Assembly: GCA_964492715.1 (NCBI GenBank)
Contig: CAZBLK010000002.1
Span: forward strand, 66,896-130,895
From: an uncultured Defluviitaleaceae bacterium
Lineage (GTDB): Bacteria; Bacillota; Clostridia; Lachnospirales; WRBF01
Length of the DNA: 64,000 nucleotides
Direction: 5' to 3'
The notes under the pieces were generated by a model. That model saw nothing but the letters and a program-made list of their open reading frames with translations, ran no database searches and had not been told where the DNA came from. The position numbers were made by a program, and so were the translations under genes. Within the stretch, counting starts at the first letter, position 1. Every line of letters begins with the position of its first letter. This document shows positions 1 through 64,000 of the stretch, in pieces.

Positions 1-93
1 TTTTGCCGCAAAATGGATTCATGACTATAAAAACTCAAATTGCTATATATCACGTTATAATTAATAACAATAGCCAAGCCAATGTGCCGCCTC

Positions 94-804
94 TTACATT
101 TCCGCAAGCATTTCCAAACTCAATTCTTCCTTTGCATACCCACCGTTTTCATCTGCCGTAAACAAATAAGCCTTCTTCGTTTCATCAGACTTAACAACAG
201 AGTACACCCCATCAACATAAGCAAGCGCAACGCAGTTTTCAAGTGCAATTGCTTTTCTGTCCATTCCACGGTACATGTCGTCAAACGTTTCACGCCCAAC
301 TTCGTCATAATGTGGGCAGTGTATGTATGGAATAATTCCAAGCCCGTCAACGAAAATGTGCTCGCCTTCGCCGTTTTCGTCTAAGAGGCTGTCGCTGTGC
401 CCAGACAAAAACCAGCAAATAGAGCCAGCACTAAGCCCCGAAAGAACAACCCCTTTCTCAAACGCTTCACGAAGGCAGCTGTCAACGCCGTACTCTTTCC
501 AAACTTCCATCATAAACTTTGTGTTTCCGCCGCCTACATAAATTATGTCCGAGTTTAAAATTGATTCACGAGCTTTTTGGGCTGTCAAGCCGCCGCTTGT
601 AAGGCAAAGCGAGGTTACTTCGCAACCTAAACTGCCAAAGTGCCTTTTTGCCGTTTTAATGTAGCCGGCGGCGTCATTGCTTGCTGTTGGTATAAACAAG
701 AGCTTAGGGTTTACCTTTTTAGCAAGCGAAACAATGTACTTATCAATTGCTGTAGTTTCACCTTTGTGCATTTCGCCGCCACCAATTGCAACTATTATTC
801 CCAT
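94..804 (-). CDS. Peptidase E-like serine dipeptidase (S51 family)
   Basis: 236-aa ORF. S51-type motifs FIPTAS, IIYVGGGNT and the nucleophile elbow LSGLSAGS, plus a downstream HCPHYD. AGGAGGG RBS sits 5 nt upstream of the ATG. Confidence 0.7.
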   Translation of the reverse strand: MGIIVAIGGGEMHKGETTAIDKYIVSLAKKVNPKLLFIPTASNDAAGYIKTAKRHFGSLGCEVTSLCLTSGGLTAQKARESILNSDIIYVGGGNTKFMMEVWKEYGVDSCLREAFEKGVVLSGLSAGSICWFLSGHSDSLLDENGEGEHIFVDGLGIIPYIHCPHYDEVGRETFDDMYRGMDRKAIALENCVALAYVDGVYSVVKSDETKKAYLFTADENGGYAKEELSLEMLAEM

Positions 805-853
805 TTATGCCCTCCTAGTTTTACAAACAAACCCAATAGGGGCGAACCGCCCC

Positions 854-3061
854 CTACTGCCGTACAATGTTATATGTAGCAAACGTTTCCAAAATACCTT
901 TATAAATACCTTCTGCCGCCTTTTGTTGATACTCCTCTGTTTTAAGCTTTGCGGCTTCTTCGGCGTTTGTAACAAAGCCAACTTCGCACAAAACAGCAGG
1001 AATTGTAGCGTGCTTTATTACAATGTATGAGTTAGATTTTACTTTTCTGTTTGTAGAGCCTAAGCTGCTTATAAGGTTTTTCTGCATAATTTCAGCTACT
1101 TGTTGGCTTGACACGCCAATTACGTTGTCGTTGTCGTGCTTGTAGTAGTACACTTCTGTACCGTTTGCCGCTTTGTTTTCGTCAGACGAATTGTTGTGTA
1201 TGGAAACAAACAAGTCGGCCGTTTTGTTTGCCATGTAAGCTCTGTCCATAAGTTCCACGTTTACATCAGTTGTTCTTGTAAAGTATGCCTTTACGTCATT
1301 TTGGCTTTCCAGTAGCTTTTTAAGCTTTAAAGCAATTGCAAAGTTTAAGTCTTTTTCTGTAATGCCGTTTGCAACAACCCCTGGTGCTTTTACGCCTCCG
1401 TGCCCTGGGTCAATCATTACAATTTTAGAGTAAACCTGTTTTGGGTGCATTGGCTTAATGTAAAGGCGTGTGTCGTCCTCTTGCACAACAAACGCAAGAA
1501 TTTGCTTTTCGTTTATAACAATTTCGGTTTGCCCTGTTCCGTTTTGCTGGATAATTACCGAGCTTATATAGTCGTTTCCAACAGGAATTTCACCGTAGCC
1601 CAAAATATTTGACATGTCCGATGGCAACGTTAAAATGTACTTACCAAAGCTGTATTGGTCGTTGTGTGTAATGTTGCTTACGCCAATTGTGCCACTTCCT
1701 TTTTTGTCAATAATAATTGCCGACTTATCCATGTCGTATTGAACATTTTTATATGTAGGCTCTGAAAGAGTAACCGTTGCCGTGTTGCCGCTTATATCAA
1801 GCGAATACTTTGCATCTTGCGCCATGTCAAGAACAACTCTGGCGGTTTGTTCGTCAAATTGTGCTACACGAACAGCCGAAACGTACTTTCCGCTTCCGCT
1901 TGGCGCAACAGCCTTAATTGATGTTAGCGGTGCGTCAATTATAACTCTGTATGGGTTTGTAAGCGTTTGAAGCTTTACAGAAGGCTGACCCGTAAACGTA
2001 ACCGAAACTTTGTCGTTTGTTCCGTCAGAGCTTATCCCCACGCCTGTAATTTCGTTTTTCTCAAACGAAATAATAACTTGCTTTCTGTCCTGTGAAAAAC
2101 CAACTTTGTAAGAAATTGTAGAGTTAAGCTCAAACACAACCCTAGTAATTTTAACAGGCGTAAGCTCGTTTTGCCCAACACGAAGTTTTGACACAGGGCT
2201 GTTTTGCACCGCTACTGCTGTGTTTTTTACTGCCATTTCGGCGTTGTAAATGTCTACCACAAGGCGGTTGTCGTTTAAAAGAAATTTGTTTACTTTGCTA
2301 ATTGGCGACGTTGCATTAATTGCAAAGGAATATCCGTTTTGTGCCGTTGGAAGAACAACGTCAGTTATTTTTGTTTCTGAGTGTTTTTCTTCTGTAAGCG
2401 GCTGTGTTGAAACGTCCTTTGCAAGCGCCGTTGGTTGTGGCGTAACTGTAACTGGTGGTTGCGCTGGGCTTGGGCTTGGCGTTTGAACAGGCGCTGGAGT
2501 AGGCGTAGCTGTGTTTACGCCAACAAACGCAAGCATTTTCATGTAATCGTCCGACATAACAGCAACTGTTCTTGTTGTGTCTTCCCACTTTACGCTAAAG
2601 CCCAAGCTTTGCGAAACAAAGCTTAAAGGAATCATAGTTTTATCGTTTATAATTTTTGCTGGAATTTGCATTTCCAGCTGTTTGCCGTTTACTTCTGCAA
2701 GCGTGCTGTTTGCTTTAATAATAACAAGGTTGTCGCCCATGCCGACATATGCTTCTTTTTTTACGTCATTCCAAGAAACGACAGCGCCCATTTTTTCAAA
2801 AACTTCTTTTGCAGGCACAAGCGTGTAATCTTGAAAAATTATCGGCGGCATAGCAAGGTTTTTTATTTCCTCACCGTCAACTACCAAATGAATTTGTTTT
2901 GCGTTGTATTTATGGTTTGCACCGTCATACACAAGGTTCATTGTAACATAGCTTGTGTCAACCTCGGCGTTTGCATTTATTGGAACTGCTGTTAAATTTA
3001 TTAAAAGCGAAAGTAAAAGCGTAGTAATTTTTTTTGTTTTATGTAAGTTAGTTTTTCGCAT
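854..3061 (-). CDS. Secreted N-acetylmuramoyl-L-alanine amidase with a copper-amine-oxidase-like N-domain, PT-rich linker, AMIN-like repeats and a C-terminal Amidase_3 domain
   Basis: 735-aa ORF with an N-terminal signal peptide (LLLSLLINLTAVPINANA). Cu_amine_oxidN1-like segment (YTLVPAKEVFEKMGAVVSW). C-terminal MIDPGHGG...SIHNNS...GTEVYYY Amidase_3 motifs. Confidence 0.9.
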   Translation of the reverse strand: MRKTNLHKTKKITTLLLSLLINLTAVPINANAEVDTSYVTMNLVYDGANHKYNAKQIHLVVDGEEIKNLAMPPIIFQDYTLVPAKEVFEKMGAVVSWNDVKKEAYVGMGDNLVIIKANSTLAEVNGKQLEMQIPAKIINDKTMIPLSFVSQSLGFSVKWEDTTRTVAVMSDDYMKMLAFVGVNTATPTPAPVQTPSPSPAQPPVTVTPQPTALAKDVSTQPLTEEKHSETKITDVVLPTAQNGYSFAINATSPISKVNKFLLNDNRLVVDIYNAEMAVKNTAVAVQNSPVSKLRVGQNELTPVKITRVVFELNSTISYKVGFSQDRKQVIISFEKNEITGVGISSDGTNDKVSVTFTGQPSVKLQTLTNPYRVIIDAPLTSIKAVAPSGSGKYVSAVRVAQFDEQTARVVLDMAQDAKYSLDISGNTATVTLSEPTYKNVQYDMDKSAIIIDKKGSGTIGVSNITHNDQYSFGKYILTLPSDMSNILGYGEIPVGNDYISSVIIQQNGTGQTEIVINEKQILAFVVQEDDTRLYIKPMHPKQVYSKIVMIDPGHGGVKAPGVVANGITEKDLNFAIALKLKKLLESQNDVKAYFTRTTDVNVELMDRAYMANKTADLFVSIHNNSSDENKAANGTEVYYYKHDNDNVIGVSSQQVAEIMQKNLISSLGSTNRKVKSNSYIVIKHATIPAVLCEVGFVTNAEEAAKLKTEEYQQKAAEGIYKGILETFATYNIVRQ

Positions 3062-3211
3062 TTTCCGTTTTTTCTCCTTTGTGTAAATTGTAAAAACTAT
3101 TCTAATTTTATTATAACAGAAAATGCGACATAATGTCTAACAATTGACACATTGAAATAAAACAGTAATATTCGGGGATAATACAATTAACATAATTAAT
3201 TTTGGGGGTGT

Positions 3212-3352
3212 ATGCTTTTGGACATAAACTGCACAAACAAATGTGTTTTTCAAACGGAGGGAAAATGTAACCTTAACAGCTTGCCTGCACTTAAAAGCTT
3301 TAGCCTTGAGGAGGGGGAAAGCGACTGCCCTTATTGTGTGGGGAAAGGCTGA
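3212..3352 (+). CDS. Small Cys-rich protein (46 aa), hypothetical
   Basis: Below the ORF-track cutoff. ATG preceded by GGGGGTG. Translation: MLLDINCTNKCVFQTEGKCNLNSLPALKSFSLEEGESDCPYCVGKG. It has a C-x3-C-x7-C and a C-x2-C motif and is followed by a 13-bp stem hairpin. Confidence 0.4.
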   Translation: MLLDINCTNKCVFQTEGKCNLNSLPALKSFSLEEGESDCPYCVGKG

Positions 3353-3364
3353 AAGTAAATTTGC

Positions 3365-3410
3365 AAAAAAATTGAGGAGAGAAATTTCACAATAAACTTT
3401 CTCTCCTCAA
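3365..3410 (-). terminator. Intrinsic terminator at the end of the purine block I operon
   Basis: 13-bp perfect stem TTGAGGAGAGAAA/TTTCTCTCCTCAA (3372-3384 and 3398-3410). A run of 7 T follows on the minus strand. Confidence 0.7.
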
Positions 3411-3426
3411 TCTATAGCAACTCCAC

Positions 3427-3531
3427 TATAGCAATTCCAGTTTTTAACGATAATGGCAGAGGGAAGCCAAACGCCTAGTCGTTTACCGTTTTGACCAATA
3501 GACAATGTCGATTAAAAAAGGAATTGCTATA
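3427..3531. repeat. TIR-bounded small element carrying the conserved 65-nt core (copy 1 of 2)
   Basis: 12-bp inverted termini TATAGCAATTCC / GGAATTGCTATA. The core at 3440-3505 (..GCAGAGGGAAGCCAAACGCCTAGTCG..) recurs at 33422-33488. Confidence 0.6.
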
Positions 3532-3564
3532 ACTTTACCACCTGCAAACCAGAGGAAACATTTT

Positions 3565-5031
3565 TTAAAGCCCATTAAATTCTTCAATTAACCTGTCAAG
3601 CTCATTAGCCATGCCGTGCAGCTTGCCCCAATACTCATCATAGTCATACCACTGTGCGTTTAATTCTTCAACGTCGTACTGTTGCTGCTCTATCCATGTA
3701 TAATATTTTAAGTTGTGTATACGCTTTTTAGTTTGATAAGTAAGTTCTTCCATGCTGTCTGTACGCACTGCATGGACATGGCAAGCAAGGTCAAGCTGTG
3801 CATCAAATTTAAGGTACTCCCTGCCCCTTTCGGCTTCCATTTCGTCAAGCCTTGACTCGTACATTTCCGCAGAGTCTGTAAGAATTGTAAACACTATGTC
3901 GTTTTCTGTAAGCTCATAATATTTAGCAAACTTAATTGACGTCAAAATGTTTGCCGCCCCAGAAATTCCTACCCAGTTTAACTTTTCTATTACGTCGTTT
4001 GAAACTCCGCATTCCTTTAAATATTCATGCCCTGCTTCTTCGTTGCAAAGCCTAAAAAGCCCAAGTGCATCATTGTCGTCAACTGCAACAACCATGTCTG
4101 TGTTTTTTACATTATGAATCCACGGAACATGTTTGTCTCCAATTCCTTCTATGCGGTGGTCGCCGAAGCCGTTTTTTAAAAGTGTTGGGCATTGTAAAGC
4201 TTCACCAACGGCAAACTTTGCATTTTTGTGGTTGTCTTTTATAAAGTCAGCACTTCCCAAAGTTCCGCCAGAGCCAGACGTTAAGCAAACGCCTGCAACA
4301 CGGCTTTTTTCGCCTTTTATTGCGTTGAAAATGTCGTTAAATGCGTTTCCTGTAACTTCGTAGTGCCACAGGTGGTTTCCAAGCTCGCCAAACTGGTTAA
4401 AAATTATTACGTTGTCACGAGTGTTGCGAAGCTCCCACGTTTTGTCGTAAATTTCTTTTACGTTGCTTTCGCAGCCAGGCGTTGCAATAATTTCGCCGGC
4501 AACAGTTTTAAGCCACTCAAACCTTTCACGGCTCATGTTTTCCGGCAAAATTGCAATTGACTTGCAGCCAAGAAGTGCAGAATTGTACGCACCGCCACGG
4601 CAATAATTCCCAGTTGAGGGCCAAACTGCCTCGTGGAACTCTGGGTCAAACTGCCCTGTTACAAGCCGTGGAACAAGGCAAGCAAAACTAGCCCCAACTT
4701 TGTGCGCCCCTGTTGGGAAAAACTTTCCGCTCATAGCAACAATTCTAGCTTTTACGCCGGAAATTTTTTGCGGAATTTCAACAAAATTCGGAAGCTTATT
4801 GTACAAGCCGCCTGTTCTTTGTGGTTGGTTTTTCCACGAAATTCTGTAAAGGTTAATTGGGTCAACACAGTAAAGCCCAGTCTCCTTTAACCTTTCCTTT
4901 ACACTTTCAGAAATTTTATCAGGGTCTTTCATTTGTGCAATAGTCGGAATTACAATACCACGGCTTTTTACAGCATCAGCTGTTTTTTTACGTTGCTTTT
5001 CATTTATTGTAAGGTCGATTAATTTTTTCAT
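3565..5031 (-). CDS. Fold-type-II PLP-dependent enzyme (Trp-synthase-beta/cysteine-synthase superfamily), specific function unknown
   Basis: 488 aa counted from the ATG at 5031, which has a GGGAG RBS; the track ORF extends to 5109, into a repeat. Candidate PLP-lysine motif FPTGAHKVG and a glycine loop LTSGSGGTLG. Last gene of block I. Confidence 0.6.
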   Translation of the reverse strand: MKKLIDLTINEKQRKKTADAVKSRGIVIPTIAQMKDPDKISESVKERLKETGLYCVDPINLYRISWKNQPQRTGGLYNKLPNFVEIPQKISGVKARIVAMSGKFFPTGAHKVGASFACLVPRLVTGQFDPEFHEAVWPSTGNYCRGGAYNSALLGCKSIAILPENMSRERFEWLKTVAGEIIATPGCESNVKEIYDKTWELRNTRDNVIIFNQFGELGNHLWHYEVTGNAFNDIFNAIKGEKSRVAGVCLTSGSGGTLGSADFIKDNHKNAKFAVGEALQCPTLLKNGFGDHRIEGIGDKHVPWIHNVKNTDMVVAVDDNDALGLFRLCNEEAGHEYLKECGVSNDVIEKLNWVGISGAANILTSIKFAKYYELTENDIVFTILTDSAEMYESRLDEMEAERGREYLKFDAQLDLACHVHAVRTDSMEELTYQTKKRIHNLKYYTWIEQQQYDVEELNAQWYDYDEYWGKLHGMANELDRLIEEFNGL

Positions 5032-5102
5032 AAAATTACTCCCTTCAAGTGCTAATAAATATTTAGATAACAGAAGCAAAAATGCTTTCCTTGCACAAAA
5101 AT

Positions 5103-5160
5103 GGGTCAAGGGGCAAGCCCCTTGCGGGGGTTTGGGGGCAGAGCCCCCAAGGTCTTAATC
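5103..5160 (+). repeat. GC-rich double-hairpin repeat, copy 1
   Basis: GGGTCAAGGGGCAAGCCCCTTGCGGGGGTTTGGGGGCAGAGCCCCCAAGGTCTTAATC. Two palindromes: AAGGGGC-AA-GCCCCTT and TTGGGGGC-AGA-GCCCCCAA. Confidence 0.9.
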
Positions 5161-5182
5161 CTTTTTCCGTCCCCCCAAGGTT

Positions 5183-6439
5183 TTATTCCTTTTCCGTCCC
5201 CTCAAGATACCCCTTCAAATCCGACAAATGAGGTTTAATAACCTTAGGCCTTAAAACCGCCATCTGTGCCGACTTAATGTCCTTCAAACCACTTCCCGAA
5301 ACAACAAACACAACTGTTTCATCTGCTCCAATTTTCCCTTCTTTAACAAGCTTTGTAAGCCCGGCAAAAGCGGCAACACCAGCAGGCTCGCCAAACACGC
5401 CTGTGTTTCGTGCAAGCGTAGTCATTGCAGAAAGTATTTCATTATCACTTACATTAACAGCAATTCCGCCGCTTTCTTTAAGCGCAGTTAACGCCTTATA
5501 CCCATTCCGTGGAATACCCACCGAAATACTGTCAGCAATAGTTTGCGGCGGAACGTAGTCAAACCCAAATTCCCCTTTGACAAACGCCCTGTTTACAGGG
5601 TTCGAGTTTTCTGCCTGTACAGAAACCATTTGCGGCAGCCTGTCAATTAACCCAAGCTCGTAAAACTCTTTGAACCCTTTCCAAACGCCAGCAATGGAAC
5701 ACCCATCACCAACAGACATTACAACTTTGTCGGGCACATTAAAACTTAGCTGCTCCAAAATTTCAAAGGCGGCAGTTTTTTTGCCCTCTACCAAGTATGG
5801 GTTTATGGCACAGCTACGGTTGTACCAGCCGTATTCCTCTACAGCTTCCAAACAAAAATCAAACGCTTTGTCATAGTCGCCGTCCACCAAAACTACATTA
5901 CTTCCAAAAATTAAAAGCTGAGTAAGCTTGCCTTCTGGAATTGCCTTTGGCACGAATATATAATTTTTCAAGCCCATGCAAGCCGCAAAGCCAGAAACAC
6001 TAGAAGCGGCGTTGCCCGTAGAAGCGGCACAAATTACGTCTTTGCCAAGCTCGCAAGCTTTTGCTACGCCAACGGCCGAAGCTCTGTCTTTAAACGAAGC
6101 TGTTGGGTTTCGCCCTTCGTCCTTAAAGTAAACGTTTTTAATGTTAAACAGCTTTTCTAGCAGCCCCGACTTATAAAGTGGCGTGTTTCCAATTTTAAGT
6201 TCTGCCGCACCCGAAAGCCCTTTAAGCGGTAAAATTGGCAAGTACCGCCAAATTGTTTGGTCTGCATTTTCCTGTAAATACTTTTTTGTAAGAGTTTGTT
6301 TAACAAGCGGCATGTCGTACAAAACGTCAAGCGTTCCTTCTGTGCCACAAACAGGGCAGTTGTACATAACAGTTTCGTCAACAAGCTTTCCGCACTTTGA
6401 ACACCGTAAATGTTTAATCTTTTCCATAACTATCCGCAA
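5183..6439 (-). CDS. Threonine-synthase-like PLP enzyme with an N-terminal zinc ribbon
   Basis: 418-aa ORF. CSKCG...CPVCG zinc ribbon, the ThrC-type PLP motif NPTASFKDRAS and ASTGNAASS. The start codon is uncertain (TTG at 6439 or ATG at 6427) and no strong RBS is present. Confidence 0.7.
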   Translation of the reverse strand: MRIVMEKIKHLRCSKCGKLVDETVMYNCPVCGTEGTLDVLYDMPLVKQTLTKKYLQENADQTIWRYLPILPLKGLSGAAELKIGNTPLYKSGLLEKLFNIKNVYFKDEGRNPTASFKDRASAVGVAKACELGKDVICAASTGNAASSVSGFAACMGLKNYIFVPKAIPEGKLTQLLIFGSNVVLVDGDYDKAFDFCLEAVEEYGWYNRSCAINPYLVEGKKTAAFEILEQLSFNVPDKVVMSVGDGCSIAGVWKGFKEFYELGLIDRLPQMVSVQAENSNPVNRAFVKGEFGFDYVPPQTIADSISVGIPRNGYKALTALKESGGIAVNVSDNEILSAMTTLARNTGVFGEPAGVAAFAGLTKLVKEGKIGADETVVFVVSGSGLKDIKSAQMAVLRPKVIKPHLSDLKGYLEGTEKE

Positions 6440-6446
6440 GGCTTGT

Positions 6447-7121
6447 TTATTTTAACTTAATCATGCTTAAAATATCGCTGCCCTGCTCCTCCTTAACCAG
6501 CTTCATGTACCGATAAACACTTGGTATTGACATGTCAAGAGCTTTTGCCGTAATGTTTACAGCACCTTTTAAAACAAAAACCCCCGATTGGTAAAGCGTT
6601 TTTATAATAAGCGTTTTGTCGTCCTGCGAAAGGCTTAAAGGGTCAATGTTGTTTTCGGCGATGACGGCTTTAATGCTTGAAATTGTGTGTTCCTCTGCGC
6701 TTATGTTAAGCTGTTCAAGCATTACGTCGTCTTGATATTTGTCGGTGTCGCCTATAATGCTGTTTAAATAGTTACGCATACTTATAAGCTGTAGGTTGTC
6801 GGTGTTTACGCAAAGAAGTCCCACAAGTTCGCCTTCATCACGAATAAAAAACGTTGTAGAACGTATGCTTTGTGCGTTCTTTACTCCGCTAAGGCTGCTT
6901 TCAACAAAGCTTGCTTCGCCCTCTTTTGCCATAGCAACAATTTTGCCTACTTGCTCGCTGGACGGCTCGCCAATTGCGTTTCCGCTTGCTCCACCGTTTT
7001 TCATTGCAATTACTTTAGGTGCATCACCTGTTACATCATGCAAAACAATTTCCGAGTTTGCACCAAGGACAGCCGCAAGGAAGTCCACCAAATTTATATA
7101 AGACTTTAACAATTTATTCAT
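6447..7121 (-). CDS. YheO/DauR-like transcriptional regulator (PAS-like sensor plus C-terminal HTH)
   Basis: 224-aa ORF. N-terminal LVDFLAAVLGANSEIVLHD... YheO-like PAS segment. C-terminal HTH segment (ITAKALDMSIPSVYRYMK). Confidence 0.6.
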   Translation of the reverse strand: MNKLLKSYINLVDFLAAVLGANSEIVLHDVTGDAPKVIAMKNGGASGNAIGEPSSEQVGKIVAMAKEGEASFVESSLSGVKNAQSIRSTTFFIRDEGELVGLLCVNTDNLQLISMRNYLNSIIGDTDKYQDDVMLEQLNISAEEHTISSIKAVIAENNIDPLSLSQDDKTLIIKTLYQSGVFVLKGAVNITAKALDMSIPSVYRYMKLVKEEQGSDILSMIKLK

Positions 7122-7156
7122 AACTCACCTCATCAAATTCTACAGAAAAAACTATA

Positions 7157-10100
7157 TTATACCATAAAACTGTAGTTTTCAAAAAAGGCTTTTATAACGT
7201 TGTAAATTGGGTTTGGAAGATGGCTATTTTCGCTGTCATCCTCAAGCGAAGTTTCCACTACACTTTCACCATAACGTACACGAACAACTTTTCCTTCATC
7301 TATCAACAAAAACCCTTGCTGTGTGCTTTCGTTAAAGTCGTCCTCCGATGAAAAGTATGTAAGCTTATCTTTGTAAGGCGCCGACTTATAAGGGCAGAAC
7401 CCCTCACAGTTTCCGCACTCGTTGCAAAGTGGGTCAAGGTGTACAATTTGCGACATAGAAAGTTGTGGAACTTTTACGGAAACGTTTGCTCTGTTTGGGC
7501 AAACCTCTACGCAAATGTTGCAAACGTAATTACATTCTAAGCAACGCTTTGCTTCGCTTCCTGCTTCAAGCGTGTGGCAAAGCACAGCTTTTTTTGCCGA
7601 CAAAGCATCATAGTTTTCGCCTGCCATGTCCTCGAACGATTTCAGCGGAAGCTCACAGCCTTTTTCACGTTTCATAACCTCGTTTGCAAACGCCAAGCCG
7701 TCAGCCATTGCTTCAACAATTGTCGAAGGCCCACGAGAAGCATCTCCGCCTATGAACACATTTTTAACGGAAGTTTCGCCGTTTTCGTTTGCTTTTATTT
7801 TTCCGTTTACAACTTCAATTCCGTTTTTCTCACAAACAGTTGTGTCTACACGTTCGCCAATTGCGCCGATTACTGTGTCAATTTCAAGCGTGACAAATTC
7901 GTCTGTCGGAACAGGGCTTTGCCTGCCAGTTTTATCTTTTTCGCCAAGCTTCATTTTTTGACAAGTCAAAACGCCGCCTTTGTGCGAGTGTGGCGCTGTA
8001 AGCTCTAAAAACTTAACGCCTTCAATTAAAGCAAGCGCAATTTCTTCACGTTCTGCTGGCGCTAAGTCCATTGTGCGCCTATAAATTACATAAACATTTG
8101 CAACGCCGTTTACACGTGTTGCCGCACGTGCGGCGTCCATTGCAGAATTTCCTGCGCCGATTATTGCAACGTTTTTGCCCAAGCTTACGCTAGGGTTTTC
8201 CCTAAACTGCTCCAAAAATTCAATTACGTTTAAAGGTGTTTTGTCGCTTTCGTCCGCAAGCTTAACTAACGTTTGCTTCCCTGCGCCAATTGCTAGAAGA
8301 ACATATTTAAAGCCGCCACTAAAAAGCGTTTTCAAAGAAAAGATAGGTGTAAAACCTGTAACAAAACGTCCTCCGTGCTTTTTCACAAGCTCTACGTCTT
8401 TTGCAACAAGCTCGCTTTCAATGCGGAAAGTTGGAATGACGTTTGCAACAACGCCTCCAAGCCTTTCTTTTTGCTCGAAAACTGTTACATCAAAGCCGCT
8501 TTTGCAAAGGAACATAGCCGCTGAAAGACCGCAAGGCCCTGCGCCGATTATTGCAACTTTTGCACCGTTTGCTTTTACTGGAATAACTTGGTTTACAAGC
8601 GTGTCGTATGCGGCTTCGGTTGCAACAAACTTTTCCCTGCGGATATAAACAGGCTCGTCGTAGTCTATGCGTGTGCATTTGTCCATACATGGGTGGGCGC
8701 AAATTTTCCCTGTTGTAAACGGCATTGCGTTACGCTCGGTTATTACTTTTAGCGCACCCAAGTAGTCGCCGTTTCCAGTGCGCTTAATGTACTCTGGAAT
8801 GTCTTGATGAATTGGGCAGCCGTTTTTGCAAGGCGCAACGTAACAGCTTAAAAGTGGAACTTGCTCGTTTATTTTGCGGCTTTCAACATGGCGTTTTTGT
8901 TTCATATGGTTTGGGTCAATTTCTGTTGCTAAAGCTGCAAGCTTTTCAAGGTTTATTCCGCTTGGAACGTCATGGCCTTTTTCTAAAAGCTTTTCGGCAA
9001 TTTGCTTTAACCGCAAATAACCGCCTGGTTTTAAAATTGTAGTCGCAACCGTAATTGGGAAAATGCCAGCTTCAAAAATTTTGTCAATGTTAAAAGCATC
9101 TGCACCGCCAGAAAATGAAATGTTCAAGTCGCCGTCAAATGCTGTTGCAAGAATTAACGCCGCATTTATAGAAAGCGGATAAAGCCCACGCCCCGACATG
9201 TACATTTCTTCTCCGGCAAGGCGGTTGTCAACAATTTTTACAGGGAAAGTGTTTGTTAGCTTTACGCCAAACGTAAGCCCCTGCTCTTTTGCCGTTTGCT
9301 TCAGCCGTGTAAGCATAGAAATTGCGGCATCAAACTGCAAATCGTTTTTAAAATGGTGCTCGTCAAACACCAAATGCTTGTATCCCATTTTGTCGCAAAG
9401 TTCCCTAGCCGTTTTGTAGCCCAAAATCGTTGGGTTCATTTTAACAAACGTGTGCAGCTTTTTTTCTGTAAGCAAATAGTTTGCTATTTTTTCAATTTCA
9501 CCTGCTGGGCAGCCGTGAAGCGTTGACAGCGTAATGGATTTGCAAATTTCTGGTGAAATTTCATTTATATATGCTTCGTCTACATTTTCAAACAAAGCTA
9601 TGTTTTCAAGAAGGTAATTTTTACATTGTTTAAAAATGTCGGTTTGCTCGGCGTTTTTCAGCCCTTCTATAAATGTGTTTATCTTCTGAGAAGTAATTCC
9701 GTCATAGTCGTAGCCCACGCTCATGTTAAAAGCAAAGCCATCTTTTGCGCCAAGCCCAAATTCCTTTGTAAGTATAGCAAGCGCAAAATAACCCTTTACA
9801 TATTCCTCAAAAGCTTCGTTTACGTAAAGCTCGGTTGACCATTCAACGTTAAAGCCCTCGTCCGTCGCTTCAATGCAAGGCTTTGCAACAGGTAGGTCTG
9901 GCCCGTCAAGTGTTTGCACCGTTTTAAGCTCGAAAAAGCGGCTGCCCGTTAAAAACCCAGCAACAATGTTTTGTGCAAGCTGTGTGTGTGGGCCTGCGGC
10001 TGGGCCAAACGGCGTTTCAATATGCTTGCCGAAAATTGCCAGCGTTTTTTCTTTGTCTGACACAAAAAACTTGCTTTTGGGTACGCCAAAAATTGTTCCC

Positions 10101-10171
10101 TCTTGTTTATATTCTGTGAATATCCAGTTTATAAGGCGGTTAAATGGTATTTGCTTCATTCGTTCGCTCAT
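7157..10171 (-). CDS. ygfK: YgfK-type multidomain Fe-S flavoprotein oxidoreductase ('putative selenate reductase subunit YgfK' family)
   Basis: 1004-aa ORF. N-terminal dihydroorotate/dihydropyrimidine-dehydrogenase-like barrel. Cys clusters CYVAPCKNGCP and CAHPCMDKC. GltD-like dinucleotide folds IIGAGPCGLSAA and IIGAGNSAMD. C-terminal 2x[4Fe-4S] motifs CLECNYVCNICVEVCP and CNECGNCEGFCP. Confidence 0.85.
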   Translation of the reverse strand: MSERMKQIPFNRLINWIFTEYKQEGTIFGVPKSKFFVSDKEKTLAIFGKHIETPFGPAAGPHTQLAQNIVAGFLTGSRFFELKTVQTLDGPDLPVAKPCIEATDEGFNVEWSTELYVNEAFEEYVKGYFALAILTKEFGLGAKDGFAFNMSVGYDYDGITSQKINTFIEGLKNAEQTDIFKQCKNYLLENIALFENVDEAYINEISPEICKSITLSTLHGCPAGEIEKIANYLLTEKKLHTFVKMNPTILGYKTARELCDKMGYKHLVFDEHHFKNDLQFDAAISMLTRLKQTAKEQGLTFGVKLTNTFPVKIVDNRLAGEEMYMSGRGLYPLSINAALILATAFDGDLNISFSGGADAFNIDKIFEAGIFPITVATTILKPGGYLRLKQIAEKLLEKGHDVPSGINLEKLAALATEIDPNHMKQKRHVESRKINEQVPLLSCYVAPCKNGCPIHQDIPEYIKRTGNGDYLGALKVITERNAMPFTTGKICAHPCMDKCTRIDYDEPVYIRREKFVATEAAYDTLVNQVIPVKANGAKVAIIGAGPCGLSAAMFLCKSGFDVTVFEQKERLGGVVANVIPTFRIESELVAKDVELVKKHGGRFVTGFTPIFSLKTLFSGGFKYVLLAIGAGKQTLVKLADESDKTPLNVIEFLEQFRENPSVSLGKNVAIIGAGNSAMDAARAATRVNGVANVYVIYRRTMDLAPAEREEIALALIEGVKFLELTAPHSHKGGVLTCQKMKLGEKDKTGRQSPVPTDEFVTLEIDTVIGAIGERVDTTVCEKNGIEVVNGKIKANENGETSVKNVFIGGDASRGPSTIVEAMADGLAFANEVMKREKGCELPLKSFEDMAGENYDALSAKKAVLCHTLEAGSEAKRCLECNYVCNICVEVCPNRANVSVKVPQLSMSQIVHLDPLCNECGNCEGFCPYKSAPYKDKLTYFSSEDDFNESTQQGFLLIDEGKVVRVRYGESVVETSLEDDSENSHLPNPIYNVIKAFFENYSFMV

Positions 10172-10182
10172 ATAAAACCTCC

Positions 10183-11499
10183 TTACACTCTAGCCCAAAG
10201 TTTTTGTGAAAGCTCTCTTGACTTTGCAAAAATTTCTGCTTCGTCTGCCGTCAAAAGCTTTCTGTCACGCATTACAACTTTGCCGTTAATAACCGAAGTT
10301 AAAGTGCATCGCCCACTCATACCAAAAAGAATGTGCGAGTTTATGTTTGTTTCGTTAAGCGGTGTCAAAGGGTCGTACTCAACTATAATAACGTCTGCGG
10401 CATAATCTTCTTTAATTTTCCCGACATTCCCAAAGTATTTTTCGGTTATTGCACGGTTGTTTTCAAAAAGCATTTGCGGAACTTCTCCCCATGCAACGCT
10501 TGGGTTTTGCTCGTTATGCTTTTGAAAAATGTTTGCAACTTTCATAGACTCTAACATGTCGCTTGTGTAGCCGTCTGTGCCAAGCCCTGTTAAAACACCT
10601 TGCTCCATTAGCTTTAAAATTTTTGCACAGCCCACAGCGTTACCCATGTTTGACTCTGGGTTGTGTACTACTATCGTATTTGTTTTTTTAAGCAGCTCAA
10701 TTTCGTTGTCGTCTACGTGTATGCAGTGTACGGCAATTGTGTTTTCACCCAAAATGCCGCTGTCGTTAAGCCTCTCAATTACACGCTTGCCGTACTTTTC
10801 TGTGTTAAACTTTACGTCCTCAACGCCCTCTGCGGCGTGAATGTGAAAGCCTGCATAGTCTGGCTTTTTTGCAACTGCCTTCTCAAGCGTTTTGTCCGAA
10901 AGTGTAAACGCCGCATGAAGCCCAAACATTCCGGCCGTCATGCCACCGTTGTTTTCTTTTGCGTGTTTAATGAAGTTTACGTTTTCCTCAATTCCTTCAT
11001 CAGCAATTTTTTCACCGTCTCTGTCGGAAACCTCGTAGCAAAAGCACCCACGGACACCAAGCTCGTTAGCAACGTCAGCAATTGTAAACAAGCTGTTTGT
11101 AACAGAATACGCCGAAGCGTGATGGTCAAACACAGTTGTAACGCCATTTTTTATGCTGTCGGCAAACGTTGCGTATGCGCTGTATTTTACATCATCAAGG
11201 TTTAAAGCTTTGTCAATGCGCCACCACATACCCTCCAGCACTTCCCCAAAGTTTTTTGGTGAAATTCCAAGGTTTAGCCCCCTTGCAAACGCACTGTAAA
11301 TGTGGTGGTGTGTGTTTATTAAACCTGGCATAATGACGTTTCCGCAAGCGTCAATAAATTGTTCATTAGGGTATTTAGCTTGCATTTCTGCCGTTTCGCC
11401 ATAGCCTTTAATTTTTGTTCCTTCTATGTAAACTGCACCGTTTTCAAAAAACGGCTTTGCCTCATTCCTTGTAATAAGCCTTCCATTTCCAATAAGCAT
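10183..11499 (-). CDS. ssnA: SsnA-type amidohydrolase
   Basis: 438 aa from the ATG at 11499, with an AAGGAGGG RBS; the track start at 11565 lies inside a GC-rich repeat. Metal motif PGLINTHHHIYSAF and a later HxH/D set. Sits adjacent to ygfK, as in the E. coli ygf cluster. Confidence 0.8.
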   Translation of the reverse strand: MLIGNGRLITRNEAKPFFENGAVYIEGTKIKGYGETAEMQAKYPNEQFIDACGNVIMPGLINTHHHIYSAFARGLNLGISPKNFGEVLEGMWWRIDKALNLDDVKYSAYATFADSIKNGVTTVFDHHASAYSVTNSLFTIADVANELGVRGCFCYEVSDRDGEKIADEGIEENVNFIKHAKENNGGMTAGMFGLHAAFTLSDKTLEKAVAKKPDYAGFHIHAAEGVEDVKFNTEKYGKRVIERLNDSGILGENTIAVHCIHVDDNEIELLKKTNTIVVHNPESNMGNAVGCAKILKLMEQGVLTGLGTDGYTSDMLESMKVANIFQKHNEQNPSVAWGEVPQMLFENNRAITEKYFGNVGKIKEDYAADVIIVEYDPLTPLNETNINSHILFGMSGRCTLTSVINGKVVMRDRKLLTADEAEIFAKSRELSQKLWARV

Positions 11500-11518
11500 A
11501 AAACCCTCCTTAAAAAAT

Positions 11519-11573
11519 GGGTCAAGGGCAAAGCCCTTGCGGGGGTTTGGGGGCAGAGCCCCCAAAGTCTTAC
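11519..11573 (+). repeat. GC-rich double-hairpin repeat, copy 2
   Basis: GGGTCAAGGGCAAAGCCCTTGCGGGGGTTTGGGGGCAGAGCCCCCAAAGTCTTACA, lying between ygeY and ssnA. Confidence 0.9.
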
Positions 11574-11574
11574 A

Positions 11575-12786
11575 TCAGCCCTTTGCCCCCTCACAATAAA
11601 GCATTGGAATAACGGCATACATAGCCGCACACTTTACAAGCTCGTCTTTGAAAGTTTTTTCATTGGGCGCATGTGCTTGGTCTTCATGCCCCGGACCAAA
11701 CCCGACGCACGGAATGTTGTACCGCCCCATAATAGAAACGGCGTTTGTCGAAAACGTCCACTTGTCAACAAACGGCTTACTTTCAAAAAGCTGTTCATAC
11801 GACTGCACTAAAGTTTTGCAAGCAATGTGGTCTTCTGGCAAAACCCATGTAGGGAAGTAACATTCTGTTGGGTAAACAAGCCCTGTGTAAGCTGGGCGGT
11901 CGTATTCATACATTGAAACAACGGCGTTTGCTGCCTTTACAGAAGGAAGTGCTTCAATTTCTTTTATTGCGCCCTCCCATGTTTCGCCCCAAGTGAGCCT
12001 ACGGTCTACACTTATAGTACAGCTATCAGCTACAGCGCAACGACTTGGCGACGTAAAGAAAATTTCTGAAACAGTTAAGCTTCCTTTGCCTAAAAACTCA
12101 TCGTAGTGAAGCCTTGTGTGAAGCTCCTTTAACTCGTTCAAAATTGGTGCCATTTTGAAAATTGCGTTGTCGCCACGTTCTGGTGCAGAGCCGTGACAGC
12201 TTACGCCTTTTACCGTAACTTTAATTTCCATTCTGCCACGATGCCCACGGTAAATGTTGCACGAGGTTGGCTCGGTAATAACTACAAATTCTGGGCGAAT
12301 GTTGCTTTCGTTTACTATGTACTGCCAGCACAATCCGTCACAGTCTTCCTCTTGAACAGAGCCTACAACAATTAAAGTGTAGTCGTCTTCAAGCTTTAAG
12401 TCCTTTATAATTTTGCCTGCGTAAACCATTGAAGCCATGCCGCCCTCTTGGTCGGAGCCACCACGCCCAACAATTACGTTGTCGTCCTCTGCACCCTCGT
12501 AAGGGTCGTAGTCCCAAAGCGAAATGTCGCCTATACCAACTGTGTCTATGTGTGCGTCCATTGCAATTACGTGTTTGCCGTGCCCTATGTAGCCAAGCAC
12601 GTTGCCCATTTTATCAATTTCAACTTTGTCAAAGCCGACATGTTCCATTTCTTCCTTTATGCGTAGCACAACTTTTTCTTCGTTACAGCTTTCGCTTGGA
12701 ATTGCAATCATATCTCGCAAAAATTTTGTCATGTTTGGCTTGTAGCTTTCGGCTAGTTCTAAAACTTTTTTAAAATCTATTGACAT
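11575..12786 (-). CDS. ygeY: YgeY-type M20 family metallohydrolase (deacylase/carbamoylase-like)
   Basis: 403 aa from the ATG at 12786, with a GGAGGTG RBS. M20 motifs: [19 protein letters not shown] and QEEDCDG. Confidence 0.85.
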
Positions 12787-12810
12787 TTTTAACACCTCCA
12801 TTTAAACGCA

Positions 12811-14001
12811 CTATTCAAAAAACCTTGCTGGCTTTTGGCTTGCCATTTTTGCAAGCATTTCCGCTGGGTTTTTCACCTTTGAAAGGAAAATCATTGCGGC
12901 GATAATATAAGGCTTGTAACCTGCTTGCTTGTAAAGCGGAACACGGTATCTGTCAAAAACAGAAGCCGCAACCTCGCCTTGTTTGCACGAAACGTCTGTT
13001 ATGTCGGCAGGCAAGCAGTGCATGTATAACGCTTTTCCGTCTTTTGTAAGCTGCATCATTTCTTCGGTACATTCCCAGTCCTTGTGGTTTGCGTTTTGTG
13101 CAAGAAGTTCTTTTTCTAAAGCTTTTATACCGTCAAAGTCGTTGTCTGCGTAAAGGTTTGTGCGTTTTTCCATTGCCGCAAAAGGCGCCCAGCTTTTTGG
13201 GTAAACAATGTCTGCGCCAGAAAACGCCGATTTCATGTCATTTGACTTTACAAACTTGCCGCCTGTAGCTTCTGCATTTTTTGAAGCAATTGCTAAAACC
13301 TCTGGCATAATTTCGTAGCCCTCTGGGTGCGCAAGGTGAACTTCCATTCCAAAGCGTGTCATAAGCCCAACAATGCCTTGCGGAACGGAAAGCGGCTTGC
13401 CGTAAGACGGAGAATAAGCCCACGTCATTGCAACTTTTTTGCCTTTCAAGTTTTCCACGCCGCCGAAGTGGTTTATAATGTGCAGCATATCAGCCATTGA
13501 CTGCGTTGGGTGGTCGATGTCGCATTGCAGGTTTACAAGCGTTGGGCGTTGTTCCAAAACGCCATCTTTAAAGCCTTCTTGAACAGCTTGCGAAACTTCT
13601 TTCATGTATGTATGGCCTTTGCCTATGTACATGTCGTCACGAATGCCTATTACGTCTGCCATAAACGAAACCATGTTTGCCGTTTCACGCACAGTTTCGC
13701 CGTGGGCTATTTGGCTTTTGCCCTCGTCTAGGTCTTGCACTTCAAGCCCTAAAAGGTTGCACGCACTTGCAAACGAAAAGCGTGTGCGTGTCGAGTTGTC
13801 ACGGAACAGTGAAATACCTAGTCCGCTGTCGAAAATTTTTGGGCTTATGTTTTCCTCACGGAGTTTGCGGAGTGCGTCTGCTACGGCGTAAACAGCGTGA
13901 ATTTCGTCGTCTGTTTTGTCCCAAGTAAGGAAAAAGTCGTTTTGGTACATTTCCTTAAAGTTTAAAGTGTTTAGTTTGTTGGTGTATGTTTCTATGCTCA
14001 T
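12811..14001 (-). CDS. ygeW: YgeW-type knotted carbamoyltransferase
   Basis: 396-aa ORF. Transcarbamylase signature FRDNSTRTRFSFASA, HPTQSMAD and a C-terminal HCLPA. N-terminal FFLTWDKT typical of YgeW. AGGAGGAAC RBS. Confidence 0.85.
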   Translation of the reverse strand: MSIETYTNKLNTLNFKEMYQNDFFLTWDKTDDEIHAVYAVADALRKLREENISPKIFDSGLGISLFRDNSTRTRFSFASACNLLGLEVQDLDEGKSQIAHGETVRETANMVSFMADVIGIRDDMYIGKGHTYMKEVSQAVQEGFKDGVLEQRPTLVNLQCDIDHPTQSMADMLHIINHFGGVENLKGKKVAMTWAYSPSYGKPLSVPQGIVGLMTRFGMEVHLAHPEGYEIMPEVLAIASKNAEATGGKFVKSNDMKSAFSGADIVYPKSWAPFAAMEKRTNLYADNDFDGIKALEKELLAQNANHKDWECTEEMMQLTKDGKALYMHCLPADITDVSCKQGEVAASVFDRYRVPLYKQAGYKPYIIAAMIFLSKVKNPAEMLAKMASQKPARFFE

Positions 14002-14029
14002 GGTTGTTCCTCCTTGTTAGTTGAAAAGA

Positions 14030-14085
14030 TTAAGACCTTGGGGGCTCTGCCCCCAAACCCCCGCAAGGGGCTTGCCCCTTGACCC
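14030..14085 (-). repeat. GC-rich double-hairpin repeat, copy 3 (inverted orientation)
   Basis: TTAAGACCTTGGGGGCTCTGCCCCCAAACCCCCGCAAGGGGCTTGCCCCTTGACCC, the reverse complement of copy 1. Confidence 0.9.
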
Positions 14086-14104
14086 TTTTTTAAAAAAGAT
14101 GGGT

Positions 14105-14149
14105 TGTAAAAAAGCGGCTTTACTTTGTTTATCTTTAAGTAAAACCGCT
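14105..14149 (-). terminator. Intrinsic terminator after the carbamate kinase gene, inside block I
   Basis: Arms AGCGGCTTTAC (14113-14123) and GTAAAACCGCT (14139-14149), 10/11 paired. TTTTT follows on the minus strand, and a T-run is also present on the plus side. Confidence 0.55.
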
Positions 14150-14182
14150 GTGTTTTTGCGTTTAATAATTACCGTTTAACAA

Positions 14183-15118
14183 TTACATAGTTATCCTAGT
14201 TCCTGTTTGTCCTGCTATGCCTTCTTTAGCTTTTTCCAAAAGTGTAATAAGAGCAGTTCTGTCTTTGCCTGATTTTGCAAATTTAACAGCCGCTTCAATT
14301 TTTGGAAGCATAGAGCCTGGGGCAAAGTGACCTTCCTTGCAATATTGTTCTGCTTGTTCAACTGTTATTTCGTCAAGCCATTTTACATCTGGCTTGCCAA
14401 AGTTTATAGCTGCTTTTTCAACTGCTGTAAGAATAATTAAAGCGTCTGCGTTGATAAGTTGTGCAAGAAGTGCTGAAGCAAAGTCTTTGTCAACGACAGC
14501 TTGTGCGCCGTTTAGGCGGTTGTCGTCACCGAGTGTTACTGGTATGCCACCACCACCAACTGTAATTACAAGCTGGCCAGCTTCAATTAAAGCTTTTACA
14601 GTGTCCTTTTCAATTACGTCAATAGGCTTTGGCGAAGCAATTACTTGGCGATAGCCACGCCCTGCATCTTCCTTCATTGGAACGCCTTTTTTTGTAAACT
14701 CGTCGGCTTCTTCCTTTGTGTAAAACCTTCCAATAGGCTTCGTTGGGTTTTGGAATTCGGGGGCGTCTTTGTCAACTAAAGTTTGAGTAATAATTGTAGC
14801 AACAGGCATGTTTATTTTGCGAGCCAAAAGTTCTTCACGCAAAGCGTTTTGCAAGTCATACCCAATGTAGCCTTGGCTCATTGCAACGCACATTGACATA
14901 GGCATTTTGTCAAACTTAGGGTCGGCAGTAGCCGCAATGTCCATAGCAAGGTTTATCATGCCAACCTGCGGTCCATTACCATGGGAAACAACAACTTGGT
15001 GCCCTTCTTCAATTAAGTCAACGATAGCCTTTGATGTAATTCTTACGGCTTCCATTTGTTCCTTTAGGTTGTTTCCAAGAGCGTTGCCGCCAAGTGCGAT
15101 TACAATTTTTTTACCCAA
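14183..15118 (-). CDS. arcC: Carbamate kinase
   Basis: 311 aa from the TTG at 15118, with an AGGAGGG RBS 6 nt upstream. KIVIALGGNALG and HGNGPQVG motifs. Equivalent to E. coli yqeA. Confidence 0.9.
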   Translation of the reverse strand: MGKKIVIALGGNALGNNLKEQMEAVRITSKAIVDLIEEGHQVVVSHGNGPQVGMINLAMDIAATADPKFDKMPMSMCVAMSQGYIGYDLQNALREELLARKINMPVATIITQTLVDKDAPEFQNPTKPIGRFYTKEEADEFTKKGVPMKEDAGRGYRQVIASPKPIDVIEKDTVKALIEAGQLVITVGGGGIPVTLGDDNRLNGAQAVVDKDFASALLAQLINADALIILTAVEKAAINFGKPDVKWLDEITVEQAEQYCKEGHFAPGSMLPKIEAAVKFAKSGKDRTALITLLEKAKEGIAGQTGTRITM

Positions 15119-15321
15119 AAAAATCCCTCCTAGAATATGTAAAAACAATTGCTATAAATTGTTATATATGTTGTAATAATAATTTATTATAATGTATTTG
15201 TCAAGATAATTTTTTATCATTGAGCAAAATTTTTTATGTTATTTGTCGGTTATATGGATTAACAAGATTAAATTTTCAGTAAACTTTTACATTAAATTTG
15301 TTTAGTCTTTTTATAATGCGC

Positions 15322-15486
15322 AAAATAAAACCTGGAATCTCAGGGGGGGTTGAGGCTCCAGGTTGAGGGGGAATATGCTTATGGCATACCATAAGCTTGT
15401 TTGGTACTGTCTAACTCCTGTATAGGCTTGCTCTGCAAAAGCCGTAACTGGAATTAGTTTACAATAATAATAATTTCCGTTTTTTG
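15322..15486. ncRNA. Orphan structured intergenic element; candidate small RNA, strand unresolved
   Basis: Lies between divergent genes. Minus-strand terminator-like hairpin at 15331-15362 followed by a TTTTATTTT tail. Perfect 8-bp hairpin GCTTATGG-CATA-CCATAAGC at 15377-15396. 5-bp hairpin at 15425-15443. Plus-strand hairpin at 15450-15478 followed by T6. Confidence 0.25.
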
Positions 15487-15588
15487 AAAATTTATACATA
15501 AATAATAAAAATTTTATATTTACTAAAGGCACAAACACAAGCCCTTGAATATTATAAAAAATAGTATGTCAAAAACAGGAGGGCAAAT

Positions 15589-16038
15589 ATGAAAAAACTT
15601 GACCCAAATAAAGTTTTTGTGCAGTATCGAGGAATGATAGTGACACCATACGACCCAGTGAACGAAAGAAAGTACACAATTACACATTCCGACAAGACAG
15701 CCGAACTTTTTGTGTTTGTAGGAAACGAATATGCAACAGACCAAGCTACAAAAATGCGTGATGACGTAAGGATTCAGTGGGTAAAAACAAAATTCGGGCT
15801 TGCGCTTGCAGGAGTAGTTATTGTGGACGGAGAAGGCGTAATTGGGAATGCTGCCATGCGGAACAGAATTTTCCTAAAAGAAATGCCGACTGCTCTGCAA
15901 GCATTGCGCCAAGCCGACAGGTTTTTGTTTAAGCAAAGGCCTGCTCTTGACAAGGCTAATGTTTACATTAAATTTGCTTCAACTCTGCCTGCTTTTGATA
16001 GGACGTATAGCTTTGGGGAAATTGGGTTTTATAGGTGA
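15589..16038 (+). CDS. Staygreen (SGR) family protein, bacterial homologue of the plant Mg-dechelatase
   Basis: 149-aa ORF with a GGAGGG RBS. By eye it aligns to plant SGR core blocks: RKYTITHSDKTAELFVFVG (plant RTYTLTHSDITAKLTLAIS), MRDDVRIQWVK (YRDEVVAEWKK) and RNRIFLKEMPTALQALRQAD...VYIKFAS (FRYFIFCKELPVVLKAFVHGD...VWVYFHS). Confidence 0.8.
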   Translation: MKKLDPNKVFVQYRGMIVTPYDPVNERKYTITHSDKTAELFVFVGNEYATDQATKMRDDVRIQWVKTKFGLALAGVVIVDGEGVIGNAAMRNRIFLKEMPTALQALRQADRFLFKQRPALDKANVYIKFASTLPAFDRTYSFGEIGFYR

Positions 16039-16041
16039 GGG

Positions 16042-16093
16042 TTAAAACCTGGGGGCTCTGCCCCCAACCCCTCAAGGCGCTTACCCCTTGACC
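16042..16093 (-). repeat. GC-rich double-hairpin repeat, copy 4 (inverted, diverged)
   Basis: TTAAAACCTGGGGGCTCTGCCCCCAACCCCTCAAGGCGCTTACCCCTTGACCA, between two convergent genes. Confidence 0.85.
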
Positions 16094-16115
16094 ATTTTTT
16101 TACTTAGAGTTTTAT

Positions 16116-17372
16116 CTAGTTTTTAGGTTCAATTACAACCTTCAATTTTTCAATCCTGTTTTTATCAACTTCATGTACAATAAACTTAACGTCGCCTTCT
16201 ATAATGAACTCATTCTTTCCTGGAATGTGCCCTACAACTCCGCTAAAATAACCGCCAATCGAGTCAAAATCTTCCGATTCTATTGAGGTGTTAAAAAAGT
16301 CGTTAACGTCATTTATTTTTGTTTCACCAAGCACAATGTACTCGTTGTCAGAAATTGTTTCAATTTCCTGCTCAAAGTCGTCAAACTCGTCTGCAATGTC
16401 ACCAACAATTTCTTCTATCAAGTCTTCAAGTGTAACAATGCCAGACGTTCCGCCGTATTCGTCAAGAATTACAGCCATCAAAACAGAGTTTGCACGCATA
16501 GTTGCAAAAAGCTCTCTCGTAGGCTTTGACTCATAGGTAAAAAACGGCTCACGCATGTAGTCGTCAAGCTTAAAGGTTTGCTTGTCGGTAAACGCAAAGT
16601 CCCTAAGCTGCAAAATGCCTACAATGTCGTCCGTGCTTTCTTTATATACAGGAAGCCGTGAAAAACGCTCGGTTTTAAACGCTTCCATTATTTCGTCGTA
16701 AGTCGCTTCATAATTTATTGCAGTAATGTCTGTACGTGGCGTCATTACGTCTTTTGCAACAAAGTCGCCAAAGTCAAACACGTTGTTAATCATTTCTTGC
16801 TCGTCGTTCATTAAAACGCCTTCTTCAAGGCTTACGTTTACCATTGTTTTAAGCTCGGCTTCTGTAACAAGAGGTACGTCTTTATGATAGTCGCCGCCCA
16901 AAAGCTTAATTAAAAATGCCGAAATAGCCGACAAAATGTTTACAAACGGAGTAAACACAAAAAGGCAAACCCTAATTGGCGCAGCAACTAAAAGTGCAAT
17001 TTTTTCGGCATCACCTGCCGCATACGTTTTTGGCGTAATTTCGCAAAAAACCAAAACTATAAATGTAAGTGCAACAGTAGAAATGCTAAGTGCTTTGCTG
17101 TTGTTGCCCCAAAGCTGCATCGAAATAGAAGTTGTAAGAGCCGATGCCGCAATGTTTACCAAATTATTTCCTATCAATATGGCACTTAGCAGTTTTTTGG
17201 GGTTTTCCAATGCTTTTTGAATAGAAGCTGCGCCTTTTAACCCTTCTTCCACCATGTTCCGAACACGAATTTTGCTTACAGTTGTAAGCGCCGTTTCAGA
17301 AATTGAAAAGAAAGCGGACAAAAACAACAAGCTAATTAGCCCAAAAAACTGCTGCCAACTGCCAGGTTCCAC
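16116..17372 (-). CDS. CNNM/HlyC-CorC family membrane protein (DUF21, CBS pair and CorC_HlyC domains)
   Basis: 418-aa ORF. N-terminal 4-TM DUF21 region, a CBS pair (DVMTPRTDI...) and a C-terminal CorC_HlyC-like domain. Confidence 0.85.
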   Translation of the reverse strand: MEPGSWQQFFGLISLLFLSAFFSISETALTTVSKIRVRNMVEEGLKGAASIQKALENPKKLLSAILIGNNLVNIAASALTTSISMQLWGNNSKALSISTVALTFIVLVFCEITPKTYAAGDAEKIALLVAAPIRVCLFVFTPFVNILSAISAFLIKLLGGDYHKDVPLVTEAELKTMVNVSLEEGVLMNDEQEMINNVFDFGDFVAKDVMTPRTDITAINYEATYDEIMEAFKTERFSRLPVYKESTDDIVGILQLRDFAFTDKQTFKLDDYMREPFFTYESKPTRELFATMRANSVLMAVILDEYGGTSGIVTLEDLIEEIVGDIADEFDDFEQEIETISDNEYIVLGETKINDVNDFFNTSIESEDFDSIGGYFSGVVGHIPGKNEFIIEGDVKFIVHEVDKNRIEKLKVVIEPKN

Positions 17373-17460
17373 ATAATCACCCTTTTTTGTTTGAATTTAC
17401 TTAGAATTATACCATAAAATGGGTAAATTGCAATAGTTATTATACCCATATTATAACTAT

Positions 17461-17484
17461 ACGGGCGACTTTTCAGCCGCCCGT
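17461..17484 (-). terminator. Hairpin downstream of htpG
   Basis: ACGGGCG / CGCCCGT 7-bp stem located 7 nt after the htpG stop. The T-tail is weak. Confidence 0.4.
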
Positions 17485-17490
17485 AATTAT

Positions 17491-19422
17491 TTACCCTTTC
17501 AATACTCTTTCCATCAAAGCATTGCTACGCTCAATAAACCTAGCCATAGCGTCAGTATCAAGCGTCTTATGCCCCATAACAGCAAGGTCAAACACATGCT
17601 CACAAATTAGCTTAACATCGTCCTTTTTCCCTTCGTCGTTACGCATGTTTAGAAGTGTTTTTATAAGGCTGTTGTTTTTGTTTAAAACAAGCGTTTCTTC
17701 GTTTGCAAACATTGGCATACCGCCGCCAAACATTTTGCTCATTTCCTGCATACGCCTTGACTGCTCGGAAAGAAGAATTACAGAAGAAACAGCTTCCGAT
17801 TTAAGGCTTTCTGTTTTAACCTTTAATTCTTTTTTGTCAAGCACTTCGGCAAAAAGCTTTTGAACACTTTCCGCTTCCTCTTTGTTTTCTTCTGCGCCTT
17901 CCTGCTTGTCCTTCAACGCTTCCGTAATGTCCGAGTCTATGCGGTTAAACTTTACGCTTGGCTCGTAAGACTCCAAGTATGAAATAAACGGATTGTCAAG
18001 CTTAGTTGGCAAAACAACTGCTTCAAGCTCGTTTTCTTTAAACAGTTTAATGTACTGAGATTGTTGTTTTTCGTCCGAAACGTAAAACACTTTGTCGCCA
18101 GTTTTGTCTTTGTTGCGCTCTTTAAACTCGGCAAGTGTTACATAGTCGGCAGAAGTTGTTTTAAAGAGAACAGCTTCCTTTACTTTGTCATAAAAATCTT
18201 TTTCACGGATACAGCCGTACTTTATAAATTGGTTAATGTCCTCCCAATATCCGTTGTACGCTTCACGGTCGTTTTTAAACACTTGGTTAAGCTTGTCCGC
18301 AACCTTTTTTGTAATGTAGCCCGAAAGCTTTTTTACGTAGCTGTCGTTTTGAAGAAAGCTTCGTGACACGTTAAGCGGAAGGTCTGGGCAATCGATTACG
18401 CCTTTTAACAAAAGCAAAAACTCTGGAATAACTTCCTTTATGTTGTCTGCAATAAACACTTGGTTGTTGTAAAGCTTTACTTGCCCCTCGATAGATTCAA
18501 GCTCGTGCTTTAGCTTAGGGAAGTACAAAATTCCTTTAAGCTTAAACGGATAGTCCATGTTTAGGTGAATCCAAAACAGCGGGTCCGAAAAGTCTGAGAA
18601 GGTGCTGTGATAAAATTGCTTATACTCCTCGTCTGTGCAGTCTTTAGCTGGCTTTAGCCAAAGAGGGTTTGTTTCGTTTATTGGTGTTTCCTTTGGTTGT
18701 ACAACTTCGTCTGCTTCGCCAGCTTCTTCTGAAGCTGCTTCCGACGCTACTTCATCTGCGCTTGCTTCTTCTGCATTTTCTTCTTCCGTCTTTTTCACAG
18801 TAAAGTAAATTTCAATTGGCATAAAGCTGCAATATTTGCTTAACACTTCACGAAGCTTATATTCGTCTAAAAATTCTTCGCCGTCTGCGCCAACAAAAAG
18901 CGTAACTGTAGTTCCTCGTTCTGCTCTGTCACTTTCTGAAAGCTCGTACTCTATTCCGCCGTCACAAACCCACTTTGCCGCTTGCTCACCGTCTCTGTAA
19001 GAAAGGGAATCAATTTGCACTTTGTCTGCAACCATAAAAGAAGAATAAAACCCAAGCCCAAAATGCCCTATAATGTCGCTGTCTTTGTCTACTTTGTCTT
19101 GATATTTGTTCAAAAAGTCAGTTGCACCAGAAAAAGCAATTTCTGTAATATATTTTGTAATTTCTTCGGCGTTCATACCAATGCCGTTGTCAGAAACTGT
19201 AATTGTTTTTGCTTCCTTGTCTAAGTAAACGTCAATTCTGTACTGCTCGTTTTCGTCGCTTCCGTTTTCGTCCATGCCCTTTAAAAGCTTTAGCTTTGTA
19301 ATTGCGTCAGCCGCATTTGAAACAAGCTCACGAATAAAAATGTCAGTGTCAGAGTAAAGCCATTTTTTAATTATTGGTAAAATGTTTTCGCTGTTAATTG
19401 ATAGGTTTCCTTTTGTTGACAT
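17491..19422 (-). CDS. htpG: Molecular chaperone HtpG (Hsp90)
   Basis: 643 aa from the ATG at 19422, with a GGAGGA RBS. GHKL ATPase N-box ELVSNAADA and IGHFGLGFYS. Acidic linker. Confidence 0.95.
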   Translation of the reverse strand: MSTKGNLSINSENILPIIKKWLYSDTDIFIRELVSNAADAITKLKLLKGMDENGSDENEQYRIDVYLDKEAKTITVSDNGIGMNAEEITKYITEIAFSGATDFLNKYQDKVDKDSDIIGHFGLGFYSSFMVADKVQIDSLSYRDGEQAAKWVCDGGIEYELSESDRAERGTTVTLFVGADGEEFLDEYKLREVLSKYCSFMPIEIYFTVKKTEEENAEEASADEVASEAASEEAGEADEVVQPKETPINETNPLWLKPAKDCTDEEYKQFYHSTFSDFSDPLFWIHLNMDYPFKLKGILYFPKLKHELESIEGQVKLYNNQVFIADNIKEVIPEFLLLLKGVIDCPDLPLNVSRSFLQNDSYVKKLSGYITKKVADKLNQVFKNDREAYNGYWEDINQFIKYGCIREKDFYDKVKEAVLFKTTSADYVTLAEFKERNKDKTGDKVFYVSDEKQQSQYIKLFKENELEAVVLPTKLDNPFISYLESYEPSVKFNRIDSDITEALKDKQEGAEENKEEAESVQKLFAEVLDKKELKVKTESLKSEAVSSVILLSEQSRRMQEMSKMFGGGMPMFANEETLVLNKNNSLIKTLLNMRNDEGKKDDVKLICEHVFDLAVMGHKTLDTDAMARFIERSNALMERVLKG

Positions 19423-19460
19423 ATTGTTTCCTCCTATAAAACTAAAAATCTTATACACTA

Positions 19461-19488
19461 ATTCTAACAAACTTTTAAAAAAAGTCAA
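19461..19488 (-). promoter_or_regulatory. Sigma-A-type promoter of htpG
   Basis: On the minus strand: TTGACT (19483-19488), 16-nt spacer, TAGAAT (19461-19466). Confidence 0.5.
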
Positions 19489-19495
19489 TAAAAAA

Positions 19496-19522
19496 TTAGC
19501 ACTCATTTGAACAGAGTGCTAA
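19496..19522. promoter_or_regulatory. CIRCE element (HrcA operator)
   Basis: Perfect match to the consensus TTAGCACTC-N9-GAGTGCTAA: TTAGCACTCatttgaacaGAGTGCTAA. Confidence 0.9.
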
Positions 19523-19525
19523 TAA

Positions 19526-19984
19526 TTAATCAATCTCTTTTAAGTTAAGCCCGTTTTGCCCAAAAAACTTTTTTACAAACTCGTCCCAGCAAGTGTCAAG
19601 TGACTTATCCATTTTAAAAACCTTTTCCTGTGAAGCCGTCGTAAACATAACATCACCGTTTTCAAAATGCATGTTCAAAAAGTAAGCCGAAGCGTTTTCG
19701 TGCAGTGACGCAACCTTTTCGCTTGGGAAAGAAAACACAATTTTCATGTGCCGTGGCTGAACCTTTCCTTTAACCAACGAAAAAACAATTGGTTTAAGCT
19801 CGCCCCATGTGCAAAAGTTGCGCTCTGTTTCCTTTTCAGTTGCAAATTCCTTGTTCAAAACACCGCTTATTTCAAAGCGTGTCAAAGAAACAACCTCAAC
19901 GCCCCTAACCTCAAAAAAATCAAATGTTTCTTCACGCAGCAGCTTGCCCATAAGCGTTTTTACGTCAGAATTAAAAACGAGCAT
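19526..19984 (-). CDS. Hypothetical cytoplasmic protein
   Basis: 152 aa from the ATG at 19984; the track start at 20047 lies inside a palindromic repeat. No motif I recognise. Confidence 0.5.
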   Translation of the reverse strand: MLVFNSDVKTLMGKLLREETFDFFEVRGVEVVSLTRFEISGVLNKEFATEKETERNFCTWGELKPIVFSLVKGKVQPRHMKIVFSFPSEKVASLHENASAYFLNMHFENGDVMFTTASQEKVFKMDKSLDTCWDEFVKKFFGQNGLNLKEID

Positions 19985-20018
19985 TTTGCACCCCTTGTCT
20001 TTTGTAATGTCGGTGGTT

Positions 20019-20123
20019 ATACTAATTCTGATTAAAATCATAAACAACTATCGGTCAAAACACAAAATGCTTTGTCGCATTTTGTTTCCCTCTGTTGTTT
20101 ATGTATTAATCTAGAATTAGTAT
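20019..20123. repeat. AT-rich palindromic element of about 100 nt, copy 1
   Basis: Arms ATACTAATTCTGATTAAAATCATAAACAAC and GTTGTTTATGTATTAATCTAGAATTAGTAT. The reverse complement aligns along its length with 26282-26383. Confidence 0.8.
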
Positions 20124-21139
20124 TATAACACCGAAAGCGTGTCTATGTACCAATCCTGAATTTCTTTGTTTGAAACTAAAGCTTCCATACGGTTGTTAAT
20201 TGCGTTTGGCGTAAAGCTTCGCTTTTTGCTGTAATACTGGCCGCAAATTTTTAAAAACCTGCTAGGGTATTTAAGCAAAGCGTGAAGCAAAACAATTTCT
20301 TCCTTTTCCAGCCGAATGTTTTTGTCATACGCTGTCAAAACGTCTTGAACAGGAACAACTGTCTTGTCGTTTGCTGAAGAAATGCTCTTTAAAATTCTCT
20401 TTATAAGCTTGCTAAGGTCAAACAACCCATAGTCAATTGAAGCCGCCGAAAACCCAACAAAATAAACGTCGTTTCCGTTTAAAAGCACGTTTTCTTCCTT
20501 TACAAGCCCGTGGCAAACGTTGTTTTGTTTCTGCGCCTGCCGCCTTTTTTCTTCAAGCAGGTTGTCATCAAGCAGTGCAATTGCTTCATGTATTTTTGCC
20601 ATGTAAAACTCGTAGCTTTTTAAAAACAAAACGTCAAAGTCCGAAAGACGTTTTTGGCTGGACAAACCTTTTTTTATGGAAGCCAAATATTCTTCGCCCT
20701 TTTTAAACGTAGAAAGTGTGTTTTCACTTCCACAAAAAAGTTGGCCGCTTGTTTTTTCTCCCCTTGAGCTTACATGAAAAAGAGAAAGTGCCGAAGCCGC
20801 AAGTACGGCGTCTGATTTAAGCGTAAAAGAAACTTCTCTATAGTCAAACAAACCTGTCATTATGTAAACGCCGTCGTCTGTTTGGACGTATGGCGTGTTT
20901 TGCTGCGATAAATAAAACCTGTCCGTAAAAGCAAAGCCGTTTGCAAAAAGCTGTTCCTTCACCTCGTGCTGGAACATTATATGCTCGCAACTGTCAAAGC
21001 TTTTTCTAACAACTTTTATTCCACGCTCTGTACTGCATATGTAATAAGATTTTTCTTTTATTATTTTTTTCGCCTTAAAACCAAAATTGTGTAAAACCGA
21101 GTTTAAGGCGTTTAAGTCGTCCACACGCACACCCCCCAT
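20123..21139 (-). CDS. CotS-family spore-coat / aminoglycoside-phosphotransferase-like protein
   Basis: 338-aa ORF with a kinase-like fold pattern. The HGDxxxxN catalytic loop reads CHGLVKEENVLL, so the Asp is replaced by Leu and the protein may be a pseudokinase. A downstream IDYGLFDL motif is present. Confidence 0.5.
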   Translation of the reverse strand: MGGVRVDDLNALNSVLHNFGFKAKKIIKEKSYYICSTERGIKVVRKSFDSCEHIMFQHEVKEQLFANGFAFTDRFYLSQQNTPYVQTDDGVYIMTGLFDYREVSFTLKSDAVLAASALSLFHVSSRGEKTSGQLFCGSENTLSTFKKGEEYLASIKKGLSSQKRLSDFDVLFLKSYEFYMAKIHEAIALLDDNLLEEKRRQAQKQNNVCHGLVKEENVLLNGNDVYFVGFSAASIDYGLFDLSKLIKRILKSISSANDKTVVPVQDVLTAYDKNIRLEKEEIVLLHALLKYPSRFLKICGQYYSKKRSFTPNAINNRMEALVSNKEIQDWYIDTLSVL

Positions 21140-21230
21140 TTTTTCACCATATTAAAGGGTATGAAAAAGAACTGGTTTTTATGTGCTTTTTGTTTTTATG
21201 ATACGCTTGGGTAAAGCCCAAAGGTCTTAT

Positions 21231-21392
21231 AACCTGTGTTCAGTAAGCTGTTACCCATCTTCAAAGCGATTATTCCGCCATTCTTCGTTGTGGCGGCTTG
21301 ACATAATTTTTCTATTATGCCTTCGCCACCACGCCTAGAATGGCGAAAAATCGCTGTTTTAAATCTGGTCAACCCATTACTGAACACAGGTT
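21231..21392. repeat. MITE-like 162-bp palindromic element related to the 27577 and 32927 copies
   Basis: 16-bp perfect TIRs AACCTGTGTTCAGTAA / TTACTGAACACAGGTT. The interior is largely self-complementary. The TIR core CCTGT(G)TTCAG is shared with the 164-bp family. Confidence 0.75.
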
Positions 21393-21393
21393 C

Positions 21394-22299
21394 TTAACTT
21401 TTGCTTTTTAAAAACCCACCAAACCGACCTTCCGAAATAAACAACCCCAAAAGCGTAAAAAACATACCAACAACAGCCATTAAAGTAATTTTTTCACGCA
21501 AAATTATAACAGAAGTTATAACAGTAATAACAGGCACCATGTAAATGTAAACACTCGTCTTAACCGCACCCAAAGTTTTAAGCGCAAAGTTCCACGTTGC
21601 AAAGCAAATAGCAGAAGCTAAAAGCCCCAAAAAAACAATGTTAAACAGATTAATAGGGTTTGCAAAACGTTCAAGCCCCAGCTTAAAATCAAAAAAGAAA
21701 AGAGCAGGAAGCATAAAAAGCAAACCATAGCTAAATACACGCCTTGTAGTTTGCACCGTGTTCAAACCAAAGCTTCCTATTTTCTTAGTAAAAATAGAAT
21801 AAAAAGCCCAAACTAAAGCCGCCAAAATCGCAAGTATGTCACCAACAGGGTTAAGCTGCAAAGCAACACTTCCGTTAAAGCTAATTAGAAAAATGCCTAA
21901 AATTGCGGAAACAAATCCCAAAAAAAAGGAAGGTTTTTGCTTTTCACCGTCTAGTATAAAGTGTGCAACTATAGCTGTGAAAAACGGAGCAACAGAAATT
22001 ATAACCCCAACGTTTGAAGCCATTGTATATGTAAGTGCTATGTTTTCCAAAAGGAAATAAAGCGTAACTCCGCATAAGCCGGCACCGGCAAAAAGAAGCT
22101 CTTGCTTTTTTGTAGTGCCTTTAAGCCTTTTTGGTACAGCAATAAGCAAAGCAACTACGCCTATTAAAAAGCGGAAAAACAAAATTTCAATTGGGGTGAA
22201 GTCTTTTAAGAGAACTTTTGTTGAAATAAATGTAGTTCCCCAAACGATAACCGAAAAAAGTGCAAAGAGATGTCCTGTTAAATTATTTTTTGTTTTCAT
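21394..22299 (-). CDS. DMT superfamily (EamA-like) transporter
   Basis: 301-aa ORF with about 10 TM helices arranged as two EamA-like halves. Confidence 0.8.
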   Translation of the reverse strand: MKTKNNLTGHLFALFSVIVWGTTFISTKVLLKDFTPIEILFFRFLIGVVALLIAVPKRLKGTTKKQELLFAGAGLCGVTLYFLLENIALTYTMASNVGVIISVAPFFTAIVAHFILDGEKQKPSFFLGFVSAILGIFLISFNGSVALQLNPVGDILAILAALVWAFYSIFTKKIGSFGLNTVQTTRRVFSYGLLFMLPALFFFDFKLGLERFANPINLFNIVFLGLLASAICFATWNFALKTLGAVKTSVYIYMVPVITVITSVIILREKITLMAVVGMFFTLLGLFISEGRFGGFLKSKS

Positions 22300-22314
22300 T
22301 TTACCCCTCCTGCG

Positions 22315-23055
22315 CTATAGCCTTTGTCTTAAAACCTCATACATTAAAACACCGCAAGCAACTGAAGCGTTTAAAGACTCTGCCTTGCCGACCATTGGAA
22401 TTTTAACTAAAACATCGGCGTTGCTTGAAGCAAACTGTGAAAGCCCGTTTGCTTCGTTGCCTACCAAAAGAGCAACAGCTTCTTTTAAATTAACTTCATA
22501 TGGTGTTGACAACCCTTTAAGATGTGAAGCAATTGTTTTGACTTTGTTTAATTTTAAGGTATCAAAGATATTGTCTATAGAAACGTTTGCAACAATTGGC
22601 AAATGAAAGATTGAACCAGCGGTTGAACGTACAACTTTTGGGTTGTAAATATCAACACAGCCTTCTGAAAGAATTATTCCGTCGCAGCCGCAAGCATCAG
22701 CAGTGCGGATTAGTGTGCCCATGTTTCCAGGGTCGTTTATACATTCGCCAACTACGATAAAAGCGTTTTCCTTTTTTATAAATTTTTCAAGGCTGTGGCT
22801 TAACTGGTTGCACACAGCCAAAATTCCTTGTGGTGTAACAGTGTCTGAAAGCTTGGCAAACTCGTTGTCGGTAAAAACGTGACACGTTCCATTTTCTTCG
22901 TATGTGGATATGTCGTTTTCGTCCACAAACGATTGTGAAAAAGCGTATGCCGACACAGAAAAAGCTTCGTCAACAAACTTTTTGCCCTCCACAACAAAAA
23001 GCGCCGCTTCATCACGAGCCTTTTTACTTTTTAAAGCGGCGATTTTTTTAGACAT
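22315..23055 (-). CDS. TrmH/SpoU family RNA 2'-O-methyltransferase
   Basis: 246 aa from the ATG at 23055. SpoU motifs: VGNEANGLS, IPMVGKAESLNASVA. Confidence 0.85.
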   Translation of the reverse strand: MSKKIAALKSKKARDEAALFVVEGKKFVDEAFSVSAYAFSQSFVDENDISTYEENGTCHVFTDNEFAKLSDTVTPQGILAVCNQLSHSLEKFIKKENAFIVVGECINDPGNMGTLIRTADACGCDGIILSEGCVDIYNPKVVRSTAGSIFHLPIVANVSIDNIFDTLKLNKVKTIASHLKGLSTPYEVNLKEAVALLVGNEANGLSQFASSNADVLVKIPMVGKAESLNASVACGVLMYEVLRQRL

Positions 23056-23080
23056 ATTTAAGCTGCCTTTAATTAAACTA

Positions 23081-23767
23081 CTAGCCAACTATGCCACCGA
23101 CTTTTGATTTTGACTTGCTTCTCATGCGCTGAATGTTTGCAGTTTCGCCGACAACTACAAGAATGTCTGTTTCCTCGATAACCTCGTTAGGGTTTAAAGA
23201 AACCATAACTCGCTTGCCACGGCGGATTGCAACGACATTAAGCCCAGCTTGCGCACGAATGTTTGCCTTTTGAATTGAAAGACCAGCCCATTCGTCAAGC
23301 GGTTCAATTTCTGCAATTGTAAATTGCTCTGAAAGGTTTATATAATCAATTACGTTTGTTGTAATAAGGCTTGTAGCTACACGAGCGCCCATTTCCCATT
23401 CGGGAAGAACAACTCTGTCTGCGCCCACTTTTTCGAGTATATTTTTTTGCTTGTTGTCCCTTGCTTTTGAAAGGACATACTTTGCGCCTTGCTCTTTTGC
23501 TATAAGCGTAGCCATTACGCTTGACTCTAGGTTTGTGCCTATTGCAACTATAACCACATCAAAGTTTCCAAGCCCTAGCTTTTTCATTGCGTTTTCGTCT
23601 GTTACGTCGGCTTGAACTACATATGTTGCAAAACGTGAAACTTCTTGAACTATGTCGGCGTCGGCGTCACATGCAAGGACATTAAAGCCGTTTTCTGAAA
23701 GCGTTTTAACTATGCTGCTACCAAACCTGCCTAAGCCTAATACTGCAAACTGCTTTGTTTTTGACAT
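23081..23767 (-). CDS. trkA: Trk/Ktr potassium uptake system NAD-binding subunit
   Basis: 228 aa from the ATG at 23767; the track start at 23851 lies inside a GC-rich repeat. Rossmann motif FAVLGLGRFGSS, followed by an RCK_C domain. Confidence 0.9.
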   Translation of the reverse strand: MSKTKQFAVLGLGRFGSSIVKTLSENGFNVLACDADADIVQEVSRFATYVVQADVTDENAMKKLGLGNFDVVIVAIGTNLESSVMATLIAKEQGAKYVLSKARDNKQKNILEKVGADRVVLPEWEMGARVATSLITTNVIDYINLSEQFTIAEIEPLDEWAGLSIQKANIRAQAGLNVVAIRRGKRVMVSLNPNEVIEETDILVVVGETANIQRMRSKSKSKVGGIVG

Positions 23768-23802
23768 TTCTTTCTCTCCTATTTTAAAGGGGCTATAAAA
23801 GA

Positions 23803-23859
23803 TTAAAACCTTGGGGACTCTGTCCCCAAACCCCTGCAAGGGGTGAACCACTTGACCCC
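23803..23859 (-). repeat. GC-rich double-hairpin repeat, copy 5 (inverted, diverged)
   Basis: TTAAAACCTTGGGGACTCTGTCCCCAAACCCCTGCAAGGGGTGAACCACTTGACCCC. Confidence 0.85.
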
Positions 23860-23885
23860 ATTTTTGTTGTTAGAGTTTTATACTT

Positions 23886-25334
23886 CTATCCTACAAATAC
23901 TTTTTCTTCTGGGTATAAAATGCTTTTGTCGGCTGTTAGTTGTTTTATTGAAAGACCTACAGCTACTGTAATTGGGCCAAGCCTGCCTATAAACATGCAA
24001 ATGCAAATTACAATTTTACCCATAACAGAAAGGTACGGTGTTAGCCCAAGTGTAAGACCAACTGTGCCTACGGCCGAAGCTGCTTCAAAAAGATAGTCCG
24101 TAAGTGTGCCGTCAAAGGCTGTGTGCGCTTCGGTTATGCTTAAAATCATTGTTGCGGCAATTATAACCGTTAAGTTCATTATAACTACGGCAAGTGATTT
24201 TTGCAAAATGCTAAGTGGCAAGCTTCTTTTATGTATTTCAATTGAGTTTTTGCCGTTAACTACAGAAACAACAGAAAGCAAAATTATACTAAAAGTAACA
24301 GTCTTAACACCGCCTGCCGTTCCGCCTGGCGAGCCGCCTACGAACATTAAAATAATAGTCATAAGCTGCGATTCTGGCATTAGCCCAGACTGGCTAATTG
24401 AGTTAAACCCTGCTGTTCTAGGCGTAACGGACTGAAAAAGTGCAGCAATAAATTTATCAAAAAGGTTTAGTGGTGCTAGTGTAAGCTCGTTATTAAATTC
24501 TGCTGCAAAAAAGAAAACTGTTCCCAAAGCAATTAAAAACGCTGAAACTTCTAAAACAAGCCTGCTGTGCAAAGAAAGCCTTCCCCAAAAACTGTGTAGT
24601 GAAAAGTTTATGTCTTTTTTAGAGCTACTAATTGTTTTTAAAAGGTCAAGCCAAACCGTAAAGCCCAAGCCACCCAAAATTATCAAAAGCATAATCGTAA
24701 TTGAAATAATTGTGTCGTGGACGTATGGCATAAGGCTAGAGTCGCTTAAAACGTCGAAGCCAGCGTTGCAAAAAGCAGAAATAGAGTGAAACACACCGTT
24801 AAAAACGGCAGCCTTAAAAGGCATGTCGTAAGTAAAGAAAAACTTTAGGAACAAAATAACGGCAGCTATAAACTCGAAAACAAAAGTAAGCAAAACAACG
24901 TTTCTTGCAAGGCGAACCATGCCTGTTAAGTCGTCTTGGTTAAGCGATTGCTGTATAACAAGCCTTTCACGAAGCGTAATTTTCCTTCCTGTAAAAATGA
25001 TTGCTGTTGTAAACAGCGACATAAAGCCCAAGCCGCCAATTTGTATTAAAAAAAGAATGACAACTTTTCCAAAAAGCGTCCAATGTTCAAGTGTGTTTAC
25101 GACAACAAGCCCTGTTACACAAACTGCCGAGGTTGACGTAAAAAAGGCGTTTAAAAAGCCAATGCTTTTTCCATCGTTGCTTGCAATTGGCAAGGAAAGT
25201 AAAAATGCCCCAATTAAAATTACAATTAAAAAGCCATAGACAATAATTTGTGTTGTCTTTAGCTTCGACACAAACGCTTTGATCTTGTTAAAAACAGTAA
25301 AACCCTGTGACTTTTCGTCATCAGTCCCAAACAA
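23886..25334 (-). CDS. trkH: TrkH/KtrB family potassium transporter membrane subunit
   Basis: 482-aa polytopic ORF. Repeated selectivity-filter-like motifs (TGL, GGLGF, TAGFN, GGTAGG). Confidence 0.9.
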   Translation of the reverse strand: MFGTDDEKSQGFTVFNKIKAFVSKLKTTQIIVYGFLIVILIGAFLLSLPIASNDGKSIGFLNAFFTSTSAVCVTGLVVVNTLEHWTLFGKVVILFLIQIGGLGFMSLFTTAIIFTGRKITLRERLVIQQSLNQDDLTGMVRLARNVVLLTFVFEFIAAVILFLKFFFTYDMPFKAAVFNGVFHSISAFCNAGFDVLSDSSLMPYVHDTIISITIMLLIILGGLGFTVWLDLLKTISSSKKDINFSLHSFWGRLSLHSRLVLEVSAFLIALGTVFFFAAEFNNELTLAPLNLFDKFIAALFQSVTPRTAGFNSISQSGLMPESQLMTIILMFVGGSPGGTAGGVKTVTFSIILLSVVSVVNGKNSIEIHKRSLPLSILQKSLAVVIMNLTVIIAATMILSITEAHTAFDGTLTDYLFEAASAVGTVGLTLGLTPYLSVMGKIVICICMFIGRLGPITVAVGLSIKQLTADKSILYPEEKVFVG

Positions 25335-25349
25335 TTTTGGTCACACTCC

Positions 25350-25389
25350 AAAAGTAAAAGTTCAAGCTGTGGAGCAAATGCGCCACAGC
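25350..25389 (-). terminator. Hairpin downstream of degV
   Basis: GCTGTGG / CCACAGC stem (25366-25372 and 25383-25389). A T-rich tract follows on the minus strand. Confidence 0.45.
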
Positions 25390-25417
25390 CTACAGTTAGC
25401 TTATATTAAAGTTTATA

Positions 25418-26257
25418 TTAATAAGAAACGATAATGCCACCGCTTCGTGCATATGTCGAGCAAAGCCCAGTCATTTCAAAAATTAAAATGTCTTTGAAAT
25501 TTATTCCTCTTTTTAAAACTTCTTCTTTAAGCTGTTGTGCTTTTTCAAACGCCCTACAGTGAGAAATGCCGAGTATACGTTCTTCAAAGTTGAAGTTGTC
25601 CTTTAAAATTGCATCAACAAGCTTTTTCATAGAGTTTTTGTAGCCCCTTGCCTTGTCATAAAGCTTTATTTCGCCGTTTTCTGCCGTGCAAATTGGCTTA
25701 ATGGAAAGGACAGAAGCAATTTTTGCAACAAGTGGGTCCATGCGTCCAGTTTTAACAAGGTTGTCAAATTTGTCCAAGATGAAATATGTACGCATGTTTT
25801 CAATAAATTTAGTTACTTGTTCAATAATTTCATTGTCCGAAAACCCATTATGCGCAAGCTCATTAATTTTTATAGCAATTACTGTTTCAGCAACAGAAGC
25901 TGAAAGGCTGTCAAAAACGTGAATTAGCTTTTTGCCTATGTCGTCAAAATACATTTGGCGTGCTGCCATTGCACTTGAGAAAGAGCCTGAAAGCTTTGCT
26001 GAAAGAGTAATTACAAAAACACTTAAATCGTTTTTATAACCTTCCAAGTAATGCTCTGGAGAAGGAGCTGCTGTTTTTGTAAGAGTGCTGCTTTTGTCGC
26101 AAGCGTCTATATAGCTTGAAACGTCAAGTGTTTGGTCGTCAACGTAAATTTCGTCTCCTAGTTGCAAAGTAAGCGGCGCACGTTCTACTTCTAAGTTATA
26201 TTTTGCTTTAACTTCTTCGTTAAATTCACAGCCGCTGTCTGCAATTATTTTCACCAT
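25418..26257 (-). CDS. DegV family fatty-acid-binding protein
   Basis: 279-aa ORF. N-terminal MVKIIADSGCEF and overall DegV pattern. Confidence 0.85.
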   Translation of the reverse strand: MVKIIADSGCEFNEEVKAKYNLEVERAPLTLQLGDEIYVDDQTLDVSSYIDACDKSSTLTKTAAPSPEHYLEGYKNDLSVFVITLSAKLSGSFSSAMAARQMYFDDIGKKLIHVFDSLSASVAETVIAIKINELAHNGFSDNEIIEQVTKFIENMRTYFILDKFDNLVKTGRMDPLVAKIASVLSIKPICTAENGEIKLYDKARGYKNSMKKLVDAILKDNFNFEERILGISHCRAFEKAQQLKEEVLKRGINFKDILIFEMTGLCSTYARSGGIIVSY

Positions 26258-26281
26258 AAACTAAACCCCTATCTTCAAGTA

Positions 26282-26383
26282 ATACTAATTTCAGATTAAT
26301 ACATAGATAACCGAAGGCAGAAACCATAGTGCGTTTTGTGTTTTGCCTGAAAGTTATCTGTGATTTTAATCGGAATTTGTATA
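26282..26383. repeat. AT-rich palindromic element of about 100 nt, copy 2
   Basis: ATACTAATTTCAGATTAATACATAGATAAC ... GTTATCTGTGATTTTAATCGGAATTTGTAT. Inverted relative to copy 1. Lies 25 nt upstream of the degV start. Confidence 0.75.
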
Positions 26384-26547
26384 AGTTGGTTCTTTCGGCA
26401 TTTATTTTTTAATTTCAGCCGCATTTAATACATTATAGCATATATAAAAAAATTTACTACAATATTTTAAAAAAGTTTGTTAAAATTTTTAAACGAAGTA
26501 ATGAAGTACCCCCTGCAAAAGCACTTCTGCTAAAGCAGGGGATACTA

Positions 26548-26727
26548 CTAGCAAAATAAATCTGTGTAGGGGCTTTTTTCATCTGCAACGTCCATGCCAC
26601 AGTTTCTGTTGTTAAAGTAAACACAGTCTTTGCAGCTTTCAGATGAATTTGTTTTATGCGGTGCTGTTGTGTGCTGGTCTATAGAACGGTAATGTGAACA
26701 GTTTTTAATTTTTTTGCTGGTAAACAT
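26548..26727 (-). CDS. Small Cys-containing protein (59 aa), hypothetical
   Basis: One residue below the ORF-track cutoff. AAGGGAG RBS 8 nt upstream of the ATG. Translation: MFTSKKIKNCSHYRSIDQHTTAPHKTNSSESCKDCVYFNNRNCGMDVADEKSPYTDLFC. Followed by a CCCTGC/GCAGGG hairpin. Confidence 0.45.
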   Translation of the reverse strand: MFTSKKIKNCSHYRSIDQHTTAPHKTNSSESCKDCVYFNNRNCGMDVADEKSPYTDLFC

Positions 26728-26869
26728 AGATTGTTCGCTCCCTTTTCAATGTTTCATAATACATATATTAATTTTGTCCGTTTATAAAGCAAAATATGCT
26801 TGTAGTGCCTGTGCTTTCAGTGTATAATTTGTTTTGTAAAAAATTACAAAATTCGGAAAAGGTGTTTTG

Positions 26870-27556
26870 ATGAAGGAAAACCTCCATGCAGGCCACCGCC
26901 AGCGTGTTCGTGAAAAATTTATGCAATCGGGGCTAGATTCATTTAACGACGTTCAAATTGTGGAGCTTCTTCTTTTTTACTGTGTTCCTAGGCGTGACAC
27001 AAACGAGCTTGCGCACATTTTGCTAAACGAGTTTGGAACACTGCATAACTTGCTTGAAGCCGACCCTTTAGACATTATGCGGCGCACAGGTTTAAGCGAG
27101 TCTGCGGCTGTTTTTCTTTCTTTAATTCCGCAGGTTACTATGCGCTACTCAAAAAGCAAGTGGGACAAGCGCCAGTGCATAGACACTTCAAAAAAAGCTG
27201 GGGAATATGCTGTTTCTTTGTATTATGGCAAAACGGTTGAATGTTTTTACTTAATTTGCCTTGATAAACAGCAAAACTTAATTCATGCCGAGCTTATGAA
27301 CAAAGGCACAACAGACGCTGCACCTGTTTACCCACGGCAAATTGTTGAAGTAGCTTTAAAACACCGTGCAAGCTATGTGCTTATTACACACAACCACCCA
27401 GGCGGAAGCCTAGAGCCTTCACATGACGACATTGTTGCAACTAAAAAAATTATTAAAGCGTTAAAGACCGTTGACATTTTTGTCATTGACCACATTATTG
27501 TTGCAGGCGAAGCGTATTTAAGCTTTTCTGAAAAAAAGATATTTCCAAAGGATTAA
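26870..27556 (+). CDS. radC: RadC-like JAB/MPN domain protein
   Basis: 228 aa. N-terminal HhH-like region (GHRQRVREKF) and the JAMM motif HNHPGGSLEPSHDD. Confidence 0.9.
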   Translation: MKENLHAGHRQRVREKFMQSGLDSFNDVQIVELLLFYCVPRRDTNELAHILLNEFGTLHNLLEADPLDIMRRTGLSESAAVFLSLIPQVTMRYSKSKWDKRQCIDTSKKAGEYAVSLYYGKTVECFYLICLDKQQNLIHAELMNKGTTDAAPVYPRQIVEVALKHRASYVLITHNHPGGSLEPSHDDIVATKKIIKALKTVDIFVIDHIIVAGEAYLSFSEKKIFPKD

Positions 27557-27576
27557 ATAAAAACATTAGTTTTTTA

Positions 27577-27740
27577 AGAGCCTGTTCAGAATCTCCTTTT
27601 GAAGTATTTTTGAGATAATTTTTTGTTCTGCAAGGAAGTGCCGACGACGCATATTCGCAGAATATATGCTAGGAGGCACTGACTATGCAGAACGGAAAAT
27701 TAGCCAAAAATGCAAATAATTGAGATTCTGAACAGGCTCT
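27577..27740 (+). repeat. MITE-like 164-bp palindromic element, copy A
   Basis: 18-bp perfect TIRs AGAGCCTGTTCAGAATCT / AGATTCTGAACAGGCTCT. Nested internal inverted repeats (GTTCTGCA..TGCAGAAC and AGTGCC..GGCACT). Nearly identical to 32927-33089. Confidence 0.85.
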
Positions 27741-27945
27741 AAGAGGTGAAGTTGGTTCAATTTTACTATGATTATTGTATACTTCATTTCCTGTCAAACA
27801 CTATTCTTCAAATAAGTTGGTCCATAATAGAAATTTATAAATAAAAAATTTTTCTGTGTAAAGAATGTCTTACATAAAATGGTATAATATAAGCACTGTT
27901 TTAAAATATTTGTGTAAAAGGCCGTGTTGAAGGGGGAGTCTGTTT

Positions 27946-30165
27946 ATGATTAGGCTTTTGCAAAAAATGAAAATTAACGTTAGGTTGCTTCTAGGGTTTG
28001 GAATTTTAATTATTTTAATTGTAATAATGTCCTCGACATCAATTAATAACATAAATTTAATTGCAAAACAAACAGAAAACTATGCGCAACGTACATATCC
28101 AAACTCAAACAAGCTTTGGACAATTAGGAGAGACTTGGTTTCTACTCAAAGATACATACTTCAAGGAACAATTGCTTCTCACACAACAGAGGTTAGAACG
28201 CTTTTTTCAAAAGCGAAGGCAGACTTGGACGAAAGTGTTTCTACTGTTCAAGAATTAATGAAAACAGAAGCACAGCTTCAAGAAGGGCTTGCTAAAGTAG
28301 AAGTTGCGCTTAAATCACTTTACCCTATTTTGGAAAAAATTCAAAATTTTTGCGAAGGCGGAACGCCGACATACGCCATAGCTTCGTTTAACAACGAGTT
28401 TGTTGGGGCGTTTAACAAGGCTAACGAAGCTGTTTTAGAAATTTATAACATTCAAGTTGATAATGCTGCTTTGCAGGAACAAATTTCGGATAATGTAAAA
28501 AATTCTTCAATTATTCTCATTGTTGGGCTTTCGCTTGTTTGCTTGGTTTTTTCGGTTGTTATTTCGCTTGTTATAACAAGAAGCATTACAAAGCCGCTTA
28601 ATGAAGCCGAAAAAAGCGCAAGAGAAGTTGCAAACGGAAATTTGGGTGTAAACATTCGTGTAACAACAAACGACGAAATTGGTGCGCTTGTTAAGTCGTT
28701 CATTCAAGTGCGTGACGTTTTCCGTACTCTTGTAGACAAAATAGTTGATTTGGCAGAAGACTTTGACAAAGGTGACATTGACGTACGCATTTCAGAAGAC
28801 GAGTTTAAAGGCGACTTTAAACATGCGGCAAGCGAAGTAAACATGATGGTTGATGGAATTATTAAAGACAACCTTTCAATTGTTGAATGTTTAAATTGGT
28901 TTGAGCATGGGCACTTTGACATTAATATTAAGCCTATGCCTGGCAAAAAAGCTGTTGCAAGCAAGGCGCTTGAAACATTGCAGTCAAACCTGCTGACTGT
29001 AAGCGGCGACTTGTCACACCTTATAGATGCGGCAATTGAAGGAAGGCTTGACGCAAGCTTAGATACCAGTAAGTATGAAGGCGACTGGCAAAAGCTTGCG
29101 CTTGGGCTTAACAAGCTTCTTAAAGTTATAAACGAGCCGATTGCAGAAGCCAACAATATGCTTGAGGAGTTATCTGAGGGGCACTTCGATGTACACGTAA
29201 GCAAAGGCTACAAAGGCAGCTTTGCGGTGATGATGGACTCTTTTGAAAAAATGGTTAAAACTGTTGGGTTGTATATTGATGAAATTACAACTACGCTTGA
29301 CACAATTGCTTCTGGCGACTTTAGGCAAGGCATTTCAAGGGAATATGTAGGGCAGTTTAGCAACATAAAAACTTCAATAAACAGCATAGTTGACACTATG
29401 AAAGTGACGATTACAGAAATTCGCTCTGCTTCGGAAAATGTGCTTTTGGGCGCACAGCAAATTTCTGGCACGTCCATGAACTTGGCTAGCAGTGCTTCGA
29501 CACAGGCACTTTCGCTTGATAAGTTGAACTATTCAATTTCGGCTATAAATGAGCAAACGTCGGCTAGTGCAGACAAGGCTAAAAATGCAAACGAGCTTTC
29601 GCAACATGCAATTGAAAACGCACAAAGCGGAAACAAAGAAATGTTTAAAATGCTTAAATCAATGGACGACATTAAAGAGTCGTCACGGAACATTTCAAAA
29701 ATCATTAAAGTAATTGACGACATTGCTTTCCAAACGAACTTGCTTGCGCTTAACGCTTCTGTTGAAGCGGCTCGTGCAGGGCAGCACGGCAAAGGGTTTG
29801 CTGTTGTTGCAGAGGAAGTTCGCTCGCTTGCAGGGCGCAGCCAAACTGCCGCCAGGGAAACTTCTGAATTAATTGAAGACACTATTAGAAAGGTGAATGA
29901 CGGAACAAAAATTGCACAGCTTACAGCAGAGGGGCTTTCTGCAATTGTTTCTTCAACTGATAGTATTACTGAAATTATTGCTGAAATATTTAACTCTGCA
30001 CAGCAGCAAGCAAGCGGAATTTCTCAGCTTGCTATAGGCATTAACCAAGTGTCGAACGTTGTACAGGAAACGTCGTCTACTTCAGAAGAAACGGCGGCTG
30101 CTGCCGAAGAACTTAACGGGCAGTCTGATATTTTGGCTAGAATGGTTGGACAGTTTAAAGTTTGA
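27946..30165 (+). CDS. Methyl-accepting chemotaxis protein with a 4-helix-bundle sensor and a poly-HAMP array
   Basis: 739-aa ORF with a GGGGGAG RBS and two TM helices. HAMP domain ([20 protein letters not shown]) followed by about 5 HAMP-like units (GDIDVRI, GHFDINI, GRLDASL, GHFDVHV, GDFRQGI). Conserved signalling hairpin [37 protein letters not shown]. Confidence 0.9.
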
Positions 30166-30178
30166 TGCTGTGGTTTTT

Positions 30179-30206
30179 CCCCGCTTTTACAGCGGGGATT
30201 TTTTTG
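30179..30206 (+). terminator. Intrinsic terminator of the MCP gene
   Basis: CCCCGCT-tttac-AGCGGGG followed by ATTTTTTT. Confidence 0.8.
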
Positions 30207-30313
30207 TGTTAAGAAAGCTGAATATAGCAATTTGAGTTTTTGTAGTCACCAATCCATTGATTTTTTATGGCAAACTGGTAAACATCTTTATCAAATTTAT
30301 TTTTGACAACTAC

Positions 30314-30366
30314 TTGACAATACACCTACACTGTGTTAATGTAACTATACAAACAACATGTAGGTG
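30314..30366 (+). promoter_or_regulatory. blaI-like promoter with overlapping TACA/TGTA operator dyads
   Basis: TTGACA (30314-30319), 17-nt spacer, TAATGT (30337-30342). Dyads CACCTACA (30323-30330) / TGTAGGTG (30359-30366) and TGTAactaTACA (30340-30351). Confidence 0.5.
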
Positions 30367-30387
30367 AAGTTGAAATGGAGGTGTGGT

Positions 30388-30771
30388 ATGAGTATAATTC
30401 AACAAATATCAGATTCGGAGCTTGAAATTATGAGGGTTGTTTGGCAAAACGGCTCGGCGTTGTTTGCGCAAATTATGGCTGCGTTAAGTGAAAAAGAAAT
30501 GAACTGGAAGCCTAATACAGTTTTAACTTTTTTGGCTAGACTTAACGAAAAAGGGTTTTTAAAAATTGTTAAGCATGGAAGGCTAAACGAGTACGTTGCG
30601 CTTATTTCAGAACAGCAGTACCTTGCAGGGCAAACGCAAACATTTATTCACAAAGTTTATGGGGGAAATGCAAAAGGGCTTGTTGCTTCACTTTTAAAGC
30701 TTGACTACATTTCGTCAAACGACATTGACGAGCTAAAACAATTTTGGGAGGGTGCTGACATAAATGAATAA
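30388..30771 (+). CDS. BlaI/MecI/CopY family winged-helix repressor
   Basis: 127 aa from the ATG at 30388, with a GGAGGTG RBS. SDSELEIMRVVW...TVLTFLARLNEKGFL pattern. Overlaps the downstream M56 gene by 8 nt. Confidence 0.85.
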   Translation: MSIIQQISDSELEIMRVVWQNGSALFAQIMAALSEKEMNWKPNTVLTFLARLNEKGFLKIVKHGRLNEYVALISEQQYLAGQTQTFIHKVYGGNAKGLVASLLKLDYISSNDIDELKQFWEGADINE

Positions 30772-32911
30772 TTTACTAAGTTTGTATTTGTCGCTTTCTG
30801 TTCAAGGCGGAATTATTGCGCTTCTCATTTTTGCCGTGAAAAAGTTGTTTAAAGACATGCTTTCTATGACTTGGCAGTATTATATTTGGCTTGTTGTGCT
30901 TGTTCGGCTTTTAGTTCCGTTTTCTGTTGAGGTTGGTTTGCCTTTTGAGGCTGCACCGTTTGTAGGTGTGAACAATGTTGGAGTAAATAATTTTACATGG
31001 GTAAACCGTGATACCAAGATAAATTATATTGATACTGAAGTGGAAGAAACAATCGTTAATACTTCAGTTGAAGCTGAACAAAAAAACAAGAAAAATAGCA
31101 GCAGTATATCCACTTATTTAACTGAAATTAAGAGTAGCCTTTGGATTTTTTGGCTTGTCATTGCAGCAATGCTTCTTGTTAGAAAAGTTACAAGCTATAA
31201 AAGTTTTGTTAGGTATATAAAGGCTGGGGCGTCAAAAGTTGATAGCCCGTTTATACTTGACACGTACTACAAAGCTTTTGATGAGGCTGGTGTTAAGCCG
31301 ATTGGGCTTTATATAAACAAGCTTGTTTCTTCGCCAATGCTTGTTGGGTTGTTTCGCCCGATAATTGTTATTCCGCAAGTGCAAATGGGCGAAAAAGAGC
31401 TTTTAAACATTTTTAACCATGAACTAATGCACTTTAAACGTTTTGACATTTTTTACAAATGGCTTGGGCAAATTGCACTTTGCTTACATTGGTTTAACCC
31501 TGTTGTTTATTTTGTAAACAAAGAAATTGGCAAATGCTGTGAGCTTTCTTGTGATGAAGCTATAATAAAAAAGCTTGACAGAGAAGGGAAAAAAGGTTAC
31601 GGCGATACACTTTTAGCGACAATTCAGTTTAATGGAAGCTACGGAGACTCTGTTGCTTCAGTTACTTTAAACGAGGACGCAAGCCTTCTTAGAGAAAGGC
31701 TTGGCGCAATTATGAAGTTTAAAAAGAGTTCTCGGCTTGTTGTTTTTTGCTCTTTGGTTGTTGCTGCTTTGTTTGTTTTTGGAGCGGCTGTAAAAGGTGT
31801 TTATGCAAAGCCTGTTGTTGGGACAACAGTTGAAGCTGTTAAAGTACCTCAAGCTGCAACTAGCAATTCTGCTTCAGAAAGTTATTCTGGGGCGGCAAAC
31901 AACACTGCGCCAGTTGCTACAGAGCAGAAGTTTAATTACCCTACAACTTATATCAATAACAGAGAAAGAACAACTCTGACGAAGGGATTTTTTATCAACA
32001 AATACTTTGTTTCATTAATGATATTTGACCAATCAATATCTAAAGATTTGGCAACAAAGCTTTCAAATTTTACAACAATTAGAGGTTTTAATGTTGCTTT
32101 TAATAATAACACAAAAAGCTTTGCAACAAATGCAGATGTGCTTGAAGTTTTAGAGGCTGTTCCTTTAGACAGAGAGTTTGAAGAATGGAAGTTGTCTATG
32201 CAAGAGCCGATTTTACTAGTTGCAAAAGTTGACGGTCCGTATAATGAAACAGCAGATGAATTGGCGCAAAAGTTTTACGAGGAAGGCAACCTACCTAACT
32301 TTTCAAACGTTGTGCCGTATATAGGTGAGGAAAAGCTGGCTGGGCTTTTAAAGCGTGCATACAAAGACAAAGACTTATCGTCGTTTAGTATTTTGTCTGG
32401 GTATGTTACAAATGAAGCTTTTATTGAGCAGCTTGCGCAGACGGCATATGATGAAAATTACATAAATTTCTTTTCGGTGTTTGCCTATAGGTTGGGTGCT
32501 GCAAAAAAAATAGAACTTGCAGAAACGGCTTACAATGACAAAAACATAAACCTTTTTTCAGTGCTGGCGCAATATTTAAGTAATCCAAAGAAGGCAGAGC
32601 TTGCACAAAGGGCATATGACGAGAAAAACACAAGCTTCTTCTCGGTTCTTTCAAATAGCTTGAACCAGGAAAAGCTTGCTGAATTTTTAAGGCATTCGTA
32701 TAACGAAAAAAACACGACATTTTTCAGCATAATGGCAGAAAAAATTTCCGACCAAGCGTTAATTGACGAACTTGGCGAAAATGCGTACAATGATAAGCAA
32801 GTTAGCTTTCTTGCAATTATTTCTGGCGAATTGAGCAGTGCAAAGCACGAAGAACTTTTAAGCCGTGCAATAAAGGAGAAACAAACTTCTTTGATGAATG
32901 TACTGGAATAG
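30764..32911 (+). CDS. BlaR1-like M56 metallopeptidase signal transducer with a novel repeat-containing extracytoplasmic domain
   Basis: 715-aa ORF. TM helices, the zinc motif HELMHFKR, a further TM (LVVFCSLVVAALFVFGAAV), then about 350 aa ending in roughly seven 29-aa repeats (AYxxKNxxFFSVLxxxLxxxxxxELAxx). No penicillin-binding motif seen. Confidence 0.8.
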   Translation: MNNLLSLYLSLSVQGGIIALLIFAVKKLFKDMLSMTWQYYIWLVVLVRLLVPFSVEVGLPFEAAPFVGVNNVGVNNFTWVNRDTKINYIDTEVEETIVNTSVEAEQKNKKNSSSISTYLTEIKSSLWIFWLVIAAMLLVRKVTSYKSFVRYIKAGASKVDSPFILDTYYKAFDEAGVKPIGLYINKLVSSPMLVGLFRPIIVIPQVQMGEKELLNIFNHELMHFKRFDIFYKWLGQIALCLHWFNPVVYFVNKEIGKCCELSCDEAIIKKLDREGKKGYGDTLLATIQFNGSYGDSVASVTLNEDASLLRERLGAIMKFKKSSRLVVFCSLVVAALFVFGAAVKGVYAKPVVGTTVEAVKVPQAATSNSASESYSGAANNTAPVATEQKFNYPTTYINNRERTTLTKGFFINKYFVSLMIFDQSISKDLATKLSNFTTIRGFNVAFNNNTKSFATNADVLEVLEAVPLDREFEEWKLSMQEPILLVAKVDGPYNETADELAQKFYEEGNLPNFSNVVPYIGEEKLAGLLKRAYKDKDLSSFSILSGYVTNEAFIEQLAQTAYDENYINFFSVFAYRLGAAKKIELAETAYNDKNINLFSVLAQYLSNPKKAELAQRAYDEKNTSFFSVLSNSLNQEKLAEFLRHSYNEKNTTFFSIMAEKISDQALIDELGENAYNDKQVSFLAIISGELSSAKHEELLSRAIKEKQTSLMNVLE

Positions 32912-32926
32912 GGGTTGGAAATAGTT

Positions 32927-33089
32927 AGAGCCTTTCAGAAGCTTGCTTTTGAAGCATTTTTGAGATAATTTTTTGTTCTGCAAGGAAGTGCCGACGACGC
33001 ATTTTCGCAGAATATATGCTAGGAGGCACTGACGATGCAGAACGGAAAATTAGCCAAAAATGGAAATAATGGATATTCTGAACAGGCTC
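32927..33089 (+). repeat. MITE-like 164-bp palindromic element, copy B (same orientation as copy A)
   Basis: Aligns with 27577-27740 over its whole length with a handful of substitutions. The left TIR is degraded (AGAGCCTTTCAGAAGCT). Confidence 0.85.
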
Positions 33090-33421
33090 ATAGAGTGGTT
33101 TTTAATATTTTCTTGTTTAATAATGCTTGCATTGGGGGTGGTGGGCTGCACAAAAAGTGCACGCCTGAACATATGATTAAAAACAAAGCGTACACATATG
33201 ACGGAAAAAAACTTGAAAATGTTGTTTCTTATTCACCTTACGATGAGGAGTACAACAAAAGTCTAAAAGAAAAGTAAAAGCTTGAACAACTGAAGAAAAA
33301 AACTTCGATAATGTTAGTTCCTAATGGTTCTAAAGAGCCGAAAATATTCCAAATAAAAAACCCAATTAATGTTGACGTTTATACTAATTCGGCTTCAGGG
33401 TTTTACACAGTAGCAATTTAG
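33069..33421 (+). pseudogene. Decayed small lipoprotein gene (frameshift plus in-frame stop)
   Basis: The frame starting at ATG 33069 gives MDILNRLIEWFLIFSCLIMLALGVVGC, a signal peptide with lipobox, then stops at 33174-33176. The reading continues in another frame (TPEHMIKNKAYTYDGKKLENVVSYSPYDEEYNKSLKEK), hits TAA at 33275-33277, and stays open in that frame to TAG at 33419-33421. Confidence 0.4.
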
Positions 33422-33488
33422 ATTTTTAATGATATTAGCAGAGGGAAGCCAGACGCCTAGTCGCTTGGTGTTTTTTACCGATAGATAA
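33422..33488. repeat. Conserved 65-nt element (copy 2 of 2)
   Basis: ATTTTTAATGATATTAGCAGAGGGAAGCCAGACGCCTAGTCGCTTGGTGTTTTTTACCGATAGATAA aligns with 3440-3505. Confidence 0.6.
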
Positions 33489-33574
33489 ATTAAAACAGAG
33501 AGCTAAAAAAGGCTTTCTTTTTTAATTGGTAATTTTTATGATATAATTGTATCTATATAACAATTTAAGTTTTT

Positions 33575-33651
33575 ATGGTCACCAATCAATTTTACGGCTA
33601 AAATATCTAGTGCTTCAATGATTTTTTGACGCAAAATTGATTGGTGACCAT
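33575..33651. repeat. Long perfect inverted repeat upstream of the nitroreductase gene
   Basis: 19-bp arms ATGGTCACCAATCAATTTT (33575-33593) and AAAATTGATTGGTGACCAT (33633-33651) with a 39-nt spacer. A related half-site, GTCACCAATCCATTGATT, lies at 30245-30262. Confidence 0.7.
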
Positions 33652-33697
33652 GTTATTCAAATTTAGATAAAATATAAAGTAAAGGAATGGTTTATTT

Positions 33698-34426
33698 ATG
33701 AACGATATTATAAAAAGTTTGCACGACAGAAAGTCTGTCCGTGTGTTTTTGCCAAAAGAAATTGGAGCCGAAGAAAAAAGGGAAATTTTGCTTGCGGCAA
33801 TGGCTGCGCCAACAGCAGGCAACCAACAGCTTTACACAATTATTGACGTAACAGACCAAGAACTTAAAGAAAAGCTTGCCGTAACGTGCGACAATCAGCC
33901 GTTTATTGCAAAAGCTCATCTTGTTTTAATTTTTTGTGCAGACTGTCAAAAGTGGTACGATGCTTACATTGAGGGCGGTTGTAAGCCACGCAAGCCAGCC
34001 GTTGGCGACTTAATGCTTGCTGTGTCTGATGCAAACATTGCGGCGCAAAACGCCGTTGTTGCGGCAGAAAGCCTTGGAATTGGCTCGTGCTACATTGGCG
34101 ACATTATGGAGCTTTGCGAAGAACACCGCACGCTTTTAAACTTGCCTGAATATGTTTTTCCTGCGGCTATGCTTGTTTTTGGCTACCCAACAGAGCAGCA
34201 GCAAAACCGTGAAAAGCCTAAGCGGAGTGAGCTTGAATATATTGTGCATGAAAATGGGTATAAGCGAATGGACGGAGAGAAGCTTAGGGGTATGCTTAAA
34301 AACAGCACTAAGGAAAAGGGTTTTGAAGATTGGATTAAGGCGTTTTGTGAACGGAAGTATAATTCCGAGTTTGCAAGGGAGATGTCACGGTCGGTTGGGG
34401 TTTATTTGAAGGGGTTTGAGGGGTAG
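33698..34426 (+). CDS. Nitroreductase family protein
   Basis: 242-aa ORF. RKSVRVF...AAMAAPTAGNQQ and IGSCYIG motifs typical of FMN nitroreductases. Confidence 0.8.
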   Translation: MNDIIKSLHDRKSVRVFLPKEIGAEEKREILLAAMAAPTAGNQQLYTIIDVTDQELKEKLAVTCDNQPFIAKAHLVLIFCADCQKWYDAYIEGGCKPRKPAVGDLMLAVSDANIAAQNAVVAAESLGIGSCYIGDIMELCEEHRTLLNLPEYVFPAAMLVFGYPTEQQQNREKPKRSELEYIVHENGYKRMDGEKLRGMLKNSTKEKGFEDWIKAFCERKYNSEFAREMSRSVGVYLKGFEG

Positions 34427-34592
34427 AATTAGAAATTCTAGGAAACAACGATAGAAGCGAATTGTTTTTACAACGTTTGAACATTATAATACAATGAAGC
34501 ATATATCCATTATTTTTGGAATTGATGTAGTGGTTTATTATGTATATTAGTGTCAAAATTTTAAAAAAAAATTACAAAGTTCGACAAATATA

Positions 34593-34622
34593 TTGACACA
34601 AAGGCACTATGTAAAGTATATT
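34593..34622 (+). promoter_or_regulatory. Promoter of the type III TA locus
   Basis: TTGACA (34593-34598), 18-nt spacer, TATATT (34617-34622). Confidence 0.55.
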
Positions 34623-34649
34623 ATTAGTGTAAATGTAAATAATTTTATT

Positions 34650-34762
34650 AGGCACTTGTGCCTCTTAGTTCGCTTGTCGTATGCGACTAATAAATAGGCG
34701 ACTTGCTTGTGATTGTCGCTTGCCTGTTGCGACTAATAAGATACAGGCTGGAAATGATTTTT
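34650..34762 (+). ncRNA. Candidate type III antitoxin RNA: 2.3 tandem repeats of 46-47 nt (CptI/ToxI-like)
   Basis: R1 (34650-34695): AGGCACTTGTGCCTCTTAGTTCGCTTGTCGTATGCGACTAATAAAT. R2 (34696-34742): AGGCGACTTGCTTGTGATTGTCGCTTGCCTGTTGCGACTAATAAGAT. A partial R3 follows. The repeats lie between a promoter and a terminator, immediately 5' of the toxin gene. Confidence 0.7.
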
Positions 34763-34787
34763 GCCCCTCGTAAGAGGGGTTTTTTTA
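34763..34787 (+). terminator. Intrinsic terminator separating the antitoxin repeats from the toxin ORF
   Basis: CCCCTC-gtaa-GAGGGG followed by T7, ending 13 nt before the toxin ATG and overlapping the approach to its GGAG RBS. Confidence 0.8.
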
Positions 34788-34799
34788 CAGGAGAACGTT

Positions 34800-35270
34800 A
34801 TGAAAATTACTCATTGTGGTTTATATAATGTTAGTGATGAATATTTTGCAAAATTCAAATGTGAATTTTTTACAGAAAACAAGGAAGAAATGCGCCCGTA
34901 CTATTTAGCCCTAACTGATTTAGATGGAATTATTTGGTTAATTCCTCTTAGTTCTCAAGCAAATTCATACAGGCAAAAAATTGAAAAAGATGAATTAAAG
35001 TATGGAGAATGCTTGTTTTACCATATCGGAAAAATTGCTGACAAAGAGAGAGTCTTTTTAATTGGTCAAATCATTCCTATAACACCTAAGTACATAAAAA
35101 AGGAATTTACAATAAGTAGTTTGCATTATGTTGTTCGAGATGAAAAACTTGTTAAGTCTATACGTAAAAAGGCAAATAAGTATTTGAGGTTTGTGGTAGA
35201 TGGCAGGTTGCGCCCAACTATTAATATTTATAAATTCAAAGAAGTGCTTCTGGCAGATGTGCAACAATAA
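34800..35270 (+). CDS. ToxN/AbiQ/CptN-superfamily endoribonuclease toxin (type III TA)
   Basis: 156 aa from the ATG at 34800, with a GGAG RBS. N-terminal MKITHCGLYNVSDEYFAKF and RPYYLALTDLDGIIWLIPLSSQ resemble the ToxN pattern (..YIEYL.., ..GHKYLAPLTSPK). Size and locus architecture match type III toxins. The local DNA looks AT-rich by eye. Confidence 0.7.
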   Translation: MKITHCGLYNVSDEYFAKFKCEFFTENKEEMRPYYLALTDLDGIIWLIPLSSQANSYRQKIEKDELKYGECLFYHIGKIADKERVFLIGQIIPITPKYIKKEFTISSLHYVVRDEKLVKSIRKKANKYLRFVVDGRLRPTINIYKFKEVLLADVQQ

Positions 35271-35274
35271 AAAA

Positions 35275-35290
35275 GCCGCCCTAGGGCGGC
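35275..35290. terminator. Bidirectional hairpin between the toxin gene and gdh
   Basis: GCCGCC-ctag-GGCGGC flanked by A-run and T-run sequence on both sides. Confidence 0.6.
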
Positions 35291-35315
35291 ATAAATTTTT
35301 AAATCAACTGACGAT

Positions 35316-36575
35316 TTACGGGAAAATCCCTCTAATCTTTTTAGCAGCAACAAGCCTTTTCAAAGCAACCATATAAGCGCCAGTTCTATAAGTCACATTG
35401 TTTTCTTGAACTGTAGCGTGAACCTCGTCAAACGCCTTTTTAATAATAATTTCAAGACGCTTGTTAACTTCATCTTCTTCCCACATGAAAGATTGTTCGT
35501 TTTGAACCCACTCAAAGTAAGAAACTACAACACCGCCAGCGTTTGCCAAAATGTCAGGCATAATGTAAACACCCTTATCAGCAAGAATTTGGTCAGCTTC
35601 AAAAGAAGTTGGGCCGTTTGCGCCCTCAACAATTACTTTTGCTTTAACGTTTGGTGCAACCTCTGCTGTAATTTGGTTTTCCAAAGCGGCTGGAATTAAA
35701 AGGTCACATTCGCATGTAAGTGTTTCCGTGTTTGAAATGTGGCTTACGCCGTCTTTTTCGTAGCTGTCAAAAAACTTACCAGTGTTTTTGTAGTAAGAAG
35801 CAAGCTCTTCGGCGTCAAGACCGTCAGCACAGTATAAACCGCCAGAAACGTCACTCATTGCAACAATTTTGCAGCCAAGCTTTTGCAAAAGAATTGCAGC
35901 AACACCGCCAACATTGCCGCTGCCTTGTACAGCAACACGAAGACCTTCAAGCTCCATGCCTAAATGGTTTAAAATATGTGTAGCAGTAAGCATTACACCA
36001 CGCCCAGTAGCTTCTACACGACCAAGAGAACCACCAATTTCAATTGGCTTTCCTGTAACAATTGCAGGAACAGAGTAGCCTTTGAACATGCTGTATGTAT
36101 CCATAAACCAAGCCATAATTTCGCCGTTTGTGTTTACATCTGGTGCAGGAATGTCTTGCTCTGGCCCAATTAGTGGCAGAATGCTTGCAACGTAACGCCT
36201 TGTAAGACGGCGCAATTCATTTTTTGAAAGCTTTGAAGGGTCAACTGTAATTCCGCCCTTGCCGCCGCCGTAAGGAATGTTAACAACTGCACATTTAAAA
36301 GACATCCATGCGGCAAGTGCCTTAACCTCGTCCATGTTTACGTCTTGGTGGTACCTTACGCCGCCCTTGTAAGGGCCACGTGTGCTTGAATGCTGAATTC
36401 TATAGCCTTGGAAAACTTTAGTTGAACCGTCGTCCATTTCCACAGGGATAGAAACTTTAAGCTCTCTTTCAGGGTATTTAAAAGTGATATAGTCATTTTC
36501 CGAAAGACCAAGCTTTTTTGCAGCCATGTCCATAACGTCAAGCATGTTTTGATATGGATTGTAATTATTAGACAT
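35316..36575 (-). CDS. gdh: NAD(P)-dependent glutamate dehydrogenase
   Basis: 419 aa from the ATG at 36575. GPYKGGVRYH, the catalytic-Lys motif PYGGGKGG and the dinucleotide fold VQGSGNVG. Confidence 0.9.
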   Translation of the reverse strand: MSNNYNPYQNMLDVMDMAAKKLGLSENDYITFKYPERELKVSIPVEMDDGSTKVFQGYRIQHSSTRGPYKGGVRYHQDVNMDEVKALAAWMSFKCAVVNIPYGGGKGGITVDPSKLSKNELRRLTRRYVASILPLIGPEQDIPAPDVNTNGEIMAWFMDTYSMFKGYSVPAIVTGKPIEIGGSLGRVEATGRGVMLTATHILNHLGMELEGLRVAVQGSGNVGGVAAILLQKLGCKIVAMSDVSGGLYCADGLDAEELASYYKNTGKFFDSYEKDGVSHISNTETLTCECDLLIPAALENQITAEVAPNVKAKVIVEGANGPTSFEADQILADKGVYIMPDILANAGGVVVSYFEWVQNEQSFMWEEDEVNKRLEIIIKKAFDEVHATVQENNVTYRTGAYMVALKRLVAAKKIRGIFP

Positions 36576-36703
36576 AAATTTCCCCTTCCAACATAAAAAA
36601 TTATGCATGAGTGACAGAAGCGTGTTTCAATAAATAGTGTTAAATAAAAAAGTAATGTATAAATTGTTTAATGAATCAGCCTTCAAACACACTCTTTATA
36701 TAT

Positions 36704-36732
36704 ATAATATATAGTTGTGCTGTAAATGTCAA
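36704..36732 (-). promoter_or_regulatory. Sigma-A-type promoter of gdh
   Basis: On the minus strand: TTGACA (36727-36732), 17-nt spacer, TATTAT (36704-36709). Confidence 0.6.
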
Positions 36733-36737
36733 TAGGG

Positions 36738-37388
36738 TTATAGCGTTTTGTTAAGCTTTTCACAAAAAATATGTTGAAATTGATATATATCAATTTCAAA
36801 CGTTTTAAACATTTTGTAAAGGGTAACTATAGGAAGCCCAACTACGTTGTAATAATCCCCATTTATCTTTTCAACAAGTGTTGCACCTTTGCCTTGAATT
36901 GCGTAAGCACCAGCTTTGTCAAACGGCTCTCCTGTTTTGATGTATGAATAAATTTCTTTTTCGTCAAGCTTTCTGAAAGTAACTTCCGTTTTGCAGTATT
37001 GGGTTTTTGAAATTGTGCGCGTGTCCTTTATATTACATATTGAAACGCCAGTAAAAACAAAATGTTCTCTGCCACTTAACATTTTTAACATTTCGTACGC
37101 CTCGGTTTCGTTTTGCGGCTTGCACAAAATTTTCCCCTCAACAAATACAACCGTGTCAGCGCCTATAATATAAGTGTCGCCAGTAGCACAATTGATGTTA
37201 TTTTGTGACACAATTTTGGCGGCTACGGAATTTGCCTTTTCCAGTGACAGCCGTTTAACATAATCGGCTGGTGAACTGTCGCTTTTTATAGCTTCGTCTA
37301 CGTCTGCTAAAACAATTTCAAACTTTAAGCCAAGCTCCTCAAGCAACTTTTTTCGTCTAGGTGATGCCGATGCCAGAACTAATTTCAT
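36738..37388 (-). CDS. maf: Maf-like nucleoside triphosphate pyrophosphatase
   Basis: 216-aa ORF. LVLASASPRRKKLLEELGL, GADTVV and AGAYAIQG motifs. Confidence 0.9.
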   Translation of the reverse strand: MKLVLASASPRRKKLLEELGLKFEIVLADVDEAIKSDSSPADYVKRLSLEKANSVAAKIVSQNNINCATGDTYIIGADTVVFVEGKILCKPQNETEAYEMLKMLSGREHFVFTGVSICNIKDTRTISKTQYCKTEVTFRKLDEKEIYSYIKTGEPFDKAGAYAIQGKGATLVEKINGDYYNVVGLPIVTLYKMFKTFEIDIYQFQHIFCEKLNKTL

Positions 37389-37619
37389 TTTATAACTCCT
37401 CTTATTATATTTTGAGCATATTTTTTTACAAAAATTCTTTTATTTTAATATAATTTGTTGTATAATAAAAATGCAACTATATTTTTTTCAAATTGTTACA
37501 AAAGTATTAATGATATTAAATAAATTTTAATAGAATTGGTAAATAAAATATTTTTTATTGAATGACATTATCTATAACAAAACTACTATACAAAATTAAT
37601 CGAGGGGTGAGCGCAGAGC

Positions 37620-38711
37620 ATGGTATCAAACCAAATTTTACAAAATGCAATAGATGGGCTTAAAAGCATTACAAGGCAAGACATGACAGTTATCGAGCGT
37701 GAAGGCAGAGTTGTTGCAACAACTCATGAAAGCCAGCCTTACGCAGAGCTTGACGGCCTTGACACGTTTATTGCGTCACATGCCGAAAGTCAAAGTATTC
37801 AAGGGTACCAATACTTTAAAGTTTTTGATAACGGTGTGGCTGAATATATAGTTATCATAAAAGGTGTAGAGGAAGAATCTTACTTAGTTGGCAGAATTGC
37901 GGCGTTCCAGCTTCAAAGCTTAATTGTTGCGTACAAAGAACGTTACGACAAAGACAACTTCATCAAAAACCTTTTAATGGATAACCTTCTTTTGGTTGAC
38001 ATTTACAGCAGGGCTAAAAAGCTTCGCATCGAAAACAATGTTAGGCGTGTTGTGTTCCTTATTGAAGCAAAAATTGACAAGGACATGAACGTTGTTGACA
38101 TAATTAGAAACATTTTCCCAGAGCGTCAGCGAGACTTTGTTACTGCCGTTGGAGAAAACAACATTATTTTGGTAAAAGAGCTTAAAGAGCGTGAAGGCAG
38201 AGACGAAGTTAATTCTATTGCAAAAACGCTTCACGACACAGTAAGCAGCGAAGCAATGTGCAACGTTTTTGTTGCAGTTGGTACTGTTGTAACAGATTTG
38301 AAAAACGTAAGTGCTTCTTTTAAAGAAGCTACTATGGCGCTTGAAGTCGGAAAAATTTTTGAAGCTGGCAAAAACATTGTTAATTATGAACAGCTTGGTG
38401 TTGGTCGGCTTATTTACCAGCTTCCTACTGCTATTTGCAAAATTTTCGTTGATGAAGTTCTTCACGGACAATCGCTTGACAGGTTTGACGAAGAAATGTT
38501 TGCGACTGCCGACACTTTCTTTGAAAACAACTTAAACGTTTCAGAAACTGCCAGGCAGCTTTACATTCACAGAAACACGCTTGTTTACAGGCTTGACAAG
38601 CTGCAAAAGCTTACAGGGCTTGACCTTAGAAGCTTTGACGACGCTATCATTTTTAAAATTACGCTTATGGTTTACAAATATATGGAGTACAAGGAAAAGC
38701 TTATGTATTAG
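37620..38711 (+). CDS. PucR/CdaR family transcriptional regulator
   Basis: 363-aa ORF. C-terminal PucR-type HTH ETARQLYIHRNTLVYRLDKLQKLTGLDLRSFDD. Confidence 0.7.
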   Translation: MVSNQILQNAIDGLKSITRQDMTVIEREGRVVATTHESQPYAELDGLDTFIASHAESQSIQGYQYFKVFDNGVAEYIVIIKGVEEESYLVGRIAAFQLQSLIVAYKERYDKDNFIKNLLMDNLLLVDIYSRAKKLRIENNVRRVVFLIEAKIDKDMNVVDIIRNIFPERQRDFVTAVGENNIILVKELKEREGRDEVNSIAKTLHDTVSSEAMCNVFVAVGTVVTDLKNVSASFKEATMALEVGKIFEAGKNIVNYEQLGVGRLIYQLPTAICKIFVDEVLHGQSLDRFDEEMFATADTFFENNLNVSETARQLYIHRNTLVYRLDKLQKLTGLDLRSFDDAIIFKITLMVYKYMEYKEKLMY

Positions 38712-38750
38712 GCTTTGCATTTATGTGTAAGCTTTGTTTGCCTAAATAAC

Positions 38751-38815
38751 AAAAGTTTTGCCCACTTTTTCAAAAGTGGCGGGGTTTGGGGTAGAGCCCC
38801 AAGGTTTTAATTACT
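38751..38815 (+). repeat. GC-rich repeat, copy 6 (variant first hairpin)
   Basis: TTTTGCCCACTTTTTCAAAAGTGGCGGGGTTTGGGGTAGAGCCCCAAGGTTTTAATTAC. The second half matches the family consensus. Confidence 0.65.
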
Positions 38816-38867
38816 ACAGGTTTTGAATTACTGCCCGTGTGTTAAATCCGATTAAGGAAGATGCTTT

Positions 38868-39554
38868 TTGATTGAACTAATAGACGTTACAAAAATTTAT
38901 GAAAATGCTGCAAAGGGCATTTTGAACGTTTCTCTAAAAATTGAAAAGGGCGAGTTTGCCTTTATCGTTGGTACAAGCGGCTCTGGTAAGTCCACTTTGG
39001 TTCGGCTTCTTTTAAAAGAGCTAGAGCCTACCGAGGGTAAAATAATTGTAAACGGCGACAGCTTAACCGAGCTTAAAAGGAAGGAAGTGCCTTTGTTTAG
39101 GCGTAAAATGGGCGTTGTTTTTCAAGACTTTAGGCTTTTGAAAAACAAAACCGTTTACGAAAACGTTGCCTTTGCCATGCAAATTGTTGAAGCTGGTAAC
39201 AGGGAAATTAGGCGTTCTGTTCCTGCTGTTTTGGCAATGGTGGGGCTTCAAAAAAAGGCAAAGGCTTTTCCAAACCAGCTTTCAGGGGGCGAGCAGCAGC
39301 GCACAGCTTTAGCACGTGCAATTGTTAACAAACCATCTTTGCTTCTTTGCGACGAACCAACAGGCAACCTTGACCCACAAACAGCATGGGAAATTATGAA
39401 CCTTTTAGAAGACATTAACGACAGGGGTACAACCGTTGTCGTTGCTACGCACGCAAAGGACATTGTTGACCAAATGAAAAAACGGGTTATTACGTTAAGC
39501 AACGGCGTGCTCCTTAGAGACATTGAAAAAGGCGGTTATAGCGATGAAGCTTAG
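38868..39554 (+). CDS. ftsE: Cell division ABC ATPase FtsE
   Basis: 228-aa ORF with a TTG start. Walker [10 protein letters not shown], signature LSGGEQQR and Walker [13 protein letters not shown]. Confidence 0.9.
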
Positions 39555-40449
39555 GAGTATAAGGTACTACATTAGAGAAGCGGTAACAAACCTTTTTAGA
39601 AACAGCTTAATGACACTTGCGTCAATTGGCACAGTTATGTCGTGCATTTTTATACTTTCAATTTCGTTTGCTGTTGCCGCTAATATAGACTTTATTTTGC
39701 ACCAGTTTGGAACTACGCTTGGGTTTAGCGTAATTATCGAAAGAGATACGGACTCAGACACTGTAAACGCTTTGTATAATAAAATAGCGGCTATTGATAA
39801 CATAAAAGCAGTAAAATATGTTTCGTCTGCCGAAGCTTTGCAAAGAATGACTAAAGATTTGAAAGACAACAAAGGAATTTTGGCAGGGCTTGAAAAAGAC
39901 AACCCACTTCCACGCTCGTTTGAAATTACAGTAGCTGACCCTGCGTTTCAAGAAGAAGTAGTAAAAAGCCTTGAGGAACTTTTAGACTTAGGCATTGAAG
40001 AAATAAATTACGAATCGAACATTGCAAACATGCTTGTTGCTATAAATAATGGAATTAGAATTGTTAGCTTTTTCATTATTGCGGCACTTTTTGCTATTGC
40101 CGTCGTAATTATTGTTAATACAGTAAAGCTTACGGTAAACAGCAGAAAAACTGACATTAACATAATGAAATATGTTGGTGCTACGGACTGGTTTATTCGT
40201 TGGCCGTTTATTATTGAAGGAATTTTGATTGGGATAATTGGTGCGGTTATTCCGCTTTTGATAGGGCTTTTTGGTTATGGGCAAATTATAAACTTTGCTT
40301 ATGACAACTTGAAAATTTTGAACAATTTAATTTTGTTTTTGCCTGTAGCTCAAATTTATAATGTGCTTGTGCCGTTTGCACTTGCGCTTGGAATAGTAAT
40401 TGGTGCGTTTGGCAGTGCTTTTTCTATTAAGAAGTATTTAAAGGTGTAA
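39544..40449 (+). CDS. ftsX: Cell division permease-like protein FtsX
   Basis: 301 aa from the ATG at 39544, overlapping ftsE by 11 nt. One TM, a large extracytoplasmic loop and three C-terminal TMs. Confidence 0.85.
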   Translation: MKLRSIRYYIREAVTNLFRNSLMTLASIGTVMSCIFILSISFAVAANIDFILHQFGTTLGFSVIIERDTDSDTVNALYNKIAAIDNIKAVKYVSSAEALQRMTKDLKDNKGILAGLEKDNPLPRSFEITVADPAFQEEVVKSLEELLDLGIEEINYESNIANMLVAINNGIRIVSFFIIAALFAIAVVIIVNTVKLTVNSRKTDINIMKYVGATDWFIRWPFIIEGILIGIIGAVIPLLIGLFGYGQIINFAYDNLKILNNLILFLPVAQIYNVLVPFALALGIVIGAFGSAFSIKKYLKV

Positions 40450-40466
40450 ATTAATGGGGTGATTGC

Positions 40467-41633
40467 TTGAAAAAATATAAGCAAAAGCTTGCTTTGGCTT
40501 TAGCTGTTGTTTTTACTTTGTCGATGCCTTTTAGCATAACAACATATGGTAAAAATGTAAAAGACTTGAAAAACCAGCAAAGCACAATTAAAAGCAACAC
40601 AAAGCAAGCAACTGAACTTTTAAACAAAACAGCAGAGGAAAAACGAGCAGTTCTTTCAGAAGTTGAAACAATTGATGAACAATTGGAAGAAGTTTCCAAT
40701 GAGCTTATTTTAATAAACGATGAGCTTGAAAAAACAACTGCTCTACTTGAAATTACAGAGCAAGAGCTTAAAGATGCCGAAGCAGAGCGTGAAAGGCAGT
40801 ATGAAATTTTAAAGGAACGCTTGCGCTTTATGTACGTAAACAGCAAAGTTGGGTACATTGACATTCTTTTTCAAGCTACCAGTTTGTCGGACTTTTTAAA
40901 CAGAATGGATTACATAACTAGAATTTACGAGTACGACCAAGAAATTCTTGACAAGCTGACAGAAATAGAAGAAAACATTAACACAATGTTACAGGAAACA
41001 ACAGACCATAAAAACGAAATTCAGGCACTTCAGCTTGCACAAACAAGCAAAATGCAATTGCTTGAAGAAACACTTGCAGAGAAAAAGCAAATTGTAAAAA
41101 AGCTTGACGCTGATGAGCAAAAGTACAAAAACCAAATTGAGCAGCTTCAAGCGGCGAATGTTGCCGTTGAAAAAATGATTAAAAACGCTTTGGCAGAGCA
41201 GGCAAAGCTTGCCTCTTCAAAGCAACAGGCTGTTTATACAGGCGGTAAAATTGCATGGCCAATTCCTTCAAGCTCTAACATTACGTCACCTTATGGCCCA
41301 CGCAAAAACCCAATTAACGGCAGGGGTGAAAACCACACAGGCATTGACGTTTCTGCAAAGGTTGGCGCAAGCATTGTTGCGGCCGAGGGTGGCACAGTTA
41401 TTTATTCAGGAGTAATGAATGGATACGGATACGTTGTTATAATTGACCACGGAAATTCACTTAGCACGCTTTACGCACACAACTCAAAGCTTCTTGTTGA
41501 AAAGGGGCAGAAGGTTAATAGGGGGGACGTAATTTCAAAGGCTGGAAGCACTGGGTATTCTACAGGGCCGCACCTTCATTTTGAGGTTAGGGTAAACGGT
41601 GTTGCAACAAACCCTATTCCCTATGTAAAGTAG
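40467..41633 (+). CDS. Coiled-coil M23 peptidoglycan metalloendopeptidase (EnvC/PcsB-like FtsEX partner)
   Basis: 388-aa ORF. Signal peptide, a long coiled coil, and C-terminal M23 motifs HTGIDV and GPHLHFEVRVNG. Confidence 0.9.
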   Translation: MKKYKQKLALALAVVFTLSMPFSITTYGKNVKDLKNQQSTIKSNTKQATELLNKTAEEKRAVLSEVETIDEQLEEVSNELILINDELEKTTALLEITEQELKDAEAERERQYEILKERLRFMYVNSKVGYIDILFQATSLSDFLNRMDYITRIYEYDQEILDKLTEIEENINTMLQETTDHKNEIQALQLAQTSKMQLLEETLAEKKQIVKKLDADEQKYKNQIEQLQAANVAVEKMIKNALAEQAKLASSKQQAVYTGGKIAWPIPSSSNITSPYGPRKNPINGRGENHTGIDVSAKVGASIVAAEGGTVIYSGVMNGYGYVVIIDHGNSLSTLYAHNSKLLVEKGQKVNRGDVISKAGSTGYSTGPHLHFEVRVNGVATNPIPYVK

Positions 41634-41678
41634 GTTGAAAATTTTTGCATTTATATTGTGTCTAAAGGTAGGTGTTGT

Positions 41679-42356
41679 ATGCAGGCAATAATGGAAGGGC
41701 TTTTTGATGCGGTTTATTTAGTTTCGGTTGTTAGCATTGGCTTTTTAATGTATAAAAAAAGCGGCGGCAGAAGGCAGTACAAAATGTTTGGGCTTATGGC
41801 AATTGTTCTTGGGCTTGGAGATTCTTTTCACCTTGTGCCTAGGGTTTATGCACTTTTTACAACCGGGCTTAGGGAAAATGCTGCTATTTTAGGGTTTGGC
41901 AAGCTTGTAACTTCAATTACAATGACAGTTTTTTATGTAATTTTGTTTTTGATTTGGCGTGAACGGTACAAAATTAGCGGTATGAGAGGGATTTCATATT
42001 CAGTTTATGGGCTTGCCGCTTTAAGAATTGCACTGTGTCTTTTTCCGCAAAACGACTGGTTTAACTATGATGCGCCACTTTCTTGGGGCATTTATAGAAA
42101 CATTCCGTTTGCAGCGCTTGGCATTGTTATAATTTTCATTTTTTATAACGAGGCAAAACGCAACGGTGATAAAGCTTTTAAATACATGTGGCTTGCAATT
42201 ACGCTTTCTTTTGCTTTGTATGCGCCTGTTGTTTTGTGGGCAGACACTTACCCAATTGTTGGAATGTTAATGATTCCAAAAACGCTTGCTTATGTTTGGG
42301 TAGTTTTGATGGGTTACTTTGAATTTAGGCGAAGCAACAGGCTGAAAGTTGTATAG
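41679..42356 (+). CDS. Seven-TM integral membrane protein, unknown function
   Basis: 225 aa from the ATG at 41679, with an AAGGTAGGTG RBS. Seven hydrophobic segments; the positive-inside rule suggests N-out/C-in. Conserved-looking GLGDSFHLVPR. Confidence 0.6.
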   Translation: MQAIMEGLFDAVYLVSVVSIGFLMYKKSGGRRQYKMFGLMAIVLGLGDSFHLVPRVYALFTTGLRENAAILGFGKLVTSITMTVFYVILFLIWRERYKISGMRGISYSVYGLAALRIALCLFPQNDWFNYDAPLSWGIYRNIPFAALGIVIIFIFYNEAKRNGDKAFKYMWLAITLSFALYAPVVLWADTYPIVGMLMIPKTLAYVWVVLMGYFEFRRSNRLKVV

Positions 42357-42411
42357 ATATTGTTATTACAAAAATTGTTAATAATTTATTAACAATTTTA
42401 TGGTAATTAAG

Positions 42412-42440
42412 TTGACATTTTGTGTCCTCTATATTACAAT
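42412..42440 (+). promoter_or_regulatory. Near-consensus sigma-A promoter of the FMN-binding protein gene
   Basis: TTGACA (42412-42417), 17-nt spacer, TACAAT (42435-42440). Confidence 0.65.
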
Positions 42441-42472
42441 ATTCCAATAAAATATTATAGGGAGAGATTAAT

Positions 42473-43849
42473 TTGAAAAGATTTGTAGCTTTATTGTCAG
42501 CAACTCTTTTAGCATTCTCATTTTCTGCTACAAGTATGGCAGCAGATGCAGTTTCTAGTTCAACATCTGCAGGTTGGTCAGCAACTGCAGCACCAGCAGC
42601 GACACCAAAACCAGTAGCAACACCAAAGCCAGTAGCAACTGCTACTCCGAAGCCAGCAACACCAGCACCTGTTGCAACTCCTGCGCCAACTCCAGCACCT
42701 GTTGCGACCCCTGCACCAACACCAGCACCAGCACCTGTTGCAACTCCTGCACCAACTCCAGCGCCTGTTGCTACACCTGCACCAGTGGAGAAGAAAACTA
42801 CTACATATCGTGGCTTGCTCACTAGTGGTACAGACACACAAGTTGTTCTTAATGTTGTTTTAGACGGAGACACAATTGAAGACGTTTCCTTCAGAGTTCT
42901 TTACTCAAGGGGCACTGACTATTTAAAAGCAACTGACCCAAAGGGTGTTAAAGAAAGAACAATGTATCAAGAACTTTTGGACTACTTAAAGGGCAAAAAA
43001 GTTTCTGCTGTTAACGACCTTTACAAAGTTGAAGGGCTTGACGGCGTATCATCAGCTACAGTTTTAGGCGGAAAAGTTATTTCTGCGTTCAATGATGCTA
43101 TTTCAAGAGGACCTTTTGAATTAGGCTCTGAAGATGACAAAATTGTAACAAAGAAATACCGTGACGGCGATTACAGAGGCTTCTACACAGGTAGCCAAGA
43201 ACTTGAAGTTGCAGTTAACTACACGCTTAAAGACAACAAAATTACAAACATTTACTACACAAAGCTTACTTCTCGTGGTAAAGACTACTTAAAAGCTACA
43301 GATTCTGCTTCACGCAAGACAGTAGTTCAATGGAACAACTTCATTTACCACTTAATTGGTAAAGACGTTTCTGCTATCAACAACCTTTACGGCGAAGACG
43401 TTGACGGTACTTCAACTGCAACTGTGCCAATGGGCAAAATTATTTCCCCAATTATGGACGGTTTAAACAGAGGACCATACAAGCCAGCTAGAGTTTATAG
43501 AAACGACCGCAAGCTTGAAAACGGTACATACCGTGGTACATACTCTGTTGCAGGTTCAGCAGAAGTTACACTTGAATACGTTGTTAGTGGCAACAAAATT
43601 AAAGACATTGCATACAAGAGCCTTGTTTACCGTGGTACAGACTACTTGAAGTCTGAAGATGCAAAGCATATTGCACTTAAAAAGCAATATCAAGAACTTT
43701 TGGACTACTTAAAGGGCAAAGACGTGTCACACATTGAAGACATGTACAGCTTAAAGGACATTGACGGTTTATCGTCTGCAACTCTTAGAAGTGCAAAAGT
43801 TGTTTCAGCATTTAACGATGCTGCAAACAGAGGCGTTTATAAGAAGTAA
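42473..43849 (+). CDS. Secreted protein with a Pro/Thr/Ala linker and three tandem FMN-binding (FMN_bind-like) domains
   Basis: 458-aa ORF with a TTG start after AGGGAGAG. Signal peptide with SMA-AD cleavage and no lipobox Cys. About 70-aa (V)ATPAPTPAP linker. Three units of roughly 105-115 aa, each with Y(R)G...V.V...I.D/N and a flavinylation-type motif DGVSSATV, DGTSTATV or DGLSSATL. Confidence 0.75.
   Translation: MKRFVALLSATLLAFSFSATSMAADAVSSSTSAGWSATAAPAATPKPVATPKPVATATPKPATPAPVATPAPTPAPVATPAPTPAPAPVATPAPTPAPVATPAPVEKKTTTYRGLLTSGTDTQVVLNVVLDGDTIEDVSFRVLYSRGTDYLKATDPKGVKERTMYQELLDYLKGKKVSAVNDLYKVEGLDGVSSATVLGGKVISAFNDAISRGPFELGSEDDKIVTKKYRDGDYRGFYTGSQELEVAVNYTLKDNKITNIYYTKLTSRGKDYLKATDSASRKTVVQWNNFIYHLIGKDVSAINNLYGEDVDGTSTATVPMGKIISPIMDGLNRGPYKPARVYRNDRKLENGTYRGTYSVAGSAEVTLEYVVSGNKIKDIAYKSLVYRGTDYLKSEDAKHIALKKQYQELLDYLKGKDVSHIEDMYSLKDIDGLSSATLRSAKVVSAFNDAANRGVYKK
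42585..42790 (+). repeat. Imperfect tandem repeats encoding the PT-rich linker
   Basis: Reiterated CCAGCACCTGTTGCAACTCCTGCACCAACT-type units. These create long spurious ORFs in other frames and on the opposite strand. Confidence 0.8.
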
Positions 43850-43862
43850 TAATAAATTTTTA

Positions 43863-43890
43863 GGGGAAGCTTGGCTTCCCCTTTTTGTTT
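43863..43890 (+). terminator. Intrinsic terminator (between convergent genes)
   Basis: GGGGAAGC-ttg-GCTTCCCC followed by TTTTTGTTTT. Confidence 0.8.
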
Positions 43891-43893
43891 TGG

Positions 43894-45627
43894 TTATACA
43901 AACGAAAACGCTTCAACATCAAACAACCCTTTAGTCGTAAGGCGCAAAGCTGGAATTACAGGCAACCCCAAAAAGCCAAGTATCATAAACGGGTTTATTT
44001 CTTTGTTTACGTTTAAAATGTCATACGCCTGTTTAGTAATAGTTTCCATTTCAATGTTTATTTCTTCAAGTGGCTTGTCAGACAAAAGCCCAGCAATTGG
44101 AAGGTTTAGCATGTTTAAAACTTTACCGTTATGAGCAAGCACAATTCCGCCGCCGCTTACTGACAGCTTTTTAACCGCAACAACTATGTCACCGTCGTTG
44201 TCGCCAGCAACAACTATGTTGTGGGCATCGTGGCAAACTGTTTGTGCAATTGCACCGTTTTGTATGCCCAGCCCTTCAATTAAACCAAGCCCAATTTCGT
44301 CTTTTGCCTTGTGTCGCTCAATTACGGCAGCTTTGCAAACGTCAATCCCTTTTACATGCTCAAAGCAGCCGTTTTTGTCAAGACGCACAATTCGCTTATG
44401 CTTTGTTGTAACTATGCTGTCTTTTGTTAAGCCAATAACGGTTGCAACTTCACTGTTTAGCCTAAGCTTTAGGCTGTCTTCTGTGATAGGCTTTAGCTTT
44501 ACCGTAAAAAGAACTTTTGTTTCGGAAGCGATTCTTCCTGCAAAAAGAGCTTTTCCGTCTTTGGCAACAAGCTTTCCAGCTTTGTATACCTTTGACACGT
44601 TGAAATTTTTCAAGTCGTCAAGCACAACAATGTCGGCTTTATAGTTTGGGGCGATTGCACCTTTTCCCTTTAAGCTGTAACATTCGGCGGCGTTTAGCGT
44701 AGCCATTGTAACAGCAATTAATGGGTCTAAGCCGTTTTCAACAGCAAGCCGCATTGCAGAATTTATGTGCCCTTCGTTTATAATTTCGTTTGGGTGGCGG
44801 TCGTCTGTGCAAAAAACAAAACGGCGGAAGTTTTTTTCGTTGATGCCTTTTACAAGGTGTTTAACTTCTTTACATGCTGAACCATTTCTTACTAATATGT
44901 ACATTCCAAGGCGAGACTTTTCAACCATTTCAGAAACGGTTGCACACTCATGGTCGGTTTTTGCGCCGCTTGCAGCATACGCCGCAAGGTCGCAGCCACA
45001 AAGCCTTGGGGCGTGGCCATCAATTATTTTTCCGTCTGCGGCAACAATCTTTTTTAAAACGGCTTCATCTGCCGTGCAAACGTTTGGGTACGACATAAGT
45101 TCCCCAAGTCCATATGCGTCGTTTTGGGAAAGAAGTGCGGAAATTTCTTTTTCGTCTAAAACTGCACCTGTACTTTCAAACGAAACTGCTGGTACGCATG
45201 AGGGCGCCATAATTTTAATATCAAGCGGCAAGTCGTTACAGTCGGCAAGCATAAAGCGTATGCCGTCTGCACCGCAAACGTTTGCGATTTCGTGCGGGTC
45301 GGCAATTACTGTAAGCGTGCCAGACGGAACAACCGCTCGTGCAAACTGGCTTGGCGTAACCATTGACGACTCAATGTGAACGTGTGCGTCAATAAAAGCT
45401 GGGGCTACAAACTTGCCGTTTATGTCAACTTCTTCTAATCCGTCATATTTTCCGATAGCGGCAATTAAGCCGTCACAAATTGCAACATCACCTTCCACAA
45501 TTTCTTGCGTAAAAACGTTTACAACCTTACAATTTTTTAAAACAAGCTCGGCTTTGTGCCTTCCTGCTGCTACGTCTATCCGTTTTTTCAGAAGCTCTAG
45601 CTTTTTTTGTTCCTCATGCGTTTCCAT
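43894..45627 (-). CDS. ade: Adenine deaminase
   Basis: 577-aa ORF. FIDAHVHIESSMV, IADPHEIANV and the overall Ade length. Confidence 0.9.
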   Translation of the reverse strand: METHEEQKKLELLKKRIDVAAGRHKAELVLKNCKVVNVFTQEIVEGDVAICDGLIAAIGKYDGLEEVDINGKFVAPAFIDAHVHIESSMVTPSQFARAVVPSGTLTVIADPHEIANVCGADGIRFMLADCNDLPLDIKIMAPSCVPAVSFESTGAVLDEKEISALLSQNDAYGLGELMSYPNVCTADEAVLKKIVAADGKIIDGHAPRLCGCDLAAYAASGAKTDHECATVSEMVEKSRLGMYILVRNGSACKEVKHLVKGINEKNFRRFVFCTDDRHPNEIINEGHINSAMRLAVENGLDPLIAVTMATLNAAECYSLKGKGAIAPNYKADIVVLDDLKNFNVSKVYKAGKLVAKDGKALFAGRIASETKVLFTVKLKPITEDSLKLRLNSEVATVIGLTKDSIVTTKHKRIVRLDKNGCFEHVKGIDVCKAAVIERHKAKDEIGLGLIEGLGIQNGAIAQTVCHDAHNIVVAGDNDGDIVVAVKKLSVSGGGIVLAHNGKVLNMLNLPIAGLLSDKPLEEINIEMETITKQAYDILNVNKEINPFMILGFLGLPVIPALRLTTKGLFDVEAFSFV

Positions 45628-45628
45628 T

Positions 45629-46996
45629 TTAAAGCCCCCTTTCGGTTTTGACTAAACTTTCAGAGTGTGAAACAGCTTCCTTCCTTATTTTTTCTTCATC
45701 AATTGTTAAAAGCTTTCCACCACGGACTACAACTTCACCGTTTACAATTGTTGTGTCAACGACGCTTGTGTTTCCGCAGCAAACAATTGCAGTTGCAACG
45801 GAGTGGCAACCAGCATATGCTATGTCGTTTAAGTTTATTGCAATCAGGTCAGCGCCTTTTCCAGTTTCAACCGAACCAATGTCGTTTCGCCCAAGAACTT
45901 TTGCGCCGCCTTTTGTTGCCATTTCAAGTGTTTGCATTGCAGAAAGCCCATTTTCGGCATACTTCAAATGGTTTAAAAGGTACGCACGGCGAACTTCCTC
46001 CCACATTGATGAGCCGTCGTTTGATGCGCTTCCGTCCACAGCTACCCCGATTTTTATACCCATGCGAACAAGTTCAGACGTGCGGCAAATTCCACTTCCA
46101 AGCTTCATGTTAGAAGATGGGCAATGGGCTATGCCAACGCCAGCTTTTTTAAGCCGTGCAAGCTCGGTGTCATTAAAAAAAATGCCGTGGGCAAACCAAA
46201 CACGTTCGTTTAGCCAGCCAACGTCTTCCATTAAATCAACAGGGCGCAAGCCATATTTTTCCAGGCAAAAGTTTTCTTCGTCGATTGTTTCGCAAAGGTG
46301 AGTGTGCAGCATTATGCCGTATTTTTCTGAAAGCTGTGCAGAATTTTTCATAAGTTCTTTTGTAACGGAGAAAGGAGAACATGGGGCAAGTGCAACCCTT
46401 TTCATTGAAAGGTTTTTGTTGTCGTGGAACTTTTCTATAAGCCGAACGGAGTCTTCTAAAATTTGTTCCTCGGTTTGAACAACTTGGTTTGGCGGAAGCC
46501 CACCCTTGTCCTTGCCAAGTGACATGGAGCCACGGGTTGCATGGAAGCGGATTCCAATTTCTTCGGCGGCTGAAAATTGCTTGTCAATTAAAAAGCTGCT
46601 AGTATTTTGCGGAAAAACATAATGGTGGTCGGTAGTTGTGGTGCAACCTGTTTTTAAAAGCTCGGAAAACCCAACCATTGAGCCGTAGTAAACTGTTTCG
46701 TCTGTTAGGTGCTTCCAAAACTCGTAAAGCCCAACTAGCCAAGGAAAAAGCGGCTTTTCCTGCACCTCGTCAATTCCACGGAAAAGCGTTTGGTACAAGT
46801 GGTGGTGTGTGTTTACAAACCCCGGTAAAACAGCTTTTCCACACATGTCAAGAGTTTCTGCTTCGGGGCAATTTATGTTTTTTCCAATTTGTGAAATTTG
46901 GTTTCCGTCAAGCAAAACGTCAACGTTTTGAAGTGTTTCGTTTGTTTCATTAAAAGTAAAAAGCCATGATATATTTTTAAGAAGTTTTTTTGCCAT
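45629..46996 (-). CDS. Amidohydrolase of the guanine / 8-oxoguanine deaminase (TRZ/ATZ) type
   Basis: 455 aa from the ATG at 46996, with a GGAGG RBS. PGFVNTHHHLYQTLFRG, HLCET and GVAVDGSASND motifs. Confidence 0.75.
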   Translation of the reverse strand: MAKKLLKNISWLFTFNETNETLQNVDVLLDGNQISQIGKNINCPEAETLDMCGKAVLPGFVNTHHHLYQTLFRGIDEVQEKPLFPWLVGLYEFWKHLTDETVYYGSMVGFSELLKTGCTTTTDHHYVFPQNTSSFLIDKQFSAAEEIGIRFHATRGSMSLGKDKGGLPPNQVVQTEEQILEDSVRLIEKFHDNKNLSMKRVALAPCSPFSVTKELMKNSAQLSEKYGIMLHTHLCETIDEENFCLEKYGLRPVDLMEDVGWLNERVWFAHGIFFNDTELARLKKAGVGIAHCPSSNMKLGSGICRTSELVRMGIKIGVAVDGSASNDGSSMWEEVRRAYLLNHLKYAENGLSAMQTLEMATKGGAKVLGRNDIGSVETGKGADLIAINLNDIAYAGCHSVATAIVCCGNTSVVDTTIVNGEVVVRGGKLLTIDEEKIRKEAVSHSESLVKTERGL

Positions 46997-47064
46997 TGCA
47001 TACCTCCTATAAGAGAAGCGGCTTGTTGTGCACAAGCCGCTTAGTAGTAAAACTTATAAATATT

Positions 47065-48396
47065 TTAAGCAAAGAACAGCTTGAAAAGGAACAAAATTGA
47101 AATAACAATCATTACAACACTTACGTCCTTTTGTTTGCCAACTAAAAGCTTTAATACAACATAACTTAAAACGCCGAAAACAAGCCCTTCTGAAATGCTG
47201 TATGTTAAAGGCATCATTATAATTGCCATAAAGGCTGGGAAGCCTTCGGAAAAGTCTGAAAAGTCAATTTTTTTAACAGACTCAATCATAAATAGCCCAA
47301 CAATTATAAGAGCAGGCGCAGTTGCAAAAGCTGGAATTGCAAAGAAAATTGGTGAAAAAATAAGTGCTACTGCAAAGAGAGCCGCCGTAACAAGTGATGA
47401 AAGCCCTGTTCTTCCGCCTTCGGCAACACCTGCTGCACTTTCAACAAAAGTTGTAACTGTTGATGTACCTACAACAGCACCAAACGTTGTGCCGACAGCG
47501 TCTGCAAGAAGTGCTTGTTTAAGCCTTGGAAGCTTGCCATTTTTATCAAGGAAGCCTGCTTTTTCTGAAACGCCGATAAGTGTACCAATTGTGTCAAACA
47601 CGTCTACAAAAAGGAAGGTGAAAACCAAAGTGATAAATGTCCAAATGTTAAAGTTTTCTATTTGAGAAGAAAATGCAACAAAGATGTTGTCGGTTGTGGC
47701 TGGAGGTAAAGAAACTATTGAAGAAGGGATAAGAGAAAACGCACCAGCATCTGGGTTTACAACGTAAAGCCCTGTAAGCTGGCAAACAATGCCTATAATG
47801 TAAGTAATAATAATTCCCCAGAACAAAGCACCTTTAACCTTTTTAATCAAAAGCACCATTGTAATAATTATGCCAACCATTGCAAGAATTGTAGTAATGC
47901 TTTTTACGTCGCCAAGCGCAACTGAAGTTGCTTCGTTAGAAACGACAAGCCCTGCATTTTTAAGCCCGATAAACGCAATGAACAGCCCAATCCCTACGCT
48001 TACTGCGTACTTCAAGTTTTTTGGAATGCTGTCAAAAATTGCTTCACGCACGTTTACAAGTGACATTAAAATAAAAATGACACCTTCAGTGAATACCGCT
48101 AAAAGTGCCATTTGCCAACCGTATGTAAGTGCTACAGAAAATGTGAAAAACGCATTAAGCCCCATGCCTGGTGCAAGTGCAAACGGATAGTTTGCAATAA
48201 GTGCCATTGTCAAGGTTGCAACGACAGACGCAAGAGCAGTTGCAGTAAACACAGAGCCCCAGTCCATTCCGCTTGCTGACAGCATGTTTGGGTTTACTAT
48301 AAGGATATACGCCATTGTCATAAACGTAGTAAGCCCTGCGTAAACCTCGGTGGAAACAGTTGTTTTGTTTTCCTTCAGCTTAAAAAACTTTTCCAT
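47065..48396 (-). CDS. NCS2/AzgA-family purine (adenine/guanine/hypoxanthine) permease
   Basis: 443-aa polytopic ORF. N-terminal FKLKENKTTVSTEVYAGLTTFMTMAYILIVNP typical of PbuG/AzgA-like permeases. GGGAGG RBS. Confidence 0.9.
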   Translation of the reverse strand: MEKFFKLKENKTTVSTEVYAGLTTFMTMAYILIVNPNMLSASGMDWGSVFTATALASVVATLTMALIANYPFALAPGMGLNAFFTFSVALTYGWQMALLAVFTEGVIFILMSLVNVREAIFDSIPKNLKYAVSVGIGLFIAFIGLKNAGLVVSNEATSVALGDVKSITTILAMVGIIITMVLLIKKVKGALFWGIIITYIIGIVCQLTGLYVVNPDAGAFSLIPSSIVSLPPATTDNIFVAFSSQIENFNIWTFITLVFTFLFVDVFDTIGTLIGVSEKAGFLDKNGKLPRLKQALLADAVGTTFGAVVGTSTVTTFVESAAGVAEGGRTGLSSLVTAALFAVALIFSPIFFAIPAFATAPALIIVGLFMIESVKKIDFSDFSEGFPAFMAIIMMPLTYSISEGLVFGVLSYVVLKLLVGKQKDVSVVMIVISILFLFKLFFA

Positions 48397-48423
48397 TGCT
48401 ATTCCTCCCTAAAATATTCAACG

Positions 48424-48495
48424 TGAATTTGAAATTTAAAAGCCTTTAAAATTTAGTCCGTAGAACTTAGTCCATAAAACTTTCTAAAAGGCTTT
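48424..48495 (-). promoter_or_regulatory. Terminator-like long hairpin in the leader of the purine permease gene (candidate attenuator)
   Basis: 9-bp closing stem AAAGCCTTT (48439-48447) / AAAGGCTTT (48487-48495) enclosing a 39-nt segment that is itself partly paired (UAGAA/UUCUA). On the minus strand UUUUAAAUUU follows. Ends about 28 nt before the RBS. Confidence 0.35.
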
Positions 48496-48750
48496 AGCTT
48501 CAAAATTCAAATGAGATGAAAAGTTACACCAATAAAATAATGGATTAAACTTAATTTGTCAATTACCAATTTCGGTAGTAAAGGAGTGGTGCTTGAATAG
48601 CTGATGTTCCAAGTTAGAAATTATGCATAATTATACAATGTCAAATTATAAGTATTTAACAAATGGATTTAATGTTTAGATGTCAAGGTTCGGAAAAAAT
48701 TACAATTAGGATTGTATAAATTTTTGCTTTTTTGTACATATAAGTCGAAA

Positions 48751-49215
48751 TTAGGCGTCGTTTACACACTTTTCCACTGCATTTAAAATGTTTTCATACC
48801 CTGTACAGCGGCACAAGTGTCCAGAAATAAGCACTTTAAGCTCGTCACGGCTATACTTTTTGCCTGTGCCGACAATTTCAACGGCTGTTAAAATTAAACC
48901 AGGGGTACAAAAGCCACATTGCACGGCTGCTTCTTCGATAAACGCTTTTTGAACACGGTTCAATTCTCCGTCTTCCGAAAGAAGCCCTTCCACTGTTAAA
49001 ATGTTTTTTCCTTCTGCCCAAACAGCCAAGTATATGCACGAATTAAAGCCTTTTCCGTTAATCAAAACGGTACATGCGCCACACTCGCCAACTTCACAGC
49101 CTTTTTTCACGCTTGTTAAAAACAGCCTGTTTCTAAGCATGTCGGAAAGCGATTCCCTTTCGTCAACGGCAACAGTTACGTTTTTGCCGTTTACCACACA
49201 ATTAATTGTTTTCAT
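48751..49215 (-). CDS. xdhC: Xanthine dehydrogenase [2Fe-2S] small subunit
   Basis: 154 aa from the ATG at 49215; the track ORF runs upstream to 49386 through the neighbouring gene. CEVGECGACTV and CGFCTPG...CRCTGY motifs. Confidence 0.9.
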   Translation of the reverse strand: MKTINCVVNGKNVTVAVDERESLSDMLRNRLFLTSVKKGCEVGECGACTVLINGKGFNSCIYLAVWAEGKNILTVEGLLSEDGELNRVQKAFIEEAAVQCGFCTPGLILTAVEIVGTGKKYSRDELKVLISGHLCRCTGYENILNAVEKCVNDA

Positions 49216-50107
49216 GGGCGTCGCCACCTCCGTTTTTAATTGCCTGTACAAAGGCTCTTTTTGAAATTTCTGAAGCAATTTGCAACCGAAATTCTTTTGA
49301 TGCACGCCATGACGTTCTTGGGTTAATTTCTTCGGTAACGCCTTTTGAAATTGTGGAAAGAAGCTCTCTTGTAACTTGTTTGCCAATTAAAGCTTCTTCG
49401 GTTTTCTTGCACCGCATTGGAACAGGGGCGGCTGTGCCGAACGAAATTCTTAAATCGGAAATTACGTTTTTCGTTTCGTCAAGCTTACACAAAACACAGC
49501 AAGCCAAAGTTGCAATGTCCATTGCGTTACGCATTGCGTACTTTATGTAGTGTCCGCTAAAGCCTTCGTAGTCAGCTTTTTTAATTTTTAGTGCAGTTAC
49601 TACGTCGCCTGTTTTTAAGTTTACTTTTCCTGCACTAATGTAAAAGTCGGAAAGGGGCATTTCCTTTTTGCCGTCTGCACCCATTATTTCAACAGTTGCG
49701 TTTAACGCAAGAAGCGTTGCGCCAGAATCTGCGCTTGTTACACCGTTTGAAACGTTTCCGCCAATTGTGCCAATGTTTCTAACTTGCGGCCCTCCAACTT
49801 GGCTTACAGCCTGTGCCAAAACAGGAATGTGTTTAAGAACAATTTCGTTTTCGGCTACATCAGTAAAGCTGGTTAGTGCGCCAATTGTAATTGTTCCGTT
49901 TTCGTCACTATCTTCTTCAATCGAAACACCACGAAGCTCATCAAGCCCAAAAATGCTAACAAGCGAAACACCAGCAAGCCTGCCTTCACGTACTTGTATT
50001 AGCACGTCGCTTCCGCCAGCGATAATTTTTGCCTGAGGGTCTTTTACCAAAGCGTTTACGGCGTCTTGCACTGATGTTGCTTCGTAAACCGATTTAATGT
50101 CATACAT
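49202..50107 (-). CDS. xdhB: Xanthine dehydrogenase FAD-binding subunit
   Basis: 301 aa from the ATG at 50107, with an AGGAGGTG RBS. FAD_binding_5 pattern IIAGGSDVL and TIGGNV, plus a CO-dehydrogenase flavoprotein C-terminal domain. Confidence 0.85.
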   Translation of the reverse strand: MYDIKSVYEATSVQDAVNALVKDPQAKIIAGGSDVLIQVREGRLAGVSLVSIFGLDELRGVSIEEDSDENGTITIGALTSFTDVAENEIVLKHIPVLAQAVSQVGGPQVRNIGTIGGNVSNGVTSADSGATLLALNATVEIMGADGKKEMPLSDFYISAGKVNLKTGDVVTALKIKKADYEGFSGHYIKYAMRNAMDIATLACCVLCKLDETKNVISDLRISFGTAAPVPMRCKKTEEALIGKQVTRELLSTISKGVTEEINPRTSWRASKEFRLQIASEISKRAFVQAIKNGGGDAHENN

Positions 50108-52391
50108 GCAAAACACCTCCTGCTACAAGCTTTTCAAAAACGTTTTGCGGCGAAAGCGGAATTTTTTCAAACGCTACGCCTGTTGCGTTTAAAACGGCGT
50201 TTCTAATTGCCGCCGCTTGTGGAATTGTTGGTGGCTCGCCAAGAGACTTGTTGCCGTAAGGGCCTGTTGGGTCGTAAAGCTCGACAAAGTCGGCATTTAA
50301 CGTTGGTGTGTCAAGGCTTGTTGGCAGCTTGTAGTCAAGCAAGTTGTTGTTTAGCGGCTTGCCTTTGTCGTCAAAAAGCATTGCTTCGGAAAGGGCGTAG
50401 CCTAAGCCCATGCTCATTCCGCCGTGAACTTGTGCCTCGGCAAGCTTTGGGTTTAAAAGCCGTCCGCTGTCGTGGACGTTTATTATGTTTACAATGTTTA
50501 CTTTGCAAAGAGGAACGTCAACTTCAACTTCGGCAAAGCAAACGCCTGTTGAAAGCGTGTTTGTTTCGCAAAGGTTTGAAACCTCGGCTGTTATGTGCCT
50601 GCCGTTTTCGGTGTTGTAAAATGACTCCATTGCTAAATCTTCCAGAGAAATTAACGGCTTTTGCGTTTGCTTAACAATTAATTCTGCGTTTGAAATGTCA
50701 AGCAAATAAGGCTCGTAACCTGTTAAAACTTTTGCATAGTCGAGTATTTTTTGCTTTAAAAGCTCGGCTGTTTTTCTTAACGCCATGCCGCTGACGTATG
50801 ACTGGCGTGAGGCGTATGCGCCTGTGTCAAACGGCGTTACATCAGTGTCTTGTGTAGAAATTAGGTGCACATTTTCAATTGGAATGCCAAGCGTTTCAGA
50901 CGCCATTTGTGAAAACACAGTGTCTGCACCTTGCCCAATTTCCGTTGCGCCAAGCTGAACTTGCACAGAGCCGTCTTGGTTTAAAACAATTCGGCAGCAA
51001 GCGTGTTCAAGGCTAATTGGGTGTATACCAGTTTTGTAAGTGAACAATGCCATTCCTACGCCACGAAGTTTTTCACCTTGTTTTTCTACATTGTCACTAG
51101 CACGCTTTTCGTCCCAGCCTATAAACTTTTTACCTTTTGCAATGCACTCACGAAGCCCGTTTGTGTGGCTTTTTATCGGTGGGGCTAAAGGGTCGAAGTA
51201 CCCTTCTTCGATTGCATTTTTCAACCTAAGCTCTACAGGGTCTATGCCAAGCTTTTTTGCAATGTCATCAACGTGGCTTTCCACAGCAAAAACTACTTGT
51301 GGAATTCCGTACCCACGCATTGCGCCTGCTGACGGTAGGTTTGTATAAACGGTGTAAGCTTCGCACGCTGTAGCATCTGCGTAGTAGCAGTCACGGAAAG
51401 CGGCTGTTGCGTTTGCAACAATTGAATGACCGTGTGAAGCGTAGCCGCCTTGGTTAGAGTACGCTGTCATTTTCCGTGCAACAAACTTGCCGTCTTTTGT
51501 AACTGCTGTCATTAAGTTAAACTTAATTGCATGGCGTGTGCGTGTGCTAACAAAAGTTTCTTCCCTTGAAATGGCAAGCTTTACGCAACGTCCACCAACT
51601 TGCGTTGACAAAAAGGCGTTAAGCGGCTCGTAAAGAACTTCTTGCTTGTTGCCAAAGCCGCCGCCAATGTAAGGCTTAATTACCCGAACTTTGCCCCACT
51701 TTATGCCAAGCGCCTGGCCAACGACACGCCGCACAATGTGCGGAATTTGCGTTGACGAAACTACAACGACACGCCCGTTTTCCATGTAGGCGTAAGAAAT
51801 TGGCGGTTCAATGTGACAGTGCTGAACAATTTGCGTTTCAAAGCTTCCTTCCACAACAACTAAACCGTCCTGTTTGACGGCTTCGTCAAAGTTGCCAAGC
51901 TCAAAAGATGAGTGTGCCAAAATGTTACGCTCGTACCCTTCGTGGATTAACGGCTTGCCCTCCTGCATTGCTTGTTCAACCGAAAGAAGCGGTTCGTATT
52001 CTTCGTAGCAAACTTTAATTAAGGATAAAGCTTTTAATGCCGCCACTTCGTCTGTTGCAACTACGGCCGCAATGTCGTCGCCGTAGTATCGGACATTTGT
52101 GTTCAAAAGCTTTCTGTCGGCTACGTCTTGGTGCGCCTTGTCAGTTGACCACGGGTGGCCTGCCGTTGGAAAAGTGATGTCTGGGACGTCAAAGCACGTC
52201 ACAATTTTCACTACACCTTCAACCTTTTTAGCTTCTTCTGTGTCAATTTGCAAAACTTTACCGTGTGCAATTTTGCTGTGCAAAACTTTTGCAACCAGCA
52301 TTTCGCCGTGGAAAAAATCGTCTGTGTATTTTGCTTTGCCTGTTACTTTTAGCTCGGCATCTACACGGTTCACAGATTTTCCTACGCTCAT
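50100..52391 (-). CDS. xdhA: Xanthine dehydrogenase molybdopterin-binding large subunit
   Basis: 763-aa ORF. GKAKYTDD start, GGGFGNK, the active-site region GAMRGYG and EIGQGADT. Confidence 0.9.
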   Translation of the reverse strand: MSVGKSVNRVDAELKVTGKAKYTDDFFHGEMLVAKVLHSKIAHGKVLQIDTEEAKKVEGVVKIVTCFDVPDITFPTAGHPWSTDKAHQDVADRKLLNTNVRYYGDDIAAVVATDEVAALKALSLIKVCYEEYEPLLSVEQAMQEGKPLIHEGYERNILAHSSFELGNFDEAVKQDGLVVVEGSFETQIVQHCHIEPPISYAYMENGRVVVVSSTQIPHIVRRVVGQALGIKWGKVRVIKPYIGGGFGNKQEVLYEPLNAFLSTQVGGRCVKLAISREETFVSTRTRHAIKFNLMTAVTKDGKFVARKMTAYSNQGGYASHGHSIVANATAAFRDCYYADATACEAYTVYTNLPSAGAMRGYGIPQVVFAVESHVDDIAKKLGIDPVELRLKNAIEEGYFDPLAPPIKSHTNGLRECIAKGKKFIGWDEKRASDNVEKQGEKLRGVGMALFTYKTGIHPISLEHACCRIVLNQDGSVQVQLGATEIGQGADTVFSQMASETLGIPIENVHLISTQDTDVTPFDTGAYASRQSYVSGMALRKTAELLKQKILDYAKVLTGYEPYLLDISNAELIVKQTQKPLISLEDLAMESFYNTENGRHITAEVSNLCETNTLSTGVCFAEVEVDVPLCKVNIVNIINVHDSGRLLNPKLAEAQVHGGMSMGLGYALSEAMLFDDKGKPLNNNLLDYKLPTSLDTPTLNADFVELYDPTGPYGNKSLGEPPTIPQAAAIRNAVLNATGVAFEKIPLSPQNVFEKLVAGGVLHV

Positions 52392-52414
52392 GCGTTCACC
52401 TCCTAGGGGAGAGG

Positions 52415-53017
52415 TTAGCTTTTTAATAATTCTCCCTCAATAATTAAAAAATCATCTTGACTGTCTACGTCAAGCATTTCGACCCTGCTATCAGCTTCGC
52501 ATAAAATAAGCCTATCTGCATTTTTGGAAGCTACATAACCCCCGCCCTTATTACGGTCGAGACCCTTTAAATCATCTTTAAAAAGGTTTGGGAAAATTAT
52601 TGGGTTGCCACGGACGCCGCAGAAGCTTTGCGCCACAATGTTTTGCGGATTGTTGTAAAACGTTTGTATAAGCCGTTTAACAGAGCTTTTTTTGCGCAGC
52701 GGCTGGTCGCAAACTGAAAACATGTAGCCGTCTGCTTCGCCCACAAAATCAAGCCCTGCTTTTATGCTTGTGTTTATCCCTTCTTTGTAATTTTTGTTAA
52801 ACACTGTTTTAATGCCGTACTCGTTTGCAATTTTTAAAACGTCTTCGTCGTGTGCAACAAGCACAGTTTGGTTTAGCATTTCAAGGGGAAGTGCTTCGAT
52901 TGTATAGCACAATAGGGGCTTGCCTAAAAGCGGCGTCAAAAGCTTGTTTGCACCAAAACGGCTAGAAGCACCTGCTGCTAAAAGTATGCAGTTTATAGTT
53001 ATTTCTTTAGTTTCCAT
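52415..53017 (-). CDS. mocA: MocA/YgfJ-type molybdenum cofactor cytidylyltransferase
   Basis: 200-aa ORF. N-terminal ILLAAGASSRFGANKLL NTP-transferase motif. Overlaps the upstream hydroxylase gene by 19 nt. Confidence 0.75.
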   Translation of the reverse strand: METKEITINCILLAAGASSRFGANKLLTPLLGKPLLCYTIEALPLEMLNQTVLVAHDEDVLKIANEYGIKTVFNKNYKEGINTSIKAGLDFVGEADGYMFSVCDQPLRKKSSVKRLIQTFYNNPQNIVAQSFCGVRGNPIIFPNLFKDDLKGLDRNKGGGYVASKNADRLILCEADSRVEMLDVDSQDDFLIIEGELLKS

Positions 53018-55599
53018 AGTTGTAGTTCATTCTTCTTTTCTGTTTTTTTAATTTGTAAAGGAAGCTTTGTTCGGAAAATTCCGTCAAAGCTGTAGTATGC
53101 GCCTTGAATTGCTGGCGCAGTTGGAATTGACGCAATTTCGCCCACACCCTTTGCGCCGAACGCTTCTTCCGAAACATTTCCTTTTACCAAAATTGTTTCG
53201 ACAGTAGGTGCTTTGTCGGCTCGCAAAAGCCCAAGAGTGCCAAACTTAGCTTGCGGCACGCCGTCTTTTAAAGGGAAGTTTTCTGTAAGCGCATAACCAG
53301 CAGACATTACAACGCCGCCTTCAATTTGCCCTTCGACAGAAACAGGGTTTATTGGTTGCCCAACGTCATGCGCCGCTACAATTTTTACAAGGTTTCCGCT
53401 GTCGTCAAGTATGGCGACTTGGGCAGCGTAGCCATATGCAACGTGGCTAACAGGGTTTTCTTTCTCTGTGCCGATTTTGTCAGTTTTTGGTGCGTATTCT
53501 CCAAAATACTCGTTTCCTTCAAGGCTTGAAAGCGACTTTTCCACAAGGTCAAGCGCAAGCTTTTGTGCGGCAAAACGTGTTGCTTCGCCTGTAAAAAGTG
53601 TTTGGCGTGAAGCAGTGGTAACGCCGCTGTTCGGCGTTTTTTCCGTGTCTGGGTCGTGGATAATTATATCTTTTGGGGAAAGACCTGTTGCTTCGCACGT
53701 AATTTGAAGAAGAACGGTTTGCAGCCCTTGCCCAATGCACGCCGCACCAGATAAAACGTGAACTTTTCCACCTTCAACTTTAATTTTGCAACGCCCAACG
53801 TCTGGAACACCTACGCCAAGCCCAGAGTTTTTAATTCCGCAAGCAATTCCAGCAAATTTGTTTTGGTAGAACGCATCTTTTACGGCTTCTAAACATTGCA
53901 CAAGCGCTGTTGAGCTGTCAGCAATTTGCCCATTTGGAAGCGTTTGCCCTGGACGAATTGCGTTCCTCATGCGAATTTCCCACGGCGAAATGCCAACCAT
54001 TTCCGCCAACAAATTTAAGTTGCACTCTGTTGCAAACAAGCTTTGTGTCACGCCAAAGCCACGGAACGCACCTGCTGGTGGGTTGTTTGTGTAAACCGCC
54101 TTGCCGACAATTTCAATGTCGTGGTAGTTGTACGGCCCAGGGGCATGGGTGCAAGCCCTTTGCAAAACTGGGCCACCTAAAGAAGCATATGCACCTGTGT
54201 CGGAAATTATTGTTGCTTTCATAGCTGTTAAAATTCCGTTTTCGTCACACGCCGTTGTAAATTCCATTTCCATGGCGTGGCGTTTTGGGTGGACGTTTAT
54301 ACTTTCTTGACGTGACAGCTTAAACTTCACTGGCTTGCCTGTTTTTTGTGCAAGCAGGGCAGAGTAGTGCTGAACCGACATGTCTTCTTTGCCTCCAAAT
54401 CCGCCGCCTACGGTCATTGTTTTAACATGCACTTTTTCCGTAGGAAGCCCAAGCACCTCCACGCACTCGTGCTGTGTTTGGAACGCACTTTGGTCAGAGC
54501 AATAAATTACAATTCCACCATCACTTTTTGGAACACTAACTGCACATTCAGGCTCTAAAAAAGCGTGTTCCGTGAAAGGTGTGCTATATCTTTTTGTTAC
54601 GACATATTTACTGTTTTTTATTACATCTTCGGGGTTGCCACGCCTAAGCTTTTGCACAAAAAGGACGTTGCCGTCTTCGTGAAGAAGCGGTGCGCTTTTG
54701 TGCAAAGCATCTTTTGGTGAATTTATTACTGGTAGAACATTATATTCTATTTCTATAAGCTTTTTTGCCTGCTCTAAAATTTCTTTTGTTTCGGCAGCTA
54801 TAAGCACAATTCCGTCGCCTATATACCTTGTAACTTCGCCTTCACCAATTAAAACGTCCCAATCCTTTTTTAAATGGCCAATTTTTTTGGCAGCTGGCAA
54901 GTCTTTTGCTGTAATTACAGCGTGTACACCAGAAAGGCTTTCTGCTTTTTCTGTATTTATTTTTTTTATGTAAATTCTAGGGTAAGGTGGGTGAACAACT
55001 CCACCGTATAACATTCCATCAAAAAACAAATCGTCTGTATAAAAGGCTTCGCCCAAAGCTTTTTTAACGGCATCTACTCGTGGAATATTTTCGCCTATTC
55101 GCCCTGTAAAGTTTTCGCTTGGAATTTCTTCGTTTTCTCGAAAAATTTTTGCCGCAAGTTTAATTGCTTCGACAATTTTAATATACCCTGTGCAGCGACA
55201 AATGTTGCCTTTTATTGCCGTTTTAATTTGCTCATCAGAAATTTGGTTTTTTTCATGTTGCAAATTTTTATCCAGCAAAGCTTTTGCGCTTATAATCATT
55301 CCGGGGGTGCAAAAGCCGCATTGAACCGCACCGCATTTTGCAAAGGCATAGGAATAAACACTTTTTTCACGCTCGGTTAATCCTTCAAGCGTAACAATTG
55401 TTTTTCCGTCAACTTTGCCGGTTGTAGTAACACAAGCTTTTGTTGCTACGCCGTCAATTAAAAATAAGCAAGTTCCACATGCGCCTTCTTCACAGCCGTT
55501 TTTTACTGATGTAAGGCGCAATTCATCACGCAGAAAGTGCAGGAGCTTTGTTTCTTTGTCAGTACAAACAACTTTTCCGTTTACTATAAAGCTTGACAT
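52999..55599 (-). CDS. xdhD: XdhD-like molybdenum hydroxylase with fused N-terminal 2x[2Fe-2S] domains (selenium-dependent hydroxylase family)
   Basis: 866 aa from the ATG at 55599. CEEGACGTC and CGFCTPG..CRCTGY, followed by a molybdopterin-binding body (GGGFGGKED, GAFRGFG, CIGQGLQT). Confidence 0.8.
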   Translation of the reverse strand: MSSFIVNGKVVCTDKETKLLHFLRDELRLTSVKNGCEEGACGTCLFLIDGVATKACVTTTGKVDGKTIVTLEGLTEREKSVYSYAFAKCGAVQCGFCTPGMIISAKALLDKNLQHEKNQISDEQIKTAIKGNICRCTGYIKIVEAIKLAAKIFRENEEIPSENFTGRIGENIPRVDAVKKALGEAFYTDDLFFDGMLYGGVVHPPYPRIYIKKINTEKAESLSGVHAVITAKDLPAAKKIGHLKKDWDVLIGEGEVTRYIGDGIVLIAAETKEILEQAKKLIEIEYNVLPVINSPKDALHKSAPLLHEDGNVLFVQKLRRGNPEDVIKNSKYVVTKRYSTPFTEHAFLEPECAVSVPKSDGGIVIYCSDQSAFQTQHECVEVLGLPTEKVHVKTMTVGGGFGGKEDMSVQHYSALLAQKTGKPVKFKLSRQESINVHPKRHAMEMEFTTACDENGILTAMKATIISDTGAYASLGGPVLQRACTHAPGPYNYHDIEIVGKAVYTNNPPAGAFRGFGVTQSLFATECNLNLLAEMVGISPWEIRMRNAIRPGQTLPNGQIADSSTALVQCLEAVKDAFYQNKFAGIACGIKNSGLGVGVPDVGRCKIKVEGGKVHVLSGAACIGQGLQTVLLQITCEATGLSPKDIIIHDPDTEKTPNSGVTTASRQTLFTGEATRFAAQKLALDLVEKSLSSLEGNEYFGEYAPKTDKIGTEKENPVSHVAYGYAAQVAILDDSGNLVKIVAAHDVGQPINPVSVEGQIEGGVVMSAGYALTENFPLKDGVPQAKFGTLGLLRADKAPTVETILVKGNVSEEAFGAKGVGEIASIPTAPAIQGAYYSFDGIFRTKLPLQIKKTEKKNELQLWKLKK

Positions 55600-55688
55600 A
55601 GCTTTCACCTTTTTTGTTTGACTTATTAAGTTTATTTTATTACATAATCTACAAAAAAACAAGCAAAAATTATAAATAATTAGTAAAA

Positions 55689-56918
55689 TTAATCAAACAA
55701 ACATACTTTAACAATTGAACCCTTTTCAATTGTTGTAACACCAGCTTTTGCTACGACGTATCCGTCTGCTTGTGCAATGTTTGCTATAAGTGACGAACGG
55801 ATAGGGTAGGGGAATGCTTCTATGGTTTCTTTACTTGCGTTTAACGAAACGGCAAAATGCTCGTCAAAGTCGGCGTTTGATGAAATTTGTTCCGATAATA
55901 CAGCTTCGACATATGGTTGGAACTTTTTTGTTAAGTCTTTTTTTGCCGTGAAAATGTGTTTGACAATTAGCAGCATAATAAAAAAGGCTGAAACTGTGTT
56001 TCCTGGAAGCCCGACTATTGGCGTGGCGTTATAGTTTGCAATTATCGTTGGCTTGCCTGGGCGAACAGAAATTCTTCTTGTTAAAAAGGTTATGCCGTGA
56101 AGTTTTTCAAGCACCTTGAAGGTGTTGTCCTTTTTGCCGACAGAGCTGCCTCCTGTTATTATTAAAATGTCACAACTTGAAGCCGCTTTTTGTACCGTTT
56201 GAAAAAGCAGGTCCTCGTCGTCGCCAATTATTCCGTAAGTAACAAACTCACCGCCCCATTTTTCGACAAGCGAACGAATGGTGTAGCTGTTTACGTCACG
56301 GATTTTTGCGGAGTTGTGGTCAATTTCGGTGGAGGCTTCAACAATTTCATCGCCTGTAATTATTACGCCACAGCGTAGCTTTTTGTAGACGGTTACTTCG
56401 GTAATGCCAAGAAGTGCAAAAATTGCGGCTTCTTTTGCCGAAATTGTTGTTCCACTTTGAACAATTACGTCGCCCTTTTTTGCATCTTGCCCAGATTTTA
56501 CCATATTTTCACCTGCACACACAGGGGCTTTTATGCAAACTATGTTTCCCAAAACATCACAGTTTTCAAGCATAACAACAGCGTTTGCGCCTTTTGGAAT
56601 TGTGCCGCCTGTCGGAACATATACAGCTTCATTTTGGGTAACAAAAAAGTCCGTTTTTTCGGACATTAAAACTTCGCCTAAAAGCGTAAGTGAAATTGGG
56701 TTGTTTTCTGCTGCGCCTTTTGTGCTTTCCGAAAAAACAGCGTAGCCGTCCATTGTGGAGCGGTCAAAGTGGGGCAAGTCGTCGGTGGCGCAAGCAGCTT
56801 CTGCCAAAACTGAGCCGACTGACTTTTGTATGTCAAGCTTTTCTGATTCATAATTAGTTCGGTTAAACGTTTTGTACAGTAATGAAACAACTTCGTCTGT
56901 CGTCATTCCGAAAAGCAT
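55689..56918 (-). CDS. moeA: Molybdopterin molybdenumtransferase MoeA
   Basis: 409-aa ORF. STMDGYAV, ITGGSSVGKKD and PGKP motifs. Confidence 0.85.
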   Translation of the reverse strand: MLFGMTTDEVVSLLYKTFNRTNYESEKLDIQKSVGSVLAEAACATDDLPHFDRSTMDGYAVFSESTKGAAENNPISLTLLGEVLMSEKTDFFVTQNEAVYVPTGGTIPKGANAVVMLENCDVLGNIVCIKAPVCAGENMVKSGQDAKKGDVIVQSGTTISAKEAAIFALLGITEVTVYKKLRCGVIITGDEIVEASTEIDHNSAKIRDVNSYTIRSLVEKWGGEFVTYGIIGDDEDLLFQTVQKAASSCDILIITGGSSVGKKDNTFKVLEKLHGITFLTRRISVRPGKPTIIANYNATPIVGLPGNTVSAFFIMLLIVKHIFTAKKDLTKKFQPYVEAVLSEQISSNADFDEHFAVSLNASKETIEAFPYPIRSSLIANIAQADGYVVAKAGVTTIEKGSIVKVCLFD

Positions 56919-56922
56919 TTCC

Positions 56923-57912
56923 TCACTCCTTTATACAGTTCAAAACTTCGATAAACACTTGAATTTCACCGCCGCAAATCATTTCCCCTTTTGTTACGTC
57001 CTCATTCAGCATTTGGCAGGTGACAAGTGCGGAAGTGTTGTTTTTACACGCTTCTATTGATTTTTGCAAAACTTCATGCTCGGCACTACCGCCACCAATT
57101 GTACCCATTATTGTTTCGTCTTTGAAAACAACCATCTTTGAGCCTGCTTTTCTTGCGGCTGAACCTTTTGTTTGGGTAATTGTTAAAACGGCTAAAGCGT
57201 TTTCATTTTGGCACGCCAAAAATATTTCTTCGTTTGCAGAAATTTGTGCGGCTTTGTTTTTTACAGAAATTATTTCTGCCAAAATGCTAATTGCAATTTC
57301 TTCGGGGGTTTCAGCATGGATATTAAGCCCAATTGGGGTGTGGATTTTTGAGAGGACTTCTTCTGTAAAGCCGACATCACGAAGCTTGTTTAGGACGAGG
57401 GAAATTTTTCGCTTGCTTCCAACCATTCCAACGTAGGCATAGCTATTTTTTAAAATTGCTTCAAGGCAAGCTCTGTCGGACAAGTGGCTGTTTGTTACAA
57501 TGACATAGTAGTTGTTTTCGTCAAAGCCAGCTTCTGAAAGTGCTTCTTGGTACGGCTTGCAAACTGTTTTTGCGTTTTCAAACCGTGCGTTTGATGCAAA
57601 TTGCTGGCGCTCGTCAATTACCGTAACAGAAAAACCAACCGTTTCAGCAATTTTATAAAGGCAAAGCGCAATGTGTCCGCCACCACAAATTACAAGGCGT
57701 GGCTTTTTCACAATTGTTTCTGCAAAAAAGGTTAAGCTGTTTAATGCTTCTTGAGGCAAACCAATTAAGCCGTCATCACAAAAAACAACTTCTTCTTGTG
57801 CGGCGGCTATTTTTTGCCCTAGTAATTTTTCATTTCCTGCAATTACTGTTTGGACAGTTACGTTTTTATGTTTTTCCATCAACGTTTGAAGCTGTTTATA
57901 AAAGCTACTCAT
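56923..57912 (-). CDS. XdhC/CoxI family molybdenum hydroxylase maturation protein
   Basis: 329-aa ORF. Rossmann-like LVICGGGHIA in the middle, flanked by XdhC_CoxI-type N- and C-regions. Its start overlaps the yqeB stop (ATGA). Confidence 0.8.
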   Translation of the reverse strand: MSSFYKQLQTLMEKHKNVTVQTVIAGNEKLLGQKIAAAQEEVVFCDDGLIGLPQEALNSLTFFAETIVKKPRLVICGGGHIALCLYKIAETVGFSVTVIDERQQFASNARFENAKTVCKPYQEALSEAGFDENNYYVIVTNSHLSDRACLEAILKNSYAYVGMVGSKRKISLVLNKLRDVGFTEEVLSKIHTPIGLNIHAETPEEIAISILAEIISVKNKAAQISANEEIFLACQNENALAVLTITQTKGSAARKAGSKMVVFKDETIMGTIGGGSAEHEVLQKSIEACKNNTSALVTCQMLNEDVTKGEMICGGEIQVFIEVLNCIKE

Positions 57913-58706
57913 GTATACTTTCCTTTAAAATATAAAATTGCTTCAAGCACTCCGCCACCTATAGCAAGCGCTTTGTCAGATGCTGTGAAGCAATGTGCTT
58001 TTTCACAGCGTGGGTCAATGTCTCCGCATTTCATTCCTTTTTTTACAAGTAAACCGTTTGGCAAAAGCCCACGGATTATTCCATCAAGGGCTGAAACAAT
58101 TTCTGTGTTGTTAACATAAGCTACAACGTCACCCTTTTTCACGGAATCTCCAATTTGCCTTGGTGAATAAAAAAAGCCCTCAGCAAACGAGCGTATAATT
58201 CTTTCTTTTGAAAAGCCACCAATTTCGCCTGGTATGCCAGTGTTTTCAATTGCTGAGCCTTCATAAATTACACGTCCGAGTGTGTGCCCCCTCATAGTTT
58301 CAATTACGCAGTGGCAGTCAACACCTGCTGTAAAACCTGGGCCTAAGGCTATTACTGTGATGGCGTCTGTTATTTTTGTTCCTGTGTTTTTCTTTGCGAC
58401 AATTGCATCGATAACAACGTCTGGGCGGTAGTTGGAATCTTTTAAAATAGCTGTGCTTTCGTCAACTATAACAGCAACGCTTCCCTTTGCCAGTGTGTTC
58501 AAAGCTTCGTTTGTGTTTTTTAATAGGTGTGCCGTTACACCTTCGACTGTTGCACTTCCGTTATACACAGCTTCTGAAAAGCTTACTGTGCGCCTTACGG
58601 CAGTTGGCTTTTCAATTTCTGTCATTAAAACGGCGAAGCCAGAGCGAACAAGGCGCAGTGCAACACCTGTTGCCAAGTCGCCTGCGCCTTTAATTAAAAT
58701 CTTCAT
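57909..58706 (-). CDS. yqeB: YqeB-family selenium-dependent molybdenum hydroxylase maturation protein
   Basis: 265 aa from the ATG at 58706, in ATGA overlap with yqeC. N-terminal MKILIKGAGDLATGVALRL dinucleotide-fold-like motif. Genomic context. Confidence 0.65.
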   Translation of the reverse strand: MKILIKGAGDLATGVALRLVRSGFAVLMTEIEKPTAVRRTVSFSEAVYNGSATVEGVTAHLLKNTNEALNTLAKGSVAVIVDESTAILKDSNYRPDVVIDAIVAKKNTGTKITDAITVIALGPGFTAGVDCHCVIETMRGHTLGRVIYEGSAIENTGIPGEIGGFSKERIIRSFAEGFFYSPRQIGDSVKKGDVVAYVNNTEIVSALDGIIRGLLPNGLLVKKGMKCGDIDPRCEKAHCFTASDKALAIGGGVLEAILYFKGKYT

Positions 58707-59443
58707 GCTACAAACTTCTTCCACGTGCCTTGTGCAAGCGACGTTATGACAACATTTTTCACGCCACGGCGTTGAAGCATTGAAGCAAGAGAGTGGGCTT
58801 CGTCGTTTAGGCGGTTGTTGTCGGCTTTATTAAGTACTATGCAGGGGTCACCTGAAACGCCTTTCATCAAGCCGCTTTCGTCCATTATAATGTCTGCCAT
58901 GTTTTCAAGCGTAAGAGTGTGCCTTACATTTACACCTAAAAGAGAAGCTACTTGCTGTGGGCGGTGTGCCACGTCACAAATGCGCTTGCCAAGTGCGTCC
59001 ATGCCTACTACAGCGATAACTGAGTTTGCGTGCTTTGGAATGGCTGGCTCGTGCTCGTCGTGAAGCTTAATTGGCATGTTTCTTGCGCCGTCTGACTCTA
59101 CCAAAACAATGTCGGAAATTTCTTTGAAGTAGTCAAACAAAACAGGGTCGGGGGATTTTAGCTTGTCCTCTTTAAAAGATTGTGCAACGACAGCCAAGCC
59201 GTTTTTTTCCAAACCGCCTTTTATCATGTCCTTATCGGACGAAAGAATTAGCCTTACGCCGTTTGGAATTAAAATGTGTGTGCTTGTGGTGGCTATTACA
59301 CGCTTGCCAAGGCTGTTAAGCTCTTTTGCAAGTGTAAACATAAGCGTTGTTTTGCCGCCACCGCCAACTATTGCTATGTAGTTGTCACGATGTGTTTCAA
59401 GGCCTAACGTTTCGTATAGTAGTGATGATGACATTTTTTTCAC
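58703..59443 (-). CDS. yqeC: YqeC-family P-loop accessory protein of selenium-dependent hydroxylases
   Basis: 246-aa ORF. Walker A IVGGGGKTT. Genomic context. Confidence 0.65.
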   Translation of the reverse strand: MKKMSSSLLYETLGLETHRDNYIAIVGGGGKTTLMFTLAKELNSLGKRVIATTSTHILIPNGVRLILSSDKDMIKGGLEKNGLAVVAQSFKEDKLKSPDPVLFDYFKEISDIVLVESDGARNMPIKLHDEHEPAIPKHANSVIAVVGMDALGKRICDVAHRPQQVASLLGVNVRHTLTLENMADIIMDESGLMKGVSGDPCIVLNKADNNRLNDEAHSLASMLQRRGVKNVVITSLAQGTWKKFVA

Positions 59444-59472
59444 CTCTGTTTTTTCGTTTGTAGTATGTAAGA

Positions 59473-59510
59473 ATAAGACCTTGAAGGAGTTGTTCCCTCA
59501 AGCCCTTTTT
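59473..59510 (-). repeat. GC-rich repeat family, degenerate copy 7
   Basis: ATAAGACCTTGAAGGAGTTGTTCCCTCAAGCCC retains the AAGACCTTG lead and one imperfect hairpin. Lies between flhB and yqeC. Confidence 0.45.
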
Positions 59511-59522
59511 AAAAAAATACAC

Positions 59523-60647
59523 TTACCCTGTTTTGTTTTTCAGTTTGTAGACGAAAGCTAAAACTTCTGCCACAGCTTGGAAAAGCTCTGGCGGAATTGT
59601 GCCGCCAATGTTTACTTGTGCGTAAATAGCCCTTGCAAGCGGTGGGTTTTCAACTATTTCAATGTTGTTTTCCTTTGCTTTGTCACGTATTCGTTTTGCA
59701 AGAAAGTCAACGCCTTTTGCAACTACATAAGGCGCATCGGAAACGTCTTTGTCGTATTTTAAAGCAATGGCGTAGTGCGTTGGGTTTGTAATTACTACGT
59801 CTGCCTGGGGCACGTTTTGCATCATTCGGCGCATAGAAATTTCACGCATTTTTTGTTTAATTTTACCTTTAATTTGTGGGTTACCCTCTATGTTTTTATA
59901 CTCATCTTTTACTTCTTGCTTTGTCATCATTAAGTCTTTGGTGTGCTTAAAGCGTGTGTACATAACGTCGGCTATTGCAATAAAAAGGAAAAGAAGCCCA
60001 ATGTTTGTGCCCAAGCGGACGGCAATGTCGCCCAAAAAAATTACTGCTTGCATAAGCCCCATGTCTACAAGCTGTGGAATTTTACTTATTTCACCAACTA
60101 ATGTTGAATAGATTACAACGGTTATAACAGCAAATTTAGCAAGCGATTTTATTAAGTCAACAACAACCCGCATGGAAAAAAGACGCTTTACACCTTGAAG
60201 TGGGTTTAGCTTGCTAAATTTAGGTTTAAGTGTTTTGGTTGTAGGGTGCCAGCCAACTTGGTAAAGGTTTGAAATAATTCCTATAAGCATACAAATTGCA
60301 AAAACAGGTGCGACAATAAGCATTACTTGACCAAAGAAGTAGGCAATGTAGCCCGAAATTGTTTTCGTATCAGTAATTATTTCTGGGTTTTCCAAAAAGC
60401 CAAGGCTAAAAGTAAAAGCACCAACTAATGAAGTGTACATATAACCAGAAAAAATGCGCAAGCCGAAAAATGCAACCAAAAAAAGCAAAGCAGTGTTTAC
60501 CTCGGGGCTTTTTGCAACCTGACCTTCCGCACGAGCTTTTTCACGTTTTCTTTGCGTTGGTTTTTCGGTTTTTTCGCCCGAATTAAAAAAAGAGAGGTTG
60601 ATGCTTATAAAAAATTTAGGTTTATGCGGAAAGTCCGTATTTGTCAT
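59523..60647 (-). CDS. flhB: Flagellar export apparatus protein FlhB
   Basis: 374-aa ORF. EKTEKPTQRKREKARAEGQVAKS start and the autocleavage motif NPTH (ITNPTHYAIAL). Confidence 0.9.
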   Translation of the reverse strand: MTNTDFPHKPKFFISINLSFFNSGEKTEKPTQRKREKARAEGQVAKSPEVNTALLFLVAFFGLRIFSGYMYTSLVGAFTFSLGFLENPEIITDTKTISGYIAYFFGQVMLIVAPVFAICMLIGIISNLYQVGWHPTTKTLKPKFSKLNPLQGVKRLFSMRVVVDLIKSLAKFAVITVVIYSTLVGEISKIPQLVDMGLMQAVIFLGDIAVRLGTNIGLLFLFIAIADVMYTRFKHTKDLMMTKQEVKDEYKNIEGNPQIKGKIKQKMREISMRRMMQNVPQADVVITNPTHYAIALKYDKDVSDAPYVVAKGVDFLAKRIRDKAKENNIEIVENPPLARAIYAQVNIGGTIPPELFQAVAEVLAFVYKLKNKTG

Positions 60648-61450
60648 TTTGCCATCATGCCTTCCATAACCTTAAACATATAGGTGTAAGCTTTGTCGAA
60701 CAACATGTTGTAAACATCATAAAAAACTGGCGTAATTAGGTAGAAAATTATTAAACCGATTAAAAGCTTTAAAGGCATACCAACTACAAAAATATTCATT
60801 TGCGGAACAGCCTTTACCAAAAGCCCAAGCGCAATGTCAACAATTAAAATTGTGCCGACAACAGGCAAAGCAATTTGCACGCCTATAATGAAGTAGGACA
60901 CAATCAACGAAATTATGTTTGTAAGAAGCTCGCCGTTTGAAATTATTCTTGCTGTGCCTATGGGAAGCTTGTCGTAACTGTAAAAAAGCCCAGCTAAGAG
61001 CGCTTGAAGCCCACCCGTTACAATTAGCATAGCGCCCATTAGCAAGTACAAAAGGTTACCAACTATTGGAACTTGAATTTGCGTAGTTGGGTCGAGGACG
61101 CTGACCATAGAAAAGCCAATTTGATAGTCAATAAGCTGGCCCACGAAGTACATAACCGTAAAAACCATGTAAACTATATAAGCTAAAAAAAAGCCAACGA
61201 TAAACTCTTGACCAATTAAAATGGCAAAGCCAAGCACTGAATTATAGTAAGAAACTTCCGTTACCTTGCCCGAAACAAGCACAATGTAGGCCAAAACTAC
61301 AGCAAGCCCGGCCCTTGAAGTAGCAGGAATGTTTCCGCCCGACAAGATGGGCAAAATTACAAAAAAACCTAACAAGCGTGCAACTATGACTAAGAACAAG
61401 TCCATATTTGCATAAACCCCATAGAGCGCTTGGGTTGCAAGTGATTCCAT
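60644..61450 (-). CDS. fliR: Flagellar export apparatus protein FliR
   Basis: 268-aa polytopic ORF in ATGA overlap with flhB. Position in the operon. Confidence 0.85.
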   Translation of the reverse strand: MESLATQALYGVYANMDLFLVIVARLLGFFVILPILSGGNIPATSRAGLAVVLAYIVLVSGKVTEVSYYNSVLGFAILIGQEFIVGFFLAYIVYMVFTVMYFVGQLIDYQIGFSMVSVLDPTTQIQVPIVGNLLYLLMGAMLIVTGGLQALLAGLFYSYDKLPIGTARIISNGELLTNIISLIVSYFIIGVQIALPVVGTILIVDIALGLLVKAVPQMNIFVVGMPLKLLIGLIIFYLITPVFYDVYNMLFDKAYTYMFKVMEGMMAK

Positions 61451-61459
61451 TTACCCCAC

Positions 61460-61735
61460 CTATCTCTGAGATATAATGTTTGGCAGTTCGAGAAACAGGC
61501 GCACAGTATATTCTCGAAGCGTGGTAAGCATAAATGAGCCAAAAATTATTAGCCCAAACATAACCGCCAAAATTTTAGGCACAAAAGCCAGCGTTGGCTC
61601 TTGAATGGACGTAATAGTTTGAAAAATGCTCACAATTATGCCGACAGATAGCCCCAATAGAAGAGGAGGGGCACTTACGATTATAACTGTATAAATCGCT
61701 TCTTGAATGTATGACAAAACCATGTCTTGTGACAT
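61460..61735 (-). CDS. fliQ: Flagellar export apparatus protein FliQ
   Basis: 91 aa, two TM helices. AAPPLL and QEPTLAFVPK motifs. Confidence 0.9.
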   Translation of the reverse strand: MSQDMVLSYIQEAIYTVIIVSAPPLLLGLSVGIIVSIFQTITSIQEPTLAFVPKILAVMFGLIIFGSFMLTTLREYTVRLFLELPNIISQR

Positions 61736-61757
61736 TTAACCACTCCTAAAAAACGCC

Positions 61758-62549
61758 TTAAGCCGACATTTTTATCGTTGAAAGCAAAGCCCTTATAACC
61801 AAGTTCCAGCCATCAGCCAAAATGAAAATTAAAATTTTAAAGGGCAAAGAAATCATAGCAGGTGGAAGCATCATCATACCCATAGCCATGAGCGTGGACG
61901 CAACAACCATGTCAACAATTATAAACGGCAAATATATAATAAAGCCCATTATAAAGCCTTGTGTAAGCTCGTTTAAAATAAAAGCAGGCACAATAACCCG
62001 TGTCGGAATTTCTTCGACATTAGCATATGTTGTGTCGCCGTTAAGCCCAGCGAAAAGAGCCAAGTCCTTTTTACCGCTGTCGCTAACTTGAATTTGAAGA
62101 AGCATAAATTCACGAATAGGGGCAAGCGCATTGTTGATGGCTTCTTCTTGGCTAATTACCCCTTGGGAGTACGGCTGCAAAGCCGTTTCGTTTATTGTTG
62201 CTAGGCGAGGCCCCATTATAAACAAAGTTAAAGACAAAGCCAAACCAAGAAGAATTTGGTTTGGTGGCATTTGTTGAGTACCAATTGCCGAACGAATAAA
62301 GTGCAGGAAAATTATAATGCGTGTAAAGCTTGTAAGCATTAACAAAAATGTCGGTATTAAAGTGATTGAAGCCAGCAAAAAAATAATTTGCAAAGAGCTT
62401 ACAACCGACTGTGGGTTGTCTGTAGCACCGATATTTATTCCAACGTTTGGAACGGGCAGTGCGGCAGCATATGCCGTTACACTAAAAAAGCTTACTGAAA
62501 AAAATGCTAGAACAAGCCCAATAAAAACTGCCCTATAAAAAATTTTCAT
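61758..62549 (-). CDS. fliP: Flagellar export apparatus protein FliP
   Basis: 263 aa from the ATG at 62549, with a GGTGG RBS. Signal-like N-terminus. FTRIIIFLHFIRSAIGTQQMPPNQIL and the GFIIYLPFIIVDMVVASTLMAMGMMMLPP signature. Confidence 0.9.
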   Translation of the reverse strand: MKIFYRAVFIGLVLAFFSVSFFSVTAYAAALPVPNVGINIGATDNPQSVVSSLQIIFLLASITLIPTFLLMLTSFTRIIIFLHFIRSAIGTQQMPPNQILLGLALSLTLFIMGPRLATINETALQPYSQGVISQEEAINNALAPIREFMLLQIQVSDSGKKDLALFAGLNGDTTYANVEEIPTRVIVPAFILNELTQGFIMGFIIYLPFIIVDMVVASTLMAMGMMMLPPAMISLPFKILIFILADGWNLVIRALLSTIKMSA

Positions 62550-62791
62550 ATAAAACCACCAAATCATGTGGAGTTATGCGGCAAAGTAATATGCGGCATA
62601 TTAAACAAAGATACATGTATATATACATGTACCAAAGGAAAAAGTCTTTAATTATAAAAAGTCTTTAATTAATTCAAGGCGTTAAATTTTCAACATTAAA
62701 TTAAGCATAATTTAACGGAGCTTAAAAAACTCCTATGTATGCTTGTTGCTTAAAAGCCAACGGTTCAACCCGCCACAAACTTGGGCGGGGG

Positions 62792-63196
62792 TCATTTCGG
62801 TTTGTTGTTAAAAAAACCGCTTAAATATTTTTCAAAAGGAACAACTGTTTGCGCTTGCTCTTGGAAGCGTAAATTGTCCGGTTTGACATTTGTTAAAAAG
62901 GTAATTTTATCTTTCGTTACACCAATTAACATATATTCATCAGCTACTTTTACAAGCTGAACCGTGCTTTGGTAGCCAACTGCTACACTTTCCAAAACTT
63001 TTATGTTAGTGCTGCCCTTTAGCCCCAGACGAGAGCGTGCAATAAACTTTGTAAAATAATATGCAAGGACAAGCACAACTACAAAAGCAACAAGTACAAA
63101 AAGTAATTGTGCAGAAGGAATAGCGCTGCTTGATTGTGATTGTTTATTCAAATAATCTGGCAATTCAGTAGAAGCAGTTGTTAAAATAGCTATCAT
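62792..63196 (-). CDS. fliO: Flagellar protein FliO/FliZ
   Basis: 134 aa. A single TM (LLFVLVAFVVVLVLAYYF) followed by a conserved LESVAVG...LVKV segment. Position between cheY and fliP. Confidence 0.75.
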   Translation of the reverse strand: MIAILTTASTELPDYLNKQSQSSSAIPSAQLLFVLVAFVVVLVLAYYFTKFIARSRLGLKGSTNIKVLESVAVGYQSTVQLVKVADEYMLIGVTKDKITFLTNVKPDNLRFQEQAQTVVPFEKYLSGFFNNKPK

Positions 63197-63204
63197 ACAA
63201 TTAA

Positions 63205-63567
63205 TTAACCGATAACTTTTTGCACTGCTTCAAGAACTCTGTCTGGCTGGAACGGCTTAACGATAAAGTCCCTTGCACCTGCTTGTATTGACTCGATAAC
63301 CATTGCTTGCTGACCCATTGCAGAGCACATAATAATAAGTGCGTTAGGGTCGGCAGCTTTAATGCCCTTTGCAGCCTGAATACCGTCAAGCTCGGGCATT
63401 GTAATGTCGAGAATAACAAGGTTTGGGCGTAACTCGTTGTATTTTTCAATTGCTTTAACACCGTTTTCAGCTTCGCCGACAACGGTGTACCCATTTTTTG
63501 TAAGGATATCTTTAAGCATCATACGCATAAATGCAGCATCGTCAACGAGCAATATGTTTTTGGACAT
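63205..63567 (-). CDS. cheY: CheY chemotaxis response regulator
   Basis: 120 aa. LLVDDAAFMR, the phospho-acceptor motif LDITMP, and KPF. Confidence 0.9.
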   Translation of the reverse strand: MSKNILLVDDAAFMRMMLKDILTKNGYTVVGEAENGVKAIEKYNELRPNLVILDITMPELDGIQAAKGIKAADPNALIIMCSAMGQQAMVIESIQAGARDFIVKPFQPDRVLEAVQKVIG

Positions 63568-63590
63568 AGTGAATTCACTCCTTAGCTAAA

Positions 63591-64000
63591 TTAAATTCTA
63601 TCTTCTACGTTTATAATATCAGTAATTCTTATGCCAAAGTTTTCGTCTATTACAACTACTTCGCCTTTTGCTACAAACTTACCGTTTATTAAAATGTCAA
63701 TCGGTTCGCCTGCAAGCTTATCAAGCTCGATAATTGTACCTGGCGTAAACTCAAGAATTTCCTTGATTTTTTTGTGGGTTCTGCCAAGCTCAACAGAAAC
63801 TTCCAAAGGTACGTCCATAATAATTCCGATGTTTTCTTTTTGTTGCATAACGGACTGAACGTCAAAGTTTTGGAACTGAACTGGCTGAACATTAATATTT
63901 TGTTGAGGTTGCGGAGCAGAATACATTGGCTGACCGTAAGGCATTTGTGGCATAGGTTGCGGATACGGCATAGGCTGTGGGTATGGCTGCTGGTACTGCT
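63591..64000 (-). CDS. fliN: Flagellar motor switch protein FliN/FliY, C-terminal part (5' end outside the window)
   Basis: P/Q-rich linker followed by a SpoA domain (LEVSVELGRTHKKIKEILEFTPGTIIELDKLAGEPIDILINGKFVAKGEVVVIDENFGIRITDI). The frame stays open to the window edge. Confidence 0.85.
   Translation of the reverse strand, partial: QYQQPYPQPMPYPQPMPQMPYGQPMYSAPQPQQNINVQPVQFQNFDVQSVMQQKENIGIIMDVPLEVSVELGRTHKKIKEILEFTPGTIIELDKLAGEPIDILINGKFVAKGEVVVIDENFGIRITDIINVEDRI

Follow-up and report, generated by a model that had tools for sequence, protein, structure and literature searches.

A putative variant of the reductive urate pathway with a conserved pair of PLP enzymes in the place of YgeX

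The reductive (2,8-dioxopurine) pathway of urate catabolism was reconstituted in full in two 2025 studies (10.1101/2025.04.24.650524; PMC12507026), and the remark in our first-pass annotation that its steps are only partly assigned is thus outdated. Urate is converted to 2,8-dioxopurine, which is reduced by YgfK, the 2,8-dioxopurine reductase, and then ring-opened by SsnA (10.1101/2025.04.24.650524; PMC12507026). HyuA acts next, followed by YgeW, which phosphorolyses one ureido group of 2,3-diureidopropionate, and carbamate kinase, which uses the carbamoyl phosphate from YgeW to make ATP (Liu et al. 2025, 10.1101/2025.04.24.650524). YgeY then takes off the other ureido group, leaving 2,3-diaminopropionate (DAP), and in both E. 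coli and C. sporogenes YgeX converts DAP to pyruvate and 2 NH3 (PMC12507026; 10.1101/2025.04.24.650524). The E. coli genes form the cluster ygeV-ygeWXY-hyuA-yqeA ... ygfK-ssnA-ygfM-xdhD (Li et al. 2025, PMC12507026; Liu et al. 2025, 10.1101/2025.04.24.650524). C. sporogenes, with its DOPDH (XdhAC) urate cluster, employs both HyuA and YgeX, and the pathway is blocked in mutants of the two genes. In C. difficile UacX stands in for YgfK and UacY for YgeW, so steps of this pathway are open to non-orthologous replacement. Replacement of the terminal PLP lyase is described in neither 2025 paper (PMC12507026; 10.1101/2025.04.24.650524). Li et al. scored 'YgeX' by Pfam PF00291 only (PMC12507026), a model that also matches the PLP pair described here.

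We analysed a 64-kb stretch of DNA (the window). Its block I carries eight minus-strand genes in the order arcC-ygeW-ygeY-ssnA-ygfK-yheO-thrC-like-PALP488, each of them intact and complete relative to its model. This co-directional array is possibly one operon, and a sigma-70-like promoter 5' of arcC (TTGACA-17-TATTAT, 15176..15204, minus strand, 11/12 match) likely marks its start. The first five genes are mutually adjacent, and in an HMM scan each scored above its own NCBIfam curated cut-off: carbamate kinase arcC/yqeA (14183..15118; TIGR00746, 377.8 against 358.25), the YgeW knotted carbamoyltransferase (12811..14001; TIGR03316, 781.9 against 500), the YgeY M20 hydrolase (11575..12801; TIGR03526, 712.9 against 321.5), the SsnA amidohydrolase (10183..11499; TIGR03314, 591.9 against 455.5; NF005540, 652 against 444) and the Fe-S flavoenzyme YgfK (7157..10171; TIGR03315, 1367 against 835.3, full length). 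They are followed by a YheO-like regulator (6447..7121; PAS_6 and HTH_22 domains, each exceeding its Pfam gathering score), a ThrC-like PLP enzyme with an N-terminal Zn-ribbon (5183..6427; PALP, 255 bits) and PALP488, a 488-residue CysK-like PLP enzyme of the CysK/CBS fold (3565..5031). The arcC start codon is a TTG at 15118 with GGAGGG 8 nt before it. The true start of ssnA is the ATG at 11499, preceded by AAGGAGGG, and that of PALP488 is the ATG at 5031 behind a ribosome-binding site rather than the TTG at 5109.

Three block I junctions carry copies of a multi-copy, ~65-nt GC-rich interspersed repeat. These lie between the two PLP genes (5097..5164, minus strand), between ygeY and ssnA (11510..11572, minus strand; the mechanical ssnA ORF, starting at TTG 11565, runs through this copy) and, in inverted orientation, between arcC and ygeW (14024..14091, plus strand). 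The repeat is where public contigs from the source gut metagenome end, so the order of the four segments of block I depends on the original assembler. Adjacency of the ThrC-like and CysK-like genes is the rule in other genomes, despite the repeat between them here.

As in E. coli, YgfK, SsnA, YgeW, YgeY and carbamate kinase are present at equivalog level, and the window also encodes xdhABC and the maturation genes for Se-dependent Mo hydroxylases, yqeB, yqeC and mocA. By contrast, HyuA, YgeX, YgeV and YgfM are missing, the regulator is of the YheO type, a PLP pair sits at the place of ygeX, and all genes run in one direction in a single array. Using the E. coli proteins as tblastn queries (E <= 1e-3), no hyuA, ygeX or ygeV homologue was found in the 64 kb, in agreement with family scans of the ORFs; the sole match at this threshold placed YgeX on the ThrC-like gene (24% identity). 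Neither hyuA nor ygeX was found in the ~3 kb past the window start. The block as first observed, with five core genes, two PLP genes, no hyuA or ygeX and a YheO-type instead of a sigma-54 regulator, is thus confirmed: HMM scores bear out its gene identities, and tblastn and family scans its differences from E. coli. The YheO-for-YgeV exchange is real at this locus but is not specific to the PLP-pair variant, because YheO-type regulators accompany ygeX-type clusters too. Among 80 PALP488-anchored loci, sampled from at least 598 species-representative genomes, a YheO homologue was found in 13, mostly directly before the PLP pair.

Outside block I, the window encodes a fused Fe-S/Mo selenium-dependent hydroxylase (52999..55662, minus strand; TIGR03311, 1351 against 830) with 51-61% identity to a fused gene within four urate clusters (L003, L067, L111, L157). 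It is a candidate urate to 2,8-dioxopurine enzyme of the DOPDH/XdhAC type that could feed block I. The resemblance to C. sporogenes, also a member of the Bacillota, extends to the ATP-yielding step by YgeW and carbamate kinase, and in both urate is likely reduced by a fused Fe-S/Mo hydroxylase that lacks an FAD domain; here, unlike in C. sporogenes, this enzyme lies ~40 kb from the remaining pathway genes. The selenium-dependent Mo-cofactor maturation markers yqeB and yqeC are at 57909..59443 (minus strand; TIGR03309, 367.6 against 220; PF19842). The window also encodes a purine permease and deaminases of the adenine and guanine types. Together with the DOPDH-type hydroxylase and xanthine dehydrogenase, they fit a route from purines through urate to 2,8-dioxopurine, supporting the initial assignment of the block to anaerobic urate and purine catabolism.

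With moderate confidence, we regard block I as covering the reductive urate pathway from its middle to its lower end, with the PLP pair performing the terminal step of YgeX. The fused hydroxylase would reduce urate to 2,8-dioxopurine, YgfK would reduce the ring and SsnA would open it. A hydantoinase step would follow, for which the window encodes no enzyme. YgeW would then phosphorolyse one ureido group, with carbamate kinase making ATP from the carbamoyl phosphate; YgeY would hydrolyse the second to leave DAP, and the fold-type-II PLP pair, under the YheO-type regulator, would release pyruvate and 2 NH3. Urate as the inducer, the substrates of the two PLP enzymes and the way in which they share the work are inferred. 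A look through RNA runs found none that contains the locus. The locus is best read as a variant of the pathway not described before, widespread and recurring in many anaerobes.

Lacking HyuA, the pathway encoded here has a gap, unless hyuA is located outside the window in the same genome. The block could accordingly be an incomplete or decaying pathway that does not lead from urate to pyruvate and halts at an intermediate or cross-feeds. Besides the missing hyuA and ygeX, this is suggested by several Oscillospiraceae that hold the lower module only (YgeY-YgeW-ArcC with YheO-PALP488-ThrC-like) and have neither ssnA nor ygfK within 10 kb. We consider decay unlikely: none of the eight genes is damaged, hyuA may sit in another part of the 167-kb contig or of the genome, and an architecture with the pair but no hyuA is found again in unrelated genomes whose clusters are complete (L029, L067, L111, L135), which argues for function.

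A functional variant of the urate pathway is also in line with the conservation of the PLP pair. In the PALP488-anchored sample the ThrC-like gene was present in 41/80 loci, always on the same strand and in 37 directly adjacent, and 55/80 loci had purine- or ureido-type neighbours (YgeY, YgeW/OTC-like, ArcC, Xdh, HyuA-like, SsnA, YgfK). An independent YgeY-anchored metagenome sample of 68 non-redundant loci contained the ThrC-like gene in 25, YgeX in 18 and both in none (Fisher p = 9e-5, with loci uncorrected for phylogenetic relatedness). Loci with at least 4 kb on both sides gave 15, 6 and 0, respectively (p = 0.006, kinship likewise ignored). Of the 25 ThrC-like genes, 24 had a CysK-like partner. 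Two loci have ygeX directly after PALP488, filling the ThrC-like slot (YheO-PALP488-YgeX in L017, PALP488-YgeX-YheO in L067), and L035 carries all canonical genes, including a HyuA-like one, with the PLP pair at the expected place of ygeX. A stand-alone unit of the pair and a YgeV-like sigma-54 activator in C. tagluense parallels a Desulfosporosinus unit of ygeX and a sigma-54 activator. Three Desulfosporosinus genomes hold the pair and ygeX within ~8 kb, so the two are not strictly exclusive genome-wide. The PLP enzymes, described in the first-pass annotation as extra and appended, are therefore a conserved pair in the place of YgeX. The composition it called non-canonical is so only in comparison with E. 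coli and C. sporogenes; the arrangement recurs across many anaerobes.

PALP488 has homologues at 57-79% identity in the at least 598 genomes. It keeps the PLP Lys, Asn-loop, QF motif, Gly-loop and Ser to the pyridine N of CysK/CBS, and its predicted structure (pLDDT 84.5) has a CysK/CBS core (TM 0.73-0.80 to targets) with unique helical extensions of ~85 N-terminal and ~100 C-terminal residues. This highly conserved family has its own invariant motifs, AVWPSTGNYCRGGA and QCPT, and shares the core fold and PLP residues with the beta-replacement enzymes CysK, CBS and Fn1055 but only 20-27% identity. Its score is far under every curated family cut-off (CysK, 94 against 351). PALP488 coexists with ygeX in four loci (L017, L067, L081, L123) and so does not simply catalyse the YgeX reaction. 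It may act on the same pool of C3 amino acids by a further beta-elimination or beta-replacement, with the other DAP enantiomer or a mono-ureido precursor as candidate substrates. Alternatively, PALP488 could serve cofactor maturation, using Cys or Sec as a source of sulfide or selenide for the Mo=S or Mo=Se centre of the hydroxylases, with the ThrC-like enzyme alone replacing YgeX. Its coexistence with ygeX would fit this role, as would its closest solved structure, the H2S-producing Fn1055, and its place among XdhC-like, MocA, YqeB/YqeC-like and NTPase genes in five loci (L040, L060, L073, L074, L079). We find this improbable, as its commonest neighbours are the ThrC-like gene, YgeY, OTC-like/YgeW and ArcC rather than maturation genes, the Oscillospiraceae YheO-PALP488-ThrC-like operon has no Mo enzyme within 10 kb, and the window copy is > 40 kb from yqeB and yqeC. 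PALP488 is also found solitary outside purine contexts, Asgard archaea being one example.

Urate need not be the substrate of the cluster, which could instead act on, for instance, a different oxopurine or a ureido compound derived from a pyrimidine; the PLP enzymes would then reflect a different terminal amino acid. In the YgeY-anchored sample 14/25 ThrC-like loci carry OTC-like proteins alone (28-35% to YgeW), as a rule together with SsnA- and Xdh-like proteins that are divergent, which suggests sister pathways. For the window this seems quite improbable given its equivalog-level YgeW, YgfK, SsnA and YgeY and its purine-directed hydroxylase, dehydrogenase, deaminases and permease.

The ThrC-like enzyme is proposed as the isofunctional YgeX replacement and direct positional substitute. 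It shares with the ThrC structures (PDB 2ZSJ, 6CGQ, 1UIM) the fold, the PLP-lysine motif SxKDR, the STGN loop and ~40% overall similarity, and its 33-member family keeps the PLP Lys. Unlike ThrC, it has the extra Zn-ribbon, and compared with these three structures T88A, S155A/G, R160L/M/T and N188D (T. thermophilus numbering) occur in 33/33 relatives; the window protein also has Ser at N154. Five ThrC-invariant positions, which we take to form the O-phosphohomoserine phosphate-binding site (Omi et al. 2003), are substituted in 28-33 of the 33. With its presumed phosphate-site residues changed and an invariant Asp gained, the ThrC-derived enzyme would most likely be a DAP (beta-amino) eliminating lyase. 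YgeX/DpaL, the 2,3-diaminopropionate ammonia-lyase, is likewise a fold-type-II PLP enzyme, and its genomic slot and neighbours YgeY and YgeW match those of the ThrC-like gene, but it is one enzyme rather than two and its match to the ThrC-like protein covers only 173 residues. The position of its catalytic Asp120 is Thr in the ThrC-like protein and the Asp189 segment is missing; this lack of counterparts counts against the YgeX-replacement reading. That the PLP genes are an ordinary threonine synthase and cysteine synthase adjoining the urate operon by chance is scarcely credible: the ThrC-like protein passes TIGR00260 (233.8 against 167.1) and barely reaches PRK08197 (304-305 against 303), and sources call the 488-residue family 'cysteine synthase', but the pairing and its linkage to YgeY, YgeW, ArcC and Xdh genes are kept across phyla, ygeX is excluded beside YgeY, the ThrC-invariant residues are replaced throughout the family, PALP488 falls far short of CysK, and a dedicated YheO regulator is predicted to be co-transcribed with the pair in many genomes. 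The database labels of the pair, threonine synthase and cysteine synthase, are thus probable mislabels.

Block I consists of eight co-directional genes on the minus strand (3565-15118). The first-pass annotation had claimed five of these as the anaerobic urate gene set and had named an HMM check, with scores below trusted cut-offs as failure. We ran this check using the NCBIfam curated cut-offs and all five genes scored above them: the arcC carbamate kinase (14183-15118; TIGR00746, 377.8 against 358.25), the ygeW carbamoyltransferase (12811-14001; TIGR03316, 781.9 against 500), the ygeY M20 hydrolase (11575-12801; TIGR03526, 712.9 against 321.5), the ssnA amidohydrolase (10183-11499; TIGR03314, 591.9 against 455.5; NF005540, 652.2 against 444) and the ygfK 2,8-dioxopurine reductase (7157-10171; TIGR03315, 1367 against 835.3, covering residues 2-1003 of 1004). 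The earlier observation is therefore confirmed. The remaining genes encode a YheO-type regulator (6447-7121), a threonine-synthase-like (ThrC-like) PLP protein (5183-6427; TIGR00260, 233.8 against 167.1) and PALP488, a 488-aa CysK-like PLP protein (3565-5031) whose true start is the ATG behind a ribosome-binding site; the mechanical ORF began at a TTG instead. Upstream of arcC lies a strong sigma-70-like promoter. An anomalous base composition of block I was rejected, its GC content of 0.42-0.45 being like that of block II, the second purine block, against approximately 0.40 for the window. Divergent from the arcC promoter lies a Staygreen-family protein (15589-16038, plus strand; PF12638, 144 bits), which is odd for a gut clostridial genome. 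Plant relatives of this family are chlorophyll Mg-dechelatases.

The whole urate pathway was reconstituted by two 2025 studies, making the earlier view that its steps are only partly assigned outdated (10.1101/2025.04.24.650524; PMC12507026). XdhD-YgfM or the FAD-less XdhAC/DOPDH reduces urate to 2,8-dioxopurine, which is in turn reduced by YgfK, and pyrimidine-ring opening by SsnA gives ureidomethyl-hydantoin (10.1101/2025.04.24.650524; PMC12507026). The HyuA product is 2,3-diureidopropionate, YgeW performs phosphorolysis of one ureido group with ATP formed via carbamate kinase, and YgeY produces 2,3-diaminopropionate (DAP), which YgeX then takes to pyruvate (10.1101/2025.04.24.650524; PMC12507026).

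As claimed in the first pass, neither hyuA nor ygeX is present in the window. The HyuA hydantoinase gave no tblastn match in the 64 kb (E. coli query, E<=1e-3) and none by family scans, and the sole 64-kb tblastn match to YgeX was the ThrC-like gene, at a weak 24% over 173 aa. Both genes were also absent from the approximately 3 kb beyond the window start, where a hydrolase and a nitroreductase are found. The hyuA gene may sit beyond the window. The claim of a YheO-like regulator without YgeV likewise held: the regulator carries PAS_6 (PF08348, 89.1 against 27) and HTH_22 (PF13309, 60 against 29.6) domains, and no homologue of the E. coli YgeV reference was found anywhere in the 64 kb.

Block II (43894-59443) is a complete "upper" purine block. 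It encodes an adenine deaminase, an 8-oxoguanine/guanine-deaminase-type amidohydrolase, a purine permease, xdhCBA, mocA, a fused Fe-S/Mo selenium-dependent hydroxylase, moeA, an XdhC-like factor, yqeB and yqeC. The fused hydroxylase (52999-55662, 887 aa) scored 1351 bits against TIGR03311 and shares 51-61% identity with its fused counterparts in the urate clusters of other genomes. It is the likely candidate for the entry enzyme, of DOPDH type. The window originates from a gut metagenome and an uncultured organism, which its sporulation and flagellar genes and its best matches in Clostridia place in Bacillota. A search for RNA-seq runs containing the locus found none. Ahead of block II lies the gene for a 458-aa protein (42473-43849, plus strand). 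Its Pro/Ala/Thr-rich linker is tandemly repeated (DNA repeats 42585-42784), 135 nt are duplicated internally, and the C-terminal part is an FMN_bind domain.

The two PLP enzymes had been described as extra genes appended to the set. Neighbour counts from 80 retrieved PALP488-anchored loci revise this: the ThrC-like gene was present in 41, sharing the strand of PALP488 in every case (downstream in 25, upstream in 16) and directly adjacent in 37, so the two form a conserved pair. The other neighbours were YgeW or an OTC-like carbamoyltransferase (29 loci), YgeY (26), carbamate kinase (21), an Xdh Mo subunit (17), a YheO-like regulator, mostly directly upstream of the pair (13), and a HyuA-like protein (11); 55 of the 80 loci had some purine/ureido-type neighbour. 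At least four regulatory architectures accompany the pair, based on YheO, a YgeV-like sigma-54 activator, an HTH-cupin protein, or GntR or TetR. Cultured organisms with the pair include Clostridium tagluense, Desulfosporosinus lacus, Anaerotignum sp. MSJ-24 and Halanaerobium kushneri.

PALP488 occurs in at least 598 species-representative genomes, at 75-80% identity across Clostridia and 57-66% in Halanaerobiales, Thermotogae, Bipolaricaulota, Chloroflexota, Acidobacteriota and Asgard archaea. In Thor-, Loki- and Hodarchaeota (loci L047, L068, L075 and L082; proteins P0121-P0240) it is common and mostly without purine-type neighbours, being 58-60% identical to its clostridial counterpart. Between Clostridia and Asgard archaea as a whole the family shows 57-60% identity, an unusual degree of conservation. 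PALP488 is also found solitary in unrelated contexts. Its non-purine neighbourhoods (Asgard, KSB1 and others) showed no shared theme, containing MCPs, ABC-F proteins, a DEAD helicase, PPDK and transporters.

To examine the ThrC-like gene and ygeX together, we used an independent sample anchored on YgeY, in which 80 metagenome loci gave 68 non-redundant groups. The ThrC-like gene alone was present in 25 of these, ygeX alone in 18 and both in none (Fisher p = 9e-5, not phylogenetically corrected). Among loci with at least 4 kb on each side the counts were 15, 6 and 0 (p = 0.006, again not phylogenetically corrected). In L017 (YheO-PALP488-YgeX) and L067 (PALP488-YgeX-YheO) ygeX occupies the ThrC-like slot, and in L035, which has all canonical genes including a HyuA-like one, the pair stands where ygeX would. 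By contrast, three Desulfosporosinus genomes carry the pair plus a unit of ygeX and a sigma-54 activator 5-8 kb away. The pattern between the ThrC-like gene and ygeX is one of in situ non-orthologous displacement. A CysK-like partner lay beside 24 of the 25 ThrC-like genes, 11 of PALP488 type and 13 of a distant type (33-41% identity) that accompanies OTC-like proteins and not true YgeW. PALP488 appears to have a separate function that is often co-required.

A possible function of PALP488 in bypassing HyuA was not supported, as the two do not show complementary occurrence: L003, L035 and L061 carry both, and L152, L157 and L168 carry neither. Hydantoin hydrolysis is also chemistry unsuited to a PLP enzyme.

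Two variant arrangements were seen in these samples. In L031, L032, L048, L055, L062, L069 and L070, from gut Oscillospiraceae and Clostridia MAGs, only a lower module is present, with YheO-PALP488-ThrC-like divergent from YgeY-YgeW-ArcC, and both ssnA and ygfK are missing within 10 kb. This suggests that these bacteria either exploit ureido intermediates or keep the pathway genes at separate genomic sites. A sister cluster (L095, L096, L098, L110, L114, L115, L122, L128, L132, L138 and L139) combines a YgeY (70-77% identical) with a ThrC-like protein, a more distant CysK-like protein (33-38%), divergent SsnA- and Xdh-like proteins and an OTC-like carbamoyltransferase with approximately 31% identity to YgeW. 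It may represent a parallel route for a different N-heterocycle.

The whole catalytic domain of the ThrC-like protein can be aligned to solved threonine synthases and the PLP lysine (SFKDR) is kept. In T. thermophilus ThrC, we take T88, N154, S155, R160 and N188 to be the residues binding the phosphate of O-phosphohomoserine, roles reportedly described by Omi et al. in 2003. The five residues do not vary among three solved ThrCs, and the window protein has A, S, A, L and D at these positions. The changes T88A, S155A/G, R160L/M/T and N188D were found in all 33 ThrC-like members. The best match of each of the 11 members tested was nevertheless a "threonine synthase" model (PRK08197, TIGR00260), and the window protein exceeds the cut-off for both, so annotation pipelines very likely label the family threonine synthase. 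This label is very likely wrong. No DAPAL model was among the matches of the 11 members (E<=1e-20). In the alignment to YgeX, the ThrC-like protein has Thr in the column of catalytic Asp120 and a gap where the Asp189 segment would be. The ThrC-like family has an invariant Asp188, but this aligns with neither residue and was rejected as an equivalent of either. If the protein is a DAP lyase, it would thus represent an independent solution.

PALP488 falls far below every curated cut-off (cysK, 94.3 against 350.95; CBS, 77.4 against 510.25). Its catalytic motifs are those of the CysK/CBS set (Lys, Asn-loop, Gly-loop and the Ser to N1), as seen in a phmmer alignment to 5B53 and in its invariant motifs, and it has the family-specific invariant stretches AVWPSTGNYCRGGA, QCPT and HR.EGIGDKH. 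AlphaFold gave an unusable first model (pLDDT 60) from only 12 aligned sequences. A deeper alignment of 29 sequences, Asgard homologues among them, raised pLDDT to 84.5, and this model has a CysK/CBS core extended by helices at the N- and C-terminus. Foldseek gave TM scores of 0.73-0.80 to CysK/CBS targets and returned no characterised relative closer than these generic neighbours; among solved structures, those of Fn1055, CBS, OASS and beta-cyanoalanine synthase come nearest, with 20-27% identity. Motifs and modelled fold together predict a beta-elimination or beta-replacement enzyme whose substrate is an alpha-amino acid bearing a beta leaving group, a description that fits both DAP and ureidoalanine exactly.

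We consider the following overall mechanism reasonably probable. Block I would take 2,8-dioxopurine to DAP by the published chemistry, gaining one ATP via YgeW and carbamate kinase, and the YheO-controlled PLP pair, instead of YgeX, would take the C3 amino acid to pyruvate. The ThrC-like enzyme would be the DAP-eliminating lyase, a role suggested by its positional replacement of ygeX, its changed phosphate site and its new invariant Asp. PALP488 would catalyse another beta-elimination or beta-replacement within this pool, with the other enantiomer or a mono-ureido precursor as substrate. The analysis shows the gene identities, their linkage and the exclusion, and from there we infer the substrates and how the pair divides the work. 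A more far-reaching proposal, which we regard as tentative and rather doubtful, is that the pair forms an unrecognised terminal branch of anaerobic purine catabolism with at least one activity new relative to E. coli and C. sporogenes, and that the lower module serves cross-feeding. Candidate activities are a stereospecific D-/L-diaminopropionate lyase and a ureidoalanine beta-lyase or beta-replacement enzyme. In gut Oscillospiraceae, the six-gene lower module may yield ATP by cross-feeding on ureido intermediates from primary urate degraders. PALP488 has no reaction assigned, and its conserved context gives a short list of candidate substrates, making its function directly testable.

The pair is mentioned in neither 2025 paper nor the commentary, and a literature search for it and for YheO in purine catabolism found nothing usable. 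Li et al. counted any PF00291 neighbour as "YgeX", and PF00291 also matches both pair members (PMC12507026). The proposed PLP-pair variant of the urate pathway is new and widespread, and is not unique to this window. Surveys using ygeX as a marker would miss pair-type clusters (the YgeY sample had 25 loci with the ThrC-like gene and 18 with ygeX), whilst surveys counting any PF00291 protein merge three different enzymes. The systematic labelling of the pair as threonine synthase and cysteine synthase corrupts the reconstructed metabolism of many anaerobes. The anaerobic breakdown of urate by gut bacteria influences host urate levels and is being engineered into probiotics.

Three copies of a GC-rich repeat of approximately 65 nt, one inverted, lie at intergenic junctions of block I (5097-5164, 11510-11572 and 14024-14091). 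Each has two GC hairpins with a T-run after the second. A riboswitch or attenuator was rejected, as the repeat lacks an Rfam match, folds with z-scores of only -1.1 to -2.9 and has one copy in inverted orientation. In the source metagenome the repeat is multi-copy, at 5-8x the depth of its flanks and joined to many differing flanks, which argues for a dispersed element and not an operon-specific regulator. It looks like a REP/MITE-like repeat and may double as a partial terminator. Public contigs of the four source runs stop at every copy and their loose ends lead to other loci, so the segment order of block I depends on the original assembler. The conserved adjacency of the ThrC-like gene and PALP488 elsewhere makes this order credible.

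A second repeat (3424-3531) with inverted arms (3427-3455 and 3503-3531) follows shortly after the last operon gene. A copy 30 kb away (33406-33474) shares 80% identity with it, and in public assemblies the repeat likewise coincides with high depth and a broken contig. Across 2500-16200 in runs X1-X4, each of the four samples had a k-mer depth from the ThrC-like gene to ygeW that was 1.2-1.7x the depth over the PALP488 and arcC segments, and about half of the contigs were just 95-99% identical. These differences point to related strains or GC-dependent coverage. Elsewhere in the window, a methyl-accepting chemotaxis gene and a BlaI/BlaR1-type repressor/sensor pair lie between 169-nt direct repeats (27577-27745 and 32927-33095, 90% identical).

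Follow-up and report, generated by a model that had tools for sequence, protein, structure and literature searches.

Only in 2025 was the reductive urate (2,8-dioxopurine) pathway solved, and its use in gout probiotics and microbiome surveys is under consideration. E. coli and C. sporogenes finish it with YgeX (DpaL), the 2,3-diaminopropionate ammonia-lyase, a fold-type-II PLP enzyme that carries out this step alone and is described as the terminal step of the pathway (PMC12507026; bioRxiv 10.1101/2025.04.24.650524; PMC12990295). YgeX/DpaL is the only enzyme mentioned for this step in the urate-pathway papers of 2022–2025. Membership in the YgeX family implies the conversion of both D- and L-2,3-diaminopropionate to pyruvate and ammonia. 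The order of ureido cleavage, and hence the status of albizziin (2-amino-3-ureidopropionate) as an intermediate, is unsettled in the literature (PMC12990295). Published surveys take YgeX as marker gene, one by means of a BLAST identity cut-off and another by the generic Pfam profile PALP. A full-text literature search found no paper on the enzyme pair described here.

The locus originates from a gut bacterium, an uncultured member of the Defluviitaleaceae with a genome that is 94% complete, and was analyzed in a window of 64 kb, which denotes the whole stretch of DNA under study. Its minus strand carries the operon arcC-ygeW-ygeY-ssnA-ygfK-regulator, at the 3' end of which two co-oriented genes for fold-type-II PLP enzymes are located, here termed PLP1 and PLP2. 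The upstream part (7157..15148) consists of reductive urate pathway genes, each scoring above its NCBIfam cut-off: arcC for carbamate kinase (14183-15148, 378 bits), ygeW (12811-14001, 782 bits), ygeY (11575-12801, 713 bits), ssnA (10183-11565, 652 bits) and ygfK (7157-10171, 1367 bits). Directly upstream of PLP1 lies the gene of a YheO-like regulator (6447..7121) composed of PAS_6 and HTH_22 (Pfam 89 and 60 bits). PLP1 (5183..6427) encodes a ThrC-like enzyme of 414 aa with an N-terminal Cys4 zinc ribbon, and PLP2 (3565..5031), the last gene of the operon, a long-form CysK/CBS/SbnA-like enzyme of 488 aa. A preliminary description of this DNA had placed the two genes within 3565-6439, co-oriented and closely spaced behind ygfK and the regulator; the coordinates proved correct, with open reading frames on the minus strand at 3565-5109 and 5183-6439, and the profile matches bear out the arrangement. 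Within these frames, ATG 6427 is the likely true start of PLP1, as homologues begin with MKKIK..CSKCG, and ATG 5031, just preceded by AAGGGAG, is the likely start of PLP2, giving the 488 aa that had been claimed. DNA of the 64-kb stretch is present in four gut-metagenome DNA runs of one study, from which it may originate, and the sequencing-run look-up listed no RNA runs containing it.

PLP1 and PLP2 are the only two genes of the PALP family in the genome. A search of the whole genome with the YgeX model (TIGR03528, cut-off 532 bits) revealed no YgeX; the best match was PLP1 with 28.3 bits, PLP2 was not matched at all, and true YgeX copies in other loci reach 550-625 bits. The earlier statement that neither protein resembles YgeX thus holds, and at family level the pair is not homologous to it. 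Furthermore, no match to homoserine dehydrogenase (Hom; PF00742) was found in the 94%-complete genome, and neither the homoserine kinase ThrB (best match 62 bits vs 168) nor CysE, the serine acetyltransferase that provides O-acetylserine (TIGR01172, best match 26.6 bits vs 211), is present above cut-off. Since the pair constitutes the sole PALP genes in a genome that lacks YgeX, Hom, ThrB and CysE by these searches, neither protein is a housekeeping ThrC or CysK; with homoserine dehydrogenase and ThrB missing, there is also no evident source of O-phosphohomoserine, the substrate that PLP1 would need as a ThrC. Only one gene exceeds the cut-off for dihydropyrimidinase/D-hydantoinase (TIGR02033) with 468 bits, compared to 606 bits for the cluster-borne HyuA elsewhere. 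It is found on another contig between genes without family match, upstream of a chemotaxis-receptor gene. Because this hydantoinase gene is unlinked and lower-scoring, the formation of diaminopropionate in this host is putative.

PLP1 is a clear homologue of the short bacterial type of ThrC (A. aeolicus 2ZSJ, B. subtilis 6CGQ, T. thermophilus 1UIM) with E = 1e-66 to 2ZSJ. It matches Pfam PALP (PF00291) with 255 bits (threshold 35) and exceeds the cut-offs of the ThrC profiles TIGR00260 (233.8 vs 167.1 bits) and NF006050 (304.3 vs 303 bits). The NPTASFKDRAS and CxxC...CxxC motifs that had been read from the sequence beforehand are both present. Similar to ThrC, PLP1 retains the SFKDR motif, which holds the PLP lysine, and the STGN loop. 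In contrast to ThrC, it has the zinc ribbon added at the N-terminus, with all four cysteines invariant in 38 PLP1 orthologues, its gene lies within a catabolic operon, and five ThrC-conserved residues are replaced. Mapping onto solved ThrCs revealed A, C, A, L and D in PLP1 at the positions of T88, N154, S155, R160 and N188 of the T. thermophilus enzyme. In the T. thermophilus structures, these five residues correspond to the phosphate site of ThrC. The replacements T88A, S155A/G and N188D occur in 38/38 orthologues and R160L in 37/38, and N154 is exchanged for A or C; the PLP1 clade thus carries an invariant Asp at the N188 position. The residues T, S, R and N at those positions are kept in 3-4 solved ThrCs as well as in four canonical ThrCs from pair-bearing genomes. 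Those pair-bearing genomes that were examined possess separate canonical ThrCs in addition.

PLP2 matches Pfam PALP with 44 bits (threshold 35) and remains far under every NCBIfam cut-off of the clade that it resembles, with 94.5 vs 351 bits for the cysteine synthase model TIGR01139, 87.6 vs 344 for TIGR01136 and 37.2 vs 394 for TIGR01138. From an AF2 model with a pLDDT of 94.7, Foldseek and VIA-align placed the core in the CysK/CBS/SbnA/CmnB clade, which includes Fn1055 and Fn1220 of F. nucleatum; the core superposes with Z 33-37 at ~22-26% identity. In two members of this clade, SbnA and CmnB, the reaction at the beta-carbon creates the C-N bond of a diaminopropionate precursor, which is related chemistry. 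The catalytic lysine (Lys111 in PTGAHK, part of the FPTGAHKVG motif pointed out earlier), the carboxylate loop (S139-T-G-N-Y), the phosphate loop (SGSGGT, 252-257) and the ring-N serine (Ser357) are all retained. The PTGAHK lysine motif is TrpB-like. Lys and Gly-rich loop motifs are conserved in the PLP1 and PLP2 families alike; that the chemistry is not readable from the motifs, as stated at the outset, was borne out. In contrast to the solved relatives, PLP2 is longer by ~80 residues at the N-terminus and by 70-90 at the C-terminus. These long extensions, already part of the preliminary description, are conserved in the family and occur in no solved chain; residues ~420-488 were covered by none in the Foldseek and VIA-align searches. 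Homologues with a length of 490-495 aa number more than 8000, all with generic names only, and the identity across phyla amounts to 60-80%. An ESM Atlas feature search led to generic 'PLP-dependent enzyme' clusters only. In public records, the PLP1 family is named threonine synthase and the PLP2 family cysteine synthase. OrtB, the beta subunit of 2-amino-4-ketopentanoate thiolase, was considered for PLP2 and rejected, the OrtB model giving no match to PLP2 at E <= 0.001; with PLP1 it gave 57 bits (cut-off 550).

To assess the distribution of both families, 300 genomes sampled evenly from the class were investigated. PLP1-like proteins occurred in 12 genomes and PLP2-like proteins in 13, of which 11 genomes from four families had both and three a single one (1 and 2, respectively). 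In most genomes with both, the genes lie side by side. YgeX was found in 0/11 pair genomes and in 32 others; this zero overlap concerns four families only and, with ~1.2 overlaps expected by chance over 300 genomes, is not significant alone. Close PLP2 orthologues were located within ~6 kb of ygeW in 5/5 cases. The YgeW-positive genomes (n=15) fell into ten with YgeX adjoining ygeW and no orthologue of the pair, and five with the pair and no YgeX. 

A second set comprised 46 genomes across phyla that were selected for PLP2, with flanking sequence for 59 loci. YgeY scored above cut-off in 43/46 of these genomes. YgeX was also present in 19/46, in Desulfosporosinus in the same cluster as PLP2; the pair is thus no mere substitute for YgeX. 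Of the 59 loci, 27 have PLP1 directly next to PLP2 and 4 others have it within 6 kb, 4 show a true YgeX copy as the neighbor of PLP2, and 24 have no PLP partner beside PLP2. Two loci of the Peptoniphilaceae type contain a full YgeV-YgeX-YgeW-YgeY-ArcC operon and a divergent second YgeX copy adjoining PLP2. The spacing of the PLP1 and PLP2 genes ranges from overlap to >300 nt. A regulator of the same type as the neighbor of PLP1 in the window occurs directly upstream of PLP2 in locus L040, whose ORF cluster is shared by L041 and L044. The linkage of PLP1 and PLP2 to purine clusters is seen again in further lineages, among them Desulfosporosinus, Clostridium and Halanaerobiales. Even among PLP2 relatives at 34-40% identity, two of the three examined lie in a purine-gene context (YgeY, adenine deaminase, SsnA-like), one of these two beside a ThrC-like gene and YgeY. 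Stand-alone PLP2 genes have glycerol genes, prolyl-tRNA synthetase or an ice-binding-like protein as neighbors, which do not point consistently to any function.

Gene position and distribution suggest a reading to which we give an even chance: PLP1 and PLP2 would be a functionally coupled catabolic pair that acts where the 2,8-dioxopurine pathway ends, at the level of diaminopropionate. In such a pathway YgfK, SsnA and a hydantoinase would open the rings, and YgeW, together with carbamate kinase and under formation of ATP, as well as YgeY would take off both ureido groups to give 2,3-diaminopropionate, probably as the D isomer. From this C3 diamino acid, the pair would then produce pyruvate and two molecules of ammonia. 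For the substrates and the division of labor between the two enzymes we infer the following. PLP1, a putative threonine-synthase descendant in which the conserved ThrC site has disappeared and the invariant Asp has arisen, may have become a YgeX-like beta-eliminating enzyme. PLP2, as a relative of enzymes that form or cleave bonds to the beta-carbon, may perform a second beta-elimination or a beta-replacement on the same or a neighboring intermediate; candidate roles are the processing of the other stereoisomer, the conversion of diaminopropionate to serine, or an action on albizziin. Rather doubtful, in our estimation, is a more specific version in which the pair would form a two-enzyme route from the last ureido/diamino C3 intermediate to pyruvate via an intermediate foreign to the YgeX route, e.g. 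serine. The likeness to YgeX lies in the fold type, in the same cluster place beside ygeW/ygeY and in the class-sample genomes having either YgeX or the pair, and the diaminopropionate activity of the pair is predicted from this position and distribution; the differences are that two proteins stand in for one and that the pair and YgeX coexist in some lineages. The preliminary description had proposed that both enzymes replace YgeX without being its orthologues, or contribute further steps on the C3 product, and this is supported. Of the two results named beforehand as speaking against it, a canonical ygeX elsewhere was not found in the 94%-complete genome, and a housekeeping ThrC/CysK identity was not seen either. 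The pair and YgeX are kept apart in the class sample, whereas YgeX is present in 19/46 PLP2 genomes across phyla.

The main competing explanation, which we rate as clearly less probable than the coupled catabolic pair, is an extra branch or added step that acts on a different intermediate, with another route disposing of diaminopropionate in YgeX-less genomes. Its variants are ureido elimination from albizziin, which would fit the unsettled cleavage order (PMC12990295), or a biosynthetic or detoxifying diversion of diaminopropionate into serine, cysteine or a different beta-substituted alanine. The coexistence of YgeX and PLP2 just mentioned points in this direction, as do the two Peptoniphilaceae-type loci in which PLP2 adjoins a second YgeX copy next to a full YgeX operon. 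The closest folds to PLP2 likewise belong to beta-replacement enzymes, namely CysK, CBS, SbnA, CmnB and the H2S-forming Fn1055 and Fn1220 of Fusobacterium, and PLP2 is the only CysK-like gene of a genome without CysE. However, the pair and YgeX occur together in no genome of the even class sample, the slot adjoining ygeY and ygeW is taken by the pair in many clusters, and something must remove diaminopropionate in those class-sample genomes, the pair representing the only PALP genes in the present one.

A heteromeric enzyme with PLP1 and PLP2 as its two subunits, in which co-occurrence and the conservation of PLP2 would reflect an interface, is improbable. The near-perfect co-occurrence (11 genomes with both, 1 and 2 with one), the mostly adjacent genes, the 60-80% identity of PLP2 across phyla and its conserved terminal extensions, absent from solved relatives, would agree with such a complex. 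PLP2 also resides beside YgeX in place of PLP1 or without any PLP neighbor, though, and the gene spacing varies from overlap to >300 nt, with a REP-like hairpin element between the genes in the window. A prediction of the PLP1-PLP2 complex, run without controls, scored 0.00, which weighs on neither side. An ordinary biosynthetic threonine synthase and cysteine synthase, lying next to purine genes by chance, are already contradicted and in our opinion extremely unlikely. The two NCBIfam threonine synthase cut-offs passed by PLP1 (304 vs 303 and 234 vs 167 bits) and the names in public records speak for this assignment; against it stand the missing homoserine dehydrogenase, the absence of ThrB and CysE above cut-off, the replacement of ThrC-conserved residues in all PLP1 orthologues next to separate canonical ThrCs in the same genomes, the 94 bits of PLP2 compared to a CysK cut-off of 351, and the purine-cluster linkage in many lineages across classes and phyla.

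These findings affect the annotation of the pathway. PALP is unable to tell YgeX from the pair. With this profile in one survey and a BLAST cut-off in the other, genomes that bear the pair are overlooked or enter the counts on a false basis. The database names threonine and cysteine synthase would wrongly imply threonine and cysteine synthesis in this genome. The roles of the enzymes, once known, would complete a variant of the pathway and could help with the stereochemistry and the order of ureido cleavage. If the two-enzyme route were true, it would provide new catalytic activities for the ThrC and CysK superfamilies and a first function for the PLP2 family of 490-aa proteins, whose members number in the thousands across anaerobic phyla and in many cases stand alone.

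The spacer between PLP1 and PLP2 measures 151 nt and, as the preliminary description claimed, contains a GC-rich repeat. It consists of two hairpins with 8-bp stems at 5107..5150 on the minus strand, TTGGGGGC-N3-GCCCCCAA and CAAGGGGC-N2-GCCCCTTG (inverted repeats I2 and I3), which together represent one of the 56 composite copies of a dispersed REP-like element in the genome; three of these copies fall within the window. A T-run comes after the second hairpin, resulting in a terminator-like site at 5124-5107. A specific structured RNA in the spacer was rejected, as the fold is no stabler than shuffled sequence (z = -0.08) and the hairpins belong to a genome-wide repeat. A sigma-54 promoter was dropped as well, because GG and GC are 11 nt apart by eye, not 10; a full-text literature search found no paper on sigma-54 control of the pair. 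Reading the sequence directly revealed a further hairpin resembling an intrinsic terminator at 3364..3410 on the minus strand, with a 13-bp stem (TTGAGGAGAGAAA / TTTCTCTCCTCAA) and a subsequent T-run. The automatic terminator scan, limited to loops of 8 nt, does not list it, probably on account of its 13-nt loop. Located ~155 nt past the PLP2 stop codon, this hairpin likely marks the end of the operon.

PLP1 and PLP2, the two fold-type-II PLP enzyme genes, close a closely packed minus-strand operon with the order arcC-ygeW-ygeY-ssnA-ygfK-regulator-PLP1-PLP2. Open reading frames and NCBIfam and Pfam profiles thus confirmed this observation of the preliminary description, and all motifs it cited for both proteins were found in the translations. 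NCBIfam models identified arcC (carbamate kinase, 14183-15148, 378 bits), ygeW (12811-14001, 782 bits), ygeY (11575-12801, 713 bits), ssnA (10183-11565, 652 bits) and ygfK (7157-10171, 1367 bits). The YheO-like regulator (6447-7121) was recognized by Pfam PAS_6 and HTH_22, PLP1 (5183-6427, 255 bits) and PLP2 (3565-5031, 44 bits) by Pfam PALP. TTG codons at 6439 and 5109 open the longest reading frames of PLP1 and PLP2, respectively, while the true starts are likely ATG 6427 and ATG 5031. The latter is preceded by AAGGGAG and gives the 488 aa stated previously. A hairpin with a 13-bp stem and a T-run at 3364-3410 probably represents the operon end.

By annotation PLP1 is a threonine synthase: it scores above the cut-off of two NCBIfam threonine synthase models, matches the A. 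aeolicus enzyme at 1e-66, and its family carries this name in public records. In the genome of the window organism (45 contigs, 94% complete), no homoserine dehydrogenase was found and neither ThrB (62 bits vs 168) nor CysE (27 bits vs 211) reached its cut-off. Without a source of O-phosphohomoserine and without O-acetylserine, biosynthetic ThrC or cysteine synthase roles make no sense, and housekeeping threonine and cysteine synthases were therefore ruled out. PLP1 and PLP2 are exactly the two PALP-family genes of this genome, which consequently lacks TrpB, IlvA/TdcB and CysK; auxotrophy for several amino acids is probable in this gut-metagenome organism. A canonical ygeX was not found elsewhere in the 94%-complete genome either, the top match to the YgeX model TIGR03528 being PLP1 with 28 bits against a cut-off of 532.

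Profile searches showed PLP1 to be ThrC-like, and structure prediction with structural search showed the core of PLP2 to be CysK/CBS/SbnA/CmnB-like. PLP1 shares the PLP lysine and the S-T-G-N loop with canonical ThrC, but differs in the pocket: at T88, N154, S155, R160 and N188 (T. thermophilus ThrC numbering, transferred through printed alignments) it carries A, C, A, L and D. Among 38 PLP1 orthologues (49-100% identity) the T88 position is A and the N188 position D in 38/38, S155 is replaced by A or G in 38/38, N154 by A or C in 37/38 and R160 by L in 37/38; the four zinc-ribbon cysteines are invariant (38/38). Four canonical short ThrCs drawn from pair-bearing genomes retain T, S, R and N. 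We take the replaced residues to be those holding the substrate phosphate in the T. thermophilus complexes. The invariant Asp would suit a positively charged group, for example the β-amino group of diaminopropionate.

The PLP2 family comprises more than 8000 matches of 490-495 aa with 60-80% identity across lineages (Clostridia, Desulfosporosinus, Halanaerobiales, Synergistaceae, Atribacterota, Anaerolineae and others), all under generic names. Clustering at 50% gave 279 representatives at E <= 1e-30; since the alignments of full-length members run from about residue 5 to residue 487, the extensions are part of the family. In the confident AF2 model (pLDDT 94.7) the core (about residues 40-410) belongs to the CysK/CBS/SbnA/CmnB clade according to Foldseek and an exhaustive VIA-align search. 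Fn1220, plant OASTL, CapA1, CmnB, CBS and SbnA reached Z 33-37 at 13-25% identity, compared to Z 24-28 for dehydratases and racemases, 24 for E. coli YgeX and 22-23 for TrpB. The C-terminal 70 residues were covered by no solved chain in either search, and PLP2 stays far under every cut-off of the NCBIfam models for the clade. As the family conserves the catalytic lysine (Lys111), Ser357 and both the carboxylate (S-T-G-N) and phosphate loops, PLP2 looks like an active β-eliminating or β-replacing enzyme for an α-amino acid.

The linkage to purine genes extends well beyond the window. Across 80 fetched PLP2 loci the commonest conserved neighbours were PLP1 (38), YgeY (30) and the 2Fe-2S XDH subunit (26), followed by YgfK, SsnA and a sigma-54 YgeV-like activator (24 each), the XDH large subunit and YgeW (19 each). 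Immediately upstream, the loci encode one of three regulator types: a YgeV-like activator, a protein of the YheO-like type present in the window, or an HTH-cupin protein. In the 59 loci with flanking sequence, PLP1 adjoins PLP2 in 27 and lies within 6 kb in 4 more, a true YgeX copy (550-604 bits) adjoins it in 4, and no PLP partner lies nearby in 24. An even sample of 300 genomes from the same class contained PLP2-like genes in 13, PLP1-like genes in 12 and both in 11, the latter from four families and with the genes side by side in most. The singletons were one apparently truncated PLP1 fragment and two PLP2 paralogues at 33-34%. All five close PLP2 orthologues of this sample are located no more than about 6 kb from ygeW, and of the PLP2 relatives at 34-40% identity two of three examined are in purine clusters, one reading adenine deaminase > ThrC-like > PLP2-like > YgeY, the other XdhC > PLP2-like > SsnA-like > PreA-like reductase. 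Distant versions of the pair, likewise placed in purine clusters (L088, G041:C2, 3011-8756; L089, G023:C2, 4325-9120), show about 38-40% identity for the PLP2-like and 46-47% for the PLP1-like protein. One accompanies adenine deaminase and YgeY, and its genome gave no YgeW match at E <= 1e-60; the other accompanies XdhC, an SsnA-like protein and a PreA/UacX-like reductase.

YgeX occurred in 32 of the 300 genomes (27 above cut-off) and in 0/11 pair genomes; measured against all 300 this zero overlap is not significant, with about 1.2 expected. Among the 15 YgeW-positive genomes, ten have YgeX beside ygeW and no pair orthologue, and five have the pair and no YgeX. This either-or distribution, drawn from few independent lineages, is what a non-orthologous replacement would be expected to produce. 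Together, YgeX absence, co-occurrence with ygeW and purine linkage support the earlier hedged reading of a YgeX replacement or an additional step. Across phyla the separation is less sharp: PLP2-selected genomes carried YgeY above cut-off in 43/46, but also YgeX in 19/46. Desulfosporosinus-type genomes have the pair and YgeX together in 10/10, with XDH-YgfK-permease-UacX-SsnA-PLP1-PLP2 and YgeX-YgeV-YgeY-YgeW a few kb apart. Besides the pair and YgeX, the clusters (L004-L017, L021) encode YgfK together with a reductase of the UacX type (DHODH-like plus 4Fe-4S), separated by a xanthine/uracil permease, and resemble a merged or redundant variant of the pathway. Where PLP2 occurs without PLP1, YgeX is present, often in two copies with one directly beside PLP2; neither accompanies PLP2 in only three MAGs. 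The neighbour of PLP2 is thus either PLP1 or a YgeX copy, which points to equivalent roles for these two and to a separate contribution of PLP2. In Gallicola / Miniphocaeibacter (L052, L057, about 300-11500) the first of two YgeX copies lies within a YgeV-YgeX-YgeW-YgeY-ArcC operon, and the second, a divergently placed, lower-scoring one (550 bits), directly upstream of PLP2.

In the published pathway YgeW and YgeY strip 2,3-diureidopropionate of both its ureido groups, and YgeX finally converts diaminopropionate to pyruvate and ammonia (PMC12507026, bioRxiv 10.1101/2025.04.24.650524, PMC12990295). The order of ureido cleavage, via albizziin or 3-amino-2-ureidopropionate, is unsettled in the literature (PMC12990295), likewise the stereochemistry (R, hence D). 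We predict, at about even chances, that the pair performs diaminopropionate-level chemistry in the window organism; any particular division of labour is less probable than that. PLP1 would be the candidate diaminopropionate lyase and PLP2 would catalyze a second β-elimination or β-replacement, possibly handling the other enantiomer, using albizziin as substrate, or converting diaminopropionate to serine in analogy to Fn1055, which is said to form serine from cysteine. The library searched contained no paper on the pair. Li et al. used the generic Pfam PALP domain to mark 'YgeX' in colour in their network of SsnA neighbourhoods, a criterion by which the pair genes would count as YgeX. Liu et al. 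set a minimum of 50% identity to YgeX of C. sporogenes, which would miss them. The operon would encode a new variant of the known urate pathway, with two mis-annotated enzyme families.

A second purine block at 43.9-58 kb, seen by profile matches, contains adenine deaminase, an 8-oxoguanine-deaminase-like gene, xdhABC, mocA, a selenium-dependent XDH, moeA and an xdhC-like gene. The '8-oxoguanine deaminase'-type amidohydrolase (45629-47035, minus strand, 586 bits) has counterparts directly downstream of PLP2 or elsewhere in its clusters in several phyla (L004, L008, L019, L036, L042, L076, L080). A 443-aa reading frame (47065-48396, minus strand) between this gene and xdhC had no NCBIfam match at 1e-10. 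The sole D-hydantoinase/dihydropyrimidinase above cut-off in the genome (L087, G000:C10, 4940-6301, 468 bits) shows no linkage to the purine blocks, being preceded by two genes without family match and followed by a convergent chemotaxis-receptor gene; in other genomes, HyuA genes that lie within purine clusters reach about 606 bits.

The 151-nt PLP1-PLP2 spacer, whose overall fold is not better than that of shuffled sequence, contains two GC-rich hairpins at 5107-5150. They form a dispersed REP-like element of two neighbouring GC-rich 8-bp-stem hairpins with 56 composite copies in the 2.53-Mb genome, mostly intergenic among those looked at. Two of its three window copies (5107-5150, minus; 14038-14081, plus; 16049-16090, plus) lie in intergenic spacers of the operon, PLP1-PLP2 and ygeW-arcC. 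Adjoining the hairpins, the PLP1 3' end (last codons and stop region) recurs as a direct repeat of 22 nt (5144-5165 and 5172-5193; 91% identity, 28 nt apart), which may be the footprint of the element's insertion.

Follow-up and report, generated by a model that had tools for sequence, protein, structure and literature searches.

Between positions 34593 and 35270 of the window (the whole 64,000-nucleotide stretch of DNA that was analysed), the forward strand carries a putative promoter, a leader stem-loop, two tandem pseudoknots, a rho-independent terminator and a gene for a 156-amino-acid protein. [quoted passage not shown] Type III families are defined by toxin sequence, and the locus is very probably an intact-looking chromosomal module of the CptIN family. 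What was computed for the window locus, and carries this assignment, is the homology and predicted fold of the toxin, the conservation of its catalytic Ser-Ser/Arg residues, the conservation of the pseudoknots and the signal motifs.

The putative promoter is of the sigma-70 type (34593-34622). Its -35 box TTGACA (34593-34598) and -10 box TATATT (34617-34622) are separated by an 18-nt spacer, match 11 of the 12 consensus positions and form the top site in the region, just where they had been annotated; transcription would start at about 34629-34631. TTGACA/TATAAT-like boxes are found at a similar position 5' of the RNA in most relatives. The -10 box is followed by a leader stem-loop (34650-34663), present in both the MFE and the centroid fold, in which AGGCA (34650-34654) pairs with UGCCU (34659-34663) around a loop of 4 nt. 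A stem-loop at this place is usual in the related leaders (z < -1.5 in 17 of 23), and it lies outside either pseudoknot. The first repeat had initially been given a start at AGGCAC; this is the leader hairpin, and the repeats as first drawn are shifted relative to the functional units.

The boundary between antitoxin and toxin is occupied by the terminator at 34763-34786, composed of GCCCCTC-GTAA-GAGGGGT (34763-34780) and a T7 run (34780-34786), also as first described. A scan returned three terminator-like sites against 0.3 expected, and a G+C-rich hairpin stands at the terminator position in 24 of 26 relatives by a strict ungapped stem search and in the remaining two by eye. Both promoter and terminator are consensus matches at the level of motifs. 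From the T-run to the ATG at 34800 there are 13 nt, including a GGAG ribosome-binding site (34790-34793) located 6 nt 5' of the start codon, in agreement with the initial annotation; 22 of 26 relatives likewise have a motif resembling an RBS. The mechanical list of open reading frames does fuse the terminator into the gene, as had been pointed out, giving a TTG-start ORF of 169 aa (34761-35270), while the alignment of homologues begins at the ATG at 34800 and M1 is invariant. Another TTG-start ORF, of 41 aa (34703-34828), lies inside the RNA and was rejected because it crosses the terminator and lies where evolution proceeds by base-pair compensation. Downstream of the toxin gene, the palindrome GCCGCCCTAGGGCGGC (35275-35290) has T-runs on both strands and is a predicted bidirectional terminator common to cptN and the convergent glutamate dehydrogenase gene.

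The surroundings are AT-rich, as first annotated, with a G+C content of 0.30-0.35 across 34450-35350 versus 0.43-0.47 in the two flanking genes, although other intergenic stretches in the window are equally so. The MITE said to adjoin the locus is probably a group of interspersed repeats with a palindrome (33411-33651), which lies not next to the promoter but some 950 nt upstream. When the proteins were looked up by exact match, this gene arrangement turned up at one place only. The nearest homologues of the neighbouring nitroreductase gene are at most 75% identical, those with a source name belong mostly to Clostridia, and three contigs carrying the nearest homologues displayed no synteny with the window.

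The protein encoded at 34800-35270 (stop codon included) is a predicted CptN-family endoribonuclease. It scores 114.2 bits (cutoff 90, E 4.7e-33) with the NCBIfam equivalog model NF047359, "CptIN family toxin", and matches the Eubacterium rectale CptN chain 4RMO_A with 35% identity (E 7.5e-21), the relative to which an alignment had been recommended at the outset. The TenpIN model NF047358 failed (14.6 bits against a cutoff of 90). In Pfam no domain was found at E <= 1 except a chance match to YfkB, hence nothing from its ToxN model, and PADLOC gave a weak AbiQ match (20 bits, E 1.4e-4). An AF2 model of moderate confidence (pLDDT 76, pTM 0.71; 6-sequence alignment, the other four models scoring lower) retrieved 4RMO_A first with Foldseek (TM 0.80, E 5e-10), followed by AbiQ (4GLK, TM 0.61, a likeness at the superfamily level only, through a common Kid/MazF-like core) and then by MazF/CcdB. 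The toxin is accordingly predicted to have the CptN fold, a Kid-like twisted beta-sheet core with surrounding helices.

The E. rectale enzyme has a catalytic Ser-Ser/Thr-Arg triad (PMC4627078). Ser51 and Ser52 of the IPLSS motif and Arg32 of the RPYY motif vary little or not at all in the two clades of the family described below, and Arg32 is probably the arginine of the triad; the residue after Ser-Ser varies family-wide (Q/K/R/N/H). The ORF is of full length and keeps 48 of the 48 columns invariant among the closest relatives. The residues that read the scissile adenine in E. rectale CptN (Asp81, Ser85 and Tyr104) behave differently. Ser85 corresponds to Arg84 in the window toxin, an arginine in 20 of 26 clade-A loci, and Tyr104 to Phe103, with F in 14 and Y in 10 clade-A loci, while the Asp81 region aligns ambiguously. 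A clade-specific Lys60 stands in place of Ile, and in the E. rectale-type clade Asn at the base-reading place goes together with U at the cleavage site in 4 of 4 loci. The adenine-reading residues are a trait of the E. rectale enzyme and not a defining mark of the family.

At E <= 1e-3, 468 cluster representatives match the toxin. In a quick NJ tree the clade of the window toxin (clade A) and the E. rectale-type clade are reciprocally monophyletic, with a mean toxin identity of 34% between clades and 47% within clade A, whose members are 39-58% identical to the window toxin. Distant plasmid homologues (28-39% identity) appear as "hypothetical protein" in the PLSDB gene table. It had been anticipated that gene callers would give this label only, which holds for those plasmids, but a caller that draws on NCBIfam would give the toxin its name. 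The toxin has a match in PHROG 33519, tblastn with it against GenBank phages gave none at E <= 1e-5, and some clade-A members are placed in prophage lysogeny modules.

The antitoxin RNA in the window consists of two tandem H-type pseudoknots, 34669-34702 and 34715-34748 on the forward strand, delimited from the alignment and pair counts described below. In unit 1, stem S1 joins 34669-34673 with 34683-34687, forming four pairs in the window with an outer U.C opposition; S2 pairs GUCGU (34676-34680) with GCGAC (34698-34702), and the A-rich loop L2 is UAAUAAAUAG (34688-34697). In unit 2 all 11 pairs are formed, GUCGC (34715-34719) with GCGAC (34729-34733) in S1 and GCCUGU (34722-34727) with ACAGGC (34743-34748) in S2, and L2 is UAAUAAGAU (34734-34742), 9 nt long as in E. 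rectale CptI. The ACAGGC once counted as a third, partial repeat is in reality the 3' strand of this last stem. Between the units lies the linker UUGCUUGUGAUU (34703-34714; clade consensus CUUGCUUnUGAUU), which serves as 3' tail to unit 1 and as 5' tail to unit 2 and has almost invariant columns in the alignment. Unit 2 is followed by the 3' tail UGGAAAU (34749-34755), where G-A-A occurs in 18 of 26 related loci, many of them with UUGAAA(G).

As DNA, these units are degenerate repeats. Their period of 46-47 nt, as noted initially, and their number of two fit the 40-48 nt and 1.9-3.4 copies reported for the cptIN family (Blower et al. 2012, PMC3401426), a survey with 33 cptIN entries. The repetition itself is weak: the top ungapped 44-nt self-match has 25 of 44 identities (57%), a clean block is confined to 24 nt (34670-34693 and 34716-34739, 83% identical), and Tandem Repeats Finder reported no repeats in the window at tool settings or founding-survey settings (2 7 7; 2 3 5). 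This counts against the assignment, as a tandem-repeat criterion of this kind had served to define the family. No Rfam family matched, whether the whole window was searched at gathering thresholds or the surroundings of the locus at E <= 10; STnc280 and similar weak matches were discarded, having the terminator alone behind them. The repeats are nevertheless beyond chance, because the same two-unit RNA is kept upstream of every related toxin gene that was fetched. It occurs in 25 of 25 further distinct clade-A loci.

That each unit should fold into a pseudoknot had been suggested at first as a prediction to be made, and comparative evidence now supports both. In a structure-blind MAFFT alignment of 26 distinct clade-A loci, 93.6% of the 545 pair cells hold standard pairs, against 29-52% in slid controls, and compensatory changes on both sides were found in 17 of the 21 pairs, a number reached by none of 500 shuffles. 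Helix 1 is 91.5% paired (4 of 5 pairs compensatory), helix 2 99.2% (5 of 5), helix 3 86.2% and helix 4 96.8% (6 of 6). A cross-unit control, with the 5' strand of stem 2 from unit 1 set against the 3' strand from unit 2, gave 65% paired and zero covariation. Since compensatory covariation is similarly strong in both units, both are under selection for the fold. The relatives also carry AUAUAAAU in L2 and UUGAAAG 3' of the unit, as E. rectale does, and the exact E. rectale CptI sequence was found 5' of the more distant family members L051, L053, L065 and L084. The number of units is not constant, with one in L029 and L030 versus two in their sister locus L031.

The closest known system is the CptIN of E. 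rectale (PDB 4RMO; Rao et al. 2015, PMC4627078), with a homologous toxin, the same element order, a chromosomal locus and two units, of 45 nt there and 46-47 nt here. The pseudoknots share an S1 of 5 bp, a short L1, an S2 of 5-6 bp and an A-rich L2 of 9-10 nt. A29U and deltaU30 abolish E. rectale CptI (PMC4627078), and both window units have A and U at the aligned positions. They differ in L1, of 1 nt there and 2 nt here, in the ungapped self-match of the units, 100% there and 57% here, and in the linker, UUGAAAGUUU there and CUUGCUUnUGAUU here, each unit having its own stem-2 sequence in the window. Cleavage in E. rectale occurs at UUGA^AAG, and a single CptI repeat is sufficient (PMC4627078). 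By analogy, CptN would be likely to process the window RNA at UGGA^AAU (34752/34753) after unit 2 and, going by position, might do so at UUGC^UU (34706/34707) in the linker; if both cuts hold, processed unit 2 would extend over 34707-34752 (46 nt). Processing between the units is uncertain, because the linker has C at the position of the adenine cleaved in E. rectale.

A different parallel is offered by TenpIN loci with non-identical repeats (PMC12283969, 2025), in which two imperfect tandem units are likewise missed by Tandem Repeats Finder and each is still capable of a pseudoknot fold that contains an A-rich stretch. The toxin there belongs to another family, and the tenpI pseudoknots come from structure-prediction tools and manual inspection, whereas here they are drawn from covariation across 26 loci. 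ToxIN of Pectobacterium atrosepticum and AbiQ of Lactococcus lactis follow the same general type III plan as the window locus, in which an antitoxin of repeat RNA precedes an attenuating terminator and the gene for an endoribonuclease that would both process its antitoxin and bind it. ToxI, in contrast, has 36 nt x 5.5 copies and builds a heterohexamer in which its pseudoknots are of the triplex type. ToxIN and AbiQ have been shown to act by abortive infection, and we know of no CptIN for which this has been demonstrated. The initial mention of abortive infection at this locus would thus fit toxIN, AbiQ and tenpIN; the tested cptIN loci gave only plasmid stabilisation, with no phage protection (PMC3401426, PMC4627078, PMC5086642). 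For phage defence by this clade, the prophage placement of some members and the PHROG 33519 match are the sole hints, and indirect ones.

The family paradigm, from which we infer attenuation, processing sites, complex stoichiometry, toxicity and its neutralisation, trigger and role, suggests the following scheme. The constitutive-looking promoter would produce a short RNA made up of the leader hairpin, two CptI pseudoknots and the strong terminator. Most transcripts would end at the terminator, and it is proposed that for this reason the antitoxin RNA is in excess; occasional read-through would supply the message from which CptN, the 156-aa endoribonuclease built on a Kid/MazF-like core, is translated. 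Judging from the homologous E. rectale complex (4RMO), the toxin would cut the precursor in its single-stranded tails and remain on the pseudoknots with its active site filled, in a closed and inactive protein-RNA ring. Were the supply of antitoxin to fail, through transcription shut-off, loss of the locus or possibly phage infection, the RNA would decay, and the freed CptN would cleave cellular RNAs and produce growth arrest.

The locus is then an ordinary CptIN member in all but one respect: in the sub-group to which it belongs, one antitoxin RNA unit is no copy of the other. The novelty is modest and concerns the antitoxin layout only, the CptIN family being already known. The searchable literature calls cptI repeats "nearly identical", and in the E. 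rectale-type clade the two units of a locus are 82-100% identical (ungapped) and are detected by Tandem Repeats Finder in 17 of 20 loci at default and 20 of 20 at relaxed settings. In clade A the units differ systematically, their identity is 43-82% and the same program finds 0 of 25 and 4 of 25, respectively, while the conserved linker joins them. Each unit having its own stem 2, and the linker being conserved, the two may be non-equivalent in the complex.

This leads to a reading in which the pseudoknots of the module are functionally distinct, either because only one is a real inhibitor or because an uncleaved linker closes an asymmetric ring of two proteins. In the one-inhibitor version the inhibitor would most likely be unit 2, flanked by the conserved linker and UGGA^AAU, with unit 1 as scaffold or decoy. 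Besides the divergence of the units, the reading is favoured by the near-invariant linker, with C or U at the scissile-A position where the site 3' of unit 2 mostly has G-A-A, by the lack of a conserved 5' tail in unit 1, and by the altered base-reading residues of the toxin. Against it, covariation is of similar strength in both units, and the scissile position across E. rectale-type loci is A, U or C depending on the locus, so that C alone does not imply an uncleaved site; moreover L031, the earliest-branching clade-A locus in the NJ tree, has a near-identical pair. We regard functional non-equivalence as possible but rather doubtful. Its fullest form would be a distinct CptIN sub-family with a hetero-pair of pseudoknots, orthogonal stem 2 helices, a conserved linker and an asymmetric CptN complex holding the linker, perhaps as an uncleaved pseudo-substrate, in one active site and the 3' GA^AA in the other, and it is put forward equally tentatively.

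The divergence of the units could also be taken as a mark of decay, the repeats having drifted through loss of function and the toxin being inactive; the replacement of E. rectale active-site residues by F103 and R84 and the situation of the locus as a lone small insert amid housekeeping genes would agree with this. A decaying remnant is nonetheless very unlikely, for 26 loci with toxins as divergent as those of clade A have kept the same layout, with compensatory changes, which indicates purifying selection and not decay, while the ORF is intact at all its invariant columns, the promoter, terminator and RBS motifs are strong, and R84 and F/Y103 are clade-wide states. That the upstream RNA acts in cis as a leader, controlling the ORF as attenuator or riboswitch, instead of being a trans-acting antitoxin is extremely improbable: it does occupy the 5' region of the ORF transcript, with a terminator at its end and no Rfam family match, but its motifs and topology are homologous to those of E. 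rectale CptI, with its solved CptN complex and its antitoxicity in trans, and the exact CptI sequence upstream of distant family members counts against a role in cis only.

An intact CptIN module with two dissimilar units, both under selection for the fold, hence remains the preferred reading, and with it a hypothetical ORF and an apparently empty intergenic stretch turn, for genome annotation, into a toxin-antitoxin module defined down to the coordinates of its RNA. Screens based on repeat finders, as in the founding type III survey, miss the whole of this CptIN clade. The CptI pseudoknot, previously supported by one crystal structure, is now supported by covariation that reaches a diverged clade, and non-identical antitoxin units, recently noted for tenpIN, exist in cptIN too. 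The presence of some clade members in prophage lysogeny modules makes it reasonable to ask whether CptIN may take part in conflicts between phages or between phage and host. If true, the asymmetric hetero-pair complex would be an organisation absent from the solved type III complexes, and it would answer by comparison what the tenpIN loci had led one to ask, whether both non-identical repeats are functional.

[quoted passage not shown] The finding of a type III, cptIN-like system in the initial annotation is real and its interpretation is supported: the toxin scores above the family cutoff, its predicted fold is that of CptN, the catalytic residues are conserved, the antitoxin holds two pseudoknot units of the family's size and number, and a terminator lies between antitoxin and toxin. 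Sequence comparison identifies the 156-aa protein as CptN. Among the ToxN, AbiQ, CptN and TenpN profiles, the toxin reached 114.2 bits (E 4.7e-33) with the equivalog model NCBIfam NF047359 ("type III toxin-antitoxin system CptIN family toxin"; cutoff 90) and 14.6 bits with the TenpIN model; the PADLOC match to AbiQ was weak and the Pfam domain search of the toxin gave none. The sole real match in the PDB sequence search was the CptN chain of 4RMO, the crystal structure of Eubacterium rectale CptIN (E 7.5e-21; 35% identity). An AlphaFold2 model built from a six-sequence alignment (pLDDT 76, pTM 0.71) placed 4RMO_A first in Foldseek (TM 0.80, E 5e-10), followed by AbiQ (TM 0.61) and by MazF and CcdB, for a predicted fold the hierarchy expected of a type III toxin. 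Among 1.8 billion cluster representatives, a profile-free search found 468 relatives at E <= 1e-3. PHROG family phrog_33519 ('unknown function') also matches the window CptN (34800-35267, E 4.9e-44), and could get a name from this match.

The promoter, terminator, GGAG ribosome-binding site and 156-aa ORF reported initially were all located. The top-ranking promoter-like site of the region in a consensus scan has its -35 box TTGACA at 34593-34598 and its -10 box TATATT at 34617-34622, separated by 18 nt and agreeing with the consensus at 11/12 positions. Between the antitoxin RNA and cptN lies the terminator GCCCCTC-GTAA-GAGGGGT followed by seven T (34763-34786); a scan of 1.1 kb found 3 terminator-like sites, against 0.3 in shuffles. 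The GGAG is at 34790-34793 and the 156 codons of cptN occupy 34800-35270, with the ATG 13 nt past the T-run. In the mechanical ORF list the frame reaches back to a TTG at 34761, within the terminator, and thus fuses it into the toxin ORF, as had been noticed; the ATG at 34800 is the alignment start in the five closest homologues, with Met1 invariant. Just past cptN, a perfect G+C-rich palindrome of 16 nt with T-runs on both strands (35275-35290) has the sequence of a terminator common to cptN and the glutamate dehydrogenase gene that converges on it.

The antitoxin had been described as 2.3 repeats of 46 nt. Judged on the window sequence alone, tandem repeats are plausible, unproven: the sole clean direct repeat spans 24 nt (83% identity, 46-nt spacing), ungapped self-matches over 44 nt reach at most 25/44, and Tandem Repeats Finder returned nothing for the window repeats at the tool settings or at either setting of the founding 2012 survey (PMC3401426). 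Of the family's defining characters, detectability by a tandem-repeat finder was not strictly obtained for the locus; it is a discovery heuristic, not a biological property. Related loci were fetched from GTDB species genomes (6), metagenome contigs (80) and IMG/VR (3), and their upstream regions sort into two groups. In the E. rectale-type clade, whose toxins are 26-41% identical to the window CptN, the antitoxins consist of two near-identical repeats of 45-46 nt (three in one truncated locus), with an ungapped self-identity of 82-100% in most loci (75% in L048) and spacers that are mostly UUGAAAG or UUGUAAG. The exact E. rectale CptI sequence, taken from the primer table of PMC4627078, stands upstream of the toxin in four members of this clade. 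In clade A, which holds the window CptN and whose toxins are 39-58% identical to it, the two units have a period of 46-47 nt and are much less alike (self-identity 43-82%, median ~57%); the inter-unit linker CUUGCUUnUGAUU is nearly invariant and UUGAAA usually follows unit 2. The two clades come out reciprocally monophyletic in a quick toxin tree (neighbour joining, no bootstraps), and mean toxin identity is 47% within clade A, 56% within the E. rectale-type clade and 34% between them.

Comparison across clade A indicates that each unit is an H-type pseudoknot and that the window has exactly two complete units. In unit 1, stem S1 pairs 34669-34673 with 34683-34687 and stem S2 pairs 34676-34680 with 34698-34702; in unit 2, S1 pairs 34715-34719 with 34729-34733 and S2 pairs 34722-34727 with 34743-34748 (all plus strand). 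Hence, of the repeats first proposed, the spacing of 46-47 nt stands, with low identity, and the 2.3 copies do not: the supposed third part, ACAGGC, is the 3' side of S2 in unit 2, and the AGGCAC taken as the start of the first repeat is part of a leader hairpin in the RNA fold (34650-34663). For the covariation analysis, 26 distinct clade-A antitoxin sequences were aligned with MAFFT, blind to structure; in this alignment 93.6% of 545 pair cells hold standard pairs and 17/21 pairs show two-sided changes; 0/500 shuffles attained any of five measures, and shifting the 3' partners by 1-3 columns left 29-52% paired. All four helices contribute, the S2 helices being 99% (unit 1) and 97% (unit 2) paired with every S2 pair compensatory. 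A negative control that set the 5' S2 strand of unit 1 against the 3' S2 strand of unit 2 gave 65% pairing, which stems from a common G-C-C start, and no covariation; the two S2 helices are therefore kept distinct inside each locus. Alignment pairs 5-22 and 54-72 show a recurring C.A opposition within stem 1 in loci with GCCGC...GCGAC (e.g. L003, L007, L008, L012, L014, L017), and pair 54-72 is unpaired in 9/26 cells; this may reflect either a protonated C-A wobble or pairing in another register.

The clade-A units share the element order and sizes of the E. rectale CptI crystal structure: S1 of 5 bp, L1 of 2 nt, S2 of 5-6 bp, a joint of 1-2 nt and a 9-10 nt L2 rich in A. As in E. rectale CptI, many have AUAUAAAU in L2 and UUGAAAG past S2, and by positional alignment both window units hold A and U at the places of A29 and U30, essential for antitoxicity in E. 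rectale (PMC4627078). A strict ungapped search detects a G+C-rich hairpin separating unit 2 from the ribosome-binding site in 24/26 clade-A loci, and inspection by eye shows one in the other 2; 22/26 have a ribosome-binding-site-like motif. Most clade-A leaders carry a stem-loop soon after the -10 box (z < -1.5 against shuffles in 17/23), which may stabilise the 5' end, whereas E. rectale-type loci have a UUGAAAG-type site immediately ahead of the first repeat. L031, the earliest-branching clade-A locus in the tree, has two near-identical units; its sisters L029 and L030, otherwise nearly the same in sequence, have one pseudoknot unit, which looks like a copy-number polymorphism. Together these loci suggest that unit divergence arose inside clade A.

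In the toxin, S51 and S52 (IPLSS) and R32 (RPYY) are conserved in the window and family-wide. They fit the catalytic triad Ser-Ser/Thr-Arg of E. rectale CptN (PMC4627078), and from the aligned residues most of the active site is conserved; the Arg is probably R32, because the residue following Ser-Ser varies freely. Ser85 and Tyr104, among the E. rectale residues described as reading the adenine that is cut (PMC4627078), are replaced by Arg84 and Phe103 in the window CptN, and the clade-A linker has C or U at the place of that adenine. Within the E. rectale-type clade this position is A, U or C depending on the locus. Asn replaces Ser85 in L034, L044, L060 and L067, the four loci with U at the read junctions (U-U-G-U-A-A-G or U-C-G-U-A-A-G), and U-U-G-A-A-A-G loci mostly have Ser. 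Toxin and cleavage site therefore seem to co-vary in this small, phylogenetically non-independent sample, as Rao et al. proposed (PMC4627078).

By homology with 4RMO and following the toxIN paradigm, we infer attenuation, cleavage positions, stoichiometry, toxicity and trigger for the window locus. The promoter would drive a short RNA mostly ending at the terminator, and read-through would provide the cptN mRNA. CptN would cleave the single-stranded tails of the RNA, by position at UGGA^AAU (34752/34753) and perhaps in the linker at UUGC^UU (34706/34707), which would release a 46-nt unit 2, and would retain the pseudoknots with its active site filled. Two proteins bridged by two RNAs would close a ring, and loss of the RNA supply would free the nuclease. 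E. rectale CptIN stabilises plasmids (PMC4627078). No tested CptIN has given protection against phage (PMC3401426, PMC4627078, PMC5086642); the abortive-infection role first put forward is a possibility for the window locus and not a family trait.

The neighbourhood is housekeeping, with DegV, RadC, a chemoreceptor, BlaI/BlaR1-like genes and a nitroreductase upstream, in that order, and the convergent glutamate dehydrogenase, Maf, a PucR-like regulator, FtsE/FtsX and an M23 peptidase downstream. No integrase or transposase was matched among the scanned neighbouring ORFs. GC is 0.30-0.35 over the locus versus 0.43-0.47 in both flanking genes. The nearest nitroreductase homologues are <= 75% identical, and the three of their contigs that were compared are not syntenic with the window. 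The BlaI/MecI-type repressor (Penicillinase_R) and BlaR1-type M56 sensor-peptidase genes (30364-32911), overlapping by 8 nt, are an ordinary two-gene regulatory pair. The MITE said to adjoin the locus probably meant short interspersed repeats upstream of the nitroreductase gene (33411-33651), which do exist but lie ~950 nt upstream of the promoter: 33411-33488 resembles 3429-3505 (79% over 78 nt), 33554-33602 resembles 1-49 (minus strand, 84%) and 30222-30258 (86%), and 33575-33651 is an imperfect 77-nt palindrome with perfect 19-nt arms. Elsewhere, gene content places some CptIN loci on mobile elements, in a prophage lysogeny module: L003 (Christensenella sp. Marseille-P2438, also IMG/VR contig L087; 1397-4643) has a CI/LexA-like repressor on one side and a phage integrase on the other, and L089 (415-4497) has an integrase with HicB on one side and an ImmA-like M78 peptidase on the other. 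GenBank phage records held no homologue of the window CptN. Distant homologues, 28-39% identical and labelled 'hypothetical protein', occur on 10 plasmids (7 Clostridium perfringens, 1 Megamonas, 1 Fusobacterium, 1 Virgibacillus); none of the cptIN loci in the 2012 survey was on a plasmid (PMC3401426).

The family itself is known, with 33 cptIN entries in the founding survey (PMC3401426), and is caught by a curated model; what is added is at the level of the clade. A 2025 survey reported nearly identical toxI and cptI repeats, as opposed to non-identical tenpI repeats, and raised the question of whether two units that differ can both function (PMC12283969). Clade A is, on the covariation evidence, an entire CptN clade with non-identical units and compensatory evolution in both. 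At the founding survey's settings, Tandem Repeats Finder recognised 0/25 (default) and 4/25 (relaxed) clade-A loci, and 17/20 and 20/20 of the E. rectale-type clade, so that clade-A loci largely escape recognition in this way. Compared with the solved CptIN complex, an antitoxin of two different units joined by a conserved linker would be a variation open to testing.
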